Shown here: positions 1-64,000 of the stretch, one piece after another | Layout: each line of letters begins with the position of its first letter | How positions within the stretch are numbered: the first letter of the stretch is position 1 | Source: Macrostomum lignano | Taxonomy: Eukaryota | DNA: 64,000 nucleotides | Reading direction: 5' to 3' | NCBI GenBank assembly: GCA_002269645.1 | Contig: NIVC01000202.1 | Location: 620,001-684,000 of the forward strand | Notes under the pieces: generated by a model | Database searches by the model: none | What the model was told of the DNA's origin: nothing | Seen by the model: only the letters and a program-made list of their open reading frames with translations | Translations under genes and position numbers: made by a program

Positions 1-655
1 GTAGAGAGTGACTAGAACTGAGACTAGATAGAATAGAGAGTGACTAAAATGAGACCAGATAGAGTAGAGAGTGACTAGAACTGAGACTAGATAGAATAGA
101 GAGTGACTAAAATGAGACTAGATAGAGTAGAGACTGACTAGAACTGAGACTAGATAGAGTAGAGTGACTAGAACTGAGACTAGATAGAGTGACTAAAATG
201 AGACCAGATAGAGTAGAGAGTGACTAGAACTGAGACTAGATAGAGTAGAGAGTGACTAGAACTGAGACTAGATAGAATAGAGAGTGACTAAAATGAGACT
301 AGATAGAGTAGAGAGTGACTAAAATGAGACCAGATAGAGTAGAGAGTGACTAAATGACACTAGATAGAGTAGAGTGATGAGTAGAGTGGTGATTGAGACT
401 AACTGAGACCAGATAGAGTAGAGAGTGACTAGAACTGAGACCAGATAGAGTAGAGAGTGACTAAAATGAGACCAGATAGAGTAGAGAGTGACTAGAACTG
501 AGACTAGATAGAATAGAGAGTGACTAAAATGAGACTAGATAGAGTAGAGAGTGACTAAAATGAGACCAGATAGAGTAGAGACTGACTAAATGACACTAGA
601 TTGAGTAGAGTGATTGAGTAGAATGATGATTGAGACTAATTGAGGCTAGATAGAG
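1..655. repeat. Intronic minisatellite, ~31-32 bp (GACTAGAACTGAGACTAGATAGAGTAGAGAGT)
   Basis: Direct tandem units; ClC intron. Confidence 0.95.
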
Positions 656-771
656 TAAAGAGAGGTCAGCTGTGAGAGGCCAGTTGCTAAACAAATCAGT
701 AGACAGGTGAAAGTGGTAGGTAGGCAGACAGCTGATGCTGCTAATAGCCCGGCCGGTCTCACCGCCTGCAG

Positions 772-3700
772 GTTCCGTCCGGCCTGTTCATCCCGTCCCT
801 AGCTGTTGGCGCCATAGCCGGTCGCGTCCTTGGCAACCTGCTAGAACAGGTGGCCGTCTCCAACATGGAGGCCTTCCCGTTCCGCCTGTTCTGCCGAGTC
901 GGCCAGCCGTGCATCAACAGCGGCCTGTACGCCATGATCGGGGCTGCCGCGGCTCTGGGCGGAGTGACCAGAATGACTCTGTCTCTGGTAGCCATCATGC
1001 TTGAACTAACGGGCGGCCTGCAGTACATTGTGCCACTAATGATAGCGGCTGTCACATCCAAATGCGTTGGCGAAGCCATCACTAAGCACGGTATCTATGA
1101 GGAGCACGTCCGGTTGAACGGCTATCCGTTCCTAGATAATAAGGACGAGTTCACGCATACCACTATAGCCGCAGACATTATGCGGCCCAGGCCTGGCGAA
1201 CCGGCGCTTAAATTACTTTATCAAGACTCTATGACTGTGGAAGCTGTGGAACGTCTGCTAACTAACTCCGATGTTAACGGCTTTCCTATTGTTGTTTCCG
1301 AGCATTCGCACTATTTGGTTGGCTTTGTTACTAAGCAGGAATTGGCTTTGGCAATTGGTGAGAAATTCTCTCTTCGTATTGATTATAATAGGCATGAATC
1401 CCATTGATCACAATGGCATATTGTGTCTATGGTTGTGGAGTCAACCAATGGCAGATTGTGTCTATGGTTGTGGAGTCAGCCAATGGCAGATTGTGTCTAT
1501 GGTTGTGGAGTCAGACAATGGCAGATTGTGTCTATGGTTGTGGAGTCAGACAATGGCAGATTGTGTCTATGGCTGGGGAGTCAGCCAATGGCAGATTGTG
1601 TCTATGGTTGTGGAGTCAGACAATGGCAGATTGTGTCTATGGTTGTGTAGTCAAACAATGGCATATTGTGTCTATGGTTGTGGAGTCAAACAATGGCATA
1701 TTGTGTCTATGGTTGGGGAGTCAGACAATTGCAGATTGTGTCTATGGTTGGGGGGTCAGCCAATGGCAGATTGTGTCTATGGTTGTGGAGTCAAACAATG
1801 GCATATTGTGTCTATGGTTGGGGAGTCAGTCAATGGCAGATTGTGTCTATGGTTGTGGAGTCAGACAATTGCAGATTGTGTCTATGGTTGGGGAGTCAGC
1901 CAATGGCAGATTGTGTCTATGGTTGTGGAGTCAGCCAATGGCAGATTGTGTCTATGGTTGTGGAGTCAGACAATTGCAGATTGTGTCTATGGTTGGGGGG
2001 TCAGCCAATGGCAGATTGTGTCTATGGTTGTGGAGTCAGCCAATGGCAGATTGTGTCTATGGTTGTGGAGTCAGCCAATGGCAGATTGTGTCTATGGTTG
2101 GGGAGTCAGCCAATGGCAGATTGTGTCTATGGTTGTGGAGTCAGCCAATGGCAGATTGTGTCTATGGTTGTGGAGTCAGACAATGGCAGATTGTGTCTAT
2201 GGTTGTGGAGTCAGCCAATGGCAGATTGTGTCTATGGTTGTGGAGTCAGACAATTGCAGATTGTGTCTATGGTTGGGGGGTCAGCCAATGGCAGATTGTG
2301 TCTATGGTTGTGGAGTCAGACAATGGCAGATTGTGTCTATGGCTGGGGAGTCAGACAATGGCAGATTGTGTCTATGGTTGTGGAGTCAGCCAATGGCAGA
2401 TTGTGTCTATGGTTGTGGAGTTAGACCCCACACAGTTACCATGTTCATATATTTCTACTGCAAGTAGTCCAATTTGCGCAAATTTATTCAAGAGTACTCG
2501 CGCAAGCACGAGGACGGCATAGTAAGCGAGTCGCTGGTGTACTTCACCGAACGTCTGACCCACGGCGGCGACGCCAGACGGTCGGACCAGCCGCCTGAGC
2601 TCAAGCTGAGACGGGTTGTTGACTTGGTATGTACTGCAATTTGCCGCACAAACATAACGTTAAAGTACAGGAGTTCACAACTAGATTTTTCACAAACTAG
2701 CCGCTTCGAAAACAAGACATTTCACAAACTAGACACTTCACAAACTAGACACTTCACAAACTAGACATTTCACAAACTAGTCACTTCACAAACTAGACAT
2801 TTCACAAACTAGACATTTCACAAACTAAACATTTCACAAACTAGTCACTTCACAGACTAGATATTTCACAAACTAGACATTTCACAAACTAGACATTTCA
2901 CTAACTAGTCACTTCACAAACTAGACATTTCACAAACTAGACATTTCACAAACTAGACATTTCACAAACTAGACATTTCACAAACTAGACATTTCACAAA
3001 CTATACATTTCACAAACTATACATTTCACAAACTAGACATTTCACTAACTAGTCACTTCACAAACTAGACATTTCACAAACTAGCCACTTCACAAACTAG
3101 ACATTTCACAAACTAGACATTTCACAAACAAGTCACTTCACAAACTAGATATTTCACAAACTAGACATTTCACAAACTAGACATTTCACTAACTAGTCAC
3201 TTCACAAACTAGACATTTCACAAACTAGACATTTCACAAACTAGACATTTCACAAACTAGACATTTCACAAACTAGACATTTCATAAACTATACATTTCA
3301 CAAACTAGACATTTCACTAACTAGTCACTTCACAAACTAGACATTTCACAAACTAGCCACTTCACAAACTATACATTTCACAAACTAGACAATTCACAAA
3401 CTAGACACTTAACAAACTAGACAATTCACAAACTAGACACTTAACAAACTAGTCACTTCACAAACTAGCCACTTCACAAACTATACATTTCACAAACTAG
3501 ACAATTCACAAACTAGACACTTAACAAACTAGACACTTCACAAACTAGTCACTTCACAAACTAGTCACTTCACAAACTAGACAATTTACAAACTAGACAA
3601 TTCACAAACTAGTCACTTCACAAACTAGACACTTAACAAACTAGTCACTTCACAAACTAGCCACTTCACAAACTATACATTTCACAAACTAGACAATTCA

Positions 3701-5224
3701 CAAACTAGACACTTAACAAACTAGACACTTCACAAACTAGTCACTTCACAAACTAGTCACTTCACAAACTAGACAATTCACAAACTAGTCACTTCACAAA
3801 CTAGACACTTAACAAACTAGACACTTCACAAACTAGTCACTTCACAAACTAGACAATTCACAAACTAGTCACTTCACAAACTAGACACTTCACAAACTAG
3901 ACATTTCACAAACTAGTCACTTCACAAACTAGACATTTCACAAACTAGACATTTCACAAACTAGACACTTCACAAACTAGACATTTCACAAACTAGACAT
4001 TTCACAAACTAGACATTTCACAAACTAGACATTTCACAGACTAGACATTTCACAAACTATACATTTCACAAACTAGACATTTCACTAACTAGTCACTTCA
4101 CAAACTAGACTTCACAAACTAGCCACTTCACAAACTAGACATTTCACAAACTAGACATTTCACAAACAAGTCACTTCACAAACTAGATATTTCACAAACT
4201 AGACATTTCACAAACTAGACATTTCACAAACTAGACATTTCACTAACTAGTCACTTCACAAACTAGACATTTCACAAACTAGACATTTCACAAACTAGAC
4301 ATTTCACAAACTAGACATTTCACAAACTAGACATTTCACAAACTATACATTTCACAAACTAGACATTTCACTAACTAGTCACTTCACAAACTAGACATTT
4401 CACAAACTAGCCACTTCACAAACTAGACATTTCACAAACTAGACAATTCACAAACTAGACACTTAACAAACTAGTCACTTCACAAACTAGACAATTCACA
4501 AACTAGACACTTCACAAACTAGTCACTTCACAAACTAGTCACTTCACAAACTAGACAATTTACAAACTAGACAATTCACAAACTAGTCACTTCACAAACT
4601 AGACACTTAACAAACTAGTCACTTCACAAACTAGCCACTTCACAAACTATACATTTCACAAACTAGACAATTCACAAACTAGACACTTAACAAACTAGAC
4701 ACTTCACAAACTAGTCACTTCACAAACTAGTCACTTCACAAACTAGACAATTTACAAACTAGACAATTCACAAACTAGACACTTCACAAACTAGTCACTT
4801 CACAAACTAGACATTTCACAAACTAGACACTTCACAAACTAGTCACTTCACAAACTAGACAATTCACAAACTAGACAATTCACAAAATAGACATTTCACA
4901 AACTAGTCACTTCACAAACGAGATATTTCACAAACTAGCCTCTTCACAAACTAGCCTCTTCACAAACTAGCCACTTCACAAACTTGAGTGTTAACTGACT
5001 TAATAAAAGTGAATAATTTCAATGCAAACCGCTTCCAGTCGCCAATCACAGTGACAGACCAGACTCCAATGGAAGTTGTCCTGGAGATGTTTCGAAAGCT
5101 GGGCCTCAGACAGACTCTGGTGACGCACAATGGCCGTCTATTGGGTATTATCACGCGAAAAGATGTGCTGCGGCATATTGAATATCTGCACAATATTGAT
5201 CCGCACAATTTACTCTTTAACTGA
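772..5224 (+). CDS. CLCN3: ClC-3/4/5-type chloride/proton exchanger, 3' part (last TM helices + two CBS domains); gene starts before the window
   Basis: Exons 772-1357, 2493-2626, 5039-5224 join in frame at AG/GT sites (906 nt). Motifs [49 protein letters not shown] and [39 protein letters not shown] are typical of the ClC-3/4/5 subfamily. Orthology within the subfamily is not resolvable. Confidence 0.93.
1408..2422. repeat. Intronic minisatellite, 35 bp (CAATGGCAGATTGTGTCTATGGTTGTGGAGTCAGC)
   Basis: Tandem units, e.g. at 1446 and 1481. Confidence 0.97.
2685..4985. repeat. Intronic minisatellite, 16 bp (ACATTTCACAAACTAG) with higher-order duplications
   Basis: Tandem units; the rare variant AAACAAGTCAC recurs at ~3126 and ~4165. 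Confidence 0.97.
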
Positions 5225-6378
5225 TCTATATTGTCGCGCTTTTCTTCTTATTGAGTAAGCGCTCCTGCTTTCAATTGAAAATTTGCTTCTTCTTATGTAA
5301 TGTTTTGTGTTAGAGTTTTATTTTTTCTTGTTGTACTATTATACTACTGAATTGCTGTAACAAATGGCTTATATGGTAGTAGTATATAAGGAATATATTT
5401 AACCGTATAAATTTATTGTTGTTTTTTCTTGCGAACCGTATTATTCCAAGGAGTCGTTAACGCTATTTTGTCTTCTTGTATTGTGTCATTCGATGTTTGC
5501 TATTGTGGTGCAGTGCGCACGTTTCTTGGAAATGCATTACCGACATATGGCCGATTGATTTCTTATAAAATTAACATGAGTTTTTGTTCAATATAAGCTA
5601 GCTATAAGCATTGACAGGCCTTCAAAAAAATTCCAAGAAACAAACGACTTGTATACGCGTAATTTTCTAAAATAATTTTATCCGTTTGTTTTTGTTTTTG
5701 GAAGTGGCCAAACTACTTAATACAAAACATTCTGTAGTAATTGTAGTAGCTATATTGTATTAGTAATATTACTACTGCGCGCTAGGGACCAAAGATAAAG
5801 ATATAGGCATAAAGATAGAGAATTAATACGGTTGTAAACTATTTGCTGTGTAATGGCGTTTAACTTTGCGTTTTTGTCTGTGTTTTCTGCAAATACATGT
5901 TTTTGAGAGTTGGCCTACTTACATAAGTAGTATGTTGAAACAGTAAAATTAAGATATTTAGCATTTTACAAGTCAAATCTAAGAAAGTCTGTTCTTGATT
6001 AATTTCTAAGAAAACGTGGTTTAATTCTCAATGTACTTAACTAGTGTGGAGCTTACTGATATGATAGATTATGCATTCTGATGATTCCATATTATATATT
6101 AATTTGTTTATGCGCTATCAGTGTGAAGTATTGATTTTTGTTTGCGAGATTTTTTCGACTGGGAAAATAGACAGATTTCAATACTCAAGTGTCCATTTTA
6201 ACAATAACAATGTTGCTGTTCTGAACTTTTAGCTTTCGCTTTTTAATTCTCTGCATTTGCTTCCTTTGTTATACTGGTGGGTTACGAGTTAAGCAGAGTT
6301 GGCCGCGGTTAGTATGAAGATACTAAATAGACTCTAGCTTTAGTTTAACGCCATGCTGTGATTGTACAGAATGTACAG

Positions 6379-6384
6379 AATAAA
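6379..6384 (+). promoter_or_regulatory. Likely polyadenylation signal of the ClC gene
   Basis: The only AATAAA I found between the ClC stop (5224) and the CABIN1 acceptor (6650). Confidence 0.5.
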
Positions 6385-6618
6385 AGTACAAGCTGCACCC
6401 GGTTTAAGAGGGGAGTGATTTTTTCGGCCATAAGACCTAAATGTCACAAAGCATAAAACTTCTTAAGACCTAAATTTCATAAGATCTTAATTTCATCAGA
6501 CCTAAATTTCATAGCGCCTAAACTTCTCAAGACCTAATAGACCTAAATCTTTTCGGCGATGCAAACTTTCGGGCTTGTGATGACTGCGCCCTGTTTAAGA
6601 GAGCCTAGTAGCGGTAGT

Positions 6619-6650
6619 AACTAAGGAACCTCCCTGTTGCACGCCTTCAG
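6619..6650 (+). promoter_or_regulatory. 3' splice acceptor (candidate trans-splice site) directly before CABIN1 codon 2
   Basis: Branch-like aactaa (6619-6624), pyrimidine-rich tccctgttgcacgccttCAG, then CTC CGA ATA GCC GCT TTG AAC GCG = LRIAALNA. In-frame TAA at 6618-6620 and no ATG before it. Confidence 0.75.
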
Positions 6651-9600
6651 CTCCGAATAGCCGCTTTGAACGCGGCGCCGCCGCAGGCGCCCACAAGCTC
6701 GGCGTCATCGGCATCTGGAGCTGTGCAGGCCAAGCAGCACCATCAGCATAGCAACAAGCAGCAGCACAGGCACCAGTCAAACCATGCCTCATCGTCGGCT
6801 AATTCCTCCGCTATGGATGAATCTGCTGTCGCGTCGGGCACTCGCGAAACCGAGGAGGCGCTTGTGACGCGCAGTTTTCAGCGCGCGCTTGCGCGTCTAG
6901 CGCAAATTGGCGCCGGCTCCGGCAGCGACAGCGGCGGCCCCGCAGTTGAAGAGGCCATGCGCTCTCTCGAGGCCATCACTGCTAGCCGGATCTTCCTTGA
7001 CGGTCCCGCGGCTGCTCACCTATCCGAGCACCTGCGCCAGATCCTCGCCAGCTGCCACCGTCAGCTCGGTCAGCATCACTGCTGGGCTAGGCGGTTCGAC
7101 CTCGCCGTGCGCCATCTTTCAGCCGCTGTCGAGGCCGATCCGCGCGACATCGCGGCCGCCTTTCACCTGGCCTGGTCGGCCTACCTCAGCTGCGACCTGC
7201 GCTTGGCCGCCTCCGCATTGCGCGCCTGTTTGAAATTAAATCCCGACCATCTGCCGGCTCTGGATCTCAGCCTGTCTGTTGCTTATTGTATGGGCGAGCC
7301 AGAGACTTGGCTAGCCGCCTGCGGTCGGCTGCTGGACCGCCTTCCGAGCCACCGTCGGGCGGCCTTCTGCGTTGCCGAGTATCTGCGCTGCGCACCGTCA
7401 GCTTCAAACTGCCTGCCAGCGGGCTCCGCCCTGGCCAAGCTGGCTGCAGCGATTCAGTTGAAAACTGTAGATGAGAGCGAGTGGGAGGCTGATAGGAAAG
7501 AGTTGATGGCTGTGCGAGCGGAGCATCAGGTGAATGTTTCATCTGTTTATTGGTTCGTCTGTAAGCGTCCAGCTACAGACTCATTAGGCTCCAGCTAGAG
7601 ACTCATTAAGCTAATGCTACAGACTCATTAAGCTAATGCTACAGACTCATTAAGCTAATGCTACAGACTCATTAAGCTAATGCTACAGACTCATTAAGCT
7701 AATGCTACAGACTCATTAAGCTAATGCTACAGACTCATTAAGCTAATGCTACAGACTCATTAAGCTAATGCTACAGACTCATTAAGCTAATGCTACAGAC
7801 TCATTAAGCTAATGCTACAGACTCATTAAGCTAATGCTACAGACTCATTAAGCTAATGCTACAGACTCATTAAGCTAATGCTACAGACTCATTAAGCTAA
7901 TGCTACAGACTCATTAAGCTAATGCTACAGACTCATTAAGCTAATGCTACAGACTCATTAAGCTAATGCTACAGACTCATTAAGCTAATGCTACACTCCC
8001 AAAACCGATACTGCAGGCGCGAACAAATCCACAGTCTGCCGAAGCAGCCGCCGCGAAGCCGTCAGTGCCGGAACTCGTGCCAGTTAGCCCGACGGAAGCC
8101 TCCAATTGGACTGCAATGGCGGCTCTGCTCGAGCAACTGTGCGTGACTTCAACAGTTGACGATGCAGACAGCTGGGGCAGCTGCCGAGCCTACAGGCTGA
8201 TCCGCCTGGTGCCCGCAGCGCTGGTTTCGGAGTCCGATGATCAGCTGCCTGCTGTCCAGGATGATGAAGCTTCTGAGCCTTCTCCGCCGCCTCCGCTGGC
8301 TACTCCCGCATCGTCCGCTGAGCTGACCTCGATAGCAAAGTCTTCAACGGCCAGTCTGGGCCAGGCCTTCCCGGCTGAGCTGCTGTGCAGTCGCCGGTCC
8401 AACCGCTTGGCTGCCGCCTCCGCCAATTCCGCTTCCGCTTCCGCTAGCGGCGGCGGCGACTCGACCGCTGAGGACTCCGACGACGATGACGACGAACTGG
8501 CAGCTGCCGCTGGCTCGTCTGACGCCGCCTCGGCTGCCGCGGCGGTTGCCGATCGACTTCAGCGACTGCTGGACGCCTCCGGCCGCTGCTGCTTGCCCAG
8601 CTGCGTTCGCCGACTGTCGGGCGTTTACTTTGCTAGACGCTACTGCGCCGGCCGCAGCGGCGGCAGCTCCGACGATGACAACGACAATGACGGCGATTGT
8701 GAAGCTGATGCCGCCGCTTCCGCTGCATTGGCGGCTGTCCAGCTGTTGAGCCCGTTCCGGCTGGACGAGCTCCTTTCTCGACTGTCCGAGTCTGCCGAGC
8801 TGTACACCCCCGCCGACGCCGCCGCCGTGTTCTGCGGCCTCCTCGCCGAACAGTTCGAACTCCGCTGGCCCGCTGAATTGCTTGCAGCTTTCCTCCGCCT
8901 AAGCGGGCCGCGCCTCGGCATTCTGGCCGACAATCCGAACGTGTCCGTCAGCGGGTTGCACTGCCTGCCAGCCGAGTCGCTCTGTCTGGTGGCCCTGGCT
9001 CACCTGGAGCTCCGATTGGACCGTCGCCGCGTCAAGGATGCCGCCAATTGGGTGAGCACTGATCTCAGCTGGCCAAATTTGGAGTCTCTGGCGCACTCGA
9101 TCGCCTGCCTGCTGTTGCGCCTGGCGTCGCCGCCGGCTCGTCTGCTGCTGCGCCTGGCCTGGGCCCGGCTGCGGCTCTCCGCCGCGTGTCGGCGCGGACT
9201 GGACGATCAGGCGGCGTTCGGCTACCTGGCGGCCGGCCTGGACTCGCCGCTGGTCTCGCCCAACTCGCCCGACTGGCCAGTTGTCAACTTGGCGGCTCTC
9301 CGTCGGCTGCGTCGGGCAGCCAAATCTGGTCGCGAGTTCGCGCTGGCCTCCGCTGCCGCTCGGTCGGGCAACTCGGCCGCCGTGGTGGCCGCTCTTCGAC
9401 CGGCTTTGTACGCTCGCGAGCGCTGCAGCGATGCGGCTTCAACTGCTGAAATCAGTGCTGAACGGGCCAGGTGTGACATCTTAGTTAATTAGCTATCTTA
9501 TCCTGTCCCTGTAACACCTGAACAGTCTTGCCCGTAATAAAACCCTTTGAAAAATCCCTAAATATTAAGCTGTAACACCCCCAAAATCACTCCTGTATGC

Positions 9601-12600
9601 CCCCTCCCCCAAAATCATCCTTGTAACACCCAAAATCATCTCTGTAACCCTCAAAATCATCTCTGTAACCCTCAAAATCATCTCTGTAACCCTTAAAATC
9701 ATCTCTATAACACCCCCAAAATACTCTCTGTAACACCCGCAAAATCATCTCTGTAACCCCAAAATCATCCCTGTAACACCCCCAAAACTATCCCTGTAAC
9801 ACCTCTCAGAACTATCCCTGTAACACCTCTCAAAGCCATCCCTGTAACACCCCTCAAAACCATCCCTGTAACACCCCTCAAAGCCATCCCTGTAACACCC
9901 TCAAAGCCATCCCTGTAACACCCCTCAAAGCCATCCCTGTAACACCCCTCAAAAGCATCCCTGTAACACCCCTCAAAAGCATCCCTGTAACACCCCTCAA
10001 AGGTATCCCTGTAACACCCGATCCTTGGCAGGCAAATCTGCGAGATGTTCGTGAGCTCCTGTTACCGCCTCGGCGACCTCGCCCAGTGCTATTCGCACGG
10101 CGCCCGCCTGCTCCGGCTGCTGGCCGCAACCGACGAATCCCGCCCAGTTCGAGCATCAACCGTGGCATTCGCGTTTCGCAATCTGCTGGCCTGCCAGGAG
10201 CATCTGGGCGCCCGGCCAGCCGACTTGGCCGAGACTTGCGCTCAGCTGGCTGCGTGCGCCGATCTCATTGTCCGGTGCCTGCGCCATCGAGTGCCGCTCA
10301 CAGATGCGGAAGCTTGGATTTACCTGCACCGGCACTTTGTGTTTTTGATTGAGGAAACTGAGAAGCAGATAAATGATAAGTCCATGGATACTGTACATGT
10401 ATCTGCCCATTGCGTTATTGAAGCTGTGGCCGAGGCTGTGGAAGTTGATTCTGATGCAGCTGCTGAGAAGCCCGTGTTGGAAGCTGGAACTGGTCAAGCA
10501 GCGGATGCTGGAACTGGTCAAGCATCGGAAGCTGGAACTGGTCAAGCATCGGAAGCTGGAACTGGTCAAGCATCGGAAGCTGGAACTGGTCAAGCATCGG
10601 AAGCTGGAACTGGTCAAGCATCGGAAGCTGGAACTGGTCAAGCAGCGGAAGCTGGAACTGGTCAAGCAGCGGAAGTTGGAACTGTCAACGCATCGGAAGC
10701 TGGAACTGTCAACGCATCGGAAGCTGGAACTGTCAACGCATCAGACGCTGGATCCGATCAAATGCAGGTCCCAGGCGAAGTTGATGAAGCTAGAATACGC
10801 GCGGAGCTGCGGCAGCGTCAGTCCAATCTGCTGGAATCTGCGGGCCGCCTGCTGATTCTGGCCCACCAGCTGATGCACGAGACGTCGGCGGCAGCGGCGG
10901 CGGCGGCGCCAAGTCAGCAGCCCGCCTGCAATGCCGGCTGTCAGCGAAGCGATGGCCGGCTACTGCACTACACCGTGGCTAGTCTGGTGCCGCTGCTGCT
11001 GCGCCAACAGCCGCCACCGGACCACCCGGCCTACCTGGCCGTTGACCAGGCCTTCCACTGCCTCTACGGCCTGGGCAGGCGGGGCCGCTACTCCCGCCGC
11101 GGCCGGATCCGGGATCATCGATGCGGCGGACCGCCGGTTAGCATCGACTGGGAGACCGGGCGACACCTGATGCGCTACTATCTGCCGGACAAATTCCCCG
11201 AGTTCGATTCCACCAGGCTGGCCTCGCTGCCGGCCGATCTGGAGCGCTGCTTCGACTTGGCCGCCGCTGGCCTGCCCGACCGGCTGCGTGTTGACGCCAA
11301 CGCTGTTAACGACTTCCTATTCGGCGGAGTGGACACTTTGCCTGAGTCTAATCGGCCGTTGACGCCGGATGAACGGTTGACTGCCGATATTCACTACCTG
11401 CTGGCCGACTGCTGCCTGAAATCCAACCGCTTCCTGCCGGCTATCAAGCACTATTTGAGGGATCTGGCGCTGAGTCCCGACCGCTTCGACTCTTGGGCTG
11501 GTGAGTTGGCGGCGATTGCTCATAAACCAACCTGGGAATTGCTCATACATGTAAGTCAATCCAAGAATCGCTCGTAAACCAACCCAGGAATCGCTCATAC
11601 ATGTAAGTCAATCTAAGAATCGCTCATAAACCAACCCAGGAATCGCTCATACATGTAAGTCAATCTAAGAATCGCTCATAAACCAACCCAGGAATCGCTC
11701 ATAAGTCAATCTAAGAATCGCTCATAAGTCAACCCAGGAATCGCTAATTTAACCAAACCCAAGAATCGCTCATAAGCCAATCCAGGAATAGCTCATAAAC
11801 CAAACCCAAGAATCGCTCATAAACCAAACCCAGGAATCGCTCATAAACCAAACCCAAGAATCGCTCATAAGTCAATCTAAGAATCGCTCATAAGTCAACC
11901 CAGGAATCGCTCATAAACCAAACCCAAGAATCGCTCATAAACCAAACCCAGGAATCGCTCATAAACCAAACCCAGGAATCGCTCATTAGTCAATCTAAGA
12001 ATCGCTCATAAACCAAACCCAAGAATCGCTCATAAACCAAACCCAGGAATCGCTCATTTAACCAAACCCAAGAATCGCTCATAAGCCAATCAAGGAATCG
12101 CTCATAAACCAAACCTAGGAATCGCTCATAAACCAAACCCAGGAATCGCTCATAAAACAATTAAGAATCGCTCTTAAACCAAACCCAGGAATCGCTCATA
12201 AACCAAACTCAGGAATCGCTCATAAAAAATTAAGAATCGCTCATAAACCAAACCCAAGAATCGCTCATAAACCAAACCCAGGAATCGCTCATAAACCAAA
12301 CCCAGGAATCGCTCATAAACCAAACCCAAGAATCGCTCATAAACCAAACCCAAGAATCGTTCATAAACCAAACCCAGGAATCGCTCATAAACCAAACCCA
12401 GGAATCGCTCATAAACCAAACCCAGGAATCGCTCATAAACCAAACCCAGGAATCGCTCATAAAAAAGTAAGAATCGCTCATAAACCAAACCCAAGAATCG
12501 CTCATAAACCAAACCCAAGAATCGTTCATAAACCAAACCCAGGAATCGCTCATAAACCAAACCCAGGAATCGCTCATAAACCAAACCCAGGAATCGCTCA

Positions 12601-14146
12601 TAAACCAAACCCAGGAATCGCTCATAAAAAAGTAAGAATCGCTCATAAACCAAACCCAAGAATCGCTCATAAGCCAACACGAGAAAGGCTAATAAACCTG
12701 AACATCATTCGAACAGCCAGCCCGTTAATCCTGAAAATAAACAACCGGGATAATACACTGCCCGTATAACAAATCAAAGCACACCTCCCACCGCAGGCAT
12801 GGCCCTGGCCCGGTGCAGCCGACTCCAACAGAAGCTGAACCTACAGGACGGCAGCAACAGCAGCACTGTTAGCCGCAAATATTCCCTAGCCTGTCTGCGC
12901 TCGTTCGATCAGGCTCTGCGCATTAATCCGCTGTGCCCGAAGCTGCTGACTGAGCGCGGACTATTCGCCTACGAGCTGCACTCGCACGCCAGCCAGCTGG
13001 GCCGGCGGGGCAAGCAGTTGGAGCTGGCCGCTGAGTGGCGTCTGCCTATGCTGCGGCTGGCTAGGGAGTCTTTTCTACAGGTAGGTTGCAGGTGACGCGC
13101 TTGAGATGGGAATCGGTTGTGAAGCCGATTGCAGAGTAAACCAATAGAGCCGATTGCAGGTTTTTCAGTTTTCATTTGAATTGCCATTGGAACAGGGGTC
13201 TGCAAAGTCCGGCCCGATCATGGTTAGTCTTTCGCATCTCTCTTCTCCCCTCTCCTCTCCTCTCCCCTCTCCTCTCTCCTCTCCTCTCTCCTCCCTCTCG
13301 TCTCCTCTCTTCTTTCCTCTCCTCTCCCCTCTCCCCTCTCTCCTCTCCTCTCTTCTTTCCTCTCCTCTCCCCCTCTCCTCTTCCTCCTCTCTCTCCTCTC
13401 CTCTTTTATTTCCTCTCCTCTCCCCTCTGCTCTCTTCTTCCCCTCCCCTCTCAGCTCCCGTCTCCTCTTCTCTCTTCTCCTCTCCTCTCCCTCTCTCCTC
13501 TTCTCTCTTCTCCTCTCCTCTCCCTCTCTCCTCTTCTCTCTTCTTTCCTCTCCTCTCCTCACCTCTCCTCTCCTTGAGGTAAAAAAGGCCCTGCATTAGA
13601 ATATAGTTTTCATTTTTAGTATATCTGACTGATGGTAAAAATATTATTTGGTGTATATTGAGTAATATGATTATTCTAATCACAGTTCCATTTGTCAAAA
13701 CTACTGTTAGTAGTTCAAGATCAAAATTTAAAATCTCAAATTTCTTAGGCGGCCTCTGCGGCCAACCATCCGGAGCTGCGCGATGCCGGGGAAGAATGCG
13801 AGAACTGGCTGTACAACTACATGCTGGGCAAGTGCTGCGAGAAGTCGGCCGATCATCCCGATATCTGCCTTGGTTACTACGCCGCCGCGGCTAACGAGCT
13901 GCGACAGAGCGGCGCCCGCTATCCCAAACGAATCAGCACCTCCTACGGTAGCACTCCCCGGCTGGCTGTGGAAGCCCTGGAGATGCAGTACAGACAGCTG
14001 GCCATTGTCTGCAAGCAGCTGCTCATGTTTCTGCCTAGGCCGAAATCTGCTGTCAGTTCACCGACTACAGCGTCTGTCAATCTTAGCTGGATTGAAGCGC
14101 GATTGATTGAATTGTCCAAGTCTGCCTTTCAACGTCGGGACGCTCT

Positions 14147-14179
<33 letters not shown>

Positions 14180-16020
14180 AGGATCGAAGCGTCGACATGC
14201 CGGCGGCGGCGGCAGCGGCAGAACCAGGCGAGTTGATTGTGTTGAAGATCACGAGGGTGGTGGCAGAGTAGCTCCGGCCAACCTCCCCAAGGCAGAGAGA
14301 GTGTACAGCCCCGACGACAGGTATTCATATATATGCAACCGACAGCTCAGCCGCAGCTATTGCGCGGCGCATCTGAAGGCTGCGTACGGCTGTTCAGTCC
14401 AAGGACTGGGGGGTCGCCACACACAGCCTCAATCACCCCAGCTAATGCTGGCACCCATTTTACAGCTGGGTGAACTGAAGCAATGCAGAGCTAAGTGTCT
14501 TGCTCATAAGGACACAGATTGTTCCGAATTGGATCAGGAATCGAACCCCCGACCTATCAGTCGTGAGTCCGACGCTCTGACCACTAGGCTACAACCCCCT
14601 ATGTATATATATATATTTGATTATATTTATGATTCCCGCAGAGCCAGCAAGCGGGCCAGGATCGAAGACAGCGGCTGCAGCGCGGCCGAGGACTCCAGTG
14701 CCCACCATGGCGGCGTCTCGGCCAAATCGCAGCTAGCGGAGGTCGACAGTCGAGCCGAGGTTCGCCAACTGCTCAACGACCAGCTAGACGTGGTGTCCGC
14801 TGTGCACTCGCTCGTGTCCGGCGCCGCTGGAATCTGCGGCGAATCCGCGCCTCGTCCGGACGAGCTTCTGGCCAGGAGATTGGCTCGCTGCGTTGCTATG
14901 GCAACCGAACAGTTGGCCGACCTGCTGGCGAGACTGCCGCATCACTACAAAGCTGCCTGCCTGCTGGCCCGGCTTCGGCTTCGAGTTGGGAAGCGGCGGG
15001 AGGCCCGCGACCTCCTGCTGGGGCCCGGCGACCCAGGAGTAGGCTGGCAGCGGCTGGCTCATATGCCCTGTCCGGGACTGTTCCAGGTGTGCGGGCTTGG
15101 TGTGCAGTTAGTGTGCTCAGGATTAGAGGTTTGAGTTTGGGGATTTTGAGTTCGAGTTGGATTTTGAGTTCGAGTTGGGGATTTTGAATTTGAGTTTGGG
15201 GATTTGAATTCGAGTTGGGGATTTTGAGTTCGAGTTGCGGATTTTGAGTTCGAGTTGGGGTTTTGAGTTCGAGTTGCGGATTTTGAGATCGAGTTGGGGA
15301 TTTTGAGTTCGAGTTTGGGGATTTTGAGTTCGAGTTTCGGGATTTTGAGTTCGAGTTGGGGATTTTTATTTCAAAATGGGGATTTTGAGTTTGAGTCCGG
15401 TCGGTTTCGAATTTTGAGTTACGATTATGAGATTTGCGATTTAAACTGGGATTTTGAGCTCGAATTACGACTGCAAATTTGAGATTGGGTTCTTAGAAGG
15501 ACTCGGAATCAAAGTATTATTCCTCAGTTTAATTCCCCAACCCCCCTCCCCCCAGGACCGCCGCCCGGCCAATCTGTTCAACGGCGTCTGGCGTCTGCCA
15601 AGCGACGACATCGACAGGTCCGGCTGCTTCGCCGCCCACATGCGCCGCGCCCTCGAGCTGGCCATCGAGGCGGCCGATTGGCACCGCCTGCTGCCGCTGC
15701 ATACCTGCCTGCGCAGCACCGAGAACCGCGGCTGCCTTGTTGACGACGACCTGCGCTGGCTGACCGACCGCAGCTTGGCGGCCATGGCCGACCTGCTGGC
15801 AGATGAGCGCTCGCCTCCGACTGTCAGCCGGGCCCAGCTGCTTCAGCTGATGAAGTGTCGGAAGCTGGCCTCGGCCGCTGCTGCTGGCGGCGGCGGCGTT
15901 GTCTACGATCGACTGCTGGCGGCCGCCTTCGCCAGGTGCGGCGCTGCCGTGGTCCGTCCGGACAGGCCGCTTCTGGACCAGGCGCTGGAGTTCTGCGAGA
16001 GCGGCGGCGGTAGCCTTTGA
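6651..16020 (+). CDS. CABIN1: CABIN1 / Hir3-like HIRA histone-chaperone complex scaffold (TPR protein), about 1856 aa including a Met not encoded at this position
   Basis: Exons 6651-7529, 8017-9470, 10032-11500, 12797-13080, 13749-14320, 14642-15086, 15556-16020 join in frame (5568 nt). Matches remembered CABIN1 blocks: (M)[112 protein letters not shown]. Confidence 0.92.
7575..7995. repeat. Intronic minisatellite, 22 bp (GCTAATGCTACAGACTCATTAA), near perfect
   Basis: Fills CABIN1 intron 1. Confidence 0.97.
9560..10018. repeat. Intronic minisatellite, ~24 bp (CATCCCTGTAACACCCCTCAAAGC)
   Basis: Fills CABIN1 intron 2, with a divergence gradient. Confidence 0.93.
10480..10750 (+). repeat. Coding minisatellite, 24 bp (EAGTGQAS octapeptide) in CABIN1 exon 3
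   Basis: GAAGCTGGAACTGGTCAAGCATCG about 11 times within the open frame. Confidence 0.85.
11515..12675. repeat. Intronic minisatellite, 24 bp (GAATCGCTCATAAACCAAACCCAG)
   Basis: Fills CABIN1 intron 3. Confidence 0.97.
13238..13575. repeat. Polypyrimidine (CTCTC-type) simple repeat
   Basis: CABIN1 intron 4. Confidence 0.95.
14334..14599 (-). mobile_element. tRNA-derived SINE, copy 1 (CABIN1 intron 5)
   Basis: Reverse complement has A box TAGCCTAGTGG, B box GGTTCGATTCC, a central GTGTCCTT..AGCAAGACACTT..CACCCAGCTGTAAAATGGG block and the 3' tail shared by four other copies. Confidence 0.85.
15135..15465. repeat. Intronic minisatellite, ~20-21 bp (GAGTTCGAGTTGGGGATTTT)
   Basis: CABIN1 intron 6. 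Confidence 0.9.
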
Positions 16021-16039
16021 TCTTTTGTTTTAAAACTGT

Positions 16040-16395
16040 TTGAGCATAGGGATTCTTGTTGGAGCATAGGGATTCTTGTTGGAGCATAGGGATTCTTGTT
16101 GGAGCATAGGGATTCTTGTTGGAGCATAGGGATTCTTGTTGGAGCATAGGGATTACAGTTTGAGCATAGGCATTACAGTTTGAGCATAGGCATTACAGTT
16201 TGAGCATATGCATTACAGTTTGAGCATAGGCATTACAGTTTGAGCATATGGATTACAGTTTGAGCATAGGGATTACAGTTTGAGCATAGGCATTACAGTT
16301 TGAGCATAGGCATTACAGTTTGAGCATATACATTGCAGTTTGAGCATAGGCATTGCAGTTTGAGCATATTGGGATTATTGTTTGAGCATATTTGA
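16040..16395. repeat. 20-bp minisatellite just after the CABIN1 stop (GAGCATAGGGATTCTTGTTG / GAGCATAGGCATTACAGTTT)
   Basis: Two unit variants in succession. Confidence 0.95.
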
Positions 16396-16820
16396 ATTGC
16401 AGTTTTTAAACAGGGATTAAAGCTTGAGCTGAGTCCCTATAATGTAATTTGACTGCTGTGTGTACAGCTTCAGTACTGCATCACTACTGTACATGCATAT
16501 GAACTGTAATAGTGTTGGTCTTGTTCTCCCATTTTTTCAGCTGATAATTAATAAGCCGTATTAAAGTAGCCCACAGTTACCTGCTGTCACAGGTAATAAA
16601 AGTTTAATGCTGTCTGCTGTAGTACGCGTACTGGTGCAATGTAGTTCAGTATATTTGGCGGTTAATTTTATTTCTAATCAATTTATCACTGCAGACATTA
16701 AATATAGCAAATTAATTTACGCTGTGCATTTTCGTACATTTTCAAGTTCTTTTCTATTGTTTTTTAATAAATTAATATCAAGTAAATCGTTGTTTTAATC
16801 GCACAAATGAAATTGCTAAA

Positions 16821-17179
16821 ACAATTTTTGTCTATGGTCTATAGGCCTTAAAAAGAATCAGAATTACTGGATGTGGATTAAAAAGAATCGATCCGCTCAA
16901 ATCCAAGTTCAGTCATAATCCATCATCTCTTAGGCTCTTGGCTGGTGTGAAAAGTTAAGTCGATCAGTGCATAGCTACGAGGGGCGTCCGGAAATTTCTG
17001 AAACTTTTAATCTAGGCATTTTGTCTATGGTACAAATGTGCGGACTTCGCCCCCACACCCCCAGTGGTGTCCTTTGCGACTGGGGATAAAATATAGGCTA
17101 TCACAGCCCCGCGTAAAAACTGTTCTATGGTCGAAAGTCCGCGGTCGCTATTCGCAAGCTTCTCCATAGAAAAATTGTG
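16821..17179. repeat. Possible degenerate MITE
   Basis: Imperfect IR ACAATTTTT(GT)CTATGG / CCATAGAAAAATTGT, an internal IR CGGACTTCG / CGAAAGTCCG, and repeated TCTATGGT. Confidence 0.3.
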
Positions 17180-18229
17180 ATACTATACACGTCTTGCTAA
17201 CTGTCCAGGCCACGAGTGCGCTGCGGATGAAGAGAAAGAAGAGGAACTTTCACTTCTCGCTCTATGCAATCCGTGCCTCCTAGATTCTCTCAACCGTTTG
17301 CCTCGTGTAAGCACCTCATCAGCAGCGCTCAGTCCAGGCCCTTACTCTGACCCCAACCCTCCCAATAATTCTATCCTCAGGCAACCAGCATTTGCTGGGC
17401 CATCCCTATCCACTTTTCTGCCTGCCTTGCACCGCAGCTGTGTGCGCGTGTGTGTGGCTACAAATGAGGGGCTGGGAGAGTTCGACAAAACGGAGGGCTT
17501 GAGGCCGGCAAGAGTCGGGATGCAGGATGAGGAGGAATCTGGGAACAGTAAGTACATCTCCATCGTCGACTGGTTGCTCTCCCATCTCCCCGCTCCCCCC
17601 CCCCCAGATCTTCCTTCTTAGTCTTAACCGAGGCTTAAGCAGAGAGAGAGAGAGAGATTGAGTGAGGTGGACGGAGCAGGGGCTTGGAGCAGTTAAGGGA
17701 AGGATGAGAGGGGAGAAGTCCGGAGCGAGTACGGGAAGTGGAAAGAGAGCAGCAGCCTCTGTTCCCTTCTCTTCTCCGGGCCGGTTTTCTCCATTTTTCT
17801 CTTTCTCCAATTCCACACGTGTCTCGCACCAGCCCCCCCTGTCTCTCCCTTCATCCTTCTCGCCCGGCCTGCTAAACTTTTTTTGTTGAAAAAAAATCGG
17901 ATTGGTTGAGGTTGGAGGCGGGCGGTGGGATAGGGAAGGCTGAGAGCTGGGGAAGGTCCGCTTTACGATTGGGGATCTTTTATGAGCCAGCAAGCCGGGT
18001 ACAGCAACGGCCTAGCCGGTTGTGCGCCCTCTGTGTGTATCGGCAATTGCCCGGTCTGGACTGGAGCTGGAATTCGCGCTGATCTGCGGCTGAGCGAGGG
18101 CGGCGCCCCGCGGTGGCTGCTGGCCGCACTGAGATTGAAACTCTGCAGATCTTGCCCTCACAAGCACACCTGCCACCTGGCTGCTACTGCTGCTGCTGCT
18201 GCTAATTCACTTGCTGCGCCCCAGCAACC

Positions 18230-21200
18230 ATGCGGCGGCTGCTGCTCAGGTGGAGAAATTCCACAGGTAAGAGGAAGAGGTTGAAAGACTGACGGAGATT
18301 GAGCACTTTTGACTGACGGAGATTGAGCACTTTTGACTGACGGAGATTGAATCAATGAGTGACTGACGGAGATTGAATCAATGAGTGGCTGACGGAGGTT
18401 GAACCATTGAGTGACTGACGGAGGTTGAGCCATGGAGTGGCTGACGGAGGTTGAACCATTGAGTGGCTGACGGAGGTTGAACCATTGAGTGGCTGACGGA
18501 GGTTGAACCATTGAGTGGCTGACGGAGGTTGAACCATTGAGTGACTGACGGAGGTTGAGCCATGGAGTGACTGACGGAGGTTGAACCTTGAGTGACTGAC
18601 GGAGGTTGAGCCATTGAGTGACTGACGGAGGTTGAACCATTGAGTGGCTGACGGAGGTTGAACCATTGAGTGACGGAGGTTGAACCATTGAGTGGCTGAC
18701 GGAGGTTGAACATTGAGTGACTGACGGAGGTTGAACCAGCGAGTGACTGGCGGGGGGTGAGCACTTTTGACTGGCGGAGGTTGAATCATTGAGTGACTGG
18801 CGGAGGTTGAACCATTGAGTGACTGACGGAGGTTGAACCATTGAGTGACTGACGGAGGTTGAATCATTGAGTGACTGACGGAGGTTGAACCATTGAGTGA
18901 CTGACTGACGGAGGTTATCTATCAAGTGACTGACGGAGCGTGTTACCATCAAGTGAATGACGAAGGTTATTCATCAAGTGACCGACAGGGTGTGACCATC
19001 AAGTGACTGGCAGAGGGTGAACAAGGTGAAGAGGGTGGCAAAGTGGCATTTTGACAATCTGAATGACTAGTCAGTATTAACATAATCAGGTCACAGAGCC
19101 GTCAAAATCTCTAATCTTGTCAGAAGCCAGATTTATAACTTCGGCAGAGAACAGCGCCTGTCAATTAACTGATCGATAGAATTCAGCTAGCTGGCACCGA
19201 CTGACCGCACAGATTGGTGAGGGAAGACTCTCTAACAGCTCTTGCCGACAACTAAAAGTGCAACAGCTGCTCGAGCCCCACCGAATCCCAATGGGAATTG
19301 ATTTGAGACTGGCTGCCAGGCCCCATGTTCTGGAGGAGGGGATTAATAAAAGTGGCACCAGCTTTGGCGCTTCCTGCTGCCCCCCCCCCCTGCTTGCTGA
19401 AGGCTCCTCATCAACATTTGCTCATTGTCGATGCAGCCACCTCCGGGCAAGTCTCGGAGCAAGTCGCAGTTGATTTTCTAGCAGCCTGTTTCTGGCAGTT
19501 GCTCATTAATCAGAGTGAGGCCCCCCGGAGCCTGCGTCAGCAAGAAAACTTGACTTTTGTGCCGCATTTCTCCATGCAAACTTTATGGCTTGTCAAGTGT
19601 GTGCTCCCCCGGTATCAGCTGAGTTCGTAAAATTTATGTGTAAAAAAAGGATTAAATTTCTTTGCAATAAGACTGGCGTTATGGTTGACCTCGCGTGTGG
19701 CCCATATCTGATGTCTCACAGTCTGCTTGTGCCATTCTACCTGATGTCTCACAGTCTGTTTGTGCCATTCTATCAGATGTCTCACTGTCTACTTGTGCCA
19801 TTCTATCAGATGTCTCACTGTCTACTTGTGCCATTCTATCTGATGTCTCACTGTCTACTTGTGCCATTCTACCTGATGTCTCACAGTCTGTTTGTGCCAT
19901 TCTATCTGATGTCTCACTGTCTACTTGTGCCATTCTACCTGATGTCTCACAGTCTGTTTGTGCTATTCTATCTGATGTCTCACAGTCTGCTTGTGCCATT
20001 CTACCTGATGTCTCACAGTCTGTTTGTGCCATTCTATCTGATGTCTCACTGTCTACTTGTGCCATTCTATCAGATGTCTCACTGTCTACTTGTGCCATTC
20101 TATCTGATGTCTCACTGTCTACTTGTGCCATTCTACCTGATGTCTCACAGTCTGCTTGTGCCATTCTACCTGATGTCTCACAGTCTGCTTGTGCCATTCT
20201 ATCTGATGTCTCACTGTCTACTTGTGCCATTCTACCTGATGTCTCACAGTCTGCTTGTGCCATTCTACCTGATGTCTCACAGTCTGCTTGTGCCATTCTA
20301 TCTGATGTCTCACTGTCTACTTGTGCCATTCTATCTGATGTCTCACTGTCTGTTCATGCCATTCTATCTGATGTCTCACTGTCTACTTGTGCCATTCTAT
20401 CTGATGTCTCACTGTCTGTTCATGCCATTCTATCTAATGTCTCACTGTCTATTTGTGCCATTGTATCTAATGTCTCACTGTCTATTTGTGCGATTCTATC
20501 TGATGTCTTACTGTCTACTTGTGCCATTGTATCTGATTTCTCACTGTCTGTTTGTGCCATTCAGTCGGATGTCTTCTATTCCACTCCAAAATCTATCGCA
20601 TTCCGTATGCTCAAATTCTGGGCTCTCAGTCTCACTACACCATGTTTAGTCGCAGCATCCCATTTCAACCCTGCAGAGCTTCATCAATCGCTGTCCAGGC
20701 AGGGGCTGCTTCTGCTGTTGCTGCTGCTTGCGCCACCGCGGCCTGTAGACGGCGACTCTTCTCCGGTGTCAACCGCCGGGCACCACGGCGGTCAAAGGGT
20801 GAAGATGGCGGAGAAGAACCTCATCCAGGAGCTGCTGCGAGACTACGACAAAAAGAGCCGCCCTGTGGTGGACTTCGACCCGGACGGCGCGACGCCGAAG
20901 ATTCTACGGCCGAGGGAGAAGGGCGCGAACTCCAGCAAGATCCCCATACAGCAGATCACAGTGCAGTTCGGCCTGCGCTTGGTGCAGATCCTGGACCTGA
21001 ACGAGATGGAGCAGGTGCTCACGATCAGCGTTATATCGCTCTATGTGAGTGGCGAACCTGTTATATCTCGGATTCTGGTGTGTTATATCTGTTATATCCC
21101 TGATTCAGGTGTATTATAAATGTTATATCCCTGATTTTGGTGTGTTATATCTGTTATATCCCTGATTCAGGTGTATTATAAATGTTATATCCCTGATTTT

Positions 21201-24200
21201 GGTGTGTTATATCTGTTATATCCCTGATTCAGGTATATTATAAATGTTATATCCCTGATTTTGGTGTGTTATATCTGTTATATCCCTGATTCAGGTGTAT
21301 TATAAATGTTATATCCCTGATTTTCGTGTGTTATATCTGTTATATCCCTGATTCTGGTGTGTTATATCTGTTTTATCCTCGATTCCGGTGTGTTATACCT
21401 GTTATATCCTCGCTTCACGTGTTTTATATCTGTTATATCTTTGATTCTGGTATGTTATGTATAATTGATTCTGGTGTGTTATATCTGTTTTATCCTCGAT
21501 TCCGGTGTGTTATACCTGTTATATCCTTGGTTCACGTGTTTTATATCTGTTATATCTTTGATTCTGGTGTGTTATGTATCATTGATTCTGGTGTGTTATA
21601 TGTCTTGTATCCTTGATTCTGGTGTGTTATATGTGTTGTATCCTTGATTCTGGTGTGTTATATCTGTTATATCTTTGATTCTGGTGTGTTATGTATCATT
21701 GATTCTGGTGTGTTATGTGTTGTATCCTTGATTCTGGTGTGTTATGTGTTGTATCCTTGATTCTGGTGTGTTATATGTGTTGTATCCTTGATTCTGGTGT
21801 GTTATGTGTTGTATCCTTGATTCTGGTGTGTTATGTGTTTGATTTTAGTGTGTTGCATCTGTTATATCTGTGACTCTGGTGTGTTATATCTGTTGTATCC
21901 TTGATTCTGGTGTGCTATATATCATCTGTTATATCTTTGATTCTGGTGTTATATCTGTTATATTTCGATTCTCGTACCTGTTCCATCTTGACTATTGTGT
22001 GCTATATCTATTATAAATCTTCATTCTTGTGTGCACTCTATCCCAGATTTCTGTTTATTCTACCTCAGCTCTCGTGTCTTGTATCATTTTTCATAACCTT
22101 CATCATCTCTTGTGCTTCTTTCATCCCAGAATCCCACAACTTGCGCTCAAGATTCATTAATCATTTCTTGAGCGATACCGAGTCCTCGAATGGCCCAGAA
22201 AGGGTAGCAACTGCCTCCCGTCCTCACCTGTACCCGCAGCAATGGGTTGACTATCACCTGCGCTGGGAGCCTGAAGAGGAGTCAGGCATCAAGCTGCTGC
22301 ACATTCCCACCAGCAAACTGTGGCTGCCGGATATTGCGCTGTACAACTAGTGAGCTCTGAATGCTTTGAATGCTTAACATACTTATGGTTATGCACATTG
22401 GGGGCATTGGTATCCTCAGAGGGGACCAGGGGGTGCGACCCTCAATTAGTCTAAAAAAATGCGTTCTCCCAAGAGCTATCAATAAATAAAACTGGCAAGG
22501 GGCGCCAACCAAGAGACAGGGGCGCCAACCAAGAGACACCAGCCAATTATCGGTTCCCAGACCAGCTAATTTCAAATATATGATTCTCAAAATATGGAGT
22601 CAGTGTGTCCCTCTGATTGATTTCTGGCTAATCTTGAATCACCCCCCCCCTCGGCAACAGCGCCGACGAGAGGTTGGAAGAGAGGCGCGATTCGGCAGCC
22701 AAGGTGCACCACAACGGCACGGTGGAGTGGCACCCGATGGCCATCTACAAGAGCGCGTGCGAAATCAAAATCAAATATTTCCCATTTGATAAGCAGGTCT
22801 GCTGGTTGAAGTTCGGCCCATGGACTTACGATGGGTGAGTTGGGGGGGGGCATTGCTGATTGTGGTGGTGAGCTGACTGACTGTCTGATGGCCTTAGAAA
22901 CCCGTCTAGAAGCCCTCAAAGCGTCGTTAGCAACTGTTGTAACCAGTTTCAGAGCCTTACAAGAAACCCTTCTAGCGCCCTTAGCAACCAGTTTCAGAGC
23001 ATTCCAAGAAACCCTACTAGCGCCCTTAGCAACCATTTTCAGCCCATTCCAAGAAACCCTCCTAGCGCCTTTAGCAACCGGTTTCAGAGCATTCCAAGAT
23101 ATCCCTAGCAACTGAGCTACTAAGCAACCCACCTTTTGGCATATTTTTGCTATAATTTATACATGGAGACAGTTAGAACTTTCCCTAATTTCACACAGCT
23201 GGCGAGTGAACATCACCTACTATCGAAACATGACCGCCTTCGACGTTGAGGGCATGGTGGACAGTCCGGAGTGGGAGATACTGAACCACTCGGCCAAGTT
23301 CAAGGAGCAGGTCTACCCCTGCTGCCCGGAGCCCTACGTAGACATCACGTTCTGGCTGTGGATCCGGCGAAACACCGCCTTCTCCACCCTGATCCTCATC
23401 CTGCCCTGCTGCCTGCTGTCCTCCCTCACTCTGGTGCTGTTCTGGCTGCCGCCGGAGACTCCGGCCAAGATGGTGCTCGGTGAGCTCGCCACCTGCTGGC
23501 TGCACAATGGACAACTATAATAGAAAAGGTGGAAGGGTATCCACACTAGAAAACCTGGTCTGGTGACGGGCACAAGCGGATATTTTACCACTAAATTAAC
23601 AATAGCTCACCTTAGGAGATTGTGAAGCTTCGAGCTTGTGAAGCTTCGAGCTTGTGAAGCTTCGAGATTGTGAAGCTTCGAGCTTGTGAAGCTTCGAGCT
23701 TGTGAAGCTTCGAGATTGTGAAACTTCGAGATTGTAAAACGCCTCAGTTGAGGTTGATTCATAATTTTATTTTTTATTAAACGGATTAGGAAACAAACAA
23801 ATAGTTTAAACTTATTTGAAGCTTTAGCTTGAGAAACTTGGCTAAAACGTATTATGCAGAGAGAAAAAACCACCTCTAAGAGAAATCTGCACGATTTTGG
23901 ACTGAATGTAGCTTCATTCTGATCTTGTTGTTTATGTAGCTCGTGGTTAGTGATGGTTGCTAATGACTCAATCGATTCCGCAATGCTCAGGCATGAACAT
24001 CTTCGTTGCATTCTTCCTGCTGATGCTGCTGCTCGAGGGCCAGACTCCCTCTGCATCGGACTCGTTCCCGCTGATTGGTGAGTTCGGTTTGAGCAGTCGA
24101 ATTCGGGCTGGTTGGGCTGTCAGGGTCTTCGACGAGAGGTTGTCAGATTCCCTACGGAGGATGTCAGATTCCCTACGAGAGGATGTCAGATCCCCTACGA

Positions 24201-26072
24201 GAGGATGTCAGATCCCCTACGAGAGGATGTCAGATCCCCTATGAGGATTTCAGATCCCCTACGAGAGGATGTCAGATCCCCTACGAGAGGATGTCAGATC
24301 CCCTACGAGAGGATGTCAGATCCCCTACGAGAGGATGTCAGATTCCCTACGAGAGGATGTCAGATTCCCTACGAGAAGATGTCAGATCCCCTACGAGAGG
24401 ATGTCAGATCCCCTACGAGAGGATGTCAGATCCCTACGAGAGGATGTCAGATCCCCTACGAGAGGATGTCAGATCCCCTACGAGAGGATGTCAGATCCCC
24501 TACGAGAGGATGTCAGATCCCCTACGAGAGGATGTCAGATCCCCTACGAGAGGATGTCAGATTCCCTACGAGAGGATGTCAGATTCCCTACGAGAGGATG
24601 TCAGATTCCCTACGAGAGGATGTCAGATCCCCTACGAGAGGATGTCAGATCCCCTACGAGAGGATGTCAGATTCCCTACGAGAGGATGTCAGATTCCCTA
24701 CGAGAGGATGTCAGATTCCCTAAAAGAGATTGTCAGGGTCTCCGACGAGAGTGTCAGGACTTCCACTATGTTGTCAGATCTCTGAATTAGGAATTTTCAA
24801 CTTCAAAATAGTGAATGTTGTCAGGTTAATCAATTTTGAATAAATTTCAAATTTCAAGTAACTCAAACGAAATGCAGTGCGGTGTTGCTCAGAAAAATGA
24901 TTGACAGAGTACAGAGACAGACAGTGGTTAATGAGGGCAGACTTTGTGGATCGGATGGCACCGCTTGCGTGACTGCATCCGGGAACGAAAAAGCTTTCTA
25001 TTTTTGTATTTTAACCATCTTTTTACTTTGCCTCGGTCGAAATAAACCGCAAATCTCTCCAACTCCCCGCCCACGCGCAGGCCAGTACTACTGCCTCAAC
25101 ATGGGCATCATCACCCTATCCACCTTCCTGTCTGTCATTGTGGTGAATTTTCACTTCCGCGGCGACAACAGGCAGGAGGTGCCGCGCTGGCTCAAAAAGG
25201 TGAGCCGCTGTGTTGCGAACGCAGTATTGCCAAATACAGCGGGAATTCCTTACACCATGGTTAGCTAGTTTGAAGGGGCCGTAACCCAGTGGTCTGGCGC
25301 CGCTCTTATGTTGCAGAGGATATTCCAAGTGCAGTCACTTTAATTTGGGGCAAAATTGGAATCTCGGCTTGGCTCTGCTCGTGCAATTAACGGCCTAGAG
25401 GGCCAACCCCCAAGGCACAGTGAAGTGTACATGCCTGTGTTGTTCGAAGCTTTTGTGTTCAGTCGAACCGCCCCTGCACCGCACGCTCGCCCGCAGCTGG
25501 CCATCGAGCACGGAGCTCGCATGCTCTTTGTGACCTTGGCGGCCAAGCCCCAGCCGCAGCAGCAACAGCAACAGCAGCAACAGAAGCAGCAAAAGCAACA
25601 GACAGAGTTTCAATTACGGCAGATGCAGCAGACTCAGCAGCAGCAGCAGCTGCTCTCTTCGGCACCTCCCTACAGCTACGGCCGGGTCAACGGCGCCTCG
25701 GTGCAGCCGAACATGTCGCAGCAGCTGCTGCTGTCGCAGTCAAATCCTTTAGGCTACTTGAACTGTCAGCAGCAGCCGCTGATGGCGCCAGCCCTGCTAG
25801 CGATGGAGCCGATAGCCAGACGAAAGCTGAACACCCTGGCCAAGGACCTGCGAGACATTGTCAAAGCTCTGCGCTACATTCAACGACTGCACGAAGGCAA
25901 AGAACGGGTCGGTCGCACCGTGCAAGAGTGGCGCTCGGTTGCCATGGTGCTCGACAGGCTGTTCTTTGTCATCTACTTCGTCACCATAGTGATGTCGATC
26001 GTGGTCTACTACCCCAAAGAGGGCAACGAGATTGTGCCGGGTGTCATTCCCAACGACACGAACGTGTCGTAA
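18230..26072 (+). CDS. Cys-loop ligand-gated ion channel, nicotinic acetylcholine receptor alpha-type subunit of the anion-selective (ACh-gated chloride channel) clade, about 583 aa
   Basis: Exons 18230-18266, 20677-21044, 22240-22349, 22661-22834, 23199-23479, 23991-24077, 25081-25199, 25497-26072 join in frame (1752 nt). Signal peptide [17 protein letters not shown]; [12 protein letters not shown]; Cys-loop [15 protein letters not shown]; WTYDG; loop C YPCCPEPY; M1-M2 [20 protein letters not shown]; M4 [16 protein letters not shown]. The first exon is less certain than the rest. Confidence 0.92.
18285..18945. repeat. Intronic minisatellite, 26 bp (GACTGACGGAGGTTGAACCATTGAGT)
   Basis: Receptor intron 1. 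Confidence 0.95.
19706..20560. repeat. Intronic minisatellite, 33 bp (CTGATGTCTCACTGTCTACTTGTGCCATTCTAT)
   Basis: Receptor intron 1. Confidence 0.97.
21060..21965. repeat. Intronic minisatellite, ~29-31 bp (GTTATATCTGTTATATCCCTGATTCTGGTGT family)
   Basis: Receptor intron 2. Confidence 0.92.
22905..23110. repeat. Degenerate tandem repeat (TTAGCAACC..TTTCAGAGC.TTCCAAGAAACCCT..TAGCGCCC)
   Basis: About four imperfect units in receptor intron 4. Confidence 0.75.
23617..23735. repeat. 16-bp tandem repeat (TTGTGAAGCTTCGAGC)
   Basis: Receptor intron 5. Confidence 0.9.
24135..24730. repeat. Intronic minisatellite, 22 bp (GAGAGGATGTCAGATCCCCTAC)
   Basis: Receptor intron 6. Confidence 0.97.
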
Positions 26073-26254
26073 GATCCAGCACTCAGGGATGGCTCACGCG
26101 TCACGCTCATAGACCTCAGCCGTTTGCATGCTTGTTGCTAGGCAGGTTTTGTTACGACTTATTTTGTTTTTGGTCAAAGCCATTAATGCCAGTCCCAGGG
26201 ACTCAAGGCCTGATACAGTGTAAAGTTGCCAGAAGGTCGTTAAGAAGGTCGCAG

Positions 26255-26503
26255 AACCGACAGCTCAGCCGCAGCTATTGCGCGGCGCATCTGAAGGCTG
26301 CGTACGGCTGATCAATTCAAAGACTGAGGGGTCGCCACACACAGCCTCAATTACCCCAGCTAATGCTGGCACCCATTTTACAGCTGGGTGAACTGAAGCA
26401 ATGCAGAGTCAAGTGTCTTGCTCAAGGACACAAATTGTCCCGACTGGGTCGGGAATCGAACCCCCGGCCTTTCAGTCATGAGTCCGACGCTCTAACCACT
26501 AGG
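26255..26503 (-). mobile_element. tRNA-derived SINE, copy 2 (about 180 nt after the receptor stop codon)
   Basis: Near-identical to copy 1 over ~250 nt. Confidence 0.85.
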
Positions 26504-28794
26504 TAGATTGTGCATGCATGTAGGTCTTGGATGCGTGCGGAGATCCGCTATTTGGGTCCCGAAATTTCAGGGAGGGTCTGACTAAGACAGTTATCTTAAT
26601 TAAAATCTTCAGCCAAGATATCTGATGGCTACTCGATGGCTCTGTATATATATTGCTTGCCTGCAGAGGGCACAACATTCATTATACTAAAGTGTGTCTG
26701 TGTTTCTGCAAGCACCAAGTCGTGTACACGTCAGCTGAACACTTCCTATTACACTGTACCATCATTGATTTTCCGTTGCGTAGTGTGCGTTGCTAGATTC
26801 AAAGCCCATTAATTTATAATCGCAATCGCTTCAATTCTGCAGGTTGTAGCTGCAGGGTAGAGCAGCCCCCCTCCAGCTTGGTTCTTTCGTATTTCAACGC
26901 GCTTTTGCTTTTTAGCCCTGTTCTTTTTCTCATTTTTCTGCTGTTGTGAAAGCAATCAATTTTAAGCCGCTTTAGCAGCAGTAGCACGAGTGTTTTTCCC
27001 GCACCCTAAATTAAGCCCCCAGCCCAGCAAAACGATGCAAAATAAGTAAAACTGCTTTGCATTGAGCAGTTAGCAACATATGGCCTCTGAAAACTCTTCT
27101 GTTTCTAAACTTCATTTTCTATTCATTCAAACAAAATAGCAGTTCACGACTGGCATTTTTGTAAACTATGAACAGCTGTCGTGAACTGCTATTAAAAGTT
27201 AGAACGCAGTAGCTTAATATTCAACGTACGTATTGTTATGTATAAGCATAATGTGAAAGCTTACGTGACGCATGCAATTAAATCTATTATCAAAATAAAC
27301 AGGTTGTCACAAGCACCCAGTCCCAGACGCCAATAGATTCTCAATAGATATTAGCTATATAGTATGCTTGCAGTTGAATTCGGTCTTTTTAATTGTATCT
27401 GATTGATAGTGAAGCTACCTGGGTTCGAATCTGGATCCACACAATTCTGCACGAGAGCCAGGGAAACTCAACAGCATTGATGTTGTACAGAAGCTGAAAC
27501 CAACTCTCACAACTGAGCATTACAGCCCTCTCAAAGATTTTCAGGCGAAGCAATTTAGATTTAATCCAAGCCGCTTACACCCTAGCCTAGAAATGCAGTT
27601 TTACGGCCAACTAGCCAGACTTATACACGAGAGGACACAGAGAGCTGGGCACGCCAGATTTGATCAGCGAGTACTCCTCATTCGCAGCCAGAGATCTGGG
27701 AGAGAAGGGGAAGGAATTAATATAAAAATTTTCTTAATCCAGAATGAGATGCGCTGCTTGGCAGGGTGATGGAGCTGGGGAAGGGGGCGGCCGTGAGCTC
27801 GAGTGGAAAATCCGATTTCGCCGCGGTTCCGAACGAGCCTTGGCAACAAGAATTCTGAGCAGGGATGATAATATAAGGAATAGGGAATAATATAAGGAGT
27901 ATACACCTAGATAAAATGTATGGGTAACAGACTACTGATAGTAAAGTAATTAGCAAAGTTGCTTTAGTAAAACTTCTGGTTTAAAATTTCGGGATACGAA
28001 TTTATTCAACACCCAGGTATTAATTAAAAAAGAAAAATTAAAGAGTTACAGATAAAATTGAAATTAATGAAGAACAAATGTTTTAAAGGACGCAGAAAGC
28101 AGCAGACTGACAAATACTATAGTTAAAAGCACTGGATTTAGGATGGCATTTGTAAAAATATTATTATACAAGCTTTCAAACCTATAATATGCTATGCTAA
28201 TTGATCATTGTTATTACTACATATTATTTGTCTGTGACCAGGTTATCTACAAAGCAGTGCGAATATAAGCTAGACTTGTCACTGACCAGAGTAATATATA
28301 AAGGGCGAATAGTTAAAAAAAAATAAAGTGCGTCTCTTCCTACTCTTAGTAGGCAAGAAGCATATTTTATTTTGTTGAAAACAAAAAAATTACATGTAAA
28401 ATCCACTAGCTTAATCTGAACTGGGTGGGCTTCGACAGTATATATGAACAATATCGGAGTTCCTGTTTGAAAAAAAGATAGCATTGTTTTGAAAAAAAGA
28501 GAAAAAATTAATCATTACATAGGCTATCTTTATATTTGTAAATAGTATAAGAATCACATGTATGTTATTCAATGAAAAAAATGTAAACAAAGAGTTATGC
28601 TTTAGATCGAAATCTAAGATTTTAACCACAAACAATTACTGGTGATGACGTAATGGATATTTACGACATAGGCTCGCGGCAAAACAGAACAATTGCAAAG
28701 CATTTCTTAGATGTGAAAAAATAAAAAGTGGAAGTCAAAATGCCTCAAAGTTTGAGGCATTTCATTTTTTGGCTGCGCAATCCAGCCATGCAGG

Positions 28795-30122
28795 AAGCAG
28801 GAGTCCTCTGAAGCATTGGGGGGGGGCAGCGGAGTCCTCTGAAGCATTGGGGGGGGGGCAGCGGAGTCCTCTGAAGCATTGGGGGGGGGGCAGCGGAGTC
28901 CTCTGAAGCATTGGGGGGGGGGCAGCGGAGTCCTCTGAAGCATTGGGGGGTCAGCGGAGTCCTCTGAAGCATTGGGGGGGGGCAGCGGAGTCCTCTGAAG
29001 CATTGGGGGGGGCAGCGGAGTCCTCTGAAGCATTGGGGGGGGGCAGCGGAGTCCTCTGAAGCATTGGGGGGGGGCAGCGGAGTCCTCTGAAGCATTGGGG
29101 AGGGGGCAGCGGAGTCCTCTGAAGCATTGGGGGGTCAGCGGAGTCCTCTGAAGCATTGGGGAGGGGGCAGCGGAGTCCTCTGAAGCATTGGGGTGGGGGG
29201 GGCAGCGGAGTCCTCTGAAGCATTGGGGGGGGGGCAGCGGAGTCCTCTGAAGCATTGAAGGGGCAGCGGAGTCCTCTGAAGCATTGGGGTGGGGGGCAGC
29301 AGCGCCCTCTGAAGCATTGGGGTGGGGGGGCAGCAGCGCCCACTGAAGCATTGGGGTGGGGAGCAGCGCCCACTGAAGCATTGGGGTGGGGGGCAGCGCC
29401 CACTGAAGCATTGGGGTGGGGAGCAGCGCCCTCTGAAGCATTGGGGTGGGGAGCAGCACCCTCTGAAGCATTGGGGTGGGGGGCAGCAGCGTCCTCTGAA
29501 GCATTGGGGTGGGGGGGGCAGCAGCGTCCTCTGAAGCATTGGGGTGGGGGGGGGCAGCAGCGCCCTCTGAAGCATTGGGGTGGGGGGGGGCAGCAGCGCC
29601 CTCTGAAGCATTGGGGTGTGGGGGGGGGCAGCAGCGCCCTCTGAAGCATTGGGGTGGGGGGCAGCGCCCACTGAAGCATTGGGGTGGGGAGCAGCGCCCT
29701 CTGAAGCATTGGGGTGGGGAGCAGCACCCTCTGAAGCATTGGGGTGGGGGGGCAGCAGCGTCCTCTGAAGCATTGGGGTGGGGGGGGCAGCAGCGTCCTC
29801 TGAAGCATTGGGGTGGGGGGCAGCAGCGTCCTCTGAAGCATTGGGGTGGGGGGGCAGCAGCGCCCTCTGAAGCATTGGGGTGGGGGGGGGCAGCAGCGCC
29901 CTCTGAAGCATTGGGGTGGGGGGGGCAGCAGCGCCCTCTGAAGCATTGGGGTGTGGGGGGGGGGCAGCAGCGCCCTCTGAAGCATTGGGGTGGGGAGCAG
30001 CGCCCTCTGAAGCATTGGGGTGGGGGGGGGGCAGCAGCGCCCTCTGAAGCATTGGGGTGTGGGGGGGGCAGCAGCGCCCTCTGAAGCATTGGGGTGGGGA
30101 GCAGCGCCCTCTGAAGCATTGC
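28795..30122. repeat. G-rich minisatellite with variable G runs (CTCTGAAGCATTGGGG(G)nGCAGC..), two subtypes
   Basis: Begins ~80 nt after the Vav stop codon. Confidence 0.97.
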
Positions 30123-30200
30123 CCCACCCCCCGCCCAATTAGCAACATTACGCAAGCTAGTCACGCACACAATCACCGGTCCCTGACCAGTTGCCAGGCG

Positions 30201-33200
30201 TCACTCCGCGGAGGGCTGAGCACTGATTGGGCCAACACAGTCGGCAGGGAAAAGTCCAACCTGACTGTTGAGCTTCCGCCCGGACCAGAGGCTGCCCTCC
30301 TGCGACAGCACGGCGACAACCTCACCGGCGCTCAGGCTGATGTGACCAGCCGAAGGCGGGGCACTGTACTCGCGAATCACCGGCGCCCAGCCGATGACGC
30401 TGCCGGAGGAGCTGCGCACCGACTGGCGGGCCGACTGGCGCTGCTGGGCTTTGTAGGGAATTTCTAGTAAACAGTCCAGCTCGCGGAAGCACTCACGAAG
30501 GCTGTTCGAGCTGGAGAGGGGAATAAGTATAAATAAAGAGATGGTTTTTGACAGCTGCTGAATGCAAACCTGATAACTTAGGGCCCTGGATGAGTGTTAA
30601 TCCCTGTTTTTAATGCCTGAGATACCAGTTAATTAAAATATGAGATTTTTCAGATGCCTGGAGTCCCCGTTCTCTAATTAGAGATGCCTGGAGTCCCCGT
30701 TCCCTAATTAGAGATGCCTGGAGTCCCCGTTCCCTAAATAGAAATGCCTGGAGTCCCCGTTCCCTAAATAGAAATGCCTGGAGTCCCCGTTCTCTAATTA
30801 GAGATGCCTGGAGTCCCTGTTCCCTAATTAGAGATGCCTGGAGTCCCGTTCCCTAATTAGAGATGCCTGGAGTCCCTGTTATCTAATTAGAGATGCCTGG
30901 AGTCCCCGTTCTCTAATTAGAGATGCCTGGAGTCCCTGTTATCTAATTAGAGATGCCTGGAGTCCCCGTTCCCTAATGAGAGATACCTGGAGTCCCTGTT
31001 ATCTAATTAGAGATGCCTGGAGTCCCCGTTCCCTAATTAGAGATGCCTGGAGTCCCCGTTCCCTAATTAGAGATGCCTGGAGTCCCCGTTCCCTAATTAG
31101 AGATGCCTGGAGTCCCCGTTCTCTAATTAGAGATGCCTGGAGTCCCCGTTCCCTAATTAGAGATGCCTGGAGTCCCCGTTCCCTAATGAGAGATACCTGG
31201 AGTCCCTGTTATCTAATTAGAGATGCCTGGAGTCCCCGTTCCCTAATTAGAGATGCCTGGAGTCCCCGTTCTCTAATTAGAGATGCCTGGAGTCCCCGTT
31301 CTCTAATTAGAGATGCCTGGAGTCCCAGTTTCCCAATCAGTTATGCCCGAAATGCCAGTTACTAGTTAAAGCAAATTGCCAAACCATCAAAGCAGACTCA
31401 CGAATAATAGGTAATCAACTCTGGCACTGTGGCGAAATTCATATTCTCGCCCAGCTTATAGCCGTCAGCAGATCTGAGCACTCGCATGTGCTTGACAGTG
31501 TCTTTACAACGCAAGGACACTGCGTACTCTCCGTTGCCCTGGCTCTCCCGCACCAGATAGGTGCCGACCGGCATAGGCATGAGAGCGTCTTTAGCGTCAT
31601 CCCTGACCATGACGCCGACATAGTAGTCCGACCAGACTGGCGGGCCGCTGCTGACGACGGAGGCTCTCGGCTGCTGCACACCCGACGCTGGGGCTGCTGC
31701 GGCGGCGGCGACGACCCGACCTGGTGAGATTGGCGACCGGGGACTGCCGGTGGGCTCCGGCATCGTCGGTGCCACGTAGCTGATGGTGTCGCGTCGAACG
31801 GGACCGGCGCCTAGCGCCGGACTGCGCGGCGGCGCCGGCGATATCAGCGACTGCGGCCGGGAGCTGCTGGGCACGGCCACGCCTGGCGCAACAAGGGTGG
31901 AGATGAGAATCCATCCGATCCATAGTGTTCTAAATTCTGCTTTAAATATGCTTTACGGAAACTTTGCTGGCTTAAAACGATTGTTTGCTGCAATACGCAA
32001 GTAGTCAGGCCCATTGAGCTGGCCTCTGAGCAACACGCACACCGACCTACTTAGAGATACCTGGAACACCTGTTTTCTAATTAGAAATACCTGATATCCC
32101 TGTTCTCCAATTAAATATACCTGGAACACTTGTTTTCTAACTGGAGATACCTCGAATTCCTGTTCCCTAATTAGAGATACCTGGAATTTTTCTCCCTGGT
32201 TAGAGATGCCTGAAACCCCTGTTCCCAAAATAGAGACGCCTGGAATCCCTGTTACCCGATGAGAGATGCCTGGAATCCCTGTTACCCGATGAGAGATGCC
32301 TGGAATCCCTGTTACCCGATGAGAGATGCCTGGAATCCCTGTTACCCGATGAGAGATGCCTGGAATCCCTGTTACCCGATGAGAGATGCCTGGAATCCCT
32401 GTTACCCGATGAGAGATGCCTGGAATCCCTGTTACCCGATGAGAGATGCCTGGAATCCCTGTTACCCGATGAGAGATGCCTGGAATCCCTGTTACCCGAT
32501 GAGAGATGCCTGGAATCCCTGTTACCCGATGAGAGATGCCTGGAATCCCTGTTACCCGATGAGAGATGCCTGGAATCCCTGTTACCCGATGAGAGATGCC
32601 TGGAATCCCTGTTACCCGATGAGAGATGCCTGGAATCCCTGTTACCCGATGAGAGATGCCTGGAATCCTTGTTACCCGATGAGAGATGCCTGGAATCCCT
32701 GTTACCCGATGAGAGATGCCTGGAATCCCTGTTACCCGATGAGAGATGCCTGGAATCCCTGTTACCCGATGAGAGATGCCTGGAATCCCTGTTACCCGAT
32801 GAGAGATGCCTGGAATCCCTGTTACCCGATGAGAGATGCCTGGAATCCCTGTTACCCGATTAGAGACTCTCGCTTAGATGCCACATGCTCACACAGGGTG
32901 TACACAGAAGCCCTGACTATCTCATTGACAGACATGTACACACTCTGTGCCTTGAGCCGGGGGGGGGGTGGGCTCATGGGTGTGAATCGCACGAAAACGC
33001 CCCGACCAAATGACCAATTTTCAAGTGAATGACAAATTTCAAGTGATTTAATCACTTAGTCAATTAATTTGACTCCCTCATTAAAACCTACCGTGATTAT
33101 TAGCGGACGGCGGCGCAATAACCGACGTAGGAATGCACTGTTTGTGCACAACGTGGCCAGACTTGCGACACTTGTAGCCCTGAAAGAAGCAACCGTGTAT

Positions 33201-36200
33201 GAGCTTATTGCACACGGTGCACATAGCCGGCGGATCGAGGGTTCGCCTCTCGAAAAAATAGCCGTTGCAATTGTAGTTCGCCGGCGCCACGTCGTCTTTG
33301 GCGCGTTGGAAAGCCTCGAGCCAGCGAGTTCGGGTCTCCCGAGTCTTGGCCAGGAACAGGTAGTTCACCCGGTCCGGCTGGTCCTTGGGCGAGGGGGTGG
33401 ACGAGCTGGAGGCGGGAGAGGCTGAGCCAGACTGCTGCTGCAGCTGCTCAGACACCAGGAATGCCCAAGTCCATTTGCCATCGCTTGAGGAGCTGGACAG
33501 CACCGAGGATGTGGTGGATCGATTGCCAGCCGGGCCAGAGGCGGACGAGTTGGCCAGCTGGTTAGGCGAGGCCAGGTCCACCTCCCGGATGAAGAGGTTG
33601 GGCTTGACAGCGAATGCGGTCTTGAAGGTGAGGCCTGGCCGCGGCTTAGCCATCATGAACATCCGGGTCCAGAGGAAGCAGACCCGCAGCTTGCTGCTCC
33701 CGTTCGGCTTGCTGACGTCGTTAGCAATGCGGAGGTCGCCGTCCTGTTCCAGACGGCCATAGTCAATCAGACGAAGACTGCCAGGCATATCCAAGCTGCT
33801 GATCTGATGTATTCGGGCGCGAGATGAGAGGCTATTAAGCGAAACTGGTCTTTGCGTTTCTTAGAAAAATATTGAAGGTTGGCTCTCATTGTTTCCGAAA
33901 CATAAATAGCGATTGTTTTTATTTATTGAAACCACAAATTTGTACACCAAATACATGGACTTCTCTAGCTAGCATCTGGACTGGAGAAGTCTACAACATG
34001 AGGCAATGGTAGGCCAAGGAGTTTCATATTAGCATCTGGAGTGGAAAGAAAAGCGCACTTTGTCATTCTAGGTAGCTTAAGAGGACAGCCTGTTGTAGTT
34101 GCTCGCGCTTATTTTGCAGCATGGTAAAAAAATGCAATGCTTTCAAATACAGTTCGAAGAAACCCTTCTGACTTATTAATTAATAAAAAATGAAAAGTTA
34201 CTAACAACTTTTGCTGTTCTTTTTGTCTATATTGGAGTAGCCTCATTGCATGCGTGTCCTTATTAGATAAAAGTGAAAAACTCGTTTCCAGTCCAGATTC
34301 TAATTTTAGAACTCCTTGCACCAATTCAAAAAATATATATTCAAGTTTCGATTTCGTTTCATTTCGAGTTGTAGAAGACTCAGGGGCGGAGCCTTCTTGT
34401 CCAGATTCTAATTTTAGAACTCCTTGCACCAATTCAAAAAATATATATTCAAGTTTCGATTTCGTTTCATTTCGAGTTGTAGAAGACTCAGGGGCGGAGC
34501 CTTCTAGTCCAGATGCTAACTGGAGAAGTCCATGCTCTTTAGTAATAACAATACTATATGCCTGTGACAAAAAAGCGCATTCGTCTATGGCCAAAACGGT
34601 TTTACGAGCTAAAATTTCAAACAGAGTAAACTGGCTGATGTTTTATCGAAGGAACGTGAAATAATTTTTTATTATTGTTCTGTGACTCTGGACAATTAAT
34701 AAACAATATATTAATAGTATTGAATCGTTTATCGTACATGCCAGAAATTGTACTGAGTGCCTTTCCAACTGACAAAGTGTTGCCACATATTGTAAAAAAT
34801 ACTCGTATTTAAACAACTATTTCCTTATAATTGACTAGACGCATTCCGAAGCGCGCATATCACAAGAGCGCACTGGCATAAGCGCATCCACACATGAGCG
34901 CACTGGCGCAAGTGACAACGAACAAGTCCACAATGCGAGTGCACAAGTAGCCTTAAATGTATACGTACACGTACGAATACTGGTATGACAAAGATTGCGG
35001 ACAAAGACTGCGCGCTTATGACACTGCGCGATTATGATACTGCGCGCTTTTAACACAGAGGAGTCCCTATGACACTGCACTTTTGACACTGCGCTTATTA
35101 CACTGTGCGCTTTTGACACCGCGCTTATGACACCGCGCTTATGACACTGCGCGCTTTTGACACTGTGCGCTTATGATACTGCGCGCTTATGACACTGCGC
35201 GCTTGTGACACTGAGCCCCTATGACACTGCGCGCTTTTGACACTGTGCGCTTATGATACTGCGCGCTTATGACACTGCGCGCTTGTGACACTGAGCCCCT
35301 ATGACACTGCGCGCTTATGACACTGCGCGCTTATGACACTGCGCGCTTATGACACTGCGCGCTTATGACACTGCGCGCTTATGACACTGCGCGCTTATGA
35401 CACTGCGCGCTTATGACACTGCGCGCTTATGACACTGCGCGCTTATGACACTGCGCGCTTGTGACACTGAGCCCCTATGACACTGCGCGCTTATGACACT
35501 GCGCGCTTATGACACTGAGCGCTTGTGACACTGAGCCCCTATGACACTGCGCGCTTGTGACACTGAGCCCCTATGACACTGCGCGCTTATGACACTGCGC
35601 GCTTATGACACTGCGCGCTTATGACACTGCGCGCTTGTGACACTGAGCGCTTGTGACACTGAGCCCCTATGACACTGCGCGCTTATGACACTGAGCGCTT
35701 GTGACACTGAGCCCCTATGACACTGCGCGCTTGTGACACTGAGCCCCTATGACACTGCGCGCTTATGACACTGCGCGCTTATGACACTGCGCGCTTATGA
35801 CACTGCGCGCTTGTGACACTGAGCCCCTATGACACTGCGCGCTTATGCAGCGCATCCTATTTAATAAGCTATAAGTTATGTTTCATTTAGTAAGGTTGTA
35901 AAAATCCGTAAAATAAAACATCACTATTAAGACTAATATTATTATTAGCTAGTAGTAGTATAGCGAGCGTTTGAACAACATTATCATAAGAGAATTGAAG
36001 AAACAGTTCGACTTCGTTTAATAAAATGCTTATAGAATGCACTAAAAAAGATACTCTAAATGCTTATAAAATGAAATGGCAAAAATGACGAGTAAATAAA
36101 TGATAGATTCTATTCACGATATCAATAATACATTAAAAACCCACACTGCGTCGTGGCTTGGACTTTCTGCCAAGCGAGAAATCCGCTAGTGGCAATATCT

Positions 36201-39200
36201 GCAGAGGATGGGAGGATTAGTGACTGACTGACTGATTGACTGACTGACTGACTGACTGACTGACTGACTGACTGACTGACTGACTGACTGACTGACTGAC
36301 TGACTGACTGACTGACTGACTGACTGACTGACTGACTGACTGACTGACTGACTGACTGACTGACTGACTGACTGACTGACTGACTGACTGACTGACTGAC
36401 TGACTTGAGTGATTGGGTGACTGACTGACTGACTGACTGACTGACTGACTGACTGACTGAAATCAAATCGGTATCGCGGCAGTGATGGAGCATAGAAAGA
36501 TGAGGATAAGAGGATAAGAAAGCAGGAGACATGCAGGGCTGGGCGGGGCCTGTGCATATCGCATATCAGAAGCGATATTTAATATCCTTAAAAATGGGCA
36601 TTTAACATTGAAAGCCTCATCATTCCAAGGGGACTGACTGTCACTGACACGCCTAGCACACTGATGATTTCTTTTGGAAGGTAAAAAAGTACATATCTGA
36701 CAGCCGGATTGAAATGCAGGTGGGACTGTGGCAGCTGTAGTGGAGAAAAAATGTGCGAAGTCTAAGATATAGGGATTAGGAAGCGCTGCAAAAGCGGGAA
36801 GGAATTTATTATAAAATCTATTATAAAAGCAGGCAAAAAAGTCCAAAGCAGCTAAAATTCAAAATTGCTTTCCAATTTACACTATGCTTGATTCTGCACC
36901 ATGTAAACGGTGGCACTTGCATATCAGATTGGGGCATAGATTTGAGGGCACAGACATTCTGGGCATATACATTGTGGGCATAGACATTGTGGGCATAGAC
37001 ATTGTGGGCATATACATTGTGGGTATAGACATTGTGGGTATAAACATTGTGGGCATAGACATTGTGGGTATAGACATTGTGGGTATAGACATTGTGGGTA
37101 TAGACATTGTGGGTATAGACATTGTGGGTATAGACATTGTGGGTATAGACATTGTTAGCATAGACAGCACAAGCACCAAGAAATCCCAGCACCTTACCTG
37201 AGTCTGAATCTGGTTGATAAGCACTCGCATCTCGGTGTCCCGCTTGGTCTCATTAACATAAGTGGCCACATCGCACATAGCATCGTGAGCCTCTTTGAGC
37301 AGCTCCTTATCTTTGCCGCCTTCCTTTCGATCATAGTCCATGAGACTCCTCACCAACAGGTGGTATCTGGGAGGATTAGATAAACAGAGGGATATAGAGT
37401 GATAGGTTATCAAATTTCATCTGCGGTTATTGTTGACTCAAATTCATGGGCAATTCTAATTTTAATAAGCTATTTGTGCCAGCCAACTTGTTGCCAAGCA
37501 TTGATAATAAACAAAGGAGTTTGTCCTCGTACTTTTTAATCAGTGTTGTGGGTTTAAGACAAAAAAATACAAAAACCACGAAAACGATGGTGGGGATGGT
37601 CCTTTAGAATGTTTTATTTTTATGGTACACTGTGAACAGTCCTTTAGAATGGCACTTCAGAATGAGAATGATCCAAAGGGTGGTTTTCTCTTATGGTGCA
37701 TCAGGATAGTCCTTTACAGTCCTTTATGATCCTTCAGAATGGGAATGGTCCAGTGTAGTTCTTCTCTAAGGTGCATCGGGATGGTCCTTCAGAATGATCC
37801 TTTGGGACGGTCCTTTGGGATGGTCCTTCAAAATGATCCTTTGGGATGGTCCTTCAGAATGATCCTTTGGGACGGTCCTTTGGGATGGTCCTTCAAAATG
37901 ATCCTTTGGGATGGTCCTTCAGAATGGTCCTTCGGGAAGGTCCTTCAGAATAGTCCTTTGGTAAGGTCCTTCAGAATGGTCCTTTGGGATGGTCCTTTGG
38001 GATGGTCCTTTGGGATGGTCCTTCAGAATGGTCCTTTGGGATGTTCCTTTAGAATGGTCCTTTGGGATGGTCCATCAGAATGGTCCTTCTGGACGGTCCA
38101 TCAGAATGGTCCTTTGGGAAGGTCCTTCAGAATGGTCCTTTGGGATGGTCCTTCGGGACGGTCCTTTGGGATGGTCCTTCAGAATGGTTCTTCGGGACGG
38201 TCTATCAGAATGGTCCTTAGAGATGGTCCTTCAGAATGGTCCTTCGGGACGGTCTATCAGAATGGTCCTTAGATATGGTCCTTCAGAATGGTCCTTCGGG
38301 ACGGTCTATCAGAATGGTCCTTAGAGATGGTCCTTATGGTCCCCCGGTATAGTTCTTTGGTGTTATCTTTCTTGCATGGTCCTTCGGCATGGCGTATGGT
38401 CCTTCGGGATTGTTCTTTATGGTACATCGGGATGGTCTTTCAAGAGGTCGGGATAGTCCTTCGTTATGGTTTGGATCGAACTTGGCTCTCCGAGCTGTCA
38501 CAAAATGTCAAGCACAGACGGAGCTTCGGCACCTTTCAACACGCCACAGCGCAGTTCCCTCCCTCTCTTACCTGAGCACCCTTTGCATAGGCACGGCCAG
38601 ATATTCGTTTAGTTTAAACTGCGCCTTAGCCGCAGTCAGATGCCGTTGAAGCTCTTCCTGACGCCTCTTGTCTGACCTGCAGGCGTCTTCCAGCAGAGAG
38701 ATGGCCTCGGTCATGTGGGCGCAATAGTTTCCATAGAGCAGCAGCTGATTGTGATAGCTGATGAGCACAGCTGGCAGGGGCTTTGCCCCGCGTAGCTGGG
38801 TAGCAACCTCCAGTTCGCGGAGTAACTTCTTGTGCAAGCTGAGCAGCTCAGGCAAGTGCTCAAATATGGCGTCCACCTCCACTGGGGTCCACGAGGACTG
38901 CGACTCCTGTAGGTTGGGATTTCAGGTGGATGGCTGAGGATAGTAGGAGTCACTTGAGGTTTGGGAATCCCAGTATGGTATTCCAGTTATGGGGTTCCAG
39001 GTTATGGGATTCCAGGTATGGGATTCTAAGCATGGGATTACAGGTATGGGATTCTAGGTATGGGATTCTAAGCATGGGATTACAGGGCATGGGGTTCTAA
39101 GCATGGGATTACAGGTTATAGGGTTCTATGTATGGGATTCTAAGCATGGGATTACAGGTATGGGATTCTAGGTATGGGATTCTAGGTATGGGATTCTAAG

Positions 39201-42200
39201 CATGGGATTACAGGTATGGGATTCTAGGTATGGGATTCTAAGCATGGGATTACAGGTATGGGATTCTAGGTATGGGATTTTAAGCATTGGATTACAGGGC
39301 ATGGGTTTCTAAGCATGGGATTACAGGTTATGATATTCCAGGTATGGGATTTCAGGTATGGGATTCCAGGTATGGGATCCCAGGTATGGGATTCCAGGTA
39401 TGGGATTCTAGGTTTGGAATTCCAGGCTATGGAATTTAGGTATGGGATTTCAGGTATACAACAACAACAACAGAATACGCAGTTAGCGTCACAGCGTCAG
39501 GTATAACATTTCAGATAGGTATGGGTCTATGGGATTATAGGTTTGGGATTTCAAGATAGGTTTGGGATTCCAGGTTATGGGATTCCAGGGTATGGGATTC
39601 CAGTAAGTATGGGTTTTTAAGTATAAGAGATTCAAGTGTGAGATTTCCGGCGAATGACTGATTTCAGGTATGGGATTTTTTGCGACGGCTAATGCTCTTG
39701 GGAATTTAAGCTTCGGAATTTGGGATACGAGATTTTAGCCAAAATTTATCATGACTTTAGGGCTGGTGGGATTTAAGTGTGTATGCGTATGAAATGCTGA
39801 AAGTTCAGGCGCACTGACGTCAAGCAGTGGGGAATTTTGGTTGTTTAAGGCTATGGGAGAAAAAATGTTTTTTTAAAAACGCTAGCAAAATGTCAGCATA
39901 TTAGTAACGAATGCTTACTAGCCAGAAATGCAGCGTAATACTTGAGCGTAAACCTATAAACTGGGCGCTGCAATTACTAGCATATAGTTTTTTTCAATAC
40001 TAGATTATATGAAAATACTGAACCTGCTATCAAGTTTGGCTAGGCTGGCACGCGCTGAACGATCAATGTTGTGTTGACACTCATATTGCAGCTCTTTTTT
40101 AGCGGCTGAATGGCCAACCCGTTTGTTTAATTAACCTGAGTGCGTCTCTGCTACAGTGCATCCAATCACAGTGCTGATGGAGGTGGAATAGCCAACCAAA
40201 GGGCAGATTCCAGCTGGGAGCATTGGCCAGTTTGTGGGGCAGATTCCAGCTGGGAGCATTGGCCAGTTTGTGGGGCAGATTCCAGCTGGGAGCATTGGCC
40301 AGTTTGTGGGGCAGATTCCAGCTGGGAGCATTGGCCAGTTTGTGGGGCAGATTCCAGCTGGGAGCATTGGCCAGTTTGTGGGGCAGATTCCAGCTGGGAG
40401 CATTGGCCAGTTTGTGGGGCAGATTCCAGCTGGGAGCATTGGCCAGTTTGTGGGGCAGATTCCAGCTGGGAGCATTGGCCAGTTTGTGGGGCAGATTCCA
40501 GCTGGCAGCATTGGCCAGTTTGTGGGGCAGATTCCAGCTGGGAGCCTTGGCCAGTTTGTGGGGCAGAGTCCAGCTGGGAGCATGGGTAGTTTGTGGGGCA
40601 GATTCCAGCTGGGAGCATGGGTAGTTTGTGGGGCAGATTCCAGCTGGGAGCCTTGGCCAGTTTGTGGGGCAGATTCCAGCTGGGAGCATGGGTAGTTTGT
40701 GGGGCAGATTCCAGCTGGGAGCCTTGGCCAGTTTGTGGGGCAGATTCCAGCTGGGAGCATGGGTAGTTTGTGGGGCAGATTCCAGCTGGGAGCCTTGGCC
40801 AGTTTGTGGGGCAGATTCCAGCTGGGAGCCTTGGCCAGTTTGTGGGGCAGATTCCAGCTGGGAGCATGGGTAGTTTGTGGGGCAGATTCCAGCTGGGAGC
40901 CTTGGCCAGTTTGTGGGGCAGATTCCAGCTTGGAGCATTGACAAAAAACAAAATCATGCAAGCAGCCACAAGCAAGAGGCGGTAGAAATATACAAAAACG
41001 CGGCTATTTTTAAAAAGCACAGCTGCAAGCCTTTGCAGGCTTAGTAAAAACATCGAATTTCACCCGACCGAGGCCGGGTGTTTCAGAACCCCCCGCCCTT
41101 TAATCTGGCACTGTATGCTATACATATAGCTAAGCAATACTGGCTCTGAACTCCCAGATGAGAATATCGAAATCCCATGTAGGCAAGTGAGAAAAATATG
41201 GAAAAAACGGCGCTCACGCGCACGCGAAACGGCCGCAATCGAGAGAGAGCCGATTTTGTTAATCCCCTCGATCCCAGTCCCCGCCACTCCCTCACCGTCC
41301 CTCCTAGTGCAACAACATAGCCGAGCACACATAGTGGTCATTAATCATTTTGTCCAGAAAAACACCGTCTCAGCTGGATTGTTCGACGCGTGTTTTAATA
41401 ATTACTTTACTTTATTAAATTTACAGTTTTTTGTTTCATAAAAATGCATTAGTTGTTCTATCATTGATTTGAAGACTTGTAGCTTAGTTGTCAGAGCGTC
41501 GGGATTCACGACTGAAAGGTCGGGGGTTCGCTTCCCAATCCCACTCGGAACAATTTGTGTCCTTAAGCAAGACACTTAACTCTGCATTGATTCAGTTCAA
41601 CCAGTTGTAAAATTGGTGCCAGCATTAGCTGGGGTAATTGAGGGTCCTTGGACTGAACAGCCGTACGCAGCTTCAGATGCGCCGCGCAATAGCTGCGGCT
41701 GAGCTGTCGGTTGCAGGTGTAACCACTCTGAAAACCCAAAAGACCATCAGGCGCAGGGTCTCACCTTCATAGGTCGCATAATATCTTCAACCAACAGTCG
41801 CAGAGTTTCAACATAGGTCCGCTCAGTGGTCACCAGCTCTTCCATACAGATCTCCTTAGCTGATCGTTTGGCGCCAGCATCCTCAGCATTGCCGCTGACT
41901 AGAGTCTTGTTCATGATGGTCTCGTAGACTCGCTCAGCCGCGGCGTCAACATAATTGCTGCCAACAGGCTGATCGGCGGCCGTGGGGACAGCCAGATGCT
42001 GCCGCTGCTGGCTTTTCTTAGCGGTAGCCGTGGCCATCAGGTTGCAATAATCCGAGGATAAGTCCGTCACAGCGGCGGCGTCATTGCCGTTGCTACTAGT
42101 AGCAACCGTGAAGCCTTCAATGCCGCTCTGCTTAGCTCTGGGACTGTTAGACAGCAGCGACAGGGTGCGAATGATTCTGCCAACGTTCTCTTGGCTGAGC

Positions 42201-43598
42201 AGGTCGTCAGGTGAGAACAAGTCAGCTGGGGACAGGCCGAACTCTGTCTGACAAGCCGATAGGAACAGGTTGAGGTTCCGGCGGAAGGCGAATTGAGAAT
42301 TCAGCGTGGCCAGCTTGAAGCCGGGCAGCTGCTCCGGGGTCACCTGCGGGGGAGTGGGATTTGGGATACTTGGGATAGGTACAGGTCCAGGTAAGGGATT
42401 CCAGGTATGGGATTCTAGGTATGGGATTCAAAGTATTGGATTCCAGGTACAGGATTTTAAGTATGGGATTCTAGGTATGGGACGTTAGGGAATGGGATTC
42501 CAGGTATGGGATTCTAGGTATGGGACGTTAGGGAATGGGATTCCAGGTATGGGATTCAAAGTATTGGATTCCAGGTATGGGATTCAAAGTATTGGATTCC
42601 AGGTACAGGATTTTAAGTATGGGATTCTAGGTATGGGACGTTAGGGAATGGGATTCCAGGTATGGGATTCTAGGTATGGGACGTTAGGGAATGGGATTCC
42701 AGGTATGGGATTCTAGGTATGGGACGTTAGGGAATGGGATTCCAGGTATGGGATTTTAGATATGGGATTCCAGGAAATGGAATTCTAAGTATGGGATTCC
42801 AGGAAATGGGATTCTAGATATGGGATTTCAGGGAATGGGATTCCAGGTATTGGATTCTAGGCATGGGATTCCAGGGAATGGAATTCTAAGTATGGGATTC
42901 CAGGAAATGGGATTCTAGATATGGGATTTCAGGGAATGGGATTCCAGGTATTGGATTCTAGGCATGGGATTCCAGGGAATGGAATTCTAAGTATGGGATT
43001 CCAGGAAATGGGATTCTAGATATGGGATTTCAGGGAATGGGATTCCAGGTATTGGATTCTAGGTATGGGATTCCAGGGAATGGAATTCTAAGTATGGGAT
43101 TCCAGGAAATGGGATTCCAGATATGGGATTTCAGGGAATGGGATTCCAGGTATTGGATTCTAGGTATGAGATTCCAGGGAATGGAATTCTAGGTATGGGA
43201 TTCCAGGGAATGGAATTTTGAGAATGGGATTTTAAGTATGGGATTCAGGTACGGGCCGCTGCTGCGAGGATTAGAATGAGATAATTAGGATAATGAAGCC
43301 TGCTTATTAATGAAATGAAAAGCCACTGCACGTCTATTAATTTAGATTAAAAGGTTAATTTTATAACTAAATTATCGCCCACCTGCTGGGAGCTGATCGC
43401 AGGCAGAATATGACACAGCAGCACACCGTCGGTCAGGCAGTTCAGCAGGTCAACCACCGTGGCACCTGGCGTATCAACCAGCACGGACTGAGCTTGGGCG
43501 AGTATATCCGGGCAGGAGGCCAGACAGCGGAGCAACCAGTCGGCGCACATTCGCCATTCGGCATCGGCGCCGCCGAACTCGTCAACGGCTGGCATCAT
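30201..43598 (-). CDS. VAV: Vav-family Rho/Rac guanine nucleotide exchange factor (CH-acidic-DH-PH-C1-proline-rich-SH2-SH3; no N-terminal SH3), about 933 aa
   Basis: Exons 43598-43383, 42343-41765, 38906-38572, 37366-37198, 33803-33092, 31882-31402, 30510-30201 join in frame (2802 nt). CH EWRMCADWL..LTDGVLLCHIL; acidic-region tyrosines (SDYCN, SNYVD, RVYET); DH ELVTTERTYVETL..YLAVPMQRVLRYHLL..DVATYVNETKRD; PH YGRLEQDGDLR; SH2 GTYLVRES..EYAVSL; SH3 VGLFPADCV. Confidence 0.93.
30650..31330. repeat. Intronic minisatellite, 30 bp (AGAGATGCCTGGAGTCCCCGTTCCCTAATT)
   Basis: Last Vav intron. Confidence 0.97.
32050..32865. repeat. Intronic minisatellite, 30 bp (GAGAGATGCCTGGAATCCCTGTTACCCGAT), nearly invariant over 32240-32860
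   Basis: Vav intron before the SH2 exon. Confidence 0.97.
33954..34534. mobile_element. Composite/degenerate MITE of the same family as 62912-63129, with an internal 108-bp tandem duplication
   Basis: Outer inverted repeat CATGGACTTCTC.AG.TAGCATCTGGACT (33954 and 34534). Inner TIR-like pieces at ~34013 and ~34277-34325 match the 62.9-kb element. The tccagat motif recurs at 34292, 34400 and 34508. Confidence 0.6.
35020..35846. repeat. Intronic minisatellite, 16 bp (ATGACACTGCGCGCTT)
   Basis: Vav intron. Confidence 0.96.
36221..36460. repeat. (GACT)n microsatellite
   Basis: Direct reading. Confidence 0.98.
36950..37160. repeat. 15-bp minisatellite (GACATTGTGGG(C/T)ATA)
   Basis: Vav intron, next to the donor at 37197. 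Confidence 0.95.
37600..38450. repeat. 13-bp minisatellite (CCTTCAGAATGGT / CCTTTGGGATGGT)
   Basis: Vav intron. Confidence 0.93.
38975..39720. repeat. 14-15 bp minisatellite (GGGATTC(C/T)AGGTAT family)
   Basis: Vav intron 2. Confidence 0.9.
40200..40935. repeat. 35-36 bp minisatellite (GGGCAGATTCCAGCTGGGAGCATTGGCCAGTTTGTG)
   Basis: Vav intron 2. Confidence 0.97.
41478..41722 (+). mobile_element. tRNA-derived SINE, copy 3 (Vav intron)
   Basis: GTAGCTTAGTTGTCAGAGCGTC..GGGGTTCGCTTCCC..GTGTCCTTAAGCAAGACACTT..GCTGTCGGTTGCAGGTGTAA. Confidence 0.85.
42390..43250. repeat. 14-15 bp minisatellite (GGGATTCCAGGTAT family) with a 101-bp higher-order repeat
   Basis: Vav intron 1; GAATTC marker at 42881, 42982 and 43083. 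Confidence 0.93.
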
Positions 43599-43664
43599 GG
43601 CTGCGGACTGGGGCTGGCTGGGCAGCTCTGCAATCATTCATTCATTTTTATTTATCTGATGCTT

Positions 43665-43975
43665 CAGTGGCTGCTGACATCCCCTGATCTGATGCTTCAG
43701 TGGCTGCTGACACCCCCCTGATCTGATGCTTCAGTGGCTGCTGACACCCCCCTGATCTGATGCTTCAGTGGCTGCTGACATCCCCCTGATCTGATGCTTC
43801 AGTGGCTGCTGACATCCCCTGATCTGATGCTTCAGTGGCTGCTGACATCCCCCCGATCTGATGCTTCAGTGGCTGCTGACATCCCCCTGATCTGATGCTT
43901 CAGTGGCTGCTGACATCCCCTAATCTGATGCTGACACCCCCTGATCTGATGCTGACATCCCCTGATCTGATGCTT
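43665..43975. repeat. 34-35 bp minisatellite (CTGATCTGATGCTTCAGTGGCTGCTGACATCCCC)
   Basis: Just upstream of the Vav first-coding-exon acceptor (43628). Confidence 0.95.
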
Positions 43976-46374
43976 AAGCTCCAGCTGAAGATTGAAGTTG
44001 GCTTATCCTCAGACCGTGGGTATGACAGCACAAAATTGCCCTAGATTGCCTATCTAATACTAATAATATATACTAAAGGCTACACGCGACTTAACAATAC
44101 CAATTCGAAAGAGAACATTGCAATGCAAATAATCATGTCCCCCCAAACTTACACAAAAGACGATAAGCAACCGTATTTTAACTATACCAAAAAATAGTCC
44201 TTATATATTGTTTTTCGGATCGAAAAGAGCGAAATAGGTAGAAAAAAAGGGAGATCTGGAAAAAACAGGCCAGCGCAAAGGCAGAGTTGGGAAAGCAGCA
44301 GCGAGCGAGTGCAGCGCGCATTTTAACTATCGGTTATCAACGGGCAAGGGAAGGAAGGGAGGGAGAGGAGCCGCCTCTCTCTCTCTCTCTCCACCGATTC
44401 CCCTGCGCCTGGGCAACCATTCAGTTTTCAACGATGCGAGATTTGATAGAGGCGTCCGTTGGGCAAAGCTGGGGATACAATAATGGCAGAGGGCGAGATT
44501 GAGGGCAATGGAAGTGGGCTTAGGCAGCAGCTTAGGCCAGATGAAAGTGGAATTGGCAAAGAGAGAGAGAGAGAGGCCAGATAAGGGCAATGCAGTTGCG
44601 GCAGGAATGAGAAAAATTCTAATTTATTTCAATTAAACCTCGATATTAATACTAGCTAGTGAACACGGAACCAACAAAAAGCGATAGTTGAAAAAAAGAA
44701 GCACACATTAGTCTAGGTAGGAGCAGCCTGTTTAAACCTGTCTTCTTGACTTTCGATAACTCGCCCCTACCAGACTGTAAGTACAGAAACAGCGGGAGAG
44801 GGCAGCAGTCATGGCAGCAACAAGAAGGGGAGAAAAGAGCCACCTAAGGAAAGGTAGATCCCCACTTGACCGGAACTTGGAACGCTAATGATGGCAAAGC
44901 CCCGAGGCGGATATGGCCGAAACAGGAAGCCTCTTATCTCTATCTAGCACGGCGGCACCGATATTATTATAATATAGATAGATACTAGATACTATGGCTA
45001 TGATTATTACTATGGCTAACCAGAAAATGCCAAATGGCCGATACGGTATGTGTAACACTGCTATCTAAAATGCTCTCTCTCTACCCACCTACCCTTCTAT
45101 ATACCTAACCTAATTACCTTACTACACTAGTGATTGAAATAAGCAAGCCAGAAGGCGACACCGTATTAATAATAATAATAATAATAATAGTACGAGAACA
45201 AGAAAACATGAGACGCGTGTGAGAGAAGAACAAATCATAATTGTGCTGTGCGAAATAGTTGTTTCTTACCTGTGTGTGTGCAATAGTTTCTTAGATTTAT
45301 TACTTTCAACAAACCAAAAAACACACAAATATACGAGGGCTGTTGCAACAGTTTGTGTTGACTGTTAGCGACAACAATTGTCAAACCAAGCTGAAATTTT
45401 AGTCAAAACTCCTTGCACATCTGCTGAATGGTAAAACAGAAACCCATGGGTTTTATCAAAAAAATTGGAAATTTAAATTATCACTCATTATGATCGTCAC
45501 TCTTGCCGTTGGCTCTCCTTTGATTTCATAAGTCGGAAGGATTTTTTCTATCATTTTCATCTATCACGTTGATATTCAATCCGCAAGTTGTCTATGGCAA
45601 ATGCTTTCAAATACTTTTATAAACCAATTGTCGCTTATCAACACCCCTCGTATGTAAAAATAGGCATCAAAATAATAATAAAATTGGTCTCAGAGGTTTG
45701 AGCTCTGCACTTCTGAATAACCACTGTTGAACGCGTAATTGAAGATTTTAGCACAAACGGAAAACTTACGCAGAGTTAGTTGGTTTGATTAATTTTTTGT
45801 TAAAAAGACAACAATACAATAACTTAAATATGATTTTAAGGGATTAATTAGTGCAGACATTTAGAACACAGAGAGCAGAAAGACGCACAGTCAGGACAGT
45901 AATAATATTAAATATAATAAGTATACCTGGATAACATAGCAATGCAAAACTCGGTTCCATTCGGTTTATATCGGCCACCGGAGTGCTGAATATATGCTTA
46001 TATACTACTATATACTACTGACAAACTGACAGACACAAATATAAAACATAGTCGATCTCTACCAAAAATTCCTAGCTACTCTTAGTTGGGTTAGTAGTAT
46101 CAGGGTCAATTCAGGTCACGCATTCCGTGATTGTATGAACTAAAAAGACAAAAGACATCCAGTTATACGAAACGATTTGCAGGATAATAAGACAGAAACA
46201 AACAGACCGATATGATTTTTGTAGAGCTTTGTCAGAAACAAAGGAATGAAAAAAGGGCGGGGGAGAGCTACACAAGCTGATCAAGTTAGTTTATTGGTTA
46301 TTAATGTAAACTATTCTGTTGCTAGGCAGCTTGGACTCGCCTAATCTATGAAGCCTTGTTATCTGCTAATACAA

Positions 46375-46950
46375 TAACCGTTACCAACGTAAACTTCCCC
46401 GTTGCTAGGCGGCTTGATGTCTAAGGAAATCTCTTATCTGAGGATAGAATAGCCGTTACCAAGGTAAACTTCCCCGTTGCTAGGCGGCTTGATGTCTAAG
46501 GAAATCGATTATCTGAGAATAGAATAACCGTTACCAAAGTAAACTTCCCCGTTGCTAGGCGGCTTGATGTCTAAGGAAATCGATTATCTGAGAATAGAAT
46601 AACCGTTACCAAGGTAAACTTCCCCGTTGCTAGGCGGCTTAATGTCTAAGGAAATCGATTATCTGAGAATAGAATAACCGTTACCAAAGTAAACTTCCCA
46701 GTTGCTAGGCGGCTTGATGTCTAAGGAAATCTCTTATCTGAGGACAGAATAGCCGTTACCAAAGTAAACTTCCCCGTTGCTAGGCGGCTTGATGTCTAAG
46801 GAAATCTCTTATCTGAGGACAGAATAGCCGTTACCAAAGTAAACTTCCCCGTTGCTAGGCGGCTTGATGTCTAAGGAAATCTCTTATCTGAGGACAGAAT
46901 AGCCGTTACCAAAGTAAACTTCCCCGTTGCTAGGCGGCTTGATGTCATCC
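46375..46950. repeat. 75-bp tandem repeat, about 8 units, downstream of the lectin-receptor stop
   Basis: GTTACC marker at 46455, 46530 and 46605. Confidence 0.96.
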
Positions 46951-47118
46951 AAACCTTGTAAGCCGTTACTAAGGTTAATTGACGTGAGTATAAAGAGGAC
47001 AGATGCGACGAGTTAAAACAAAAAAGTACAGCTTGATTACGGCGCAAAACTAAAAAAACTAAACTTAAGCTTTCAGCTGCTAGTAATAAAAAAATGTCGA
47101 ATTTCAGGCAACCAAAGC

Positions 47119-50100
47119 TCAGCAATTAGCCGGCATGTAGATCGGATTGTGAAAGGAGGTGCCGCCACCGCCGGCAGCCAATCCCGTGGCGGCGTCCAGA
47201 TTGAGCTGCGGCCGGTAGCCGGCAGCCCAGCGGCCGCGGCGCCACAGACGGACCCCGATGACAATCAGACCGGCCAGAGCCGCTGCGCTGCACAGAGCCA
47301 GCACGACGGCGACCGCCACAGACGTCGTCGACGAATATGTCGCGTTGCCGCTATTCCCCGAGCTAGTAGGCGTTGTTGGCGTTGCAAAGCACTGAGGCAG
47401 GCTACAATAGGCCAATTGAAGTTGCAGCGCTGGCGATTGAGCCGCAGTCACAAAGCAGACTGGCGAAGATCCAACACCGACAGAAGACACATTGCGGCAA
47501 TAAGCAGCCGCAGAGCCCACAGTTTCGCTAACAAATTCATTCGCCTTCAGTCTGTCCGCGGCGGCTGCGTCGGTCTTGGCGACAAACGCTCTCGCGCCCA
47601 ATGAGCTTCGACGAGTCGCCAGAGCCACGTCCCAGCGGATACAGGCTCGACCGTCGCGAGCTTCGCCAACTAGACTGCGGCTTCGAAGACAAGTTGAGTA
47701 GTTAGGGTCGGGTGCTGGCGTAGCGACTGCCGGTTGCCCAGCAACTAACCGTTTGCAGATGTAGGCAAACTTGTCTGAGCAGTTGGTCGCTGAGCGGAGG
47801 CCCCAGCCGAGGCTGAGCGAGTAGCAGCTGGCGGCGGTGGACCCGGCGCTGACGGCGGCAGGCGTCAGGTGGCCGACAGCTACGGCCGGATAGAGCAGGT
47901 CGGAGCGCAATGGCCGACTGTCCGAGCGCCAACTCCAATTGCCTCCTTGGCTGGTCAGGCCCAGCCAGACTTCGCTACCAACGCTGATGGCAGCTGATCG
48001 CAGAAAGTGCAACTCGGCCGACTGGGCAAAGCCGCCCTGCTCAAGCTCGAGTAGCTGTCTGCTGCTGGCCGAACTATTGAGGCTTCTACAGGCTGCCTGA
48101 GCATCGGCGAACGTGGCAACGCTGTCAGCTGATCTGAATTCGTAGCAGGCGGAGCCAAACCGGGCAAACTTAGACGGACAGCCGGCGGAAGATGCCGGAG
48201 GGGCGACCGCGACGGGTACGCCGCTGACTCGACAGAGTGGGCGAAGTTTCTTTGAGCACTGCTCGGTGCTCATGTGGCCGGATAGCCACCAGTAGGGGCT
48301 GCTACTGAGCCGTACGCAGTCGTATTTCTAGATTGATGTTTATAAATACACGGTTGTCGAACAAAGACTAAACAAAGAGTGTTGATTTAAATCAATATTC
48401 AACGAATATATACTACTAAAGTATAAGGCCGCTCTGTGAAGTAAAATCCGTCTACAACTGTCTTTTTAGAAGCTCGAAACTTCACAAGCTCGAAACTTTA
48501 CAATCAAAATCTAGAAACTTCACAATCAAAATCTAGAAACTTCACAATCAAAATCTCGAAACTTTACAATCAAAATCTAGAAACTTCACAATCAAAATCT
48601 CGAAACTTCACAATCACAGGCTCGAAACTTCACAATCAAAATCTCGGAACTTCACAATCAAAATCTCGAAACTTCACAATCACAATCTCGAAACTTCACA
48701 ATCAAAATCTAGAAACTTCACAATCACAGGCTGGAAACTTCACAATCACAGGCTCGAAACTTCACAATCACAGGCTCGAAACTTCACAATCACAGGCTCG
48801 AAACTTCACAATCACAGGCTCGAAACTTCACAATCACAGGCTCGAAACTTCACAGTCACAGGCTCGAAACTTCACAATCACAGGCTGGAAACTTCACAAT
48901 CACAGGCTGGAAACTTCACAATCACAGGCTGGAAACTTCACAATCACAGGCTGGAAACTTCACAATCACAGGCTGGAAACTTCACAATCACAGGCTGGAA
49001 ACTTCACAATCACAGGCTCGAAACTTCACAATCACAGGCTCGAAACTTCACAATCACAGGCTCGAAACTTCACAATCACAGGCTCGAAACTTCACAGTCA
49101 CAAGCTGGAAACTTCACAATCGATTTCATTCTACATTACTTTTCAGCATTTCTACAAATAATTGCTTTAAAAAACATGCAAATCAAACGCCGACAATGGC
49201 AATAATGTCAATATCTATTGCCCGATGCAAAGTAGGTACCTAGGTCGCTTAATTCGCCTCAGAGTCGTTTAAGTAACACAGGTAAAATAGGAAAGAAGTG
49301 ACTCTAGTAGACGATTCTAAAACGACGAGACGTCCCGGTTGTCAAGTCGCTAAAAATTCGTCAAAGAGTCGCGTATGAGTTAATTGCAGTCAGGCCACAG
49401 AGTCATATCTGAGGCGTGCTGGAGTCGCTGTGGAATCACTGAGTTGCGTCTAAAGTGCACCTGCGTCACTTTATGAATTCAAATCTAATTTCGCATTTAT
49501 AACAAACTGTGAGGAAAAAATTTGAAATCAGAAATAATAATCATTCAAACTGGGGCGCATTAAACAATCAAGGCATTCATTTAAATTTTATAATCGTTAT
49601 TACTAATAGCTATTGCAATTACTGCTCTACACTCATAGCTCGGAGTTCGGCAAATACAGTTAACTTATAATTAAATTTCTACTACTTATATCCTTGGTAA
49701 GTAGTATGTGTGATTAATTTATGAGGTTACGCGTTGATGAACACTGGGTTATTCTGAAAATACATATTTGTACCGACAATACGGGGGCAATTTAAGTGGA
49801 TTTCAGTAAATAGATAAATTTAATACCCTATCAATGGCTATATATGTTTTCATTTTTTCAGCACAAAAATTGCTATTGCTTTCGATAGGAGGCAGGTCCA
49901 ATGTTCATCTTTAGATATGTTGCGTCTTTCTTATAGTTCTATTGATATTCATAAAGCTTTTTGTTCAGAAAACATTGTATATGTCTTGTGCCTAAAAACT
50001 ATTAAAATGGCACAGCTCGACTCTGGTTTTATGAATCTATCTTATCATCTCTGTTACACACATTGTTACACAGTTAGCTAAGAATAAAAGAGATTCATAA

Positions 50101-53100
50101 AACCAATGAGCCGAGCCGTGCCATTTCAATAGTAAATGCCGTGCTAGACTGTTTGCTTCTATCTGAGCTTGACTCCTATCTGTTGTTTGTTTGCTTTTAA
50201 AAGCGCTACTAGAATTCGGATTTCTAAACCTACTTCTAGTAGCGTTTTGTAAACCGGCTCTTCTGCTTTCGGAAGCGGTTCTAAAAGTTTCATTGTACTT
50301 TTAGAAACGTTCCTATTAAATTTGTAACAAAATTTCGCTTTCTGATTGTAGAAGCGCTTTAAGAATTAAGTGAAGTTGATAGATCAAGCAGTCGTCCTTA
50401 CCTGAGTATCGGCAAAAGCGGCCCAGTCCGTGGCCAGTACCGGCCGGCCGTCTGTCCAACCAAAGACTCCGCCCTCGAGGCCAGCTTTAAATTCCAATCC
50501 AATCCAGGCTGATTGTGGATTCAATAAAGAGGACTCGCGATTAGCGGCCTCCGCTAAGAGGCTGGCCATGCGCTGCAGCTGAGCCTGAGTCTGATAGGAG
50601 GCCAACTGAGCACTGGAATGGCTAGCTTTGCACTCGGCCTCGGCTTGCGGATATGGAACTGCGGTTGGCAACAGTCGATAGCAGGCGCTATCAGTTGACG
50701 ACGCGGCTACGAAGCCGTCGGGACAAGCGTAAGTTTGCCGCCCGGCTGGCTCAGGCGCTGCTGTAGACAGTCTATCGAATAGCCTGGACCGTTTGCACAG
50801 GAATGCCTGCCGAGTGTTGCAATCCATAGACCAGAACTGGCCTGGATACTTCGAATCCGGCCTGGTTTCCATAGCAACGCATAGAGACTTGGCTAGATCT
50901 ACTGACTGATCTGGCGGATTATCTAGCGGTATAAAATCTGCAAATCGCATGGGACTACCGTCCGACCACGCCGAGTAGGCATTAGCAACCGGGCTCAGAC
51001 TGGTGCTAGCGCCAAGCCAAACTTTGTCAGCGCTGAACTGCTTCAAGAATGTGAATACAGCCTTCGATTCGTTCATCGAACCAATAGAAGCCAATTGGCC
51101 AGCATTGCTCCAGTGTTTCTGGCAGATATTATTGGCATCCTGCCATGACTGTTTAGCTCCGGAATCCGTTTTGTCAACAAACAAATATTCCAAGCAACCG
51201 GAACCGTCTGGCATCGGTATAGACAGCTCGTTTGATTTGTCATCGGGCGATTTACAGACTGGTCTATCTCCGCCACCGCCGCTACTACTACCAGTAGTGT
51301 GACTAACTGGAGTTTTAGCAGGCGCTGTTGTACCAACGGTACTGCTATTGTTAGAAGCTGCAGTGGGCGTCACAGTCGTAGTAGTCGATGCTATACTACT
51401 AGCAGTAGTAGTAGTGGAACTTGTCAAAGTTGACGTAGTCAAAGGCAGGCCGGGAGTCTGACAGATGTATGGCAACGTTTTTGAGCAGACTTCCGTCATC
51501 CATTCGCCATATTTTCCACTGATAGAAACGCACGCCTTAGTATTGAAAGGCATGCTAAGCGGTAGCTTGGGATAGCCGTGACGGAATTGGAAAAACTGGA
51601 CTCCAGTGCCGCCATCTTCCGACCAGATCAAATGCTGCTGGCCTTCCACAAACGAAACGGTCATGCCTAGCCAAGCTTCATCTGATGGTGAAAGATTCTT
51701 AAGCTTCTTACTGATAACCAGCTGCTCCTGGCGGCTGTGCACGCTGGCTAGACTGCCACCGACTTTGGCGCAGGCGGCATCCGCGTCAGTCCAGTTGGCA
51801 TTAGTATTATACAGTTTATAGCATTTTCCGTTAACTGCCGGTTCCTCACCGTCTGGACAGCGCAAATTCTGGCTCTTGTTAGGCGAAAACGGATGATCAA
51901 CCAGATTGTAGCGGCACGCCATCAAAGGGTCCGTGTCGTTGCATAGCCGGGCCTCCAGACTGTTGGACTGCAGGTTCAATGCTGTGCACAGGTAGCGCTG
52001 AGTGTCCGAATTCTGGTAGTGAGAAATATGAGGTTAAATAATAAGTATGTGCTACCAGCGTAGAAGCAGATAACGGAGACCTGATGGAGCAGAAAGTTTT
52101 TCGAGATGCTGGAGAAAAAATGACAGAGCAGCACTCAGGGATGCTGGAAACCGAAGATTAAAAAAACTAGTATTGAAAGCAGATGATGGAGTAATAAAAA
52201 TAAAATCTCGGATTCTAGAAGCAGATGATGGAGCAGAAAATCTGTGATGGTGGAAACAGATGATGAGCAGGAAATCTGGGATGCTGGAAACAGATTATGG
52301 AGCAGGAACTCTGGGATGCTGGAAGCAGATGATGGAGCAGGAAATCTGGGATTCCGGAAGCAGATGATGGAGCTGAAGTCAGAAAGCATGCTGCGTACCA
52401 GTAGCACAAAAAACAAACATTTTCAACAAATAATAACAATACAAATAAAAATAAAAATGACCAACCTTTAGCTGAGTGGGCAGAATCTTAAACACAAAAT
52501 CATAGTCAGCCGAGCTGCCATCGTCCCAGGTGAGCAGCCAGCCGTGTTTGCTTTCGTCTGGCTCAACGTTGAGCCCCAGCCAGACAGCCGGGCCGTTTGT
52601 CAAGTTGACGCCAAGCTGATCGGCCAGAGCAGATAGGAAGGCCTGCTCACCTCGATGGTGGAACAGGGCCAAGCTGGCGTTCTGGTTGGCGCACTCGGCG
52701 GCCATGTCCGAGCGGTTGCCATTGGTCCCGGCAGCCAGAGTCCAGCAGATGTCGCCGTAGGCATAGAAACCCGGACGGCAGCGGCTGGCGGGACTACTGT
52801 GAAGGATGCCGATAGGCGATGGCACATGGCTTGTGTTAAGCTTGCTAGGCGGCGCCTGGCACAGGGCGGAGAAGAATCTGTCTGTGCAGGGTACGTTGTT
52901 CCACTCGCCTGGAATTATAATGATAGTAATGTTTATTAGATCGTATAGTCTTATTGCAATATTTACCATGGAATTTTAGCCAAATTCTATAGCTTTTCTG
53001 ACATCTCTAGGGAAGGTGAAACCACAGTTGCTATGCAGAACTAAGCTACCTGTATCTCTATGGAAGGTGAAACCACAGTTGCTATGCAGAACTAAGCTAC

Positions 53101-55245
53101 CTGTATCTCTATGGAAGGTGAAACCACAGTTGCTATGCAGAACTAAGCTACCTGTATCTCTATGGAAGGTGAAACCACAGTTGCTATGCAGAACTAAGCT
53201 ACCTGTATCGCTATGGAAGGTGAAACCACAGTTGCTATGCAGAACTAAGCTACCTGTATCTCTATGGAATGTGAAACCACAGTTGCTATGCAGAACTAAG
53301 CTACCTGTATCTATCTCTATGGAAGGTGAAACCACAGTTGCTATGCAGAACTAAGCTACCTGTATCTCTATGGAAGGTGAAACCACAGTTGCTATGCAGA
53401 ACTAAGCTACCTGTATCGCTATGGAAGGTGAAACCACAGTTGCTATGCAGAACTAAGCTACCTGTATCTCTATGGAATGTGAAACCACAGTTGCTATGCA
53501 GAACTAAGCTACCTGTATCTATCTCTATGGAAGGTGAAACCACAGTTGCTATGCAGAACTAAGCTACCTGTATCGCTATGGAAGGTGAAACCACAGTTGC
53601 TATGCAGAACTAAGCTACCTGTATCTCTATGGAAGGTGAAACCACAGTTGCTATGCAGAACTAAGCTACCTGTATCTCTATGGAAGGTGAAACCACAGTT
53701 GCTATGCAGAACTAAGCTACCTGTATCGCTATGGAAGGTGAAACCACAGTTGCTATGCAGAACTAAGCTACCTGTATCGCTATGGAAGGTGAAACCACAG
53801 TTGCTATGCAGAACTAAGCTACCTGTATCTCTATGGAATGTGAAACCACAGTTGCTATGCAGAACTAAGCTACCTGTATCTCTTTAGAAGGTGAAACGCG
53901 GCGCATCTGAAGGCTGCGTACGGCTGTTCAGTCCAAGGACTGGGGGGGGGGGTCGCCACACAGCCTCAATTACCCCAGCTAATGCTGGCACCCATTTTAC
54001 AGCTGGGTGAACTAAAGCAATGCATAGCAATGCAACTAAGCAATGCATAGAGTGTCTTGCTTAAGGACACAAACTGTTCCAGTGGAATCGGGAAACGAAC
54101 CCCCGACCTTCAAGTCGTAAGTCCGACCGCTCTGACCACTAGGCTACAACCTCCTTTGTATCTGTATGGAAGGTGAAGCCGCAGTTGCTATGCAAAATTA
54201 AGCTACTTGCGTCTCTAAAGTGCAACCGCAATTGCTTTGCAGAGATTTTACATTACAACCAGCTAGGCTCACCTAAGCTAACCTCCCGCTGATGCGCCAC
54301 AACGCAGGACTCTGTCTTAAACGGCGTAGACGGTTCGCCCAGTTTCCAATCGCTGTGCCGCATATCGCCGGTGCCGTTGACCTGCCAGGCCCAGTACTTA
54401 TCGGGCATGTACTCCAAGCTGATCCAGGCGTGTCCATGAGCCGTCGATCCGATTAGGGCCGTGGCTAGGAATTGCGTATTAAAATCGTTAATAACAGCTA
54501 AACTAGCCTCGGCCGACCAGTTCCTGCAGGCTTGAACAGCCAAGTCCCTATCGAATTTATCAGCTGGGGAACTTTTTGGCGAATTCAGCACCCGGTAGCA
54601 GAGGCCGCGATGCAGAGTGGCGTTGGCGCCGTCGCATCGAAGCTTCGAATCGAACTGCACCGAGTCTCTATAGGGCGACTGGATCGGCTGTCTAGCGCAC
54701 AGGGCCGCCGAACTGTTAGTGGAACCATCGATGAAGTTCAGTTTCAGAATCGAGTTGTCAATCAGTTTCAAGGCGCCGTGACGACCGCTGTAGCGAGACA
54801 GTACGGGAGTTGCGCCAGGCAGCTTGGACATGGAAAAGTCGGTGTAGTTAGCGTCCAGCCACTCCAGGCTGACCAGATCAGTGACGCGAGCCCCAGTCCA
54901 GTAGCTAGCTGAGAGCTCAGTAGTAGTGGCATTGGTCTCATTGCGACTGCTCAGCAATGCGCTAAGCAACAATTCATTGAACTGCTGATTGCGCAAGAAG
55001 ATCAATCTGCTATTGTTGCCAAGGGATAGGCAGTACTGGCGAGCCTGGCTAATGTTGAGCGGAGCCTGGCCAATCAGAATGCAGTCAGTCTGGCCAACAG
55101 GCAGCCAGCCGTCCTGGCAGCTTGGCCGGGACTCGGCAATTTGTACCAGCTGGCAAGCGATTAAAACGGTTAATAGGGCCAGCAGGCTGATGGCGCCTCG
55201 GGGAGTCTGGGGAGCAAGGCAGAGATGCTGAATAGACAGAGTCAT
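47119..55245 (-). CDS. Mannose-receptor-like type I membrane protein: signal peptide, 7 C-type lectin-like domains, Ser/Thr stalk, kringle, TM helix, FxNPxY tail (up to about 1411 aa)
   Basis: Exons 55245(or 55227/55206)-54273, 52908-52466, 52012-50402, 48327-47119 join in frame. Repeated CTLD pattern C..W..A...C....LAS(I/V)....WIG..W.DG..C..W...C....ICK; kringle-like C..G.A.DGRACIRW..YCRN..PVCF..YCSLPQC; TM VAVAVVLALCSAAALAGLIVIGV; tail SFHNPIY. True start uncertain. Confidence 0.88.
48470..49120. repeat. 22-bp minisatellite (CTTCACAATCACAGGCTCGAAA)
   Basis: Last intron of the lectin receptor. Confidence 0.96.
49240..49400. mobile_element. Degenerate copy of the 55714-55911 element
   Basis: Co-linear similarity over ~110 nt seen by eye. 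Confidence 0.5.
52070..52380. repeat. Degenerate tandem repeat (GCAGATGATGGAGCAGGAAATCTGGGATGCTGGAA)
   Basis: Lectin receptor intron 2. Confidence 0.75.
53005..53896. repeat. 51-bp minisatellite, about 17 units
   Basis: CTAAGCTACC marker at 53041 and 53092; lectin receptor intron 1. Confidence 0.97.
53897..54154 (-). mobile_element. tRNA-derived SINE, copy 4, 3'-truncated, at the edge of the 51-bp array
   Basis: Same family; lacks the terminal gcaaccgacagctc..attg block. Confidence 0.85.
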
Positions 55246-55288
55246 TGTAGCGACAAATTAATCACAGTTTAATAGGGGCTCAAATCAG

Positions 55289-55294
55289 TTTATT
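55289..55294 (-). promoter_or_regulatory. Polyadenylation signal overlapping the COPS9 stop codon
   Basis: Minus strand reads GCC TAA ATAAA; AATAAA shares the last A of the stop. Confidence 0.55.
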
Positions 55295-58229
55295 TAGGCA
55301 AGATCTTCGTCATCGAATAGGTCACCAAAATCTGCAATGGGATAGCGGGAGAGTGTAAGCGGATTAGCTCGATGAAAACGCTACTTAGGCCAATAAATAA
55401 TATAATAATAACTGATTACACCTGCTCTAACGGGCAGATGTGCAACCGACAGCTCAACCGCAGCTATTGCGCGGCGCATCTGAAGGCTGCGTACGGCTGT
55501 TCAGTCCAAGGACTGGGGGGGGGGGGTCGCTACACACCCTCAGTTACCACAGCTAATGCTGGCACCAATTTTACAGCTGGGTGAACTGAAGCAATTCAGA
55601 GTTAAGTGTCTTGCTTAAGGACACAAATTGTTCCAGTGGGTTCGGGAATCGAACCCCCCGACCTTCAAGTCGTGAGTCTGACGCTCTAACCACTGGGCTA
55701 GGCCAGGAAGCGTCCCAGAGTCGCTTGTGCAGCCCTAGAGTCGTTGCAGGTAGCACAGGTAAAATAAGAAGTAAGTGAATCTAGCTAGACGACTCTTAAA
55801 CGACGAGATGTCTCGTACAAGTCACCAAAAAGTCGTCAAAGAATCGCCTCAAAGTCTTATTTTGAGTCCTTTTATTGTCTGCGTCTCTAGGGCGACGCAA
55901 GTGACCCTGGGTGCTTCTATAATGATTAACATGTAAAGTGTAGCTACATCTTTAGCGACTCTTACGATCCTACAATTCTCAGTCACTTGAGTCGTTAAAA
56001 AGTCACACAAGGGTCGCCACAAAATTGCTAGAATTACTAGAAGTCATTTGGAATGGCTCCTTAGCAATACTTGTCACCGTGTCACGGTAACGTTTTCTTA
56101 AACGGGTTGTGCACAAAAATTGGCCCAGGGGGCGTAAACGCTCACACGTGTACACCCTGTGTGAGCATTTACGTGCTCAGGGGTCAGCAGAATGGGCATG
56201 ACTACAAAGAAACAGATTCACTAGCACTAAATTAATCGAAGCTGTGAAGCGAACATGTTCTTTCACAAAACGAATTGCAGAGTAAAATAAATAACTAGTT
56301 CGCAAAGCAGTTACCGTTGTTAAAGTCGGAGTGCACAATTTTCTCGCTGCTGGGATAATCAAAGGCCAGGTTGCCACTGCGGCCGTCGCTTACCTGAAGT
56401 GATTTTATTAAATTATAATTGATAATTAATAAAAAGCAACATCTGTAAAGATAAGAAGGCCATATCATATGATAAACACTAATAACTAGACATCTGGACT
56501 GCACATCAGTGTCTAATTAATTAATTTCAGAGAACTTATAAAATCAAATGGCATTGCATTATATTTAGCTAAAGAAATATCTAAAACACAAGCGAAATCT
56601 AATTGACTAATCAACAAACCATTCCTAAAGGACTTTATAACTTTGATAATATCCCAATTTTTATATAAAATAACTTCTATTATTTTAGTGATTATGATAT
56701 TTTCTCTCTATCAACACCATTCATTTCTTTCCACATGTCTTAAATCTACATGCTAAAAATTTTTTTTTCTACTTTTTCCATATTTACTGCAATGCCATAA
56801 GCAAGACTTTAATACTAATTTGGCTATGTGAATGATATTTTAATAGATATTTTGACATTGTAGGTCTAAAAAATAAATATGTCATGATAATTATAACCAT
56901 AAGATTAAATTCCTATTTTTTTACTTTTCTAAGAGTTTATAGATTATAAAATAAAAAATTGCATCTTTAGCCTAGTAAAAAACCTAAAAGCCCAGGCTGG
57001 AATGTTTGCTTCAGACTTTAGACTTTACACTACAAAATCTTGTATTGAAAAAATAGATTACATAAAACATTTTTAATTATTTATGTTTAAACAGTTTTGA
57101 CTAATCTTATTTATTGCATAGGATGCACTTATAATATAATGATAAATCATAAATTTATTAGATATACAATTAGTTTCATATTAAAAAATTTTGGTATTTA
57201 AATTTTTTATCAATTGTTATGAATAGTTATGTTATAATGGAATAACTTGCATATTATTTTTATGATTTATATTTGGCTTATACAAGCATACTATGTAGAA
57301 GCATAGCTAAGGGCAAATATAAATGCTAGCATAAATTAAACCTTATAAAAAATTACAGTTCTGTCATAGCTATGGATTTGATATAGGAAGTTATAGATAC
57401 ATTGATTTTGGCCTCCAAGTTATGGATATGGATATTTTTCCCATATCCTATTCAGAACCTAGTTTTGTAACTGAAACAAAAATGTTAGTATATTTACATG
57501 CATTATAGATAAAAATGTAGCAACTCCCTTGCATGCATTTTCATTTGATTATATCATATAATCATATCATATATAATGTTATGACTATATAAATATTTGT
57601 AGTTTGAAAATATTTGGAATCATCATCTAGAATATATATATCCCCTCACCTATGCAACCATGGTAGCTATCTATGAGACTGATTTCTTGGGACTTATAAT
57701 AGGCATCTAGTTCTATGATTGTTGACAATTTGACTAGGATCTGCTACTAGGCTATAACCCATACATGTACAATACCTAGCTAAGCCAGCTAATCTAGCCA
57801 TCTAATAAAAGGCCTAGCCAAGATAAGTCACAAAAATTCCCATCAAAAATAGTACTGAAGATAATAAAATATTTAGCCCTGATAATAGGCCTACATTTGA
57901 CTCATAGTTACTACTTCCATTTACTCACAATTATGATCATTTTTGCTTAGGTGTCTTTCATAGGTAAGTCAAAAAGAAAGTTGCTTACATCAGTGCCAGT
58001 GTAAATCAGGGACAGGGGGTTATGCAGGTAGGTGGCATGTATGCTAAAGGTTATAACCTACAATTACAAACTGATTATAAATTAGGCCTTTAGGTTTAAT
58101 GATTAGAAGAAAAAAAGCAACAAAACACACTAGTTTAAGCAATCTGAACAAATATTTTACCTCAGCTGTGTTGTCAATTTCACCCATTGGATCATCAGGA
58201 AACATTTCATCAGTAGGCTTGTTAGACAT
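55294..58229 (-). CDS. COPS9: COP9 signalosome subunit 9 (CSNAP/MYEOV2), 61 aa, three coding exons
   Basis: Exons 58229-58161, 56393-56315, 55331-55294 have GT/AG sites and correct phases (0, 1; 186 nt). Product MSNKPTDEMFPDDPMGEIDNTAEVSDGRSGNLAFDYPSSEKIVHSDFNNDFGDLFDDEDLA aligns by eye with COPS9 (KPAVDEMFP...[20 protein letters not shown]). Confidence 0.88.
55392..55701 (-). mobile_element. tRNA-derived SINE, copy 5, most complete (COPS9 last intron)
   Basis: Same family, plus the extended tail ..GCACATCTGCCCGTTAGAGCAGGTGTAATC and a (TTA)n-like end. Confidence 0.85.
55714..55911. mobile_element. MITE-like element with ~27-bp imperfect TIRs (CCCAG..CTGGG); related copy at ~49240-49400
   Basis: CCAGAGTCGCTTGTGCAGCCCTAGAG versus reverse complement CCAGGGTCACTTGCGTCGCCCTAGAG. 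The core CACAGGTAAAATA..CTAG..GACGA.TCT.AAACGACGAGA is shared with 49257-49330. Confidence 0.6.
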
Positions 58230-59109
58230 TATATAATGTTAGACTATACAATGATTATTATTAATTCATTTGATAGTTAAGTGTATTGTAGCCAGGTATT
58301 AATTAGCATAGAAAAGTTTATTTGAAAGTATCAGCCAATTCAAAATATTGAATTGTTGTAAGTGTGCAATGCTGCCAATGGTAAAATAGTACTCAACCCA
58401 ATATTATACCAAAACAATAGCAAGAGAAATGAAAAATCTGGTGATACAAATTACGACTTGAATAAGAAAGTACGACCCAGCGGCGATGAACAATTACGTG
58501 TAAACGATACATACACGAACACAGTGGTGGTCAACAGGTTTAACTACTTGATTTGAAATTTCAGAGAAGGTAGTTCTAATGATGGTTAGATCTAACTTAG
58601 AGTTTTTTGTTGAGAAGCAAAACAGAATTTTTTTGTCAAATTTTACTCCTATACATTAAGACACTGCAGGTATAATTTTTTAACTACGAACGTACTAGAA
58701 TTTTGTTAGAATTATATTTGAAACGAAACTCAAGAGCGTAAACAGCCACAATTTCAGTTTTCTAATGTTAAACACAATAAAAGTCATATTGATATACATG
58801 TAGATTATGATAAATTTGCATAAAAATGCCTTCTTTCGCATAAAAAATGCGTGCATATACGTAGTATAAACAAGGACGACTTTAAGTGCATTCTCGAGAA
58901 TATTCTCACTCGAGCTTTTCATTCTCAGAATTTTTGGATCGAGAATCAGGTCGTAAGCAGTAGTTAGCTATGAAATATGATTCCAATTCGTGGAGCTATC
59001 TGCTTTTTTGAGAAACCAAAAGCAGAGCTTCAATTTGACTCTTTGCTCAAAAAAGGGCAACAGCCTTCACTCTCCCATATACATGTATTTTTTTAACTCA
59101 ATCCACAGC

Positions 59110-59240
59110 AATCCGACGTCGGCAACGTCGGCAACGTCGGCCGACGTTCTCAACGTCTATCGATACGTCGGCTGAACGTCGGTGTAATTTAAAAGTACAT
59201 ATTTGTCAGCGACATCGATAGGCGTCTTGGACGTCGGATT
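59110..59240. repeat. Small inverted-repeat element rich in ACGTCGG
   Basis: Perfect 11-bp IR AATCCGACGTC / GACGTCGGATT enclosing several ACGTCGG motifs. Confidence 0.45.
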
Positions 59241-60360
59241 TCTGCACAGGGAATAATGTGAACCAATATTATAGAACTAGAGAGGCGTTTTTTGTCGTCG
59301 AATTTAAGCTGTTTTTTTAATGAACCCTAGAAATGATATATATATACTGGTAAATAAATAGCAAAAAAATCCGCCAAAAAGTTGTGAGTTCAAAAATAAT
59401 AATATGCAGCATCCACTAAGCTGCTCACATGGAGACCACACGTACCGCCGACAGAATCCGGGACGCCGGCGTTAAATAGTTATCGGGCAGTCGATAAAGT
59501 ATAATATGCGATGTGTGGTGTTACATATAAATGGATATATAATCGCATTTGAATTATGAGGTTTAAGAGTTACATGCGTGTATTGGACTGGTCCCTAATC
59601 CGTTTGAAATTCTATCTAATGAATTGATATACGAATGATACGAGCGTAGTTACGAGCTACATAATTTATTACCAAACAGGTAGGTGTTAGCTTTGTTATT
59701 TTTATCTTTCCTCTACCTTCACCTGTCATTTTTCCATAGTACAGTAGCAGATACAGAAACTACACGTAAGAGCTATGGGTGAGCAGGCCAAAACTGATAA
59801 AATATTAGCCTGCAAGTTAAAAAATTTGCGACCTTGAAATAATTGATGCAAATGGGATTATAAATGGAATTAGCAAACATCTTAGAGTATAAATAGAGTT
59901 AAGTGGGAAAATAAATGAAGCAATTAGATGCGATTATCGTCCACTTGGTCAAATATTACATATGTATAGCAATCCAATCCACGGTGTCTTTCGGGCCACT
60001 AACTAGCGACAAACCATATCAAGCATGAAATCATGCAAACACAAAGATATATAACTAGAAGCGCCTCTAGAGAGTGTCCTCGAAGGTGGAGTGATGGAGT
60101 AATTGAGTTGCCTTTCTCACATGACATCACAACTGGTCCAAATCGAAGATCAGCTTCAGCGTTAAATATAATTTGTCTAAATGAAGATGGGAAGAGTTGA
60201 GTCAAAAATCAATTATTGACTTTGACAAAATATCAGGTTTCGGAGGCTATTTAATGAAAGTTAAATGTCTTGCCCGTGCCAAACATCACCGCCCCCTTGT
60301 TTCTTAGTCGCTAGCGTTTCTTTGACAGCTATTTCTAGTCTATATTAGAACAAGCGCCAA

Positions 60361-62005
60361 ATGTTGCGTCTTGAAATCAAAGTCTTCTTCTGCATTGCTG
60401 TGGTCTTACTCAGTTATCTACCGCCGTCTTTTGAAGAAGAAACTGGTAAGACGTAGCCGAAAACTTAGATATGAGTAGTTATAATTTAATCATAATTTAC
60501 GAGCAAAGAACTCACTTACACATGAAAAGCAGAATTGCATAGAATTCTTCAAGAGCGTCAGAGAGTTTGTTTTTGTTTTGTTGTATTTAGTGACTCAAAA
60601 AATGAATATCTGTCAGAATCTTTAAGCAACAGAAATAATTGTCACGCTTTACATTACTGAAATGATGTCCGATGCAGTACTAAAAGTGCAGTTAAAATTA
60701 TGGCCCTATGTACCAATCTTGCCAGATGAGCAGGTCTATGAGCTGATCTCAGCAGCCGATTCGTGCACGGTGGACGCGTCTACTCGAATTTCAACAAAGT
60801 TTGCTGCTCAGTGCGCGCATTTGGCCAAGCAAGAGTCCAGCTGTAGATCCTTCAGCTTCTCGGACATCGATGGCGGAACTTGCATTCTGTCCGAGAGTCC
60901 GGGCTGCGTGGCGCCCTCAGCTAACAGGCTGTTTAGAAAGAAGGTGATAGGTAAGCTTGATTCAGTTTGCATGAAGTCTTTTATGGTGACGGTCTGACCA
61001 TTGTCAGGCATTTACACTGTCTCGGGGGGTGGCCCTCATGGACGAGAGCATTGCACAAGCCCCAAGCATCTTTTCATGCACGTGCCCCAGATTAATGTGG
61101 CCGGGCAACGGAGTTGAACCGGGGTTCGCGAGAGTCGGACGCGTTAACCGCTGAGCTGCTCTGATCCCTGGGAGACATAAAAAACTTTGTAAATGAGCTA
61201 TCATCCAGGAACTTTTCTTTATCGGAATCCTCATCATTCATCTTTGCTCTCTTCAGCCTGCGGTTTGCACGACCTCAGTGACTATCCGGGATACGAGTTT
61301 CAGATTGGCACTCGCTGCTTCTGGGTATCCCAGCAGCGACTGAATGGAGACGTCAGCTTCGATAGGAACTGGGCGCAATACGAGTCCGGATTTGGAGATT
61401 CTAAAAGCTTCTGGAGTGGTGGGTTGCGCGTTTGCACTGCGTAGTAGCTAGGCTTGTAAACTAACAAGCATGAGAGAAGTTCGATTTTTTAAATAAATAA
61501 AAAAGATCTTAGCAATTAAATAATTTGTTTAAACCTTATCTGCGCACAAGGTCTGCAAGCTCTGCACAGCATTACGAGTACATGCGATTCGGGCGTCACT
61601 CTCCGCATTGAGATGACAATTTTGAATGGATCAACTTTCGTTGCTGAATGGTCCAATTTTGTTGTCGAAGATGCTGCTAAAAAGTACAGAATGACCTACG
61701 GAGAAATGATTGCCGGAGGCGGCACCAATGTCAGCGGGGACTGCTTGGCCTTCCACAGAGGCATGAAATTTTCTACCGTGGACAGAGACAACGACAGAAG
61801 CGGGATCAACTGCGCTTATAAGTGGGGCCGTGGTGGCGGATTTTGGTACAACAGATGCGTCTCGTTCAGCCCGAACTCACTCTACTCAACCGAAGACATG
61901 AACAATGCAAAGTACATCTCTTGTGCCTACGTTGCGTCCGGACAGTCAGAAAACAGATATAACACGCTGCGAGAGATTCGAATGATGCTTCAGCTGAGTC
62001 CATGA
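60361..62005 (+). CDS. Secreted PAN/Apple + fibrinogen C-terminal (FReD) domain protein, 308 aa
   Basis: Exons 60361-60445, 60726-60950, 61257-61418, 61551-62005 join in frame (927 nt). Signal peptide; PAN-like CAHLAKQESSCRSFSF..GTCILS; FReD QQRLNGDVSFDRNWAQYESGFG..FWSGLQALH..MKFSTVDRDND..CA..GGGFWYNRC. Confidence 0.88.
61020..61158 (-). mobile_element. Probable second tRNA-derived SINE family head (FReD gene intron 2)
   Basis: Reverse complement AGCTCAGCGGTTAACGCG..CCGGTTCAACTCC gives A and B boxes. Single copy; 3' boundary unknown. Confidence 0.45.
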
Positions 62006-62911
62006 AATCGAACTCACATACAGGTTGTTAACATATTCGGTTCGAACCTATACTCAACCTTCGTGAGGTGAAAGAGAAAATAAATTTACTAAAACTCGTC
62101 GAAGAACTTATACCGCCGAGTAAACCAACAGCAATTCCACAAAACCTCATTTTCTCTTTTTAAATGAGCTTTCTACTTTTTGCCACGATTCAGCTCGTTT
62201 CCAGTGATGTGTTACGAGCATTAAGTTGTCCTTGACTTTTCGAATATACACCCTGTGATATAAACGCTATAAACCAAAGTTGTCAAGCTCCCTATTCTAT
62301 AGCTGTGGGGGAAAACTGAGCCACAAATTTGCTAAAAAAACGTTTCTATGCCAAAATACACCGCTAGCTGACAATTGTCAAAGTTTAGTAGCCCTCGGGA
62401 CTACTGAAGTTATTAATGAAGTTAGCCTGAGTTATTTAAGTGAAAAGAATAACCGAGTTGCCTGTTAAGCATGTGCGCAGTGGGCCGACAGCCATGCATG
62501 GTGCTTAACTCGCGTAGCTGCTATGCACCAGGTTGCGTCTCTAATACGAGTATACATCTCAGTTCTCCACCGACTAGCGATGGAGTGACAGATCAGTTTA
62601 CACCATCCCCCCAGCCATGATGTGTCTACCGTTAAAAAGCACAAGCTCAAATTCTGCCGTCTGAATTTTTAGGGGACACCGCCTAAGTACCTGGAGACAG
62701 AGTAAAGCTCTTATTGAAGCTTTCAGTTTTGCGATTAACGCAGCACCATGCGGTGAATTATAAATCAACACAACAAAAAACAGAAGATGTGCGTCAAAGC
62801 TACTGAACTTTGACCGATGGTCGAGGATTTTTAATAAAACTCACAAAATCTATGGCCCTTTGACTTGCGATCGCATCGAGAAACATCTTTGGATTATATA
62901 ATCTTTATTTA

Positions 62912-63129
62912 CACCAAGGAGTTCTATAAGTAGCAATCTGGAGTGGAAGCGAGTTTTACCTCATGAGGCCACGCCTATTGTAAAGATAAGGAACCAGCAC
63001 TGAATGTCTATATGTCTCTGTCTGACTCTGTCTATGGTAGTCTGGCCTCATGAGGTAAAACTGAAAAACTCGTTTCCACCTGAAAAACTCGTTTCCACTC
63101 CAGGTTGCTAATTATAGAACTCCTTGATG
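62912..63129. mobile_element. MITE with long terminal inverted repeats and TA flanks (Tc1/mariner-type)
   Basis: TA|CACCAAGGAGTTCTA..GGAGTGGAAGCGAGTTTTACCTCATGAGGCCA ... TGGCCTCATGAGGTAAAA..CCACTCCAGG..TAGAACTCCTTGATG|TA. Confidence 0.75.
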
Positions 63130-63291
63130 TACACCTATGAAGCTGTTCGTCTATGGTACGTGTATTTGACTTTTTGTGTGCCCGTGTCGGAGTAAAGCAA
63201 AGTTTTTATCGGTCCTTGGGTTCAATTAACTTATTTTTTTCGTTGTTGCTATATCACAAGAAGGGTATAAAACATACAAAAACTTATAAAA

Positions 63292-63894
63292 ATGGAAATG
63301 CTGTCAACGATGACTCTTCAGAGCAATGCCTCGCAGCAGGCTGGCTGCTACATTCAAGCAACCTTCAATGAAGTGGCTACAAAGGAGGTAAGAGGCTAAA
63401 ATAATTGACACAATACAGCGGGCGTAGCTTCATCTTGTTTTATTCATAGAACTATAATTCCGACAAGTGATAAAGAATGTAGATACTATAGTAATTTTAT
63501 CAAACGCAGGTTCACAAGAACGCCAAGGCCATAGAGCTGAATCCCTACAAGAGGTTGCTTTGCATACTCACCGATTCCTGTATCGAGCACATGGACGTGT
63601 TTAACGACGGCACCATGGGAGAAATTGTCAACACCTGGCCGTTCAACGCCAACCAAATGCGTTTCTGCCGAAACGGATTCGCCCTCATCACTGAGGACCA
63701 CCAGCTGTCTCTGATTACTAGTCGCGGCTACCGAGTAAAAGTTGTCAATGACTTTGAGAAGGCCAGCATGGGCTGCAACCTGTGGGGCATCGATTTACAC
63801 GAGGAAGAGGGTTACATGTACATTGGGGACAATTCGTCCTGCACTCTGTGGCGTCGGCGCTTTCCTAAGCTTGACAGGATCCGGTCTGACAAAG
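63292..63894 (+). CDS. 5' part of an unidentified gene, possibly a beta-propeller (NHL/YWTD-like) protein; continues beyond the window
   Basis: Candidate exons ~63292/63310-63387 (GAG|GTAAGA) and 63552-63894 (G|GTAATG) join in frame. LWGIDLHEEEGYMYIGDNSSCTLWRR resembles a propeller blade. Start and identity uncertain. Confidence 0.4.
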
Positions 63895-64000
63895 GTAATG
63901 CATGAATTTCGGTATATAGTAAACATACTTTGCTCCACAGACTACTAATTACACTAACTATCGCATGAGCAGATCTGATTGTTATAAGCAAACCTGATTG

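What the first reader, a model, noticed from the sequence alone, without database searches (positions are those of the whole stretch)
6379..6680. CABIN1 has no start codon of its own: the Met may come from the trans-spliced leader in a ClC->CABIN1 operon
Seen: the conserved CABIN1 N-terminus (vertebrate MIRIAALNA, from memory) is present as LRIAALNA from 6651. The Met codon position is occupied by an acceptor CAG with a pyrimidine tract and a branch-like motif, and there is an in-frame TAA at 6618. The next in-frame ATG is 54 codons later (6813). The only ATG|GT I found since the ClC stop is a weak ATG|GTAGTA at 5373, inside the presumed ClC 3'UTR. The ClC AATAAA (6379) lies only ~270 nt upstream. 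Established: flatworm spliced-leader exons end in AUG, and that AUG can serve as the initiator Met. Inference: a dicistronic pre-mRNA is resolved by SL trans-splicing, with SL-AUG completing MLRIAALNA in frame.
Basis: partly seen in the sequence, partly recalled or inferred. Interest (0 to 1): 0.85.

Follow-up and report, generated by a model that had tools for sequence, protein, structure and literature searches.

The report
Flatworm CABIN1 start codon supplied by splicing
In the flatworm Macrostomum lignano, the CABIN1 gene's first genomic coding exon starts at codon 2, right after an ancient splice acceptor, so the start codon must be spliced on; the donor is most likely the AUG that ends the spliced leader, a mechanism already known in flatworms.

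Summary
The window is Macrostomum lignano (GCA_002269645.1, NIVC01000202.1:620001-684000). LRIAALNA starts at 6651, directly after CTTCAG. Four in-frame stops lie at 6606-6620. No in-frame ATG occurs before 6813. GenBank lists this CABIN1 orthologue, and its duplicate copy, as 5'-partial proteins without a Met.

New here: the acceptor is ancestral. Lingula, Owenia, Branchiostoma and Haliotis CABIN1 all read ATG|GT..., with an intron directly after the start codon and an acceptor directly before codon 2. Three trematodes keep the same acceptor. The Opisthorchis felineus model, whose annotation took trans-splicing into account, also starts at codon 2 right after the acceptor and is also marked 'partial'.

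The Met must therefore come from a spliced-on exon. The M. lignano spliced leader ends in ...GCATG and would give MLRIAALNA; Lingula has MLRIAALNE. SL trans-splicing is the best explanation (about 0.7), but I could not reach any SL-junction read. The ClC-CABIN1 operon is plausible (about 0.5): there is a good poly(A) site about 250 nt upstream, about 160 nt after removing a repeat.

The only cis candidate is ATG|GTAGTA at 5373. It is a chance-level, weak donor and lies before any ClC poly(A) signal.

SL-AUG initiation and M. lignano operons are both published, so this is a new member of a known kind and of modest interest.

The parts
4988..5224 (+). Last coding exon of the upstream ClC chloride channel/transporter gene (second CBS domain; ends ...DPHNLLFN, stop TGA 5222-5224)
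   Evidence: ORF. Pfam CBS 9.2e-11, and Voltage_CLC on the earlier exon 850-1404. The GenBank gene (820 aa; Voltage_CLC + CBS) ends at L001:8559 = window 5224.
5225..6400 (+). Presumed ClC 3'UTR (inferred). AT-rich with no long ORF. No canonical AATAAA or ATTAAA before 6379; variant hexamers such as AATATA start at 5392.
   Evidence: The extent is inferred from the single canonical poly(A) site; there is no 3'-end read data.
5373..5381 (+). ATG|GTAGTA. The only ATG followed directly by GT upstream, and so the rival cis 'exon 1' donor candidate. The implied intron would be 1275 nt.
   Evidence: The count is at chance level. It has T at +5, whereas 5 of 6 real donors of this gene have G. It lies 149 nt after the ClC stop, before any poly(A)-like hexamer.
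6363..6384 (+). Two UGUA motifs (TGTACAGAA x2) followed by the AATAAA hexamer at 6379-6384: a putative poly(A) signal for the ClC mRNA
   Evidence: read from the sequence.
6410..6428 (+). GU/U-rich stretch (GGGGAGTGATTTTTTCGG), 26-44 nt after the hexamer: a plausible downstream cleavage element
   Evidence: read from the sequence; inference.
6429..6537 (+). 16/32-nt tandem repeat (AAGACCTAAATTTCAT...) in the gap between the poly(A) signal and the acceptor. Copy number differs between the two genome copies.
   Evidence: Expanded by about 163 nt in the duplicate locus L002.
6606..6620 (+). Four in-frame stop codons (TAG 6606, TAG 6609, TAG 6615, TAA 6618) that close the reading frame upstream of the exon
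6619..6650 (+). 3' splice site: loose branch-like ACTAAG, pyrimidine-rich tract, and CTTCAG acceptor (AG at 6649-6650). It is homologous to the acceptor of the ancient intron that follows the CABIN1 start codon.
   Evidence: Motif [T/C]TNCAG from PMC8629364. Homologous acceptors directly before codon 2 in Lingula, Owenia, Branchiostoma and Haliotis, and in Opisthorchis, Schistosoma and Calicophoron. Identical in the duplicate copy L002.
6651..7529 (+). First genomic coding exon of the CABIN1 orthologue (Mlig012606.g1). It begins at codon 2 (LRIAALNA...), contains TPR repeats, and ends CAG|GTGAAT.
   Evidence: Pfam TPR_2. The splice to 8017 is confirmed by the GenBank protein P0151. The GenBank CDS starts at 6666, 5'-partial.
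6813..6815 (+). First in-frame genomic ATG (codon 55 of the exon): the fallback initiation site of the rival reading
8017..16020 (+). Remaining CABIN1 coding exons: 8017-9470, 10032-11500, 12797-13080, 13749-14227 (followed by a GC-AG intron), 14642-15086 and 15556-16017, then stop TGA at 16018-16020
   Evidence: exact threading of GenBank protein P0151 onto the window.

Best explanation
The gene at 6651-16020 is the Macrostomum lignano orthologue of CABIN1 (calcineurin-binding protein cabin-1). In animals generally, CABIN1 has a phase-0 intron directly after its start codon: exon 1 is 5'UTR plus ATG, and exon 2 begins at codon 2. M. lignano keeps the acceptor of that intron (CTTCAG|CTC at 6645-6651). 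No usable ATG-ending cis exon is evident upstream.

The most likely mechanism is this. The 35-nt spliced leader (...TTATTGCATG) is trans-spliced onto this acceptor. Its terminal AUG then takes the place of the ancestral exon-1 AUG, and translation starts MLRIAALNA...

The substrate pre-mRNA is probably read-through from the ClC gene just upstream on the same strand. That RNA would be cleaved and polyadenylated about 10-20 nt after AATAAA at 6379, and trans-spliced about 250 nt further on. This would make ClC and CABIN1 a two-gene operon.

What is shown: gene identity, the exon boundary, the absence of a colinear start codon, the antiquity of the acceptor, and the frame compatibility of the SL AUG.

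What is inferred: that the SL, rather than a cis exon, is joined here, and that the two genes share one transcript.
For: 1. Species and gene. The window equals NIVC01000202.1 of M. lignano. The best non-Macrostomum hits are named calcineurin-binding protein cabin-1, with E-values down to 1e-56.

2. The N-terminus must be translated. LRIAALN matches residues 2-8 of orthologues across phyla. Lingula reads MLRIAALNE, and 36 of 72 long representatives start M-x-[RK]-[ILF]-x-ALN. The frame is closed by four stops just upstream, and no ATG lies between them and 6651.

3. The acceptor is ancient. Lingula, Owenia, Branchiostoma and Haliotis read ATG|GTAATG, GTAAGT, GTAGGT and GTTAGC, with the acceptor directly before codon 2.

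4. Another flatworm has the same layout. O. felineus CABIN1 (TGZ59461/2, 'partial') starts FSFQPLN exactly after ...ctttttag|, whose TAG is an in-frame stop. That annotation used SL-trimmed reads (PMC6530080).

5. Both M. lignano copies are annotated 5'-partial. They start 15 and 21 nt inside this exon and have no upstream exon, even though the transcriptome assembly was genome-guided (method in PMC5730564).

6. The M. lignano SL ends in ATG. 30-39% of its genes are trans-spliced, mostly conserved ones, and the trans-acceptor motif [T/C]TNCAG matches CTTCAG.

7. The flatworm SL AUG is an established initiator. It is in frame in 28% of S. mansoni trans-spliced mRNAs and is required by more than 40 cDNAs (Cheng 2006, via PMC9851317).

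8. No donor matching the published GT[G/A]AG motif lies between the ClC poly(A) region and the acceptor. The only ATG|GT is weak.

9. Operon. The genes are on the same strand. The AATAAA is preceded by two UGUA motifs and followed by a GU/U-rich stretch, 272 nt before the acceptor. After removing the tandem repeat, that distance is about 163 nt here and about 166 nt in the duplicate copy. This is near the roughly 100-bp mode of M. lignano operon spacers and well under the 1-kb criterion.
Against: - I could not obtain any read or cDNA with the SL joined to CTCCGAATAGCC. The protein collection holds no RNA-seq-derived M. lignano CABIN1 fragment.
- No paper or held supplement lists this gene.
- The GenBank models start at 6666 and at the equivalent of 6672, not exactly at 6651. 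If the annotation pipeline had used a trans-splice peak, the boundary would be at 6651, so it may not have recorded one here.
- In other phyla the ATG sits on a cis exon 0.8-3.7 kb upstream. The 5373 candidate would give a 1275-nt intron, inside that range.
- Parasitic flatworms often use the same acceptor for both cis- and trans-splicing (PMC12582326). The Schistosoma and Calicophoron models carry predicted cis first exons.
- The AATAAA count is at chance level, so the end of the ClC 3'UTR, and with it the operon, is not established.
Confidence: 0.7

Rival explanations
1. A cis-spliced 5' exon supplies the ATG, as in other animals. M. lignano would retain a short exon 1 ending in ATG, either at 5373-5375 (ATG|GTAGTA) or elsewhere upstream, spliced in cis to 6651. 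The annotation would simply have missed it.
For: - An intron directly after the ATG is the ancestral CABIN1 structure, with a cis exon 781-3742 nt upstream in four phyla.
- The 5373 candidate gives a 1275-nt intron, within that range.
- 5' ends of weakly expressed genes are often missed by transcript assembly.
- Acceptors shared between cis- and trans-splicing are common in parasitic flatworms (PMC12582326).
Against: - One ATGGT in 1426 nt is what chance predicts (expected 1.28).
- The donor GTAGTA lacks the published GT[G/A]AG motif. It has T at +5, where 5 of 6 donors of this gene have G, and TG instead of the usual AG before the junction.
- It lies only 149 nt after the ClC stop codon and upstream of every poly(A)-like hexamer, so it would sit inside the ClC 3'UTR with no room for a promoter.
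- An in-frame ATG at 5364 would add MAY before the Met.
- Neither GenBank copy has such an exon.
- O. felineus, annotated with trans-splicing in mind, also has none.
Confidence: 0.15
2. Translation starts at the first genomic in-frame AUG (6813). The LRIAALNA stretch would be 5'UTR, whether or not the mRNA is trans-spliced.
For: ATG 6813 is the first in-frame genomic ATG. The 54 codons before it are mostly low-complexity.
Against: - Seven of seven residues (LRIAALN) match the orthologue N-terminus, exactly at the exon boundary homologous to codon 2. Such conservation is not expected of untranslated sequence across phyla.
- If the SL is added, its AUG is the first one a scanning ribosome meets, and it is in frame with no intervening stop.
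- An out-of-frame ATG at 6784 precedes 6813.
Confidence: 0.07
3. SL trans-splicing supplies the AUG, but the gene is monocistronic. CABIN1 would have its own promoter in the 1.4-kb spacer and discard an outron, and ClC would end earlier at a variant poly(A) signal near 5392-5600.
For: - Roughly 60% of trans-spliced M. lignano genes are not in operons (PMC8629364).
- Variant hexamers AATATA and TATAAA occur at 5392, 5406, 5564 and 5590.
- The AATAAA at 6379 is at chance level by count.
- The distance from ClC stop to acceptor is 1426 nt, above the 1-kb operon criterion if the 3'UTR is short.
Against: - The site at 6379 has the full architecture of a real poly(A) site (two UGUA, AATAAA, a GU/U-rich element) and no other + strand gene to serve.
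- The repeat-adjusted spacer of about 165 nt is the same in both genome copies despite repeat expansion.
This is a variant of the best explanation, not an alternative source for the Met. Its probability is part of the 0.7 given above.
Confidence: 0.3
4. Non-AUG initiation on an unspliced transcript, or a decaying or misassembled gene copy.
For: No ATG is present. M. lignano DV1 carries duplicated chromosomes, so redundant copies could decay (PMC8629364).
Against: - Between TAA 6618 and 6651 the in-frame codons are CTA AGG AAC CTC CCT GTT GCA CGC CTT CAG. None is CTG, GTG, ACG or TTG.
- Both copies keep an intact ORF of about 1800 codons with canonical splice sites.
- The acceptor and exon start are identical in both copies.
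- The same layout occurs in O. felineus.
Confidence: 0.03

Closest known systems
[quoted passage not shown]
   Same: - The organism's SL ends in AUG.
- The recipient exon starts at codon 2 of a conserved protein.
- The SL AUG is in frame.
- No other upstream in-frame AUG exists.
- The genomic frame is closed by stops upstream of the acceptor.
   Different: It is not demonstrated here by a cDNA or read. The species is the free-living M. lignano, for which I found no published statement on SL-AUG use; the papers I read describe the SL and the operons but not this. Here the acceptor can be traced to an ancestral start-codon intron.
SL-resolved operons of M. lignano (transcriptional units in Wudarski et al. 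2017, PMC5730564; operon criteria in Ustyantsev & Berezikov 2021, PMC8629364)
   Same: Same-strand neighbours. The putative poly(A) site of gene 1 lies about 250 nt (about 165 nt after repeat adjustment) before the acceptor of gene 2. A simple repeat inflates the spacer, as those authors describe.
   Different: Neither the ClC poly(A) site nor the trans-splice site has been read from data here. Measured from the ClC stop codon, the gap is 1426 nt.
Start-codon introns (a phase-0 intron immediately after ATG) in CABIN1 of other bilaterians
   Same: The acceptor is directly before codon 2 (Lingula, Owenia, Branchiostoma, Haliotis). The downstream peptide x-R-I-A-A-L-N is the same.
   Different: In those species exon 1 (5'UTR + ATG|GT) is present in cis 0.8-3.7 kb upstream. 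In M. lignano no convincing cis exon exists, and the upstream gene ends 1.4 kb away.
Opisthorchis felineus CABIN1 model CRM22_009060 (TGZ59461.1 / TGZ59462.1, 'partial')
   Same: The annotated CDS begins at codon 2 (FSFQPLN) exactly at an acceptor. There is no Met, and an in-frame stop lies immediately upstream.
   Different: It is a trematode with a different SL sequence. The N-terminal peptide is more diverged. The upstream neighbour was not examined.

Membership tests
CABIN1 (calcineurin-binding protein cabin-1) orthologue | Significant similarity along the protein to CABIN1 of other animals, with CABIN1 as the best non-self hits | tested here: met
   Exhaustive HMMER search: 186 representatives at E<=1e-10. 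The top non-Macrostomum hits (E from 1e-56) are named calcineurin-binding protein cabin-1 in spider, annelid, amphioxus, brachiopod, tick and others.
CABIN1 (calcineurin-binding protein cabin-1) orthologue | Conserved extreme N-terminus M-x-[RK]-[ILF]-x-A-L-N | tested here: met
   LRIAALN at 6651-6671 aligns to residues 2-8. Only the Met is absent from the genomic exon.
CABIN1 (calcineurin-binding protein cabin-1) orthologue | TPR-repeat architecture | tested here: met
   Pfam TPR_2 above its cut-off in exon 1 (28.9 bits against 27) and in the whole protein (28.3 bits).
CABIN1 (calcineurin-binding protein cabin-1) orthologue | C-terminal MEF2-binding / calcineurin-binding region of vertebrate CABIN1 (Pfam MEF2_binding) | tested here: not met
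   No MEF2_binding hit in the 1795-aa M. lignano protein, whereas the amphioxus orthologue has one. This region is not universal in invertebrate orthologues, so it does not overturn orthology. It does caution against transferring the 'calcineurin-binding' function.
mRNA that uses the SL 3'-terminal AUG as initiator (flatworm slORF) | The species has an SL RNA whose exon ends in AUG | tested here: met
   M. lignano SL = CGGTCTCTTACTGCGAAGACTCAATTTATTGCATG (PMC8629364). The species identity of the window is shown. No SL RNA gene lies in the window itself.
mRNA that uses the SL 3'-terminal AUG as initiator (flatworm slORF) | SL sequence found joined to the acceptor in RNA (reads, cDNA or 5' RACE) | not testable with these tools
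   No RNA-seq access. No RNA-seq-derived protein fragment of this gene is in the collection. Papers and supplements do not list the gene.
mRNA that uses the SL 3'-terminal AUG as initiator (flatworm slORF) | The SL AUG is in frame with the ORF, and no in-frame genomic AUG is available upstream of the conserved N-terminus | tested here: met
   The exon starts at a codon boundary (6651). Stops lie at 6606-6620. The first in-frame ATG is at 6813.
mRNA that uses the SL 3'-terminal AUG as initiator (flatworm slORF) | Acceptor not paired with an upstream cis donor (outron logic; Conrad et al. 1993, as cited in PMC8629364) | tested here: inconclusive
   No GT[G/A]AG donor lies between 5256 and 6650. 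The only ATG|GT (5373) is weak. Weak donors cannot be excluded from sequence alone.
M. lignano SL-resolved operon (Ustyantsev & Berezikov criteria) | Adjacent genes on the same strand with no opposite-strand gene between them | tested here: met
   ClC ends at 5224 (+) and CABIN1 starts at 6651 (+). There is only a scatter of short ORFs on either strand between them, none with any sign of being a gene.
M. lignano SL-resolved operon (Ustyantsev & Berezikov criteria) | Repeat-adjusted distance from the 3' end of gene 1 to the trans-splice site of gene 2 below 1 kb | tested here: inconclusive
   About 163 nt if ClC ends at the 6379 poly(A) site, and about 166 nt in the duplicate copy. It would be about 1.1 kb if ClC ends near 5400. 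The ClC 3' end was not measured.
M. lignano SL-resolved operon (Ustyantsev & Berezikov criteria) | Downstream gene trans-spliced, and a read-through precursor RNA exists | not testable with these tools
   This needs the SL and T-fill tracks or RT-PCR.
Conserved start-codon intron of CABIN1 | Phase-0 intron between codon 1 and codon 2 at the homologous position | tested here: met
   ATG|GT in Lingula, Owenia, Branchiostoma and Haliotis, with acceptors directly before codon 2; absent in Phlebotomus. The same acceptor is present in O. felineus, S. mekongi and C. daubneyi and at window 6650.

The most novel reading that the evidence does not exclude
CABIN1 may be a traceable case of a spliced leader replacing an ancestral first exon. 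The bilaterian gene had a mini-exon '5'UTR + AUG' followed by a start-codon intron. In the flatworm lineage the cis exon was lost, and the SL, whose invariant 3' AUG makes it a functional equivalent, took over the old acceptor. This may have happened once before macrostomids and trematodes split, since O. felineus shows the same Met-less, acceptor-flush start. Generalised, genes with start-codon introns would be pre-adapted targets that now depend on the SL AUG. Such dependence would help explain why every flatworm SL keeps that AUG.
Probability: 0.35. Interest if true: 0.55.

Novelty: new member of a known kind. Interest (0 to 1): 0.3.

Why it matters
If confirmed, this gene cannot make its conserved N-terminus without trans-splicing. 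The GenBank 'partial' proteins PAA88095.1 and PAA85158.1 would then be complete once the SL Met is added, which is a concrete annotation fix. The same fix probably applies to many M. lignano and trematode models that are flagged 'partial' or that have been given invented first exons.

The link to an ancient start-codon intron also gives a simple, testable route by which genes become dependent on the SL AUG. M. lignano is transgenic-tractable, so that route could be tested with reporters. Beyond this, the mechanism itself is textbook for flatworms.

Tried and rejected
- The search for homologous proteins, run twice (exon 1, then the conserved DSWAG region), returned nothing. It missed even M. 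lignano proteins that are demonstrably in the collection (against 32, 34).
- The SL sequence is not in the window. Rfam found no RNA family and ARAGORN found no tRNA.
- Searches for CABIN1, Mlig012606 or Mlig027893 found nothing. This covered the full text of the library and the held supplements of the three M. lignano papers I checked. A search for CRM22_009060 in the O. felineus supplement also found nothing.
- Comparison with the duplicate locus L002 is uninformative about constraint. The two copies are about 98% identical everywhere, including the spacer.
- PDB sequence search gave only designed TPR proteins.
- I enumerated all upstream 'ATG...in-phase GT' mini-exons. Apart from 5373, the only one with a half-decent donor is ATG 6081...AGT|GTGAAG at 6123. 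It would prepend 14 unconserved residues, so I rejected it.
- An alternative in-frame acceptor at AATAG|6660 would give MAALNA. I rejected it as the main site because LRI is conserved.
- P0004, a protein model from an earlier M. lignano gene set held in UniProt, starts RIAALNA. It is riddled with frameshifts and says nothing about the 5' end.


Full report
**What is in the sequence.**
- CTC CGA ATA GCC GCT TTG AAC GCG (LRIAALNA) begins at 6651, immediately after ...CACGCCTTCAG.
- The frame upstream is closed by TAG, TAG, TAG and TAA at 6606, 6609, 6615 and 6618.
- No ATG lies between those stops and 6651. The next in-frame ATG is at 6813.
- Upstream on the same strand, a ClC channel gene ends at TGA 5222-5224. 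Pfam gives Voltage_CLC and CBS, and the C-terminus reads ...DPHNLLFN.
- Between 5225 and 6650 there is one AATAAA (6379) and one ATG|GT (5373).
- Both single occurrences are what a composition-matched random sequence gives (expected 1.39 and 1.28). Their presence alone carries no weight.

**Where the window comes from and what the gene is.** An exhaustive HMMER search used exon 1 plus the conserved downstream exons as the query.
- It returned near-identical proteins that the sources name as Macrostomum lignano: PAA88095.1 (BOX15_Mlig012606g1, 'partial') and PAA85158.1 (BOX15_Mlig027893g1, 'partial').
- It then returned about 150 orthologue representatives named calcineurin-binding protein cabin-1 in arthropods, annelids, brachiopods, molluscs, amphioxus and vertebrates.
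- The locus fetched for PAA88095.1 is identical to the window, with an offset of 3335. The window is therefore GCA_002269645.1 NIVC01000202.1:620001-684000.
- Threading the GenBank protein onto the window gives these exons: 6651(6666)-7529, 8017-9470, 10032-11500, 12797-13080, 13749-14227, 14642-15086 and 15556-16017, with stop TGA at 16018-16020.
- Pfam sees only TPR repeats. The vertebrate-type MEF2-binding tail is absent.

**The annotation already lacks a start codon.**
- PAA88095.1 begins LNAAPPQ, at window 6666. The duplicate copy on NIVC01000343.1 begins GAPPQ, at the equivalent of 6672.
- Neither position follows an AG, and the two differ, so they look like coverage-limited 5' ends rather than biological ones.
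- Both models stop 15-21 nt inside this exon. Neither has an upstream exon or a Met.
- The M. lignano transcript models were built by mapping reads end-to-end (PMC5730564). In my reading, SL-bearing reads cannot map across the junction under that setting. Models that fade out just inside a trans-spliced exon are therefore expected.

**The N-terminus is conserved up to the exon boundary.**
- Of 72 long orthologue representatives that start with Met, 36 begin M-x-[RK]-[ILF]-x-A-L-N at residues 1-8. Examples are MIRIAALN, MFRIAALN and MLRISALN. Lingula begins MLRIAALNE.
- The M. lignano exon thus starts precisely at residue 2.
- Sequence this well conserved must be translated, so an in-frame initiator has to be spliced on upstream.

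**The key new result: the acceptor is ancestral.** I fetched genomic loci for five non-flatworm orthologues.
- Four have the start codon alone at the end of an upstream exon, with the acceptor directly before codon 2:

| Species | Donor after ATG | Intron length (nt) |
|---|---|---|
| Lingula | ATG\|GTAATG | 781 |
| Owenia | ATG\|GTAAGT | 3742 |
| Branchiostoma | ATG\|GTAGGT | 804 |
| Haliotis | ATG\|GTTAGC | 983 |

- Only the sand fly Phlebotomus has lost this intron.
- So 'an acceptor where the Met codon should be' is the normal CABIN1 gene structure.
- The real question for M. lignano is narrower: is the ATG-bearing exon still encoded in cis, or has the SL taken its place?

**Other flatworms.**
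- Opisthorchis felineus CABIN1 (TGZ59461.1/TGZ59462.1, also 'partial') starts FSFQPLN exactly after ...ctttttag|. The TAG of that acceptor is itself an in-frame stop.
- That genome was annotated with explicit use of SL-trimmed reads (PMC6530080).
- Schistosoma mekongi and Calicophoron daubneyi keep the same acceptor before FSF[KQ]ALN. Their models carry first exons 3.4 and 6.3 kb upstream that add 5 and 17 unconserved residues.
- Those first exons may be real alternative exons or inventions of gene predictors.
- No flatworm examined has an annotated exon ending exactly in ATG.

**Why the SL is the best candidate donor of the Met.**
- The M. lignano SL is CGGTCTCTTACTGCGAAGACTCAATTTATTGCATG.
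- 30-39% of its genes are trans-spliced, preferentially conserved ones.
- The enriched trans-acceptor motif [T/C]TNCAG matches CTTCAG at 6645-6650 (PMC8629364 and PMC5730564).
- All reported flatworm SLs end in AUG. That AUG has been shown to serve as initiator in S. mansoni, where it is in frame in 28% of trans-spliced mRNAs and required by more than 40 cDNAs (Cheng et al. 2006, as summarised in PMC9851317 and PMC12582326).
- SL-AUG joined to 6651 gives MLRIAALNA.

**The cis alternative is weak.**
- ATG|GTAGTA at 5373 is a chance-level occurrence.
- It lacks the GT[G/A]AG motif and has T at +5, where five of this gene's six donors have G.
- It lies 149 nt after the ClC stop and upstream of every poly(A)-like hexamer, so it would sit inside the ClC 3'UTR.
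- It cannot be excluded from sequence alone, and flatworm acceptors are often shared between cis- and trans-splicing.

**The operon.**
- The AATAAA at 6379 has the look of a real poly(A) site. Two UGUA motifs lie immediately upstream (a TGTACAGAA duplication), CA dinucleotides lie 10-17 nt downstream, and a GU/U-rich stretch lies at 6410-6428.
- The spacer to the acceptor is 272 nt, of which 109 nt is a 16/32-nt tandem repeat.
- In the duplicate locus the repeat is expanded. After subtracting the repeat, the spacer is about 165 nt in both copies.
- This fits the published picture of M. lignano operon spacers: a mode near 100 bp after repeat adjustment, and a 1-kb threshold.
- The ClC 3' end was not measured. 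If ClC ends near 5400, CABIN1 would instead be a monocistronic, outron-bearing trans-spliced gene.
- I put the operon at about 0.5 and SL donation of the AUG at about 0.7.

**What could not be done.**
- I could not reach any read-level data.
- The protein collection contains no RNA-seq-derived M. lignano fragment of this gene.
- No paper or held supplement names it.
- The decisive test is to count SL-junction reads against cis-junction reads at NIVC01000202.1:626651, or to look at the SL and T-fill tracks of the species' genome browser.

**Assessment.** It is, however, an instance of two published phenomena, flatworm SL-AUG initiation and M. lignano operons, at a gene that GenBank already lists as 5'-partial. 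The added value here is twofold:
- The acceptor is the ancient start-codon-intron acceptor of CABIN1.
- A trematode shows the same Met-less start.

Together these suggest that the SL replaced an ancestral 'UTR + AUG' exon, possibly once, early in flatworm evolution.

Noticed in passing
window 14228-14641 (CABIN1 intron); also about 26150-26310; L002:8680-9070: A tRNA-like SINE. The intron contains ...GGAATCGAACCCCCGACC...GACCACTAGGCTACAACCCCC, which is the reverse complement of a tRNA-like head. The same element recurs near 26200 (shared ORF text NRQLSRSYCAAHLKAAYG). A related insertion of about 390 bp, flanked by the duplicated target AGAGTTGGCCTACTT, is present in the ClC 3' region of the duplicate locus but absent at window 5905. 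ARAGORN and Rfam do not call it.
   Followed up: partly
window 14227/14228: A GC-AG intron in CABIN1 (CAG|GCGAGT ... cccgcag|AGCCAG). It is required to reproduce the GenBank protein junction GRTR|ASKRAR.
   Followed up: yes
window 10500-10700 (CABIN1 exon 3): The GenBank protein has fewer EAGTGQAS/EAGTVNAS repeat units than the colinear translation of the window. The annotated model therefore skips part of an in-frame coding minisatellite, either a mapping artefact or a non-canonical junction. Repeat number also differs between the two genome copies.
   Followed up: partly
window 1400-2470, 7600-8000, 9550-10000, 11580-12750, 13150-13600, 18160-18950, 19600-20650, 24100-24790, 28700-30180, 30970-31370: Nearly every intron and spacer carries long tandem minisatellites. 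These create spurious ORFs of 100-490 codons on both strands. This fits the repeat-rich M. lignano genome but is a hazard for ORF-based reading.
   Followed up: no
window about 20800-26070 (+): The next gene downstream of CABIN1 is a Cys-loop (nicotinic-type) ligand-gated channel subunit. Pfam Neur_chan_LBD hits fall on exons near 20950, 22230 and 23230. It has its own genomic ATG ([11 protein letters not shown]...).
   Followed up: partly
window 30201-31880 (-): An SH2 + SH3 adaptor-like gene on the minus strand (Pfam SH2 1.3e-17, SH3_2 2e-9).
   Followed up: partly
L009:2001-2015 and L010:2001-2051 (S. mekongi, C. daubneyi CABIN1 models): The annotated first exons add MTWQL and MKVGDSELYDTYTILDT in front of the conserved FSF[KQ]ALN exon. 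These extensions are not conserved with each other or with any orthologue. They may be gene-predictor inventions at a gene that really uses the SL AUG.
   Followed up: no
tool behaviour (against 32, 34): the search for homologous proteins returned no hit for two queries that are 97-100% identical to M. lignano proteins present in the same collection. A negative result from that tool should not be read as absence for this species.
   Followed up: partly

What the first reader, a model, noticed from the sequence alone, without database searches (positions are those of the whole stretch)
55200..55335. COPS9 -> lectin receptor: operon-like 48-nt gap, with SL-AUG needed to rebuild the signal peptide
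Seen: the COPS9 stop (55294) overlaps AATAAA and the receptor ORF's ATG is at 55245. There is no usable AG between the expected cleavage site and that ATG. Two acceptors follow in phase 0 (TATTCAG| 55227 and CTCTGCCTTGCTCCCCAG| 55206). Trans-splicing at 55206 removes the genomic ATG; an SL ending in AUG would give MTPRGAISLLALLTVLIACQLVQIAES, a cleaner signal peptide. The next in-frame Met is far past the signal peptide. Together with CABIN1 this is a second case in one window of a downstream cistron apparently relying on the leader for its start codon.
Basis: partly seen in the sequence, partly recalled or inferred. Interest (0 to 1): 0.85.

Follow-up and report, generated by a model that had tools for sequence, protein, structure and literature searches.

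The report
Flatworm COPS9–lectin receptor operon-like junction
In the flatworm Macrostomum lignano a small housekeeping gene (COPS9) ends 48 bases before a large lectin-receptor gene, whose message probably takes its cap and perhaps its start codon from the spliced leader; this mechanism is already known in flatworms and is not proven for this gene.

Summary
The window is Macrostomum lignano scaffold NIVC01000202.1, positions 620001-684000. On the minus strand, COPS9 (3 exons, Pfam MYEOV2) stops at 55296-55294. AATAAA and ATTAAA follow within 29 nt. A 1411-aa, 4-exon C-type-lectin receptor ORF opens with ATG 55245.

Two acceptor-like CAGs lie in phase 0 just inside that ORF, at 55228|55227 and 55207|55206. 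The second has 15/18 upstream pyrimidines. A CAG with at least 14/18 occurs once in 11 kb of coding sequence here.

The M. lignano spliced leader ends in ATG, operons with about 100-bp gaps are documented, and CABIN1 in this window needs the leader's AUG: leader AUG + LRIAALNA against an ortholog's MLRICALNE, with all public models 5'-partial.

"Needed" is overstated. The genomic ATG is intact, has A at -3, and gives the same hydrophobic core with a longer n-region. No RNA evidence could be reached, and the gene is absent from the NCBI and UniProt protein sets.

Leader-AUG initiation and flatworm operons are established (Cheng 2006; Ustyantsev & Berezikov 2021). At most this is one more unannotated instance, and existing SL-read and poly(A) tracks would settle it.

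The parts
58161..58229 (-). COPS9 exon 1 (MSNKPTDEMFPDDPMGEIDNTAE, own genomic ATG at 58229, donor GTAAAA, ends in phase 0)
56315..56393 (-). COPS9 exon 2 (VSDGRSGNLAFDYPSSEKIVHSDFNN + 1 base; acceptor CACTTCAG|)
55294..55331 (-). COPS9 exon 3 coding part (DFGDLFDDEDLA, stop TAA 55296-55294)
   Evidence: Pfam MYEOV2
55289..55294 (-). AATAAA poly(A) hexamer overlapping the COPS9 stop codon
55268..55273 (-). Second poly(A)-type hexamer, ATTAAA, 23 nt after the stop
55279..55280 (-). Only AG between the COPS9 stop and the receptor ATG (TTTGAG|CCCC). It is a weak acceptor: GAG with 9/18 pyrimidines. A leader AUG joined here would open a 7-codon uORF ending at TAA 55260-55258.
55258..55260 (-). In-frame TAA that closes the receptor reading frame upstream, 4 codons before the ATG
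   Evidence: read from the sequence
55243..55245 (-). Genomic ATG of the receptor ORF (context CTACAATGA, A at -3)
55228..55241 (-). Candidate 3' splice site 1: CTCTGTCTATTCAG|, next base 55227, phase 0, 12/18 pyrimidines. It matches TNCAG of the M. lignano trans-acceptor motif.
55207..55224 (-). Candidate 3' splice site 2: CTCTGCCTTGCTCCCCAG|, next base 55206, phase 0, 15/18 pyrimidines
55129..55206 (-). Signal-peptide coding stretch TPRGAISLLALLTVLIACQLVQIAES (h-region ISLLALLTVLIA, A-E-S|R cleavage motif)
54273..55245 (-). Lectin receptor exon 1 (donor TTAG|GTGAGC, phase 1)
52466..52908 (-). Lectin receptor exon 2
50402..52012 (-). Lectin receptor exon 3
47119..48327 (-). Lectin receptor exon 4 (last C-type lectin domain, TM segment, cytoplasmic tail, stop)
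6644..6653 (+). Context: CABIN1 trans-splice acceptor CCTTCAG|CTC. The first codon after the AG is in phase 0 and there is no genomic ATG. This is the in-window precedent for a leader-donated AUG.

Best explanation
COPS9 and the C-type-lectin receptor form a two-gene, operon-like unit in Macrostomum lignano.

- Transcription starts upstream of COPS9, in the AT-rich block above 58229, and runs through both genes.
- The COPS9 mRNA is cleaved and polyadenylated a few to about 40 nt after its stop, directed by AATAAA and/or ATTAAA.
- The downstream RNA is capped by trans-splicing of the 35-nt leader (...TTGCATG) to one of two pyrimidine-rich CAG acceptors at 55228|55227 or 55207|55206.
- Both acceptors lie downstream of the genomic ATG and in phase 0. 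The leader's terminal AUG therefore becomes the initiator, giving M-HLCLAPQTPRGAISLL... or M-TPRGAISLL... with a signal peptide of 34 or 27 residues.

Shown: the anatomy, the reading phases, the acceptor quality, the species, the leader sequence, and the CABIN1 precedent.

Inferred: co-transcription, use of these acceptors, and translation from the leader AUG.
For: (1) Species and leader. CABIN1 in the window is PAA88095.1 on NIVC01000202.1 of M. lignano. The M. lignano leader is CGGTCTCTTACTGCGAAGACTCAATTTATTGCATG.

(2) Operon statistics for this species. About 30% of genes are trans-spliced and 15% lie in operons. The intergenic mode is about 100 bp, and 18% of operons start with a gene that is not trans-spliced. 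Here the COPS9 stop is 87 nt from base 55206.

(3) Two poly(A) hexamers lie within 29 nt of the stop, against about 1 per kb in the background.

(4) Acceptor quality.
- The 55207 site has 15/18 pyrimidines plus CAG. That equals or beats 11 of the 12 real acceptors in the window.
- Among 606 AGs inside coding exons, 2 reach 15/18.
- A CAG with at least 14/18 occurs once in 11 kb of coding sequence.
- The 55228 site (12/18, TTCAG) is typical of real acceptors.
- The only upstream AG (55279) is a GAG with 9/18, worse than every real site.

(5) Both sites are in phase 0. After them there is no ATG in any frame for 229 nt, and none in frame for 126 codons.

(6) CABIN1 in the same window requires the leader AUG.

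(7) The leader AUG is an experimentally shown initiator in flatworms (Cheng 2006) and is noted as a likely start codon in Macrostomum.
Against: - No RNA evidence of any kind was obtainable.
- The genomic ATG at 55245 is intact, is the first ATG after an in-frame stop, has A at -3, and yields a workable though long (39-aa) signal peptide. Leader dependence is therefore not forced by the sequence.
- Both acceptors match the published [T/C]TNCAG motif at only 5 of 6 positions.
- The receptor is absent from the NCBI and UniProt M. lignano protein sets, although CABIN1 and CLC from the same scaffold are present. This argues against strong co-expression with a housekeeping gene.
- Five other genes in the window have no AATAAA or ATTAAA within 400 nt of their stops, so hexamer use in this species is uncertain.
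- The acceptor statistics are post hoc and come from one window.
Confidence: 0.55

Rival explanations
1. Conventional start. The mature receptor mRNA keeps the genomic ATG at 55245 and translation begins there (MTLSIQHLCLAPQTPRGA...). The 5' end would come either from an independent capped TSS inside or just after COPS9, or from trans-splicing at the weak upstream AG (55279|55278). In the second case the leader AUG opens a 7-codon uORF (MPLLNCD*) that ends 12 nt before the real ATG. The two inner CAGs would then be coincidental or minor sites.
For: - The ATG is intact, has A at -3, and lies 4 codons after an in-frame stop, with the ORF continuous.
- The h-region and the cleavage motif are the same.
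- In flatworms most leader AUGs are not in frame with the ORF: 28% in frame in S. mansoni. Nearby genomic AUGs are often available.
- TATA-like TAAATAAA and TATTAAA lie 23-51 nt upstream of the ATG.
Against: - At most 48 nt is available for a promoter-proximal 5' UTR, and COPS9 3'-end signals occupy the same bases.
- The 55279 acceptor is a GAG with 9/18 pyrimidines, poorer than all 12 real acceptors.
- Two strong in-phase acceptors within 39 nt of the ATG would have to be chance (expected 0.004 for the stronger one).
- An in-frame ATG within the 17 open codons of an outron is not rare (about 0.2 by my estimate), so its presence is weak evidence.
- A 39-aa signal peptide is unusually long.
Confidence: 0.27
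2. Mixed use. Both the genomic ATG form and one or two leader-AUG forms are made, giving N-terminal signal-peptide isoforms with n-regions of 18, 13 or 6 aa from one gene. The locus may be an intermediate in handing the start codon over to the leader.
For: - All three starts are in one frame and share the h-region.
- Tandem acceptors lie 21 nt apart.
- Many M. lignano transcripts have multiple trans-splice sites.
- Flatworm acceptors are widely shared between cis- and trans-splicing.
Against: No data on any isoform. The mature protein is identical after signal-peptide cleavage, so any functional difference would be subtle.
Confidence: 0.1
3. The inner CAGs serve cis-splicing from COPS9 donors (exon 1, phase 0) or from an unrecognised upstream non-coding exon. 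This would produce read-through or chimeric transcripts rather than a leader-initiated mRNA. Alternatively, the receptor is essentially silent.
For: - The COPS9 exon 1 donor and both acceptors are in phase 0.
- Chimeric cis-spliced models across operon genes are common in flatworm annotations.
- The gene is missing from public protein sets.
Against: - A 23-aa acidic COPS9 prefix would spoil the signal peptide.
- The COPS9 exon 2 donor is in phase 1, so it is out of frame.
- The receptor ORF is intact over 4 exons and 1411 aa, which argues for function.
Confidence: 0.08

Closest known systems
[quoted passage not shown]
   Same: The leader ends in AUG. The acceptor is in phase 0 with the main ORF. 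No nearby downstream AUG exists, so the leader AUG is required once that acceptor is used.
   Different: Here a usable in-frame genomic ATG sits 13 or 6 codons upstream of the acceptors, so dependence is conditional on which acceptor is used. Leader addition at this site has not been observed. The first residues form a signal peptide, not a conserved N-terminus that could be checked against orthologs.
Macrostomum lignano operons resolved by SL trans-splicing (Wudarski 2017, PMC5730564; Ustyantsev & Berezikov 2021, PMC8629364)
   Same: Same species. Same-strand neighbours. The gap falls in the ~100-bp mode. The upstream gene has its own ATG and may not be trans-spliced. The acceptors are CAG.
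   Different: This pair is not in the public protein annotation I could reach. The downstream gene is a lineage-specific receptor, not a conserved housekeeping or neoblast gene, which is the class enriched among trans-spliced genes.
C. elegans SL2-type and SL1-type operons
   Same: The order of elements: a poly(A) signal, a short intercistronic region, then a trans-splice acceptor. The 55279 alternative resembles SL1-type operons, where the cleavage site and the acceptor abut.
   Different: M. lignano has a single leader with no SL2 specialisation. The nematode leaders do not end in AUG and do not donate the start codon.
Alternative trans-splice sites that change or remove signal peptides in trypanosomes (Nilsson et al. 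2010, PMC2916883)
   Same: The choice of acceptor relative to in-frame ATGs changes the N-terminal targeting sequence.
   Different: There the leader gives no AUG. Here the leader would restore the start, so the signal peptide is shortened and not lost.
CABIN1 in the same window (6651 +)
   Same: A phase-0 acceptor of similar make-up (CCTTCAG|, 14/18 pyrimidines) in the same genome.
   Different: CABIN1 has no genomic ATG at all, and its N-terminus aligns with orthologs right up to the acceptor. Leader dependence there is forced by the sequence, which is not so for the receptor.

Membership tests
SL-resolved flatworm operon | Host organism performs SL trans-splicing and has operons | tested here: met
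   Window = M. lignano NIVC01000202.1. Species data are in PMC8629364 and PMC5730564.
SL-resolved flatworm operon | Adjacent genes on the same strand with a short intergenic distance (<=300 bp to <=1 kb, mode ~100 bp) | tested here: met
   48 nt from stop to ATG and 87 nt from stop to base 55206, both on the minus strand.
SL-resolved flatworm operon | Trans-splice acceptor motif [T/C]TNCAG at the 5' end of the downstream gene | tested here: inconclusive
   ATTCAG (55228) and CCCCAG (55207) each match 5 of 6 positions. Their pyrimidine tracts equal or exceed those of real acceptors in the window.
SL-resolved flatworm operon | Leader sequence found on the downstream mRNA at that acceptor | not testable with these tools
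   No transcript or read data were reachable.
SL-resolved flatworm operon | Polycistronic precursor spanning both genes | not testable with these tools
   Needs RNA-seq or RT-PCR.
Leader-AUG-initiated ORF (Cheng 2006 type) | Leader ends in AUG immediately before its donor site | tested here: met
   The published M. lignano leader ends ...TTGCATG, followed by GTAAG. It was not found in the window itself.
Leader-AUG-initiated ORF (Cheng 2006 type) | Acceptor in phase 0 with the main ORF | tested here: met
   Both 55227 and 55206 are in phase 0.
Leader-AUG-initiated ORF (Cheng 2006 type) | No alternative AUG that could give the complete N-terminus on the trans-spliced mRNA | tested here: met
   The next in-frame Met is 126 codons downstream and the first ATG in any frame is 229 nt downstream. 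This holds only if the acceptor used is 55227 or 55206.
Leader-AUG-initiated ORF (Cheng 2006 type) | No genomic in-frame ATG available upstream, or N-terminal homology running up to the acceptor | tested here: not met
   An in-frame genomic ATG at 55245 with A at -3 precedes both acceptors. No orthologs were found to judge the N-terminus. CABIN1, by contrast, meets this feature.
COPS9 / MYEOV2 | About 57-61 aa protein matching Pfam PF15004 above its cut-off, with an acidic C-terminal DLFDD motif | tested here: met
   E=3e-11, 44 bits against a cut-off of 27, residues 6-59.
Multi-CTLD type I membrane receptor (mannose-receptor-like architecture) | N-terminal signal peptide, several C-type lectin domains, one TM segment, short cytoplasmic tail | tested here: met
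   6 Lectin_C stretches (E=6.6e-62). The TM segment VAVAVVLALCSAAALAGLIVIGV is followed by a 45-aa tail. Orthology to any named receptor was not shown, and there is no FNII or ricin domain.

The most novel reading that the evidence does not exclude
The receptor gene is a dual-start gene caught between two modes. It has a still-functional genomic ATG plus two in-frame leader acceptors just downstream. Acceptor choice, or promoter versus operon expression, would then set the length of the signal-peptide n-region (18, 13 or 6 aa) and the cap type (m7G or TMG). That would give a regulated switch in translation or ER-targeting efficiency, and a snapshot of how start codons migrate from genes to the leader in flatworms.
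Probability: 0.12. Interest if true: 0.4.

Novelty: new member of a known kind. Interest (0 to 1): 0.2.

Why it matters
If confirmed, this adds one unannotated M. lignano operon and one more gene whose start codon comes from the spliced leader. Here the leader AUG would begin a signal peptide.

The practical value is for annotation.
- Gene finders that demand a genomic ATG will give this receptor 12 spurious N-terminal residues (or 6 if the 55227 acceptor is used).
- The same finders leave CABIN1 '5'-partial', as all three public CABIN1 models are.

It does not open a new mechanism. Leader-AUG initiation and flatworm operons have been described since 2006 and 2017-2021.

Tried and rejected
1. 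Homology searches with receptor exon 1 and with COPS9 returned nothing.

2. Exact-product look-ups found nothing for the last-exon ORF and the exon-1 ORF. No transcript contigs or homeologous copy of the junction could therefore be fetched.

3. The homeologous scaffold NIVC01000343.1 was reached only around CABIN1. There it is 97-98% identical, so a comparison at the junction would have had little power anyway.

4. Rfam and ARAGORN found nothing: no SL RNA gene and no tRNA. The M. lignano leader is not in the window.

5. Supplementary tables of the M. lignano papers hold no per-gene trans-splicing or coordinate data.

6. Two ideas were rejected.
- A fusion of COPS9 exon 2 to the receptor is out of frame, because that donor is in phase 1.
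- The 55279 AG as the main acceptor is unlikely, because it is a GAG with a purine-rich tract.

7. I considered that the AATAAA might be chance in AT-rich DNA. Two hexamers within 29 nt argue against that. However, five other genes here lack hexamers, so signal usage remains uncertain.

8. SignalP was not available. Only hydropathy, n-region length and (-3,-1) heuristics were applied.

Full report
**What is there**

Reading the minus strand confirms every coordinate in the finding.
- COPS9 ends with ...DFGDLFDDEDLA, stop TAA at 55296-55294.
- AATAAA (55294-55289) overlaps that stop. A second hexamer, ATTAAA, follows at 55273-55268.
- The next ORF on the same strand opens 4 codons after an in-frame TAA (55260-55258), with ATG at 55245-55243, 48 nt after the COPS9 stop.
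- Only three AG dinucleotides lie between the stop and 55200: TTTGAG| (55279), TATTCAG| (next base 55227) and CTCTGCCTTGCTCCCCAG| (next base 55206). The last two are in phase 0 with the ORF.

**The two genes**

COPS9 has three exons: 58229-58161, 56393-56315 and 55331-55294. They splice to a 61-aa protein that matches Pfam MYEOV2 (PF15004) at E=3e-11, above the curated cut-off. It has its own genomic ATG.

The downstream gene splices cleanly from four exons: 55245-54273, 52908-52466, 52012-50402 and 48327-47119. All junction phases are consistent. The product is an intact 1411-aa protein with a signal peptide, six Lectin_C stretches (E=6.6e-62), a Ser/Thr-rich stalk, one TM segment and a 45-aa tail.

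**Whose genome**

A full HMMER scan with the CABIN1 first exon gave a 100%-identical hit. The cluster look-up names it PAA85158.1 / PAA88095.1 of Macrostomum lignano. The contig look-up places the window at NIVC01000202.1:620001-684000 of assembly GCA_002269645.1, Mlig_3_7.

This matters because of what is published for M. lignano:
- It has a single 35-nt spliced leader, CGGTCTCTTACTGCGAAGACTCAATTTATTGCATG, which ends in ATG.
- About 30-39% of its genes are trans-spliced and about 15% lie in operons.
- The intergenic mode in operons is about 100 bp.
- The trans-acceptor motif is [T/C]TNCAG (PMC8629364, PMC5730564).

The leader's terminal AUG is an established initiator in flatworms:
- Cheng et al. 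2006, as summarised in PMC9851317 and PMC12582326.
- Echinococcus data in PMC3510090.
- It is flagged as the likely start codon in Macrostomum (PMC10468722).

**The CABIN1 precedent**

At 6650|6651 (+ strand) the acceptor CCTTCAG| is followed in phase 0 by LRIAALNAAPPQ. An in-frame TAA lies 11 codons upstream, and the first in-frame ATG is about 54 codons downstream.

A CABIN1 ortholog from the library begins MLRICALNE and another begins MAPAKIKALND. From memory, human CABIN1 begins MIRIAALNA. Leader AUG + LRIAALNA therefore reproduces the conserved N-terminus exactly.

All three public M. lignano models lack a Met and are marked partial. The homeologous scaffold has the same acceptor and no ATG.

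**Do the receptor's inner CAGs look like real splice sites?**

I mapped 11 cis acceptors (CABIN1 from PAA88095.1, plus COPS9 and the receptor) and the CABIN1 trans acceptor.
- They carry 10-16 pyrimidines in the 18 nt before the AG. Ten of the twelve (nine of the eleven cis sites plus the trans site) are CAG and none is GAG.
- The 55207 site (15/18, CAG) equals or beats 11 of the 12.
- The 55228 site (12/18, TTCAG) is typical.
- The 55279 site (9/18, GAG) is worse than all of them.

Inside 11 kb of coding sequence from this window, only 2 of 606 AGs reach 15/18. Only one CAG reaches at least 14/18, so 0.004 are expected in the 39 nt after the ATG. These numbers are post hoc, but they make a chance origin of the 55207 site unlikely.

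The two poly(A) hexamers within 29 nt of the stop also exceed the background of about 1 per kb.

**What is not shown**

The genomic ATG is perfectly usable. It is the first ATG of the ORF and has A at -3. It encodes the same hydrophobic core (ISLLALLTVLIA) and the same A-E-S|R cleavage motif. It only lengthens the n-region from 6 (or 13) to 18 residues and the whole signal peptide from 27 (or 34) to 39 residues.

So 'cleaner signal peptide' is fair, but 'needed' is conditional on the acceptor actually used. If an inner acceptor is used, the leader AUG is indispensable: there is no ATG in any frame for 229 nt and none in frame for 126 codons.

An in-frame ATG somewhere in the 17 open codons of an outron would arise by chance roughly one time in five (my estimate). 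Its presence therefore weighs little either way.

I could not reach any RNA evidence.
- The receptor and COPS9 are absent from the protein collection. COPS9 is probably below the ORF-length threshold used in annotation. The receptor's absence hints at low expression.
- The papers' held supplements carry no per-gene data.

Five other genes in the window show no canonical hexamer within 400 nt of their stops, so poly(A) signal usage in this species is not uniform.

**Verdict**

The most likely reading (about 0.55) is an SL-resolved two-gene unit. In it the receptor mRNA begins at 55227 or 55206 and is translated from the leader AUG.

The rivals are:
- A conventional start at 55245, through an independent TSS or the weak 55279 acceptor with a 7-codon leader uORF (about 0.27).
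- Mixed use (about 0.10).
- Cis-spliced chimeras or a silent gene (about 0.08).

Whatever the outcome, this is an instance of mechanisms already described for flatworms and for this very species. Public SL-read, T-fill and RAMPAGE tracks could decide it at once. Interest is therefore low. The main value is as an annotation correction and as a reminder that ATG-dependent gene models mis-start or truncate leader-initiated genes in flatworms.

Noticed in passing
window 6644-6700 (+); L002 ~9990-10010: CABIN1 has no genomic start codon. The acceptor CCTTCAG| is followed in phase 0 by LRIAALNA, which with the leader AUG matches ortholog N-termini (MLRICALNE). All three public M. lignano models are 5'-partial, and the homeolog on NIVC01000343.1 is the same.
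   Followed up: yes
55705-55400 (-), 54146-53897 (-), 14591-14331 (-), 26503-26255 (-), 41480-41715 (+): Five copies of a ~260-300-nt tRNA-derived SINE, 82-88% identical (head GGCCTAGCCCAGTGGTTAGAGCG...GGTTCGATTCCCGAACC). They sit in introns of COPS9, the lectin receptor and CABIN1, and in other non-exonic stretches. Neither ARAGORN nor Rfam calls them.
   Followed up: partly
whole window, e.g. 2674-4984, 53003-53897, 28796-30121, 11561-12698: Almost every intron or intergenic stretch carries a long minisatellite (period 14-75 nt, up to 145 copies). These create most of the long spurious ORFs in the six-frame list.
   Followed up: partly
10479-10752 (+): A 24-nt tandem array lies inside a CABIN1 coding exon (GTGQASEA repeats). 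The NCBI model PAA88095.1 skips 72 nt (10612-10683), which is three units. This suggests a copy-number difference between transcript and assembly, or a mis-called intron.
   Followed up: partly
58229-58250 (-): An AG lies 15 nt upstream of the COPS9 ATG: TTGTATAG|TCTAACATTATATAATGTCTAAC. The hexamer TCTAAC follows both the AG and the ATG. A leader AUG joined there would give the uORF MSNII*, overlapping the real ATG (TAATG).
   Followed up: no
after the stops at 16018 (+), 47119 (-), 31398 (-), 26070 (+), ~5225 (+): No AATAAA or ATTAAA lies within 400 nt downstream of the stops of CABIN1, the lectin receptor, the Vav-like gene, the nAChR-like gene and CLC, in contrast to COPS9.
   Followed up: no
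20900-26072 (+), 47119-55245 (-), 55294-58229 (-): The nAChR-like gene, the 1411-aa lectin receptor and COPS9 appear to have no model in the NCBI annotation of this scaffold. Only CLC and CABIN1 are listed in the 30 kb inspected, and the receptor and COPS9 proteins are absent from the protein collection.
   Followed up: partly
43347-43637 (-): The first exon of a Vav-like RhoGEF (CH-DH-PH-C1-SH2 gene, 43637-31398) has ordinary genomic ATGs (MIAELPSQ...EWRMCADWLLRC). It lies 3.5 kb downstream of the receptor stop, so not every gene on this strand depends on the leader.
   Followed up: no

What the first reader, a model, noticed from the sequence alone, without database searches (positions are those of the whole stretch)
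56389..58453. ~2-kb CpG desert whose edges coincide with COPS9 splice sites
Seen: my manual scan found a single CG (56593) in ~2060 nt, while similarly AT-rich flanks (58454-60360, 45-46 kb) and all other exons have many. One edge is the exon-2 acceptor (56394); the other is the C|G of a candidate 5'UTR donor (CAAGTC|GTAATT, 58454). The enclosed first coding exon also has no CpG. Established: germline 5mC deamination depletes CpG, and invertebrate gene-body methylation targets housekeeping genes. Inference: a sharply delimited methylation domain in the 5' gene body, in a lineage thought to have little methylation.
Basis: partly seen in the sequence, partly recalled or inferred. Interest (0 to 1): 0.7.

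Follow-up and report, generated by a model that had tools for sequence, protein, structure and literature searches.

The report
CpG-free block in flatworm COPS9
A 2-kb stretch covering the first coding exon and long intron of a housekeeping gene (COPS9) in the flatworm Macrostomum has lost almost all its CpG dinucleotides, most likely as the mutational scar of long-standing DNA methylation confined to that spot in a genome that otherwise looks unmethylated.

Summary
Window 56388-58453 has 1 CpG (56593) where about 40 are expected (o/e 0.025, 95% CI 0.0006-0.14; P about 6e-15), while GpC is abundant (65). All other long CpG gaps in the window are CpG-free minisatellites; this one is unique, non-repetitive DNA. 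Non-repeat DNA elsewhere has o/e 0.90 whatever its GC content. The block covers COPS9 intron 1 (56394-58160), coding exon 1 (58161-58229) and 224 nt upstream. The organism is Macrostomum lignano or a very close relative. Reviews say this flatworm retains DNMT1 and DNMT3 and has low-level 5mC, with the genomic pattern undescribed. Three results favour CpG decay in place: a TpG/CpA excess, CpG avoidance at synonymous sites of exon 1 (0/9 against 5/10 in exon 2), and a simulation that reproduces the depletion, the TpG/CpA and CC/GG rise and a 6-point GC drop. I found no sign of a transposon, mitochondrial or phage origin. The best reading is a footprint of focal, long-term germline methylation (confidence 0.6). 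The match of the edges to splice sites holds only within the available resolution: about 375 nt on the left and about 90 nt on the right. The 5'UTR donor is unverified, and no methylation was measured. Interest is moderate.

The parts
56388..58453 (.). CpG desert: 2066 nt, 27.7% G+C, 1 CpG against about 40 expected, and 65 GpC
56593..56594 (.). The only CpG inside the desert, and so the only site where present-day methylation of the block could be read
56394..58160 (-). COPS9 intron 1 (1767 nt, phase 0). Donor GAG|gtaaaa at 58160; acceptor cttcag| ending at 56394. Unique sequence with no ORF, repeat, Rfam or Pfam signal
58161..58229 (-). COPS9 coding exon 1 (MSNKPTDEMFPDDPMGEIDNTAE). No CpG; GC3 0.35; 0 of 9 third positions before a G-starting codon are C
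   Evidence: the DEMFP motif aligns to PDB COP9 signalosome subunit 9 and to Pfam PF15004
58230..58453 (-). 224 nt upstream of the ATG, with 0 CpG (4.6 expected). This is 5'UTR, an outron or a possible 83-nt 5'UTR intron (58372-58454); which of these is unknown
58454..58516 (-). Cluster of 7 CpG in 63 nt immediately outside the right edge. It is a putative core promoter or 5'UTR exon of COPS9
   Evidence: function inferred
56295..56393 (-). COPS9 exon 2 coding part (VSDGRSGNLAFDYPSSEKIVHSDFNNGNCFAN, then stop). It has 7 CpG, GC3 0.69, and 5 of 10 NNC|G junctions, so it is not depleted

Best explanation
The block is the mutational footprint of long-term, near-complete CpG methylation in the germline of a Macrostomum flatworm. 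The methylation is confined to the 5' and middle part of the small COPS9 transcription unit, from just downstream of the promoter CpG cluster to about the end of the single long intron. Methylated cytosines deaminate to thymine, so CpG is converted to TpG/CpA many times faster than other sites mutate. Over millions of generations this empties the domain of CpG, raises TpG/CpA and lowers G+C. The promoter cluster, the last exon and the rest of the window stay unmethylated and keep a normal CpG content. Shown here: the CpG-specific depletion, its limits, the reciprocal dinucleotide shifts, the effect on synonymous sites, and the absence of repeat or foreign signatures. Inferred: that 5mC is the cause, that the targeting is of the gene-body type, and that it acts in the germline.
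For: (1) CpG 1 against about 40 expected while GpC is 65; P about 6e-15. (2) Background o/e is 0.90 and does not depend on GC. The right edge is not a composition edge (G+C 0.27-0.32 on one side, 0.31-0.37 on the other), yet o/e jumps from 0 to 1.13. (3) TpG+CpA exceed the control level by about 26 dinucleotides, the same order as the roughly 36 missing CpG. The excess is symmetric (TG o/e 1.19, CA 1.22). (4) In exon 1, none of the 9 codons followed by a G-starting codon ends in C. The figure is 5/10 in exon 2 and 35% (479/1350) in other exons of the window (P about 0.02-0.03). Native coding sequence was therefore affected in place. (5) I simulated a background with equilibrium G+C of 0.37 plus a 20-80x boost of CpG transitions. 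It gives CpG o/e 0.14-0.04, CA/TG 1.25-1.27, CC/GG 1.09-1.14 and G+C 0.31. Observed values are 0.025, 1.21, 1.29 and 0.277. (6) The organism is M. lignano or a close relative. It is reported to retain DNMT1 and DNMT3 and to have low-level 5mC (PMC11292947, PMC9246332, PMC10658182). (7) The gene is COPS9, a constitutive signalosome subunit. That is the class of gene invertebrates usually methylate (PMC11292947 abstract; own knowledge).
Against: No methylation data were available. The last exon, with 7 CpG mostly at synonymous junctions, is fully spared, whereas invertebrate gene-body methylation normally covers exons through to the 3' end (own knowledge). The depletion is deeper than usual invertebrate footprints (about 0.3-0.6, own knowledge) and needs a CpG rate boost of at least about 20x. 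None of the other genes in the window is depleted, although Cabin1-like, ClC-3/4/5 and VAV are broadly expressed in other animals. G+C is about 3 points lower, and CC/GG higher, than the simple model gives. With only one locus, the type of targeting (gene body or something else) cannot be settled.
Confidence: 0.6

Rival explanations
1. This is a methylation footprint, but of the genome-defence type. An old transposon or other silenced element in intron 1 was methylated and the mark spread over exon 1 and the 5' leader. The element has since decayed beyond recognition.
For: The depletion is centred on the long unique intron, and the last exon is spared, which fits spreading from an intronic source better than transcription-coupled targeting. 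Some invertebrates methylate TEs (PMC11292947 abstract).
Against: No TIR, LTR, target-site duplication, tandem structure or second copy in 64 kb. No protein-domain remnant in six frames and no ORF. CpG-bearing minisatellites elsewhere in the window show no CpG hypermutability: 14/648 against 113/2456. The limits of the block track the transcription unit.
Confidence: 0.15
2. CpG-poor DNA arrived ready-made. One or two insertions of foreign, organellar or mobile AT-rich DNA, already CpG-depleted, now make up the intron and leader, with no local methylation involved.
For: G+C (27.7%) is 8-10 points below other non-coding DNA. The dinucleotide signature distance to native segments is high even without CG/CA/TG (delta* 173 against 76-101 for most controls).
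Against: Conserved exon 1 lies inside the block and shows the same CpG avoidance at synonymous sites, and both sides of it are depleted, so a single insertion cannot explain the block. One native control segment has a similar delta* (164). The decay simulation reproduces the GC drop and the CC/GG rise. There is no phage match. Apart from a single ARAGORN mitochondrial tRNA-Thr call, taken as chance in AT-rich DNA, there is no mitochondrial ORF or tRNA pattern. No Pfam or Rfam hit.
Confidence: 0.08
3. A CpG-specific process without 5mC. One form is selection against CpG in this 5' region, for example to avoid binding by CpG-reading factors or cryptic promoters. Another is an unknown context-dependent mutational bias tied to high transcription.
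For: The block runs roughly from the start of transcription to the end of the first intron. Methylation itself is unmeasured.
Against: No known mechanism removes about 40 CpG from 2 kb of intron by selection. TG and CA excesses are symmetric, and G/C and A/T skews change sign along the block, which argues against strand-asymmetric transcription-coupled damage. Other genes in the window show nothing similar.
Confidence: 0.1
4. Artefact: an assembly chimera, or systematic consensus errors at modified bases that wrote CpG as TpG/CpA.
For: The sequencing platform and polishing history of the window are unknown to me.
Against: Exon 1 and exon 2 splice in frame across canonical GT..AG into a 55-aa protein. 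That protein matches COPS9 over both exons, so there is no join between genomes. An error process erasing 39 of 40 sites while leaving exon 1 with only synonymous-looking outcomes is unlikely. Such errors would in any case imply methylation.
Confidence: 0.04

Closest known systems
Mosaic gene-body methylation of invertebrates and its CpG o/e footprint (Ciona, Apis, Crassostrea, annelids, cnidarians)
   Same: CpG depletion limited to a transcription unit of a constitutively expressed gene. The promoter is spared, there is a reciprocal TpG/CpA gain, and the surrounding genome has o/e near 1. DNMT1 and DNMT3 are present in the species according to the literature.
   Different: The depletion is much deeper (0.025 against the typical 0.3-0.6). 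The last exon is completely spared. Only one of about eight genes in 64 kb is affected. The species has very low global 5mC and no published pattern that I could read.
5'-biased gene-body methylation of insects (Hymenoptera, Lepidoptera)
   Same: The signal is concentrated in the first 1-2 kb downstream of the start of transcription and fades before the 3' end.
   Different: In insects methylation falls mainly on exons. Here the bulk of the block is intron, and the only sizeable exon outside it is untouched.
Vertebrate-type CpG depletion of AT-rich DNA with unmethylated CpG-island promoters
   Same: The depth of depletion, the CA/TG value of about 1.2, the raised CC/GG, and a small CpG cluster at the 5' edge resemble a methylated vertebrate intron next to a CpG island.
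   Different: The rest of the window is not depleted (o/e 0.90), so this is an island of depletion in an undepleted genome. That is the inverse of the vertebrate arrangement.
Repeat-induced point mutation (RIP) AT-rich blocks of fungi
   Same: A sharply bounded AT-rich block with a dinucleotide-specific loss.
   Different: RIP depletes CpA/TpG and enriches TpA in duplicated DNA. Here CpA/TpG are enriched ((CA+TG)/(AC+GT) 1.48), the DNA is single-copy and the organism is an animal.

Membership tests
Germline CpG-methylation footprint (gene-body type) | CpG o/e strongly below the local background, specific to CpG and not to GpC or to G+C content | tested here: met
   o/e 0.025 against 0.90 background; GpC 65; no dependence on GC bin
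Germline CpG-methylation footprint (gene-body type) | Reciprocal, strand-symmetric excess of TpG and CpA | tested here: met
   TG 116 observed against 97.5 expected; CA 134 against 109.7; rho 1.21 against 1.01-1.14 in controls. The excess of about 26 is modest and the controls vary
Germline CpG-methylation footprint (gene-body type) | The depleted domain lies within a transcription unit and the promoter is spared | tested here: met
   The block covers the leader, exon 1 and intron 1 of COPS9. A 7-CpG cluster lies at 58454-58516 just outside it. The transcription start site itself is not mapped.
Germline CpG-methylation footprint (gene-body type) | Exons are affected at least as much as introns, through to the 3' end of the gene | tested here: not met
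   Exon 1 is affected (0/9 NNC|G), but the last exon is unaffected (7 CpG, 5/10 NNC|G)
Germline CpG-methylation footprint (gene-body type) | The species has maintenance and de novo CpG methyltransferases (DNMT1, DNMT3) | not tested
   Taken from the literature for M. lignano (PMC11292947, PMC9246332). The primary paper (Wasik 2015) is not held. The species assignment rests.
Germline CpG-methylation footprint (gene-body type) | Residual CpGs of the domain are methylated in germ cells | not testable with these tools
   Needs bisulfite, EM-seq or long-read 5mC calls. Only CpG 56593 remains in the block.
Transposable-element or other insertion | Terminal repeats or target-site duplication, coding remnants, or further copies | tested here: not met
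   Only 64 kb of the genome could be searched for copies.
Nuclear copy of mitochondrial DNA | Mitochondrial-code ORFs, or tRNA or rRNA genes | tested here: not met
   No long ORF under codes 4, 5 or 9. Only one marginal mt-tRNA call, as expected by chance in AT-rich DNA. No Rfam hit at E<=1.
COPS9 / MYEOV2 (PF15004) | A protein of about 57 aa with an N-terminal DEMFP motif and a central EKxVHxDF motif | tested here: met
   Pfam E 1.4e-5, 25.9 bits, just under the gathering score of 27, covering residues 6-50. The only PDB match is COP9 signalosome subunit 9, E 0.013, residues 6-49.

The most novel reading that the evidence does not exclude
Macrostomum may use its retained DNMT1/DNMT3 in an unusual, very sparse mode. 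In this reading a small set of sharply bounded 5' gene-body domains, running from the promoter edge to the end of the first long intron, is methylated almost completely and stably in the germline. These domains have mutated away nearly all their own CpG substrate. That would explain why global 5mC is measured as 'low' in a flatworm that keeps the whole machinery.
Probability: 0.2. Interest if true: 0.65.

Novelty: new member of a known kind. Interest (0 to 1): 0.42.

Why it matters
Flatworms are usually cited as a phylum that has lost, or nearly lost, cytosine methylation. Macrostomum is the exception that keeps DNMT1 and DNMT3. [quoted passage not shown] A CpG desert this deep and this sharply bounded, in a background with o/e 0.9, gives a sequence-only marker for where that machinery has acted over evolutionary time. 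If such deserts recur at the 5' gene bodies of constitutive genes, they would map the flatworm's methylation targets without any bisulfite data. They would also show that methylated-CpG counts underestimate the extent of methylated domains, because those domains have exhausted their CpGs. If this desert is a one-off, it is a local curiosity.

Tried and rejected
Chance is rejected. AT-richness as the cause is rejected, because o/e is flat across GC bins outside the block. Tandem repeat as the cause explains every other long CpG gap but not this one. TE or inverted/direct repeat structure and second copies: none found. Coding remnants in six frames: none. Mitochondrial origin: no support. Phage DNA similarity: none. 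Structured RNA: none at gathering threshold or at E<=1. RIP-type signature: the direction is opposite. A foreign dinucleotide signature is inconclusive: delta* is high (173) but one native control reaches 164, and sampling error on about 50-count dinucleotides is large. Comparative data could not be reached. COPS9 and the neighbouring lectin found no homologues in the indexed protein search. The best ClC hit's contig was uninformative. The primary M. lignano methylation paper (Wasik 2015) is not held. Further literature searches found only secondary citations.
Full report
OBSERVATION. Between the CpGs at 56387 and 58454 there is a single CpG, at 56593. The 2066 nt from 56388 to 58453 are 27.7% G+C and contain 1 CpG, 65 GpC, 116 TpG and 134 CpA. 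Base composition predicts 39.7 CpG. In 20,000 shuffles the mean was 39.7, the SD 5.4 and the minimum 18. Using local composition and the window's own background o/e of 0.9, P(<=1) is 6e-15. The 95% interval for o/e inside the block is 0.0006-0.14.

IS IT SPECIAL WITHIN THE WINDOW? A sliding scan shows other long CpG gaps (2707-4919, 1375-2477, 40143-40980, 19694-20491 and about ten more). Every one of them lies in a minisatellite array whose repeat unit has no CpG. About a third of the window is such arrays. After masking them, the COPS9 gap carries 36 expected CpG and the next largest gap carries 7.8. Non-repeat DNA outside the block has o/e 0.90. In 200-nt bins it is 0.83-1.10 at every G+C level, including 27-32%. 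AT-rich non-coding controls have rho(CG) 0.74-1.13, and exons have 0.81-1.09. AT-richness therefore does not explain the desert. The right edge is not a composition step at all: G+C is about 0.27-0.32 on one side and 0.31-0.37 on the other, while o/e goes from 0 to 1.13.

GENE ANATOMY. On the minus strand, ATG at 58229 opens a 23-codon exon ending GAG|gtaaaa (donor at 58160). An acceptor cttcag| ending at 56394 leads into exon 2 from 56393, and the stop codon ends at 56295. The spliced 55-aa product matches Pfam PF15004 (MYEOV2/COPS9) over residues 6-50 with E 1.4e-5 and 25.9 bits, just under the curated 27. Its only PDB match at E<=10 is COP9 signalosome subunit 9, across both exons. The desert therefore consists of intron 1 (1767 nt), coding exon 1 (69 nt) and 224 nt upstream of the ATG. 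Just outside the right edge lie 7 CpG in 63 nt (58454-58516), plausibly the core promoter or a first non-coding exon. Nothing here can show that either is used. A likelihood scan places the left edge anywhere in 56388-56762 and the right edge in 58367-58453. The coincidence with splice sites is therefore compatible with the data but not demonstrated. On the left it is confounded with the ordinary exon/intron composition change.

ORGANISM. The PH-C1 exon of the VAV gene in the window matches UniRef100_A0A1I8G5V4 of Macrostomum lignano at 97% identity. The other matched exons are 93-100% identical. The window is therefore from M. lignano or a very close relative. Reviews state that M. lignano, unlike planarians and parasitic flatworms, retains DNMT1 and DNMT3 and has low-level 5mC (PMC11292947, PMC10658182). 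[quoted passage not shown] The primary report (Wasik et al. 2015) was not available to me.

WHAT MADE THE DESERT? Four lines of evidence point to CpG decay in place.

First, the loss is specific to CpG and comes with a symmetric TpG/CpA excess. TG o/e is 1.19 and CA o/e is 1.22. (CA+TG)/(AC+GT) is 1.48 against 1.10-1.33 in controls. The excess is about 26 dinucleotides above control level, against about 36 missing CpG.

Second, conserved exon 1, inside the block, avoids CpG at synonymous sites. None of its 9 codons that precede a G-starting codon ends in C. The figure is 5 of 10 in exon 2 and 35% in other exons of the window (P about 0.02-0.03). This also explains most of exon 1's low GC3 of 0.35, against 0.53-0.75 elsewhere.

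Third, I simulated a neutral background with equilibrium G+C of 0.37 plus a 20-80-fold boost of CpG transitions. It settles at CpG o/e 0.14-0.04, CA/TG 1.25-1.27, CC/GG 1.09-1.14 and G+C 0.31. That is close to the observed 0.025, 1.21, 1.29 and 0.277. The low G+C and the odd CC/GG value, which at first looked foreign, are therefore largely expected by-products of long-term CpG hypermutability.

Fourth, I found no support for the alternatives. There are no terminal or internal repeats and no second copy in the window. There are no ORFs or domain remnants in six frames. There is no mitochondrial signature, no phage similarity and no structured RNA. A single insertion cannot explain depletion on both sides of, and within, a conserved exon.

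IS THE REST OF THE WINDOW UNMETHYLATED? Besides the o/e of 0.9, the minisatellites that do contain CpG give an internal test. Copy-to-consensus transitions at CpG positions are 14/648 (2.2%), against 113/2456 (4.6%) at other C/G positions. There is therefore no CpG hypermutability in those arrays, although array variants are not independent events. The COPS9 block is a focal exception.

MECHANISM AND ITS WEAK POINTS. The best reading, at confidence 0.6, is a stable and near-complete germline methylation domain over the 5' and middle part of COPS9. The promoter cluster and the 3' terminal exon are excluded. The weak points are these. Methylation was not measured. The last exon is wholly spared, although invertebrate gene-body methylation usually covers exons to the 3' end. 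The depletion is as deep as, or deeper than, fully methylated vertebrate AT-rich DNA and needs a rate boost of at least about 20x. Only one of about eight genes in the window shows it. One possible reason for the spared last exon is its position about 1 kb upstream of the next gene's start (lectin ATG at 55245), which might keep it in an unmethylated promoter zone. This is speculation. Rival readings are a decayed intronic element as the methylation target (0.15), ready-made CpG-poor inserted DNA (0.08), a CpG-specific process without 5mC (0.10) and an artefact (0.04).

COMPARISON AND NOVELTY. The block works like the CpG o/e footprints of mosaic gene-body methylation known from Ciona, bees, oysters, annelids and cnidarians. 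It resembles the 5'-biased insect variant in extent. It differs in depth, in the spared terminal exon and in rarity. I file it as a new member of a known kind. It is interesting mainly because it occurs in the one flatworm lineage that keeps DNMT1/3 and whose methylation pattern is undescribed in the literature I could read. The most novel reading not excluded (probability about 0.2) is a sparse mode of near-total methylation of a few 5' gene-body domains. Those domains would have consumed their own CpGs, which would also explain the low global 5mC.

VERDICT. Interest is moderate (0.42). The decisive tests are 5mC calls at CpG 56593 and the flanking CpGs, a genome-wide scan for non-repeat CpG deserts against gene models, and polarised substitutions from related Macrostomum loci.

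Noticed in passing
whole window; e.g. 1411-2421, 2674-4984, 19705-20574, 40201-40940, 53003-53897: About 32% of the window is minisatellite arrays (units 14-75 nt), mostly in introns of the Cabin1-like, nAChR-like and VAV genes. About 19 of 33 consensus units contain no CpG and several are very TG/CA-rich (o/e 1.5-1.8). Whether that reflects founder units or past CpG decay is open.
   Followed up: partly
35007-35847 and ten other CpG-bearing arrays: Arrays whose unit contains CpG (for example the 16-mer ACTGCGCGCTTATGAC x53) show no excess of transitions at CpG positions among copies: 14/648 against 113/2456 at other C/G. This argues that these repeats are not methylated in the germline.
   Followed up: yes
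58454-60400, especially 59114-59180: The AT-rich region upstream of COPS9 is slightly CpG-enriched (o/e 1.1-1.4). It holds a dense CpG cluster that includes ACGTCGGCA x3. It may be a promoter region shared with, or divergent from, another gene.
   Followed up: no
47119-55245 (minus strand) and 61613-62005 (plus strand): There is a tandem group of C-type-lectin genes, one with a C-terminal membrane anchor, and a fibrinogen-related exon next to COPS9. The 330-aa lectin first exon found no homologue in the indexed protein search.
   Followed up: partly
10479-10752: An in-frame 24-nt coding repeat (AGTGQASE, about 11 copies) lies inside a long exon of the Cabin1-like gene.
   Followed up: no
28796-30121: A G-run-containing 30-32-nt array of about 40 copies has 68% G+C and low CpG o/e (0.28-0.45) together with high TG/CA.
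   Followed up: no
6666-16020: The Cabin1-like gene has unusually long exons (0.9-1.5 kb, 60-66% G+C, CpG o/e 0.93-1.07), separated by introns made almost entirely of minisatellites.
   Followed up: no
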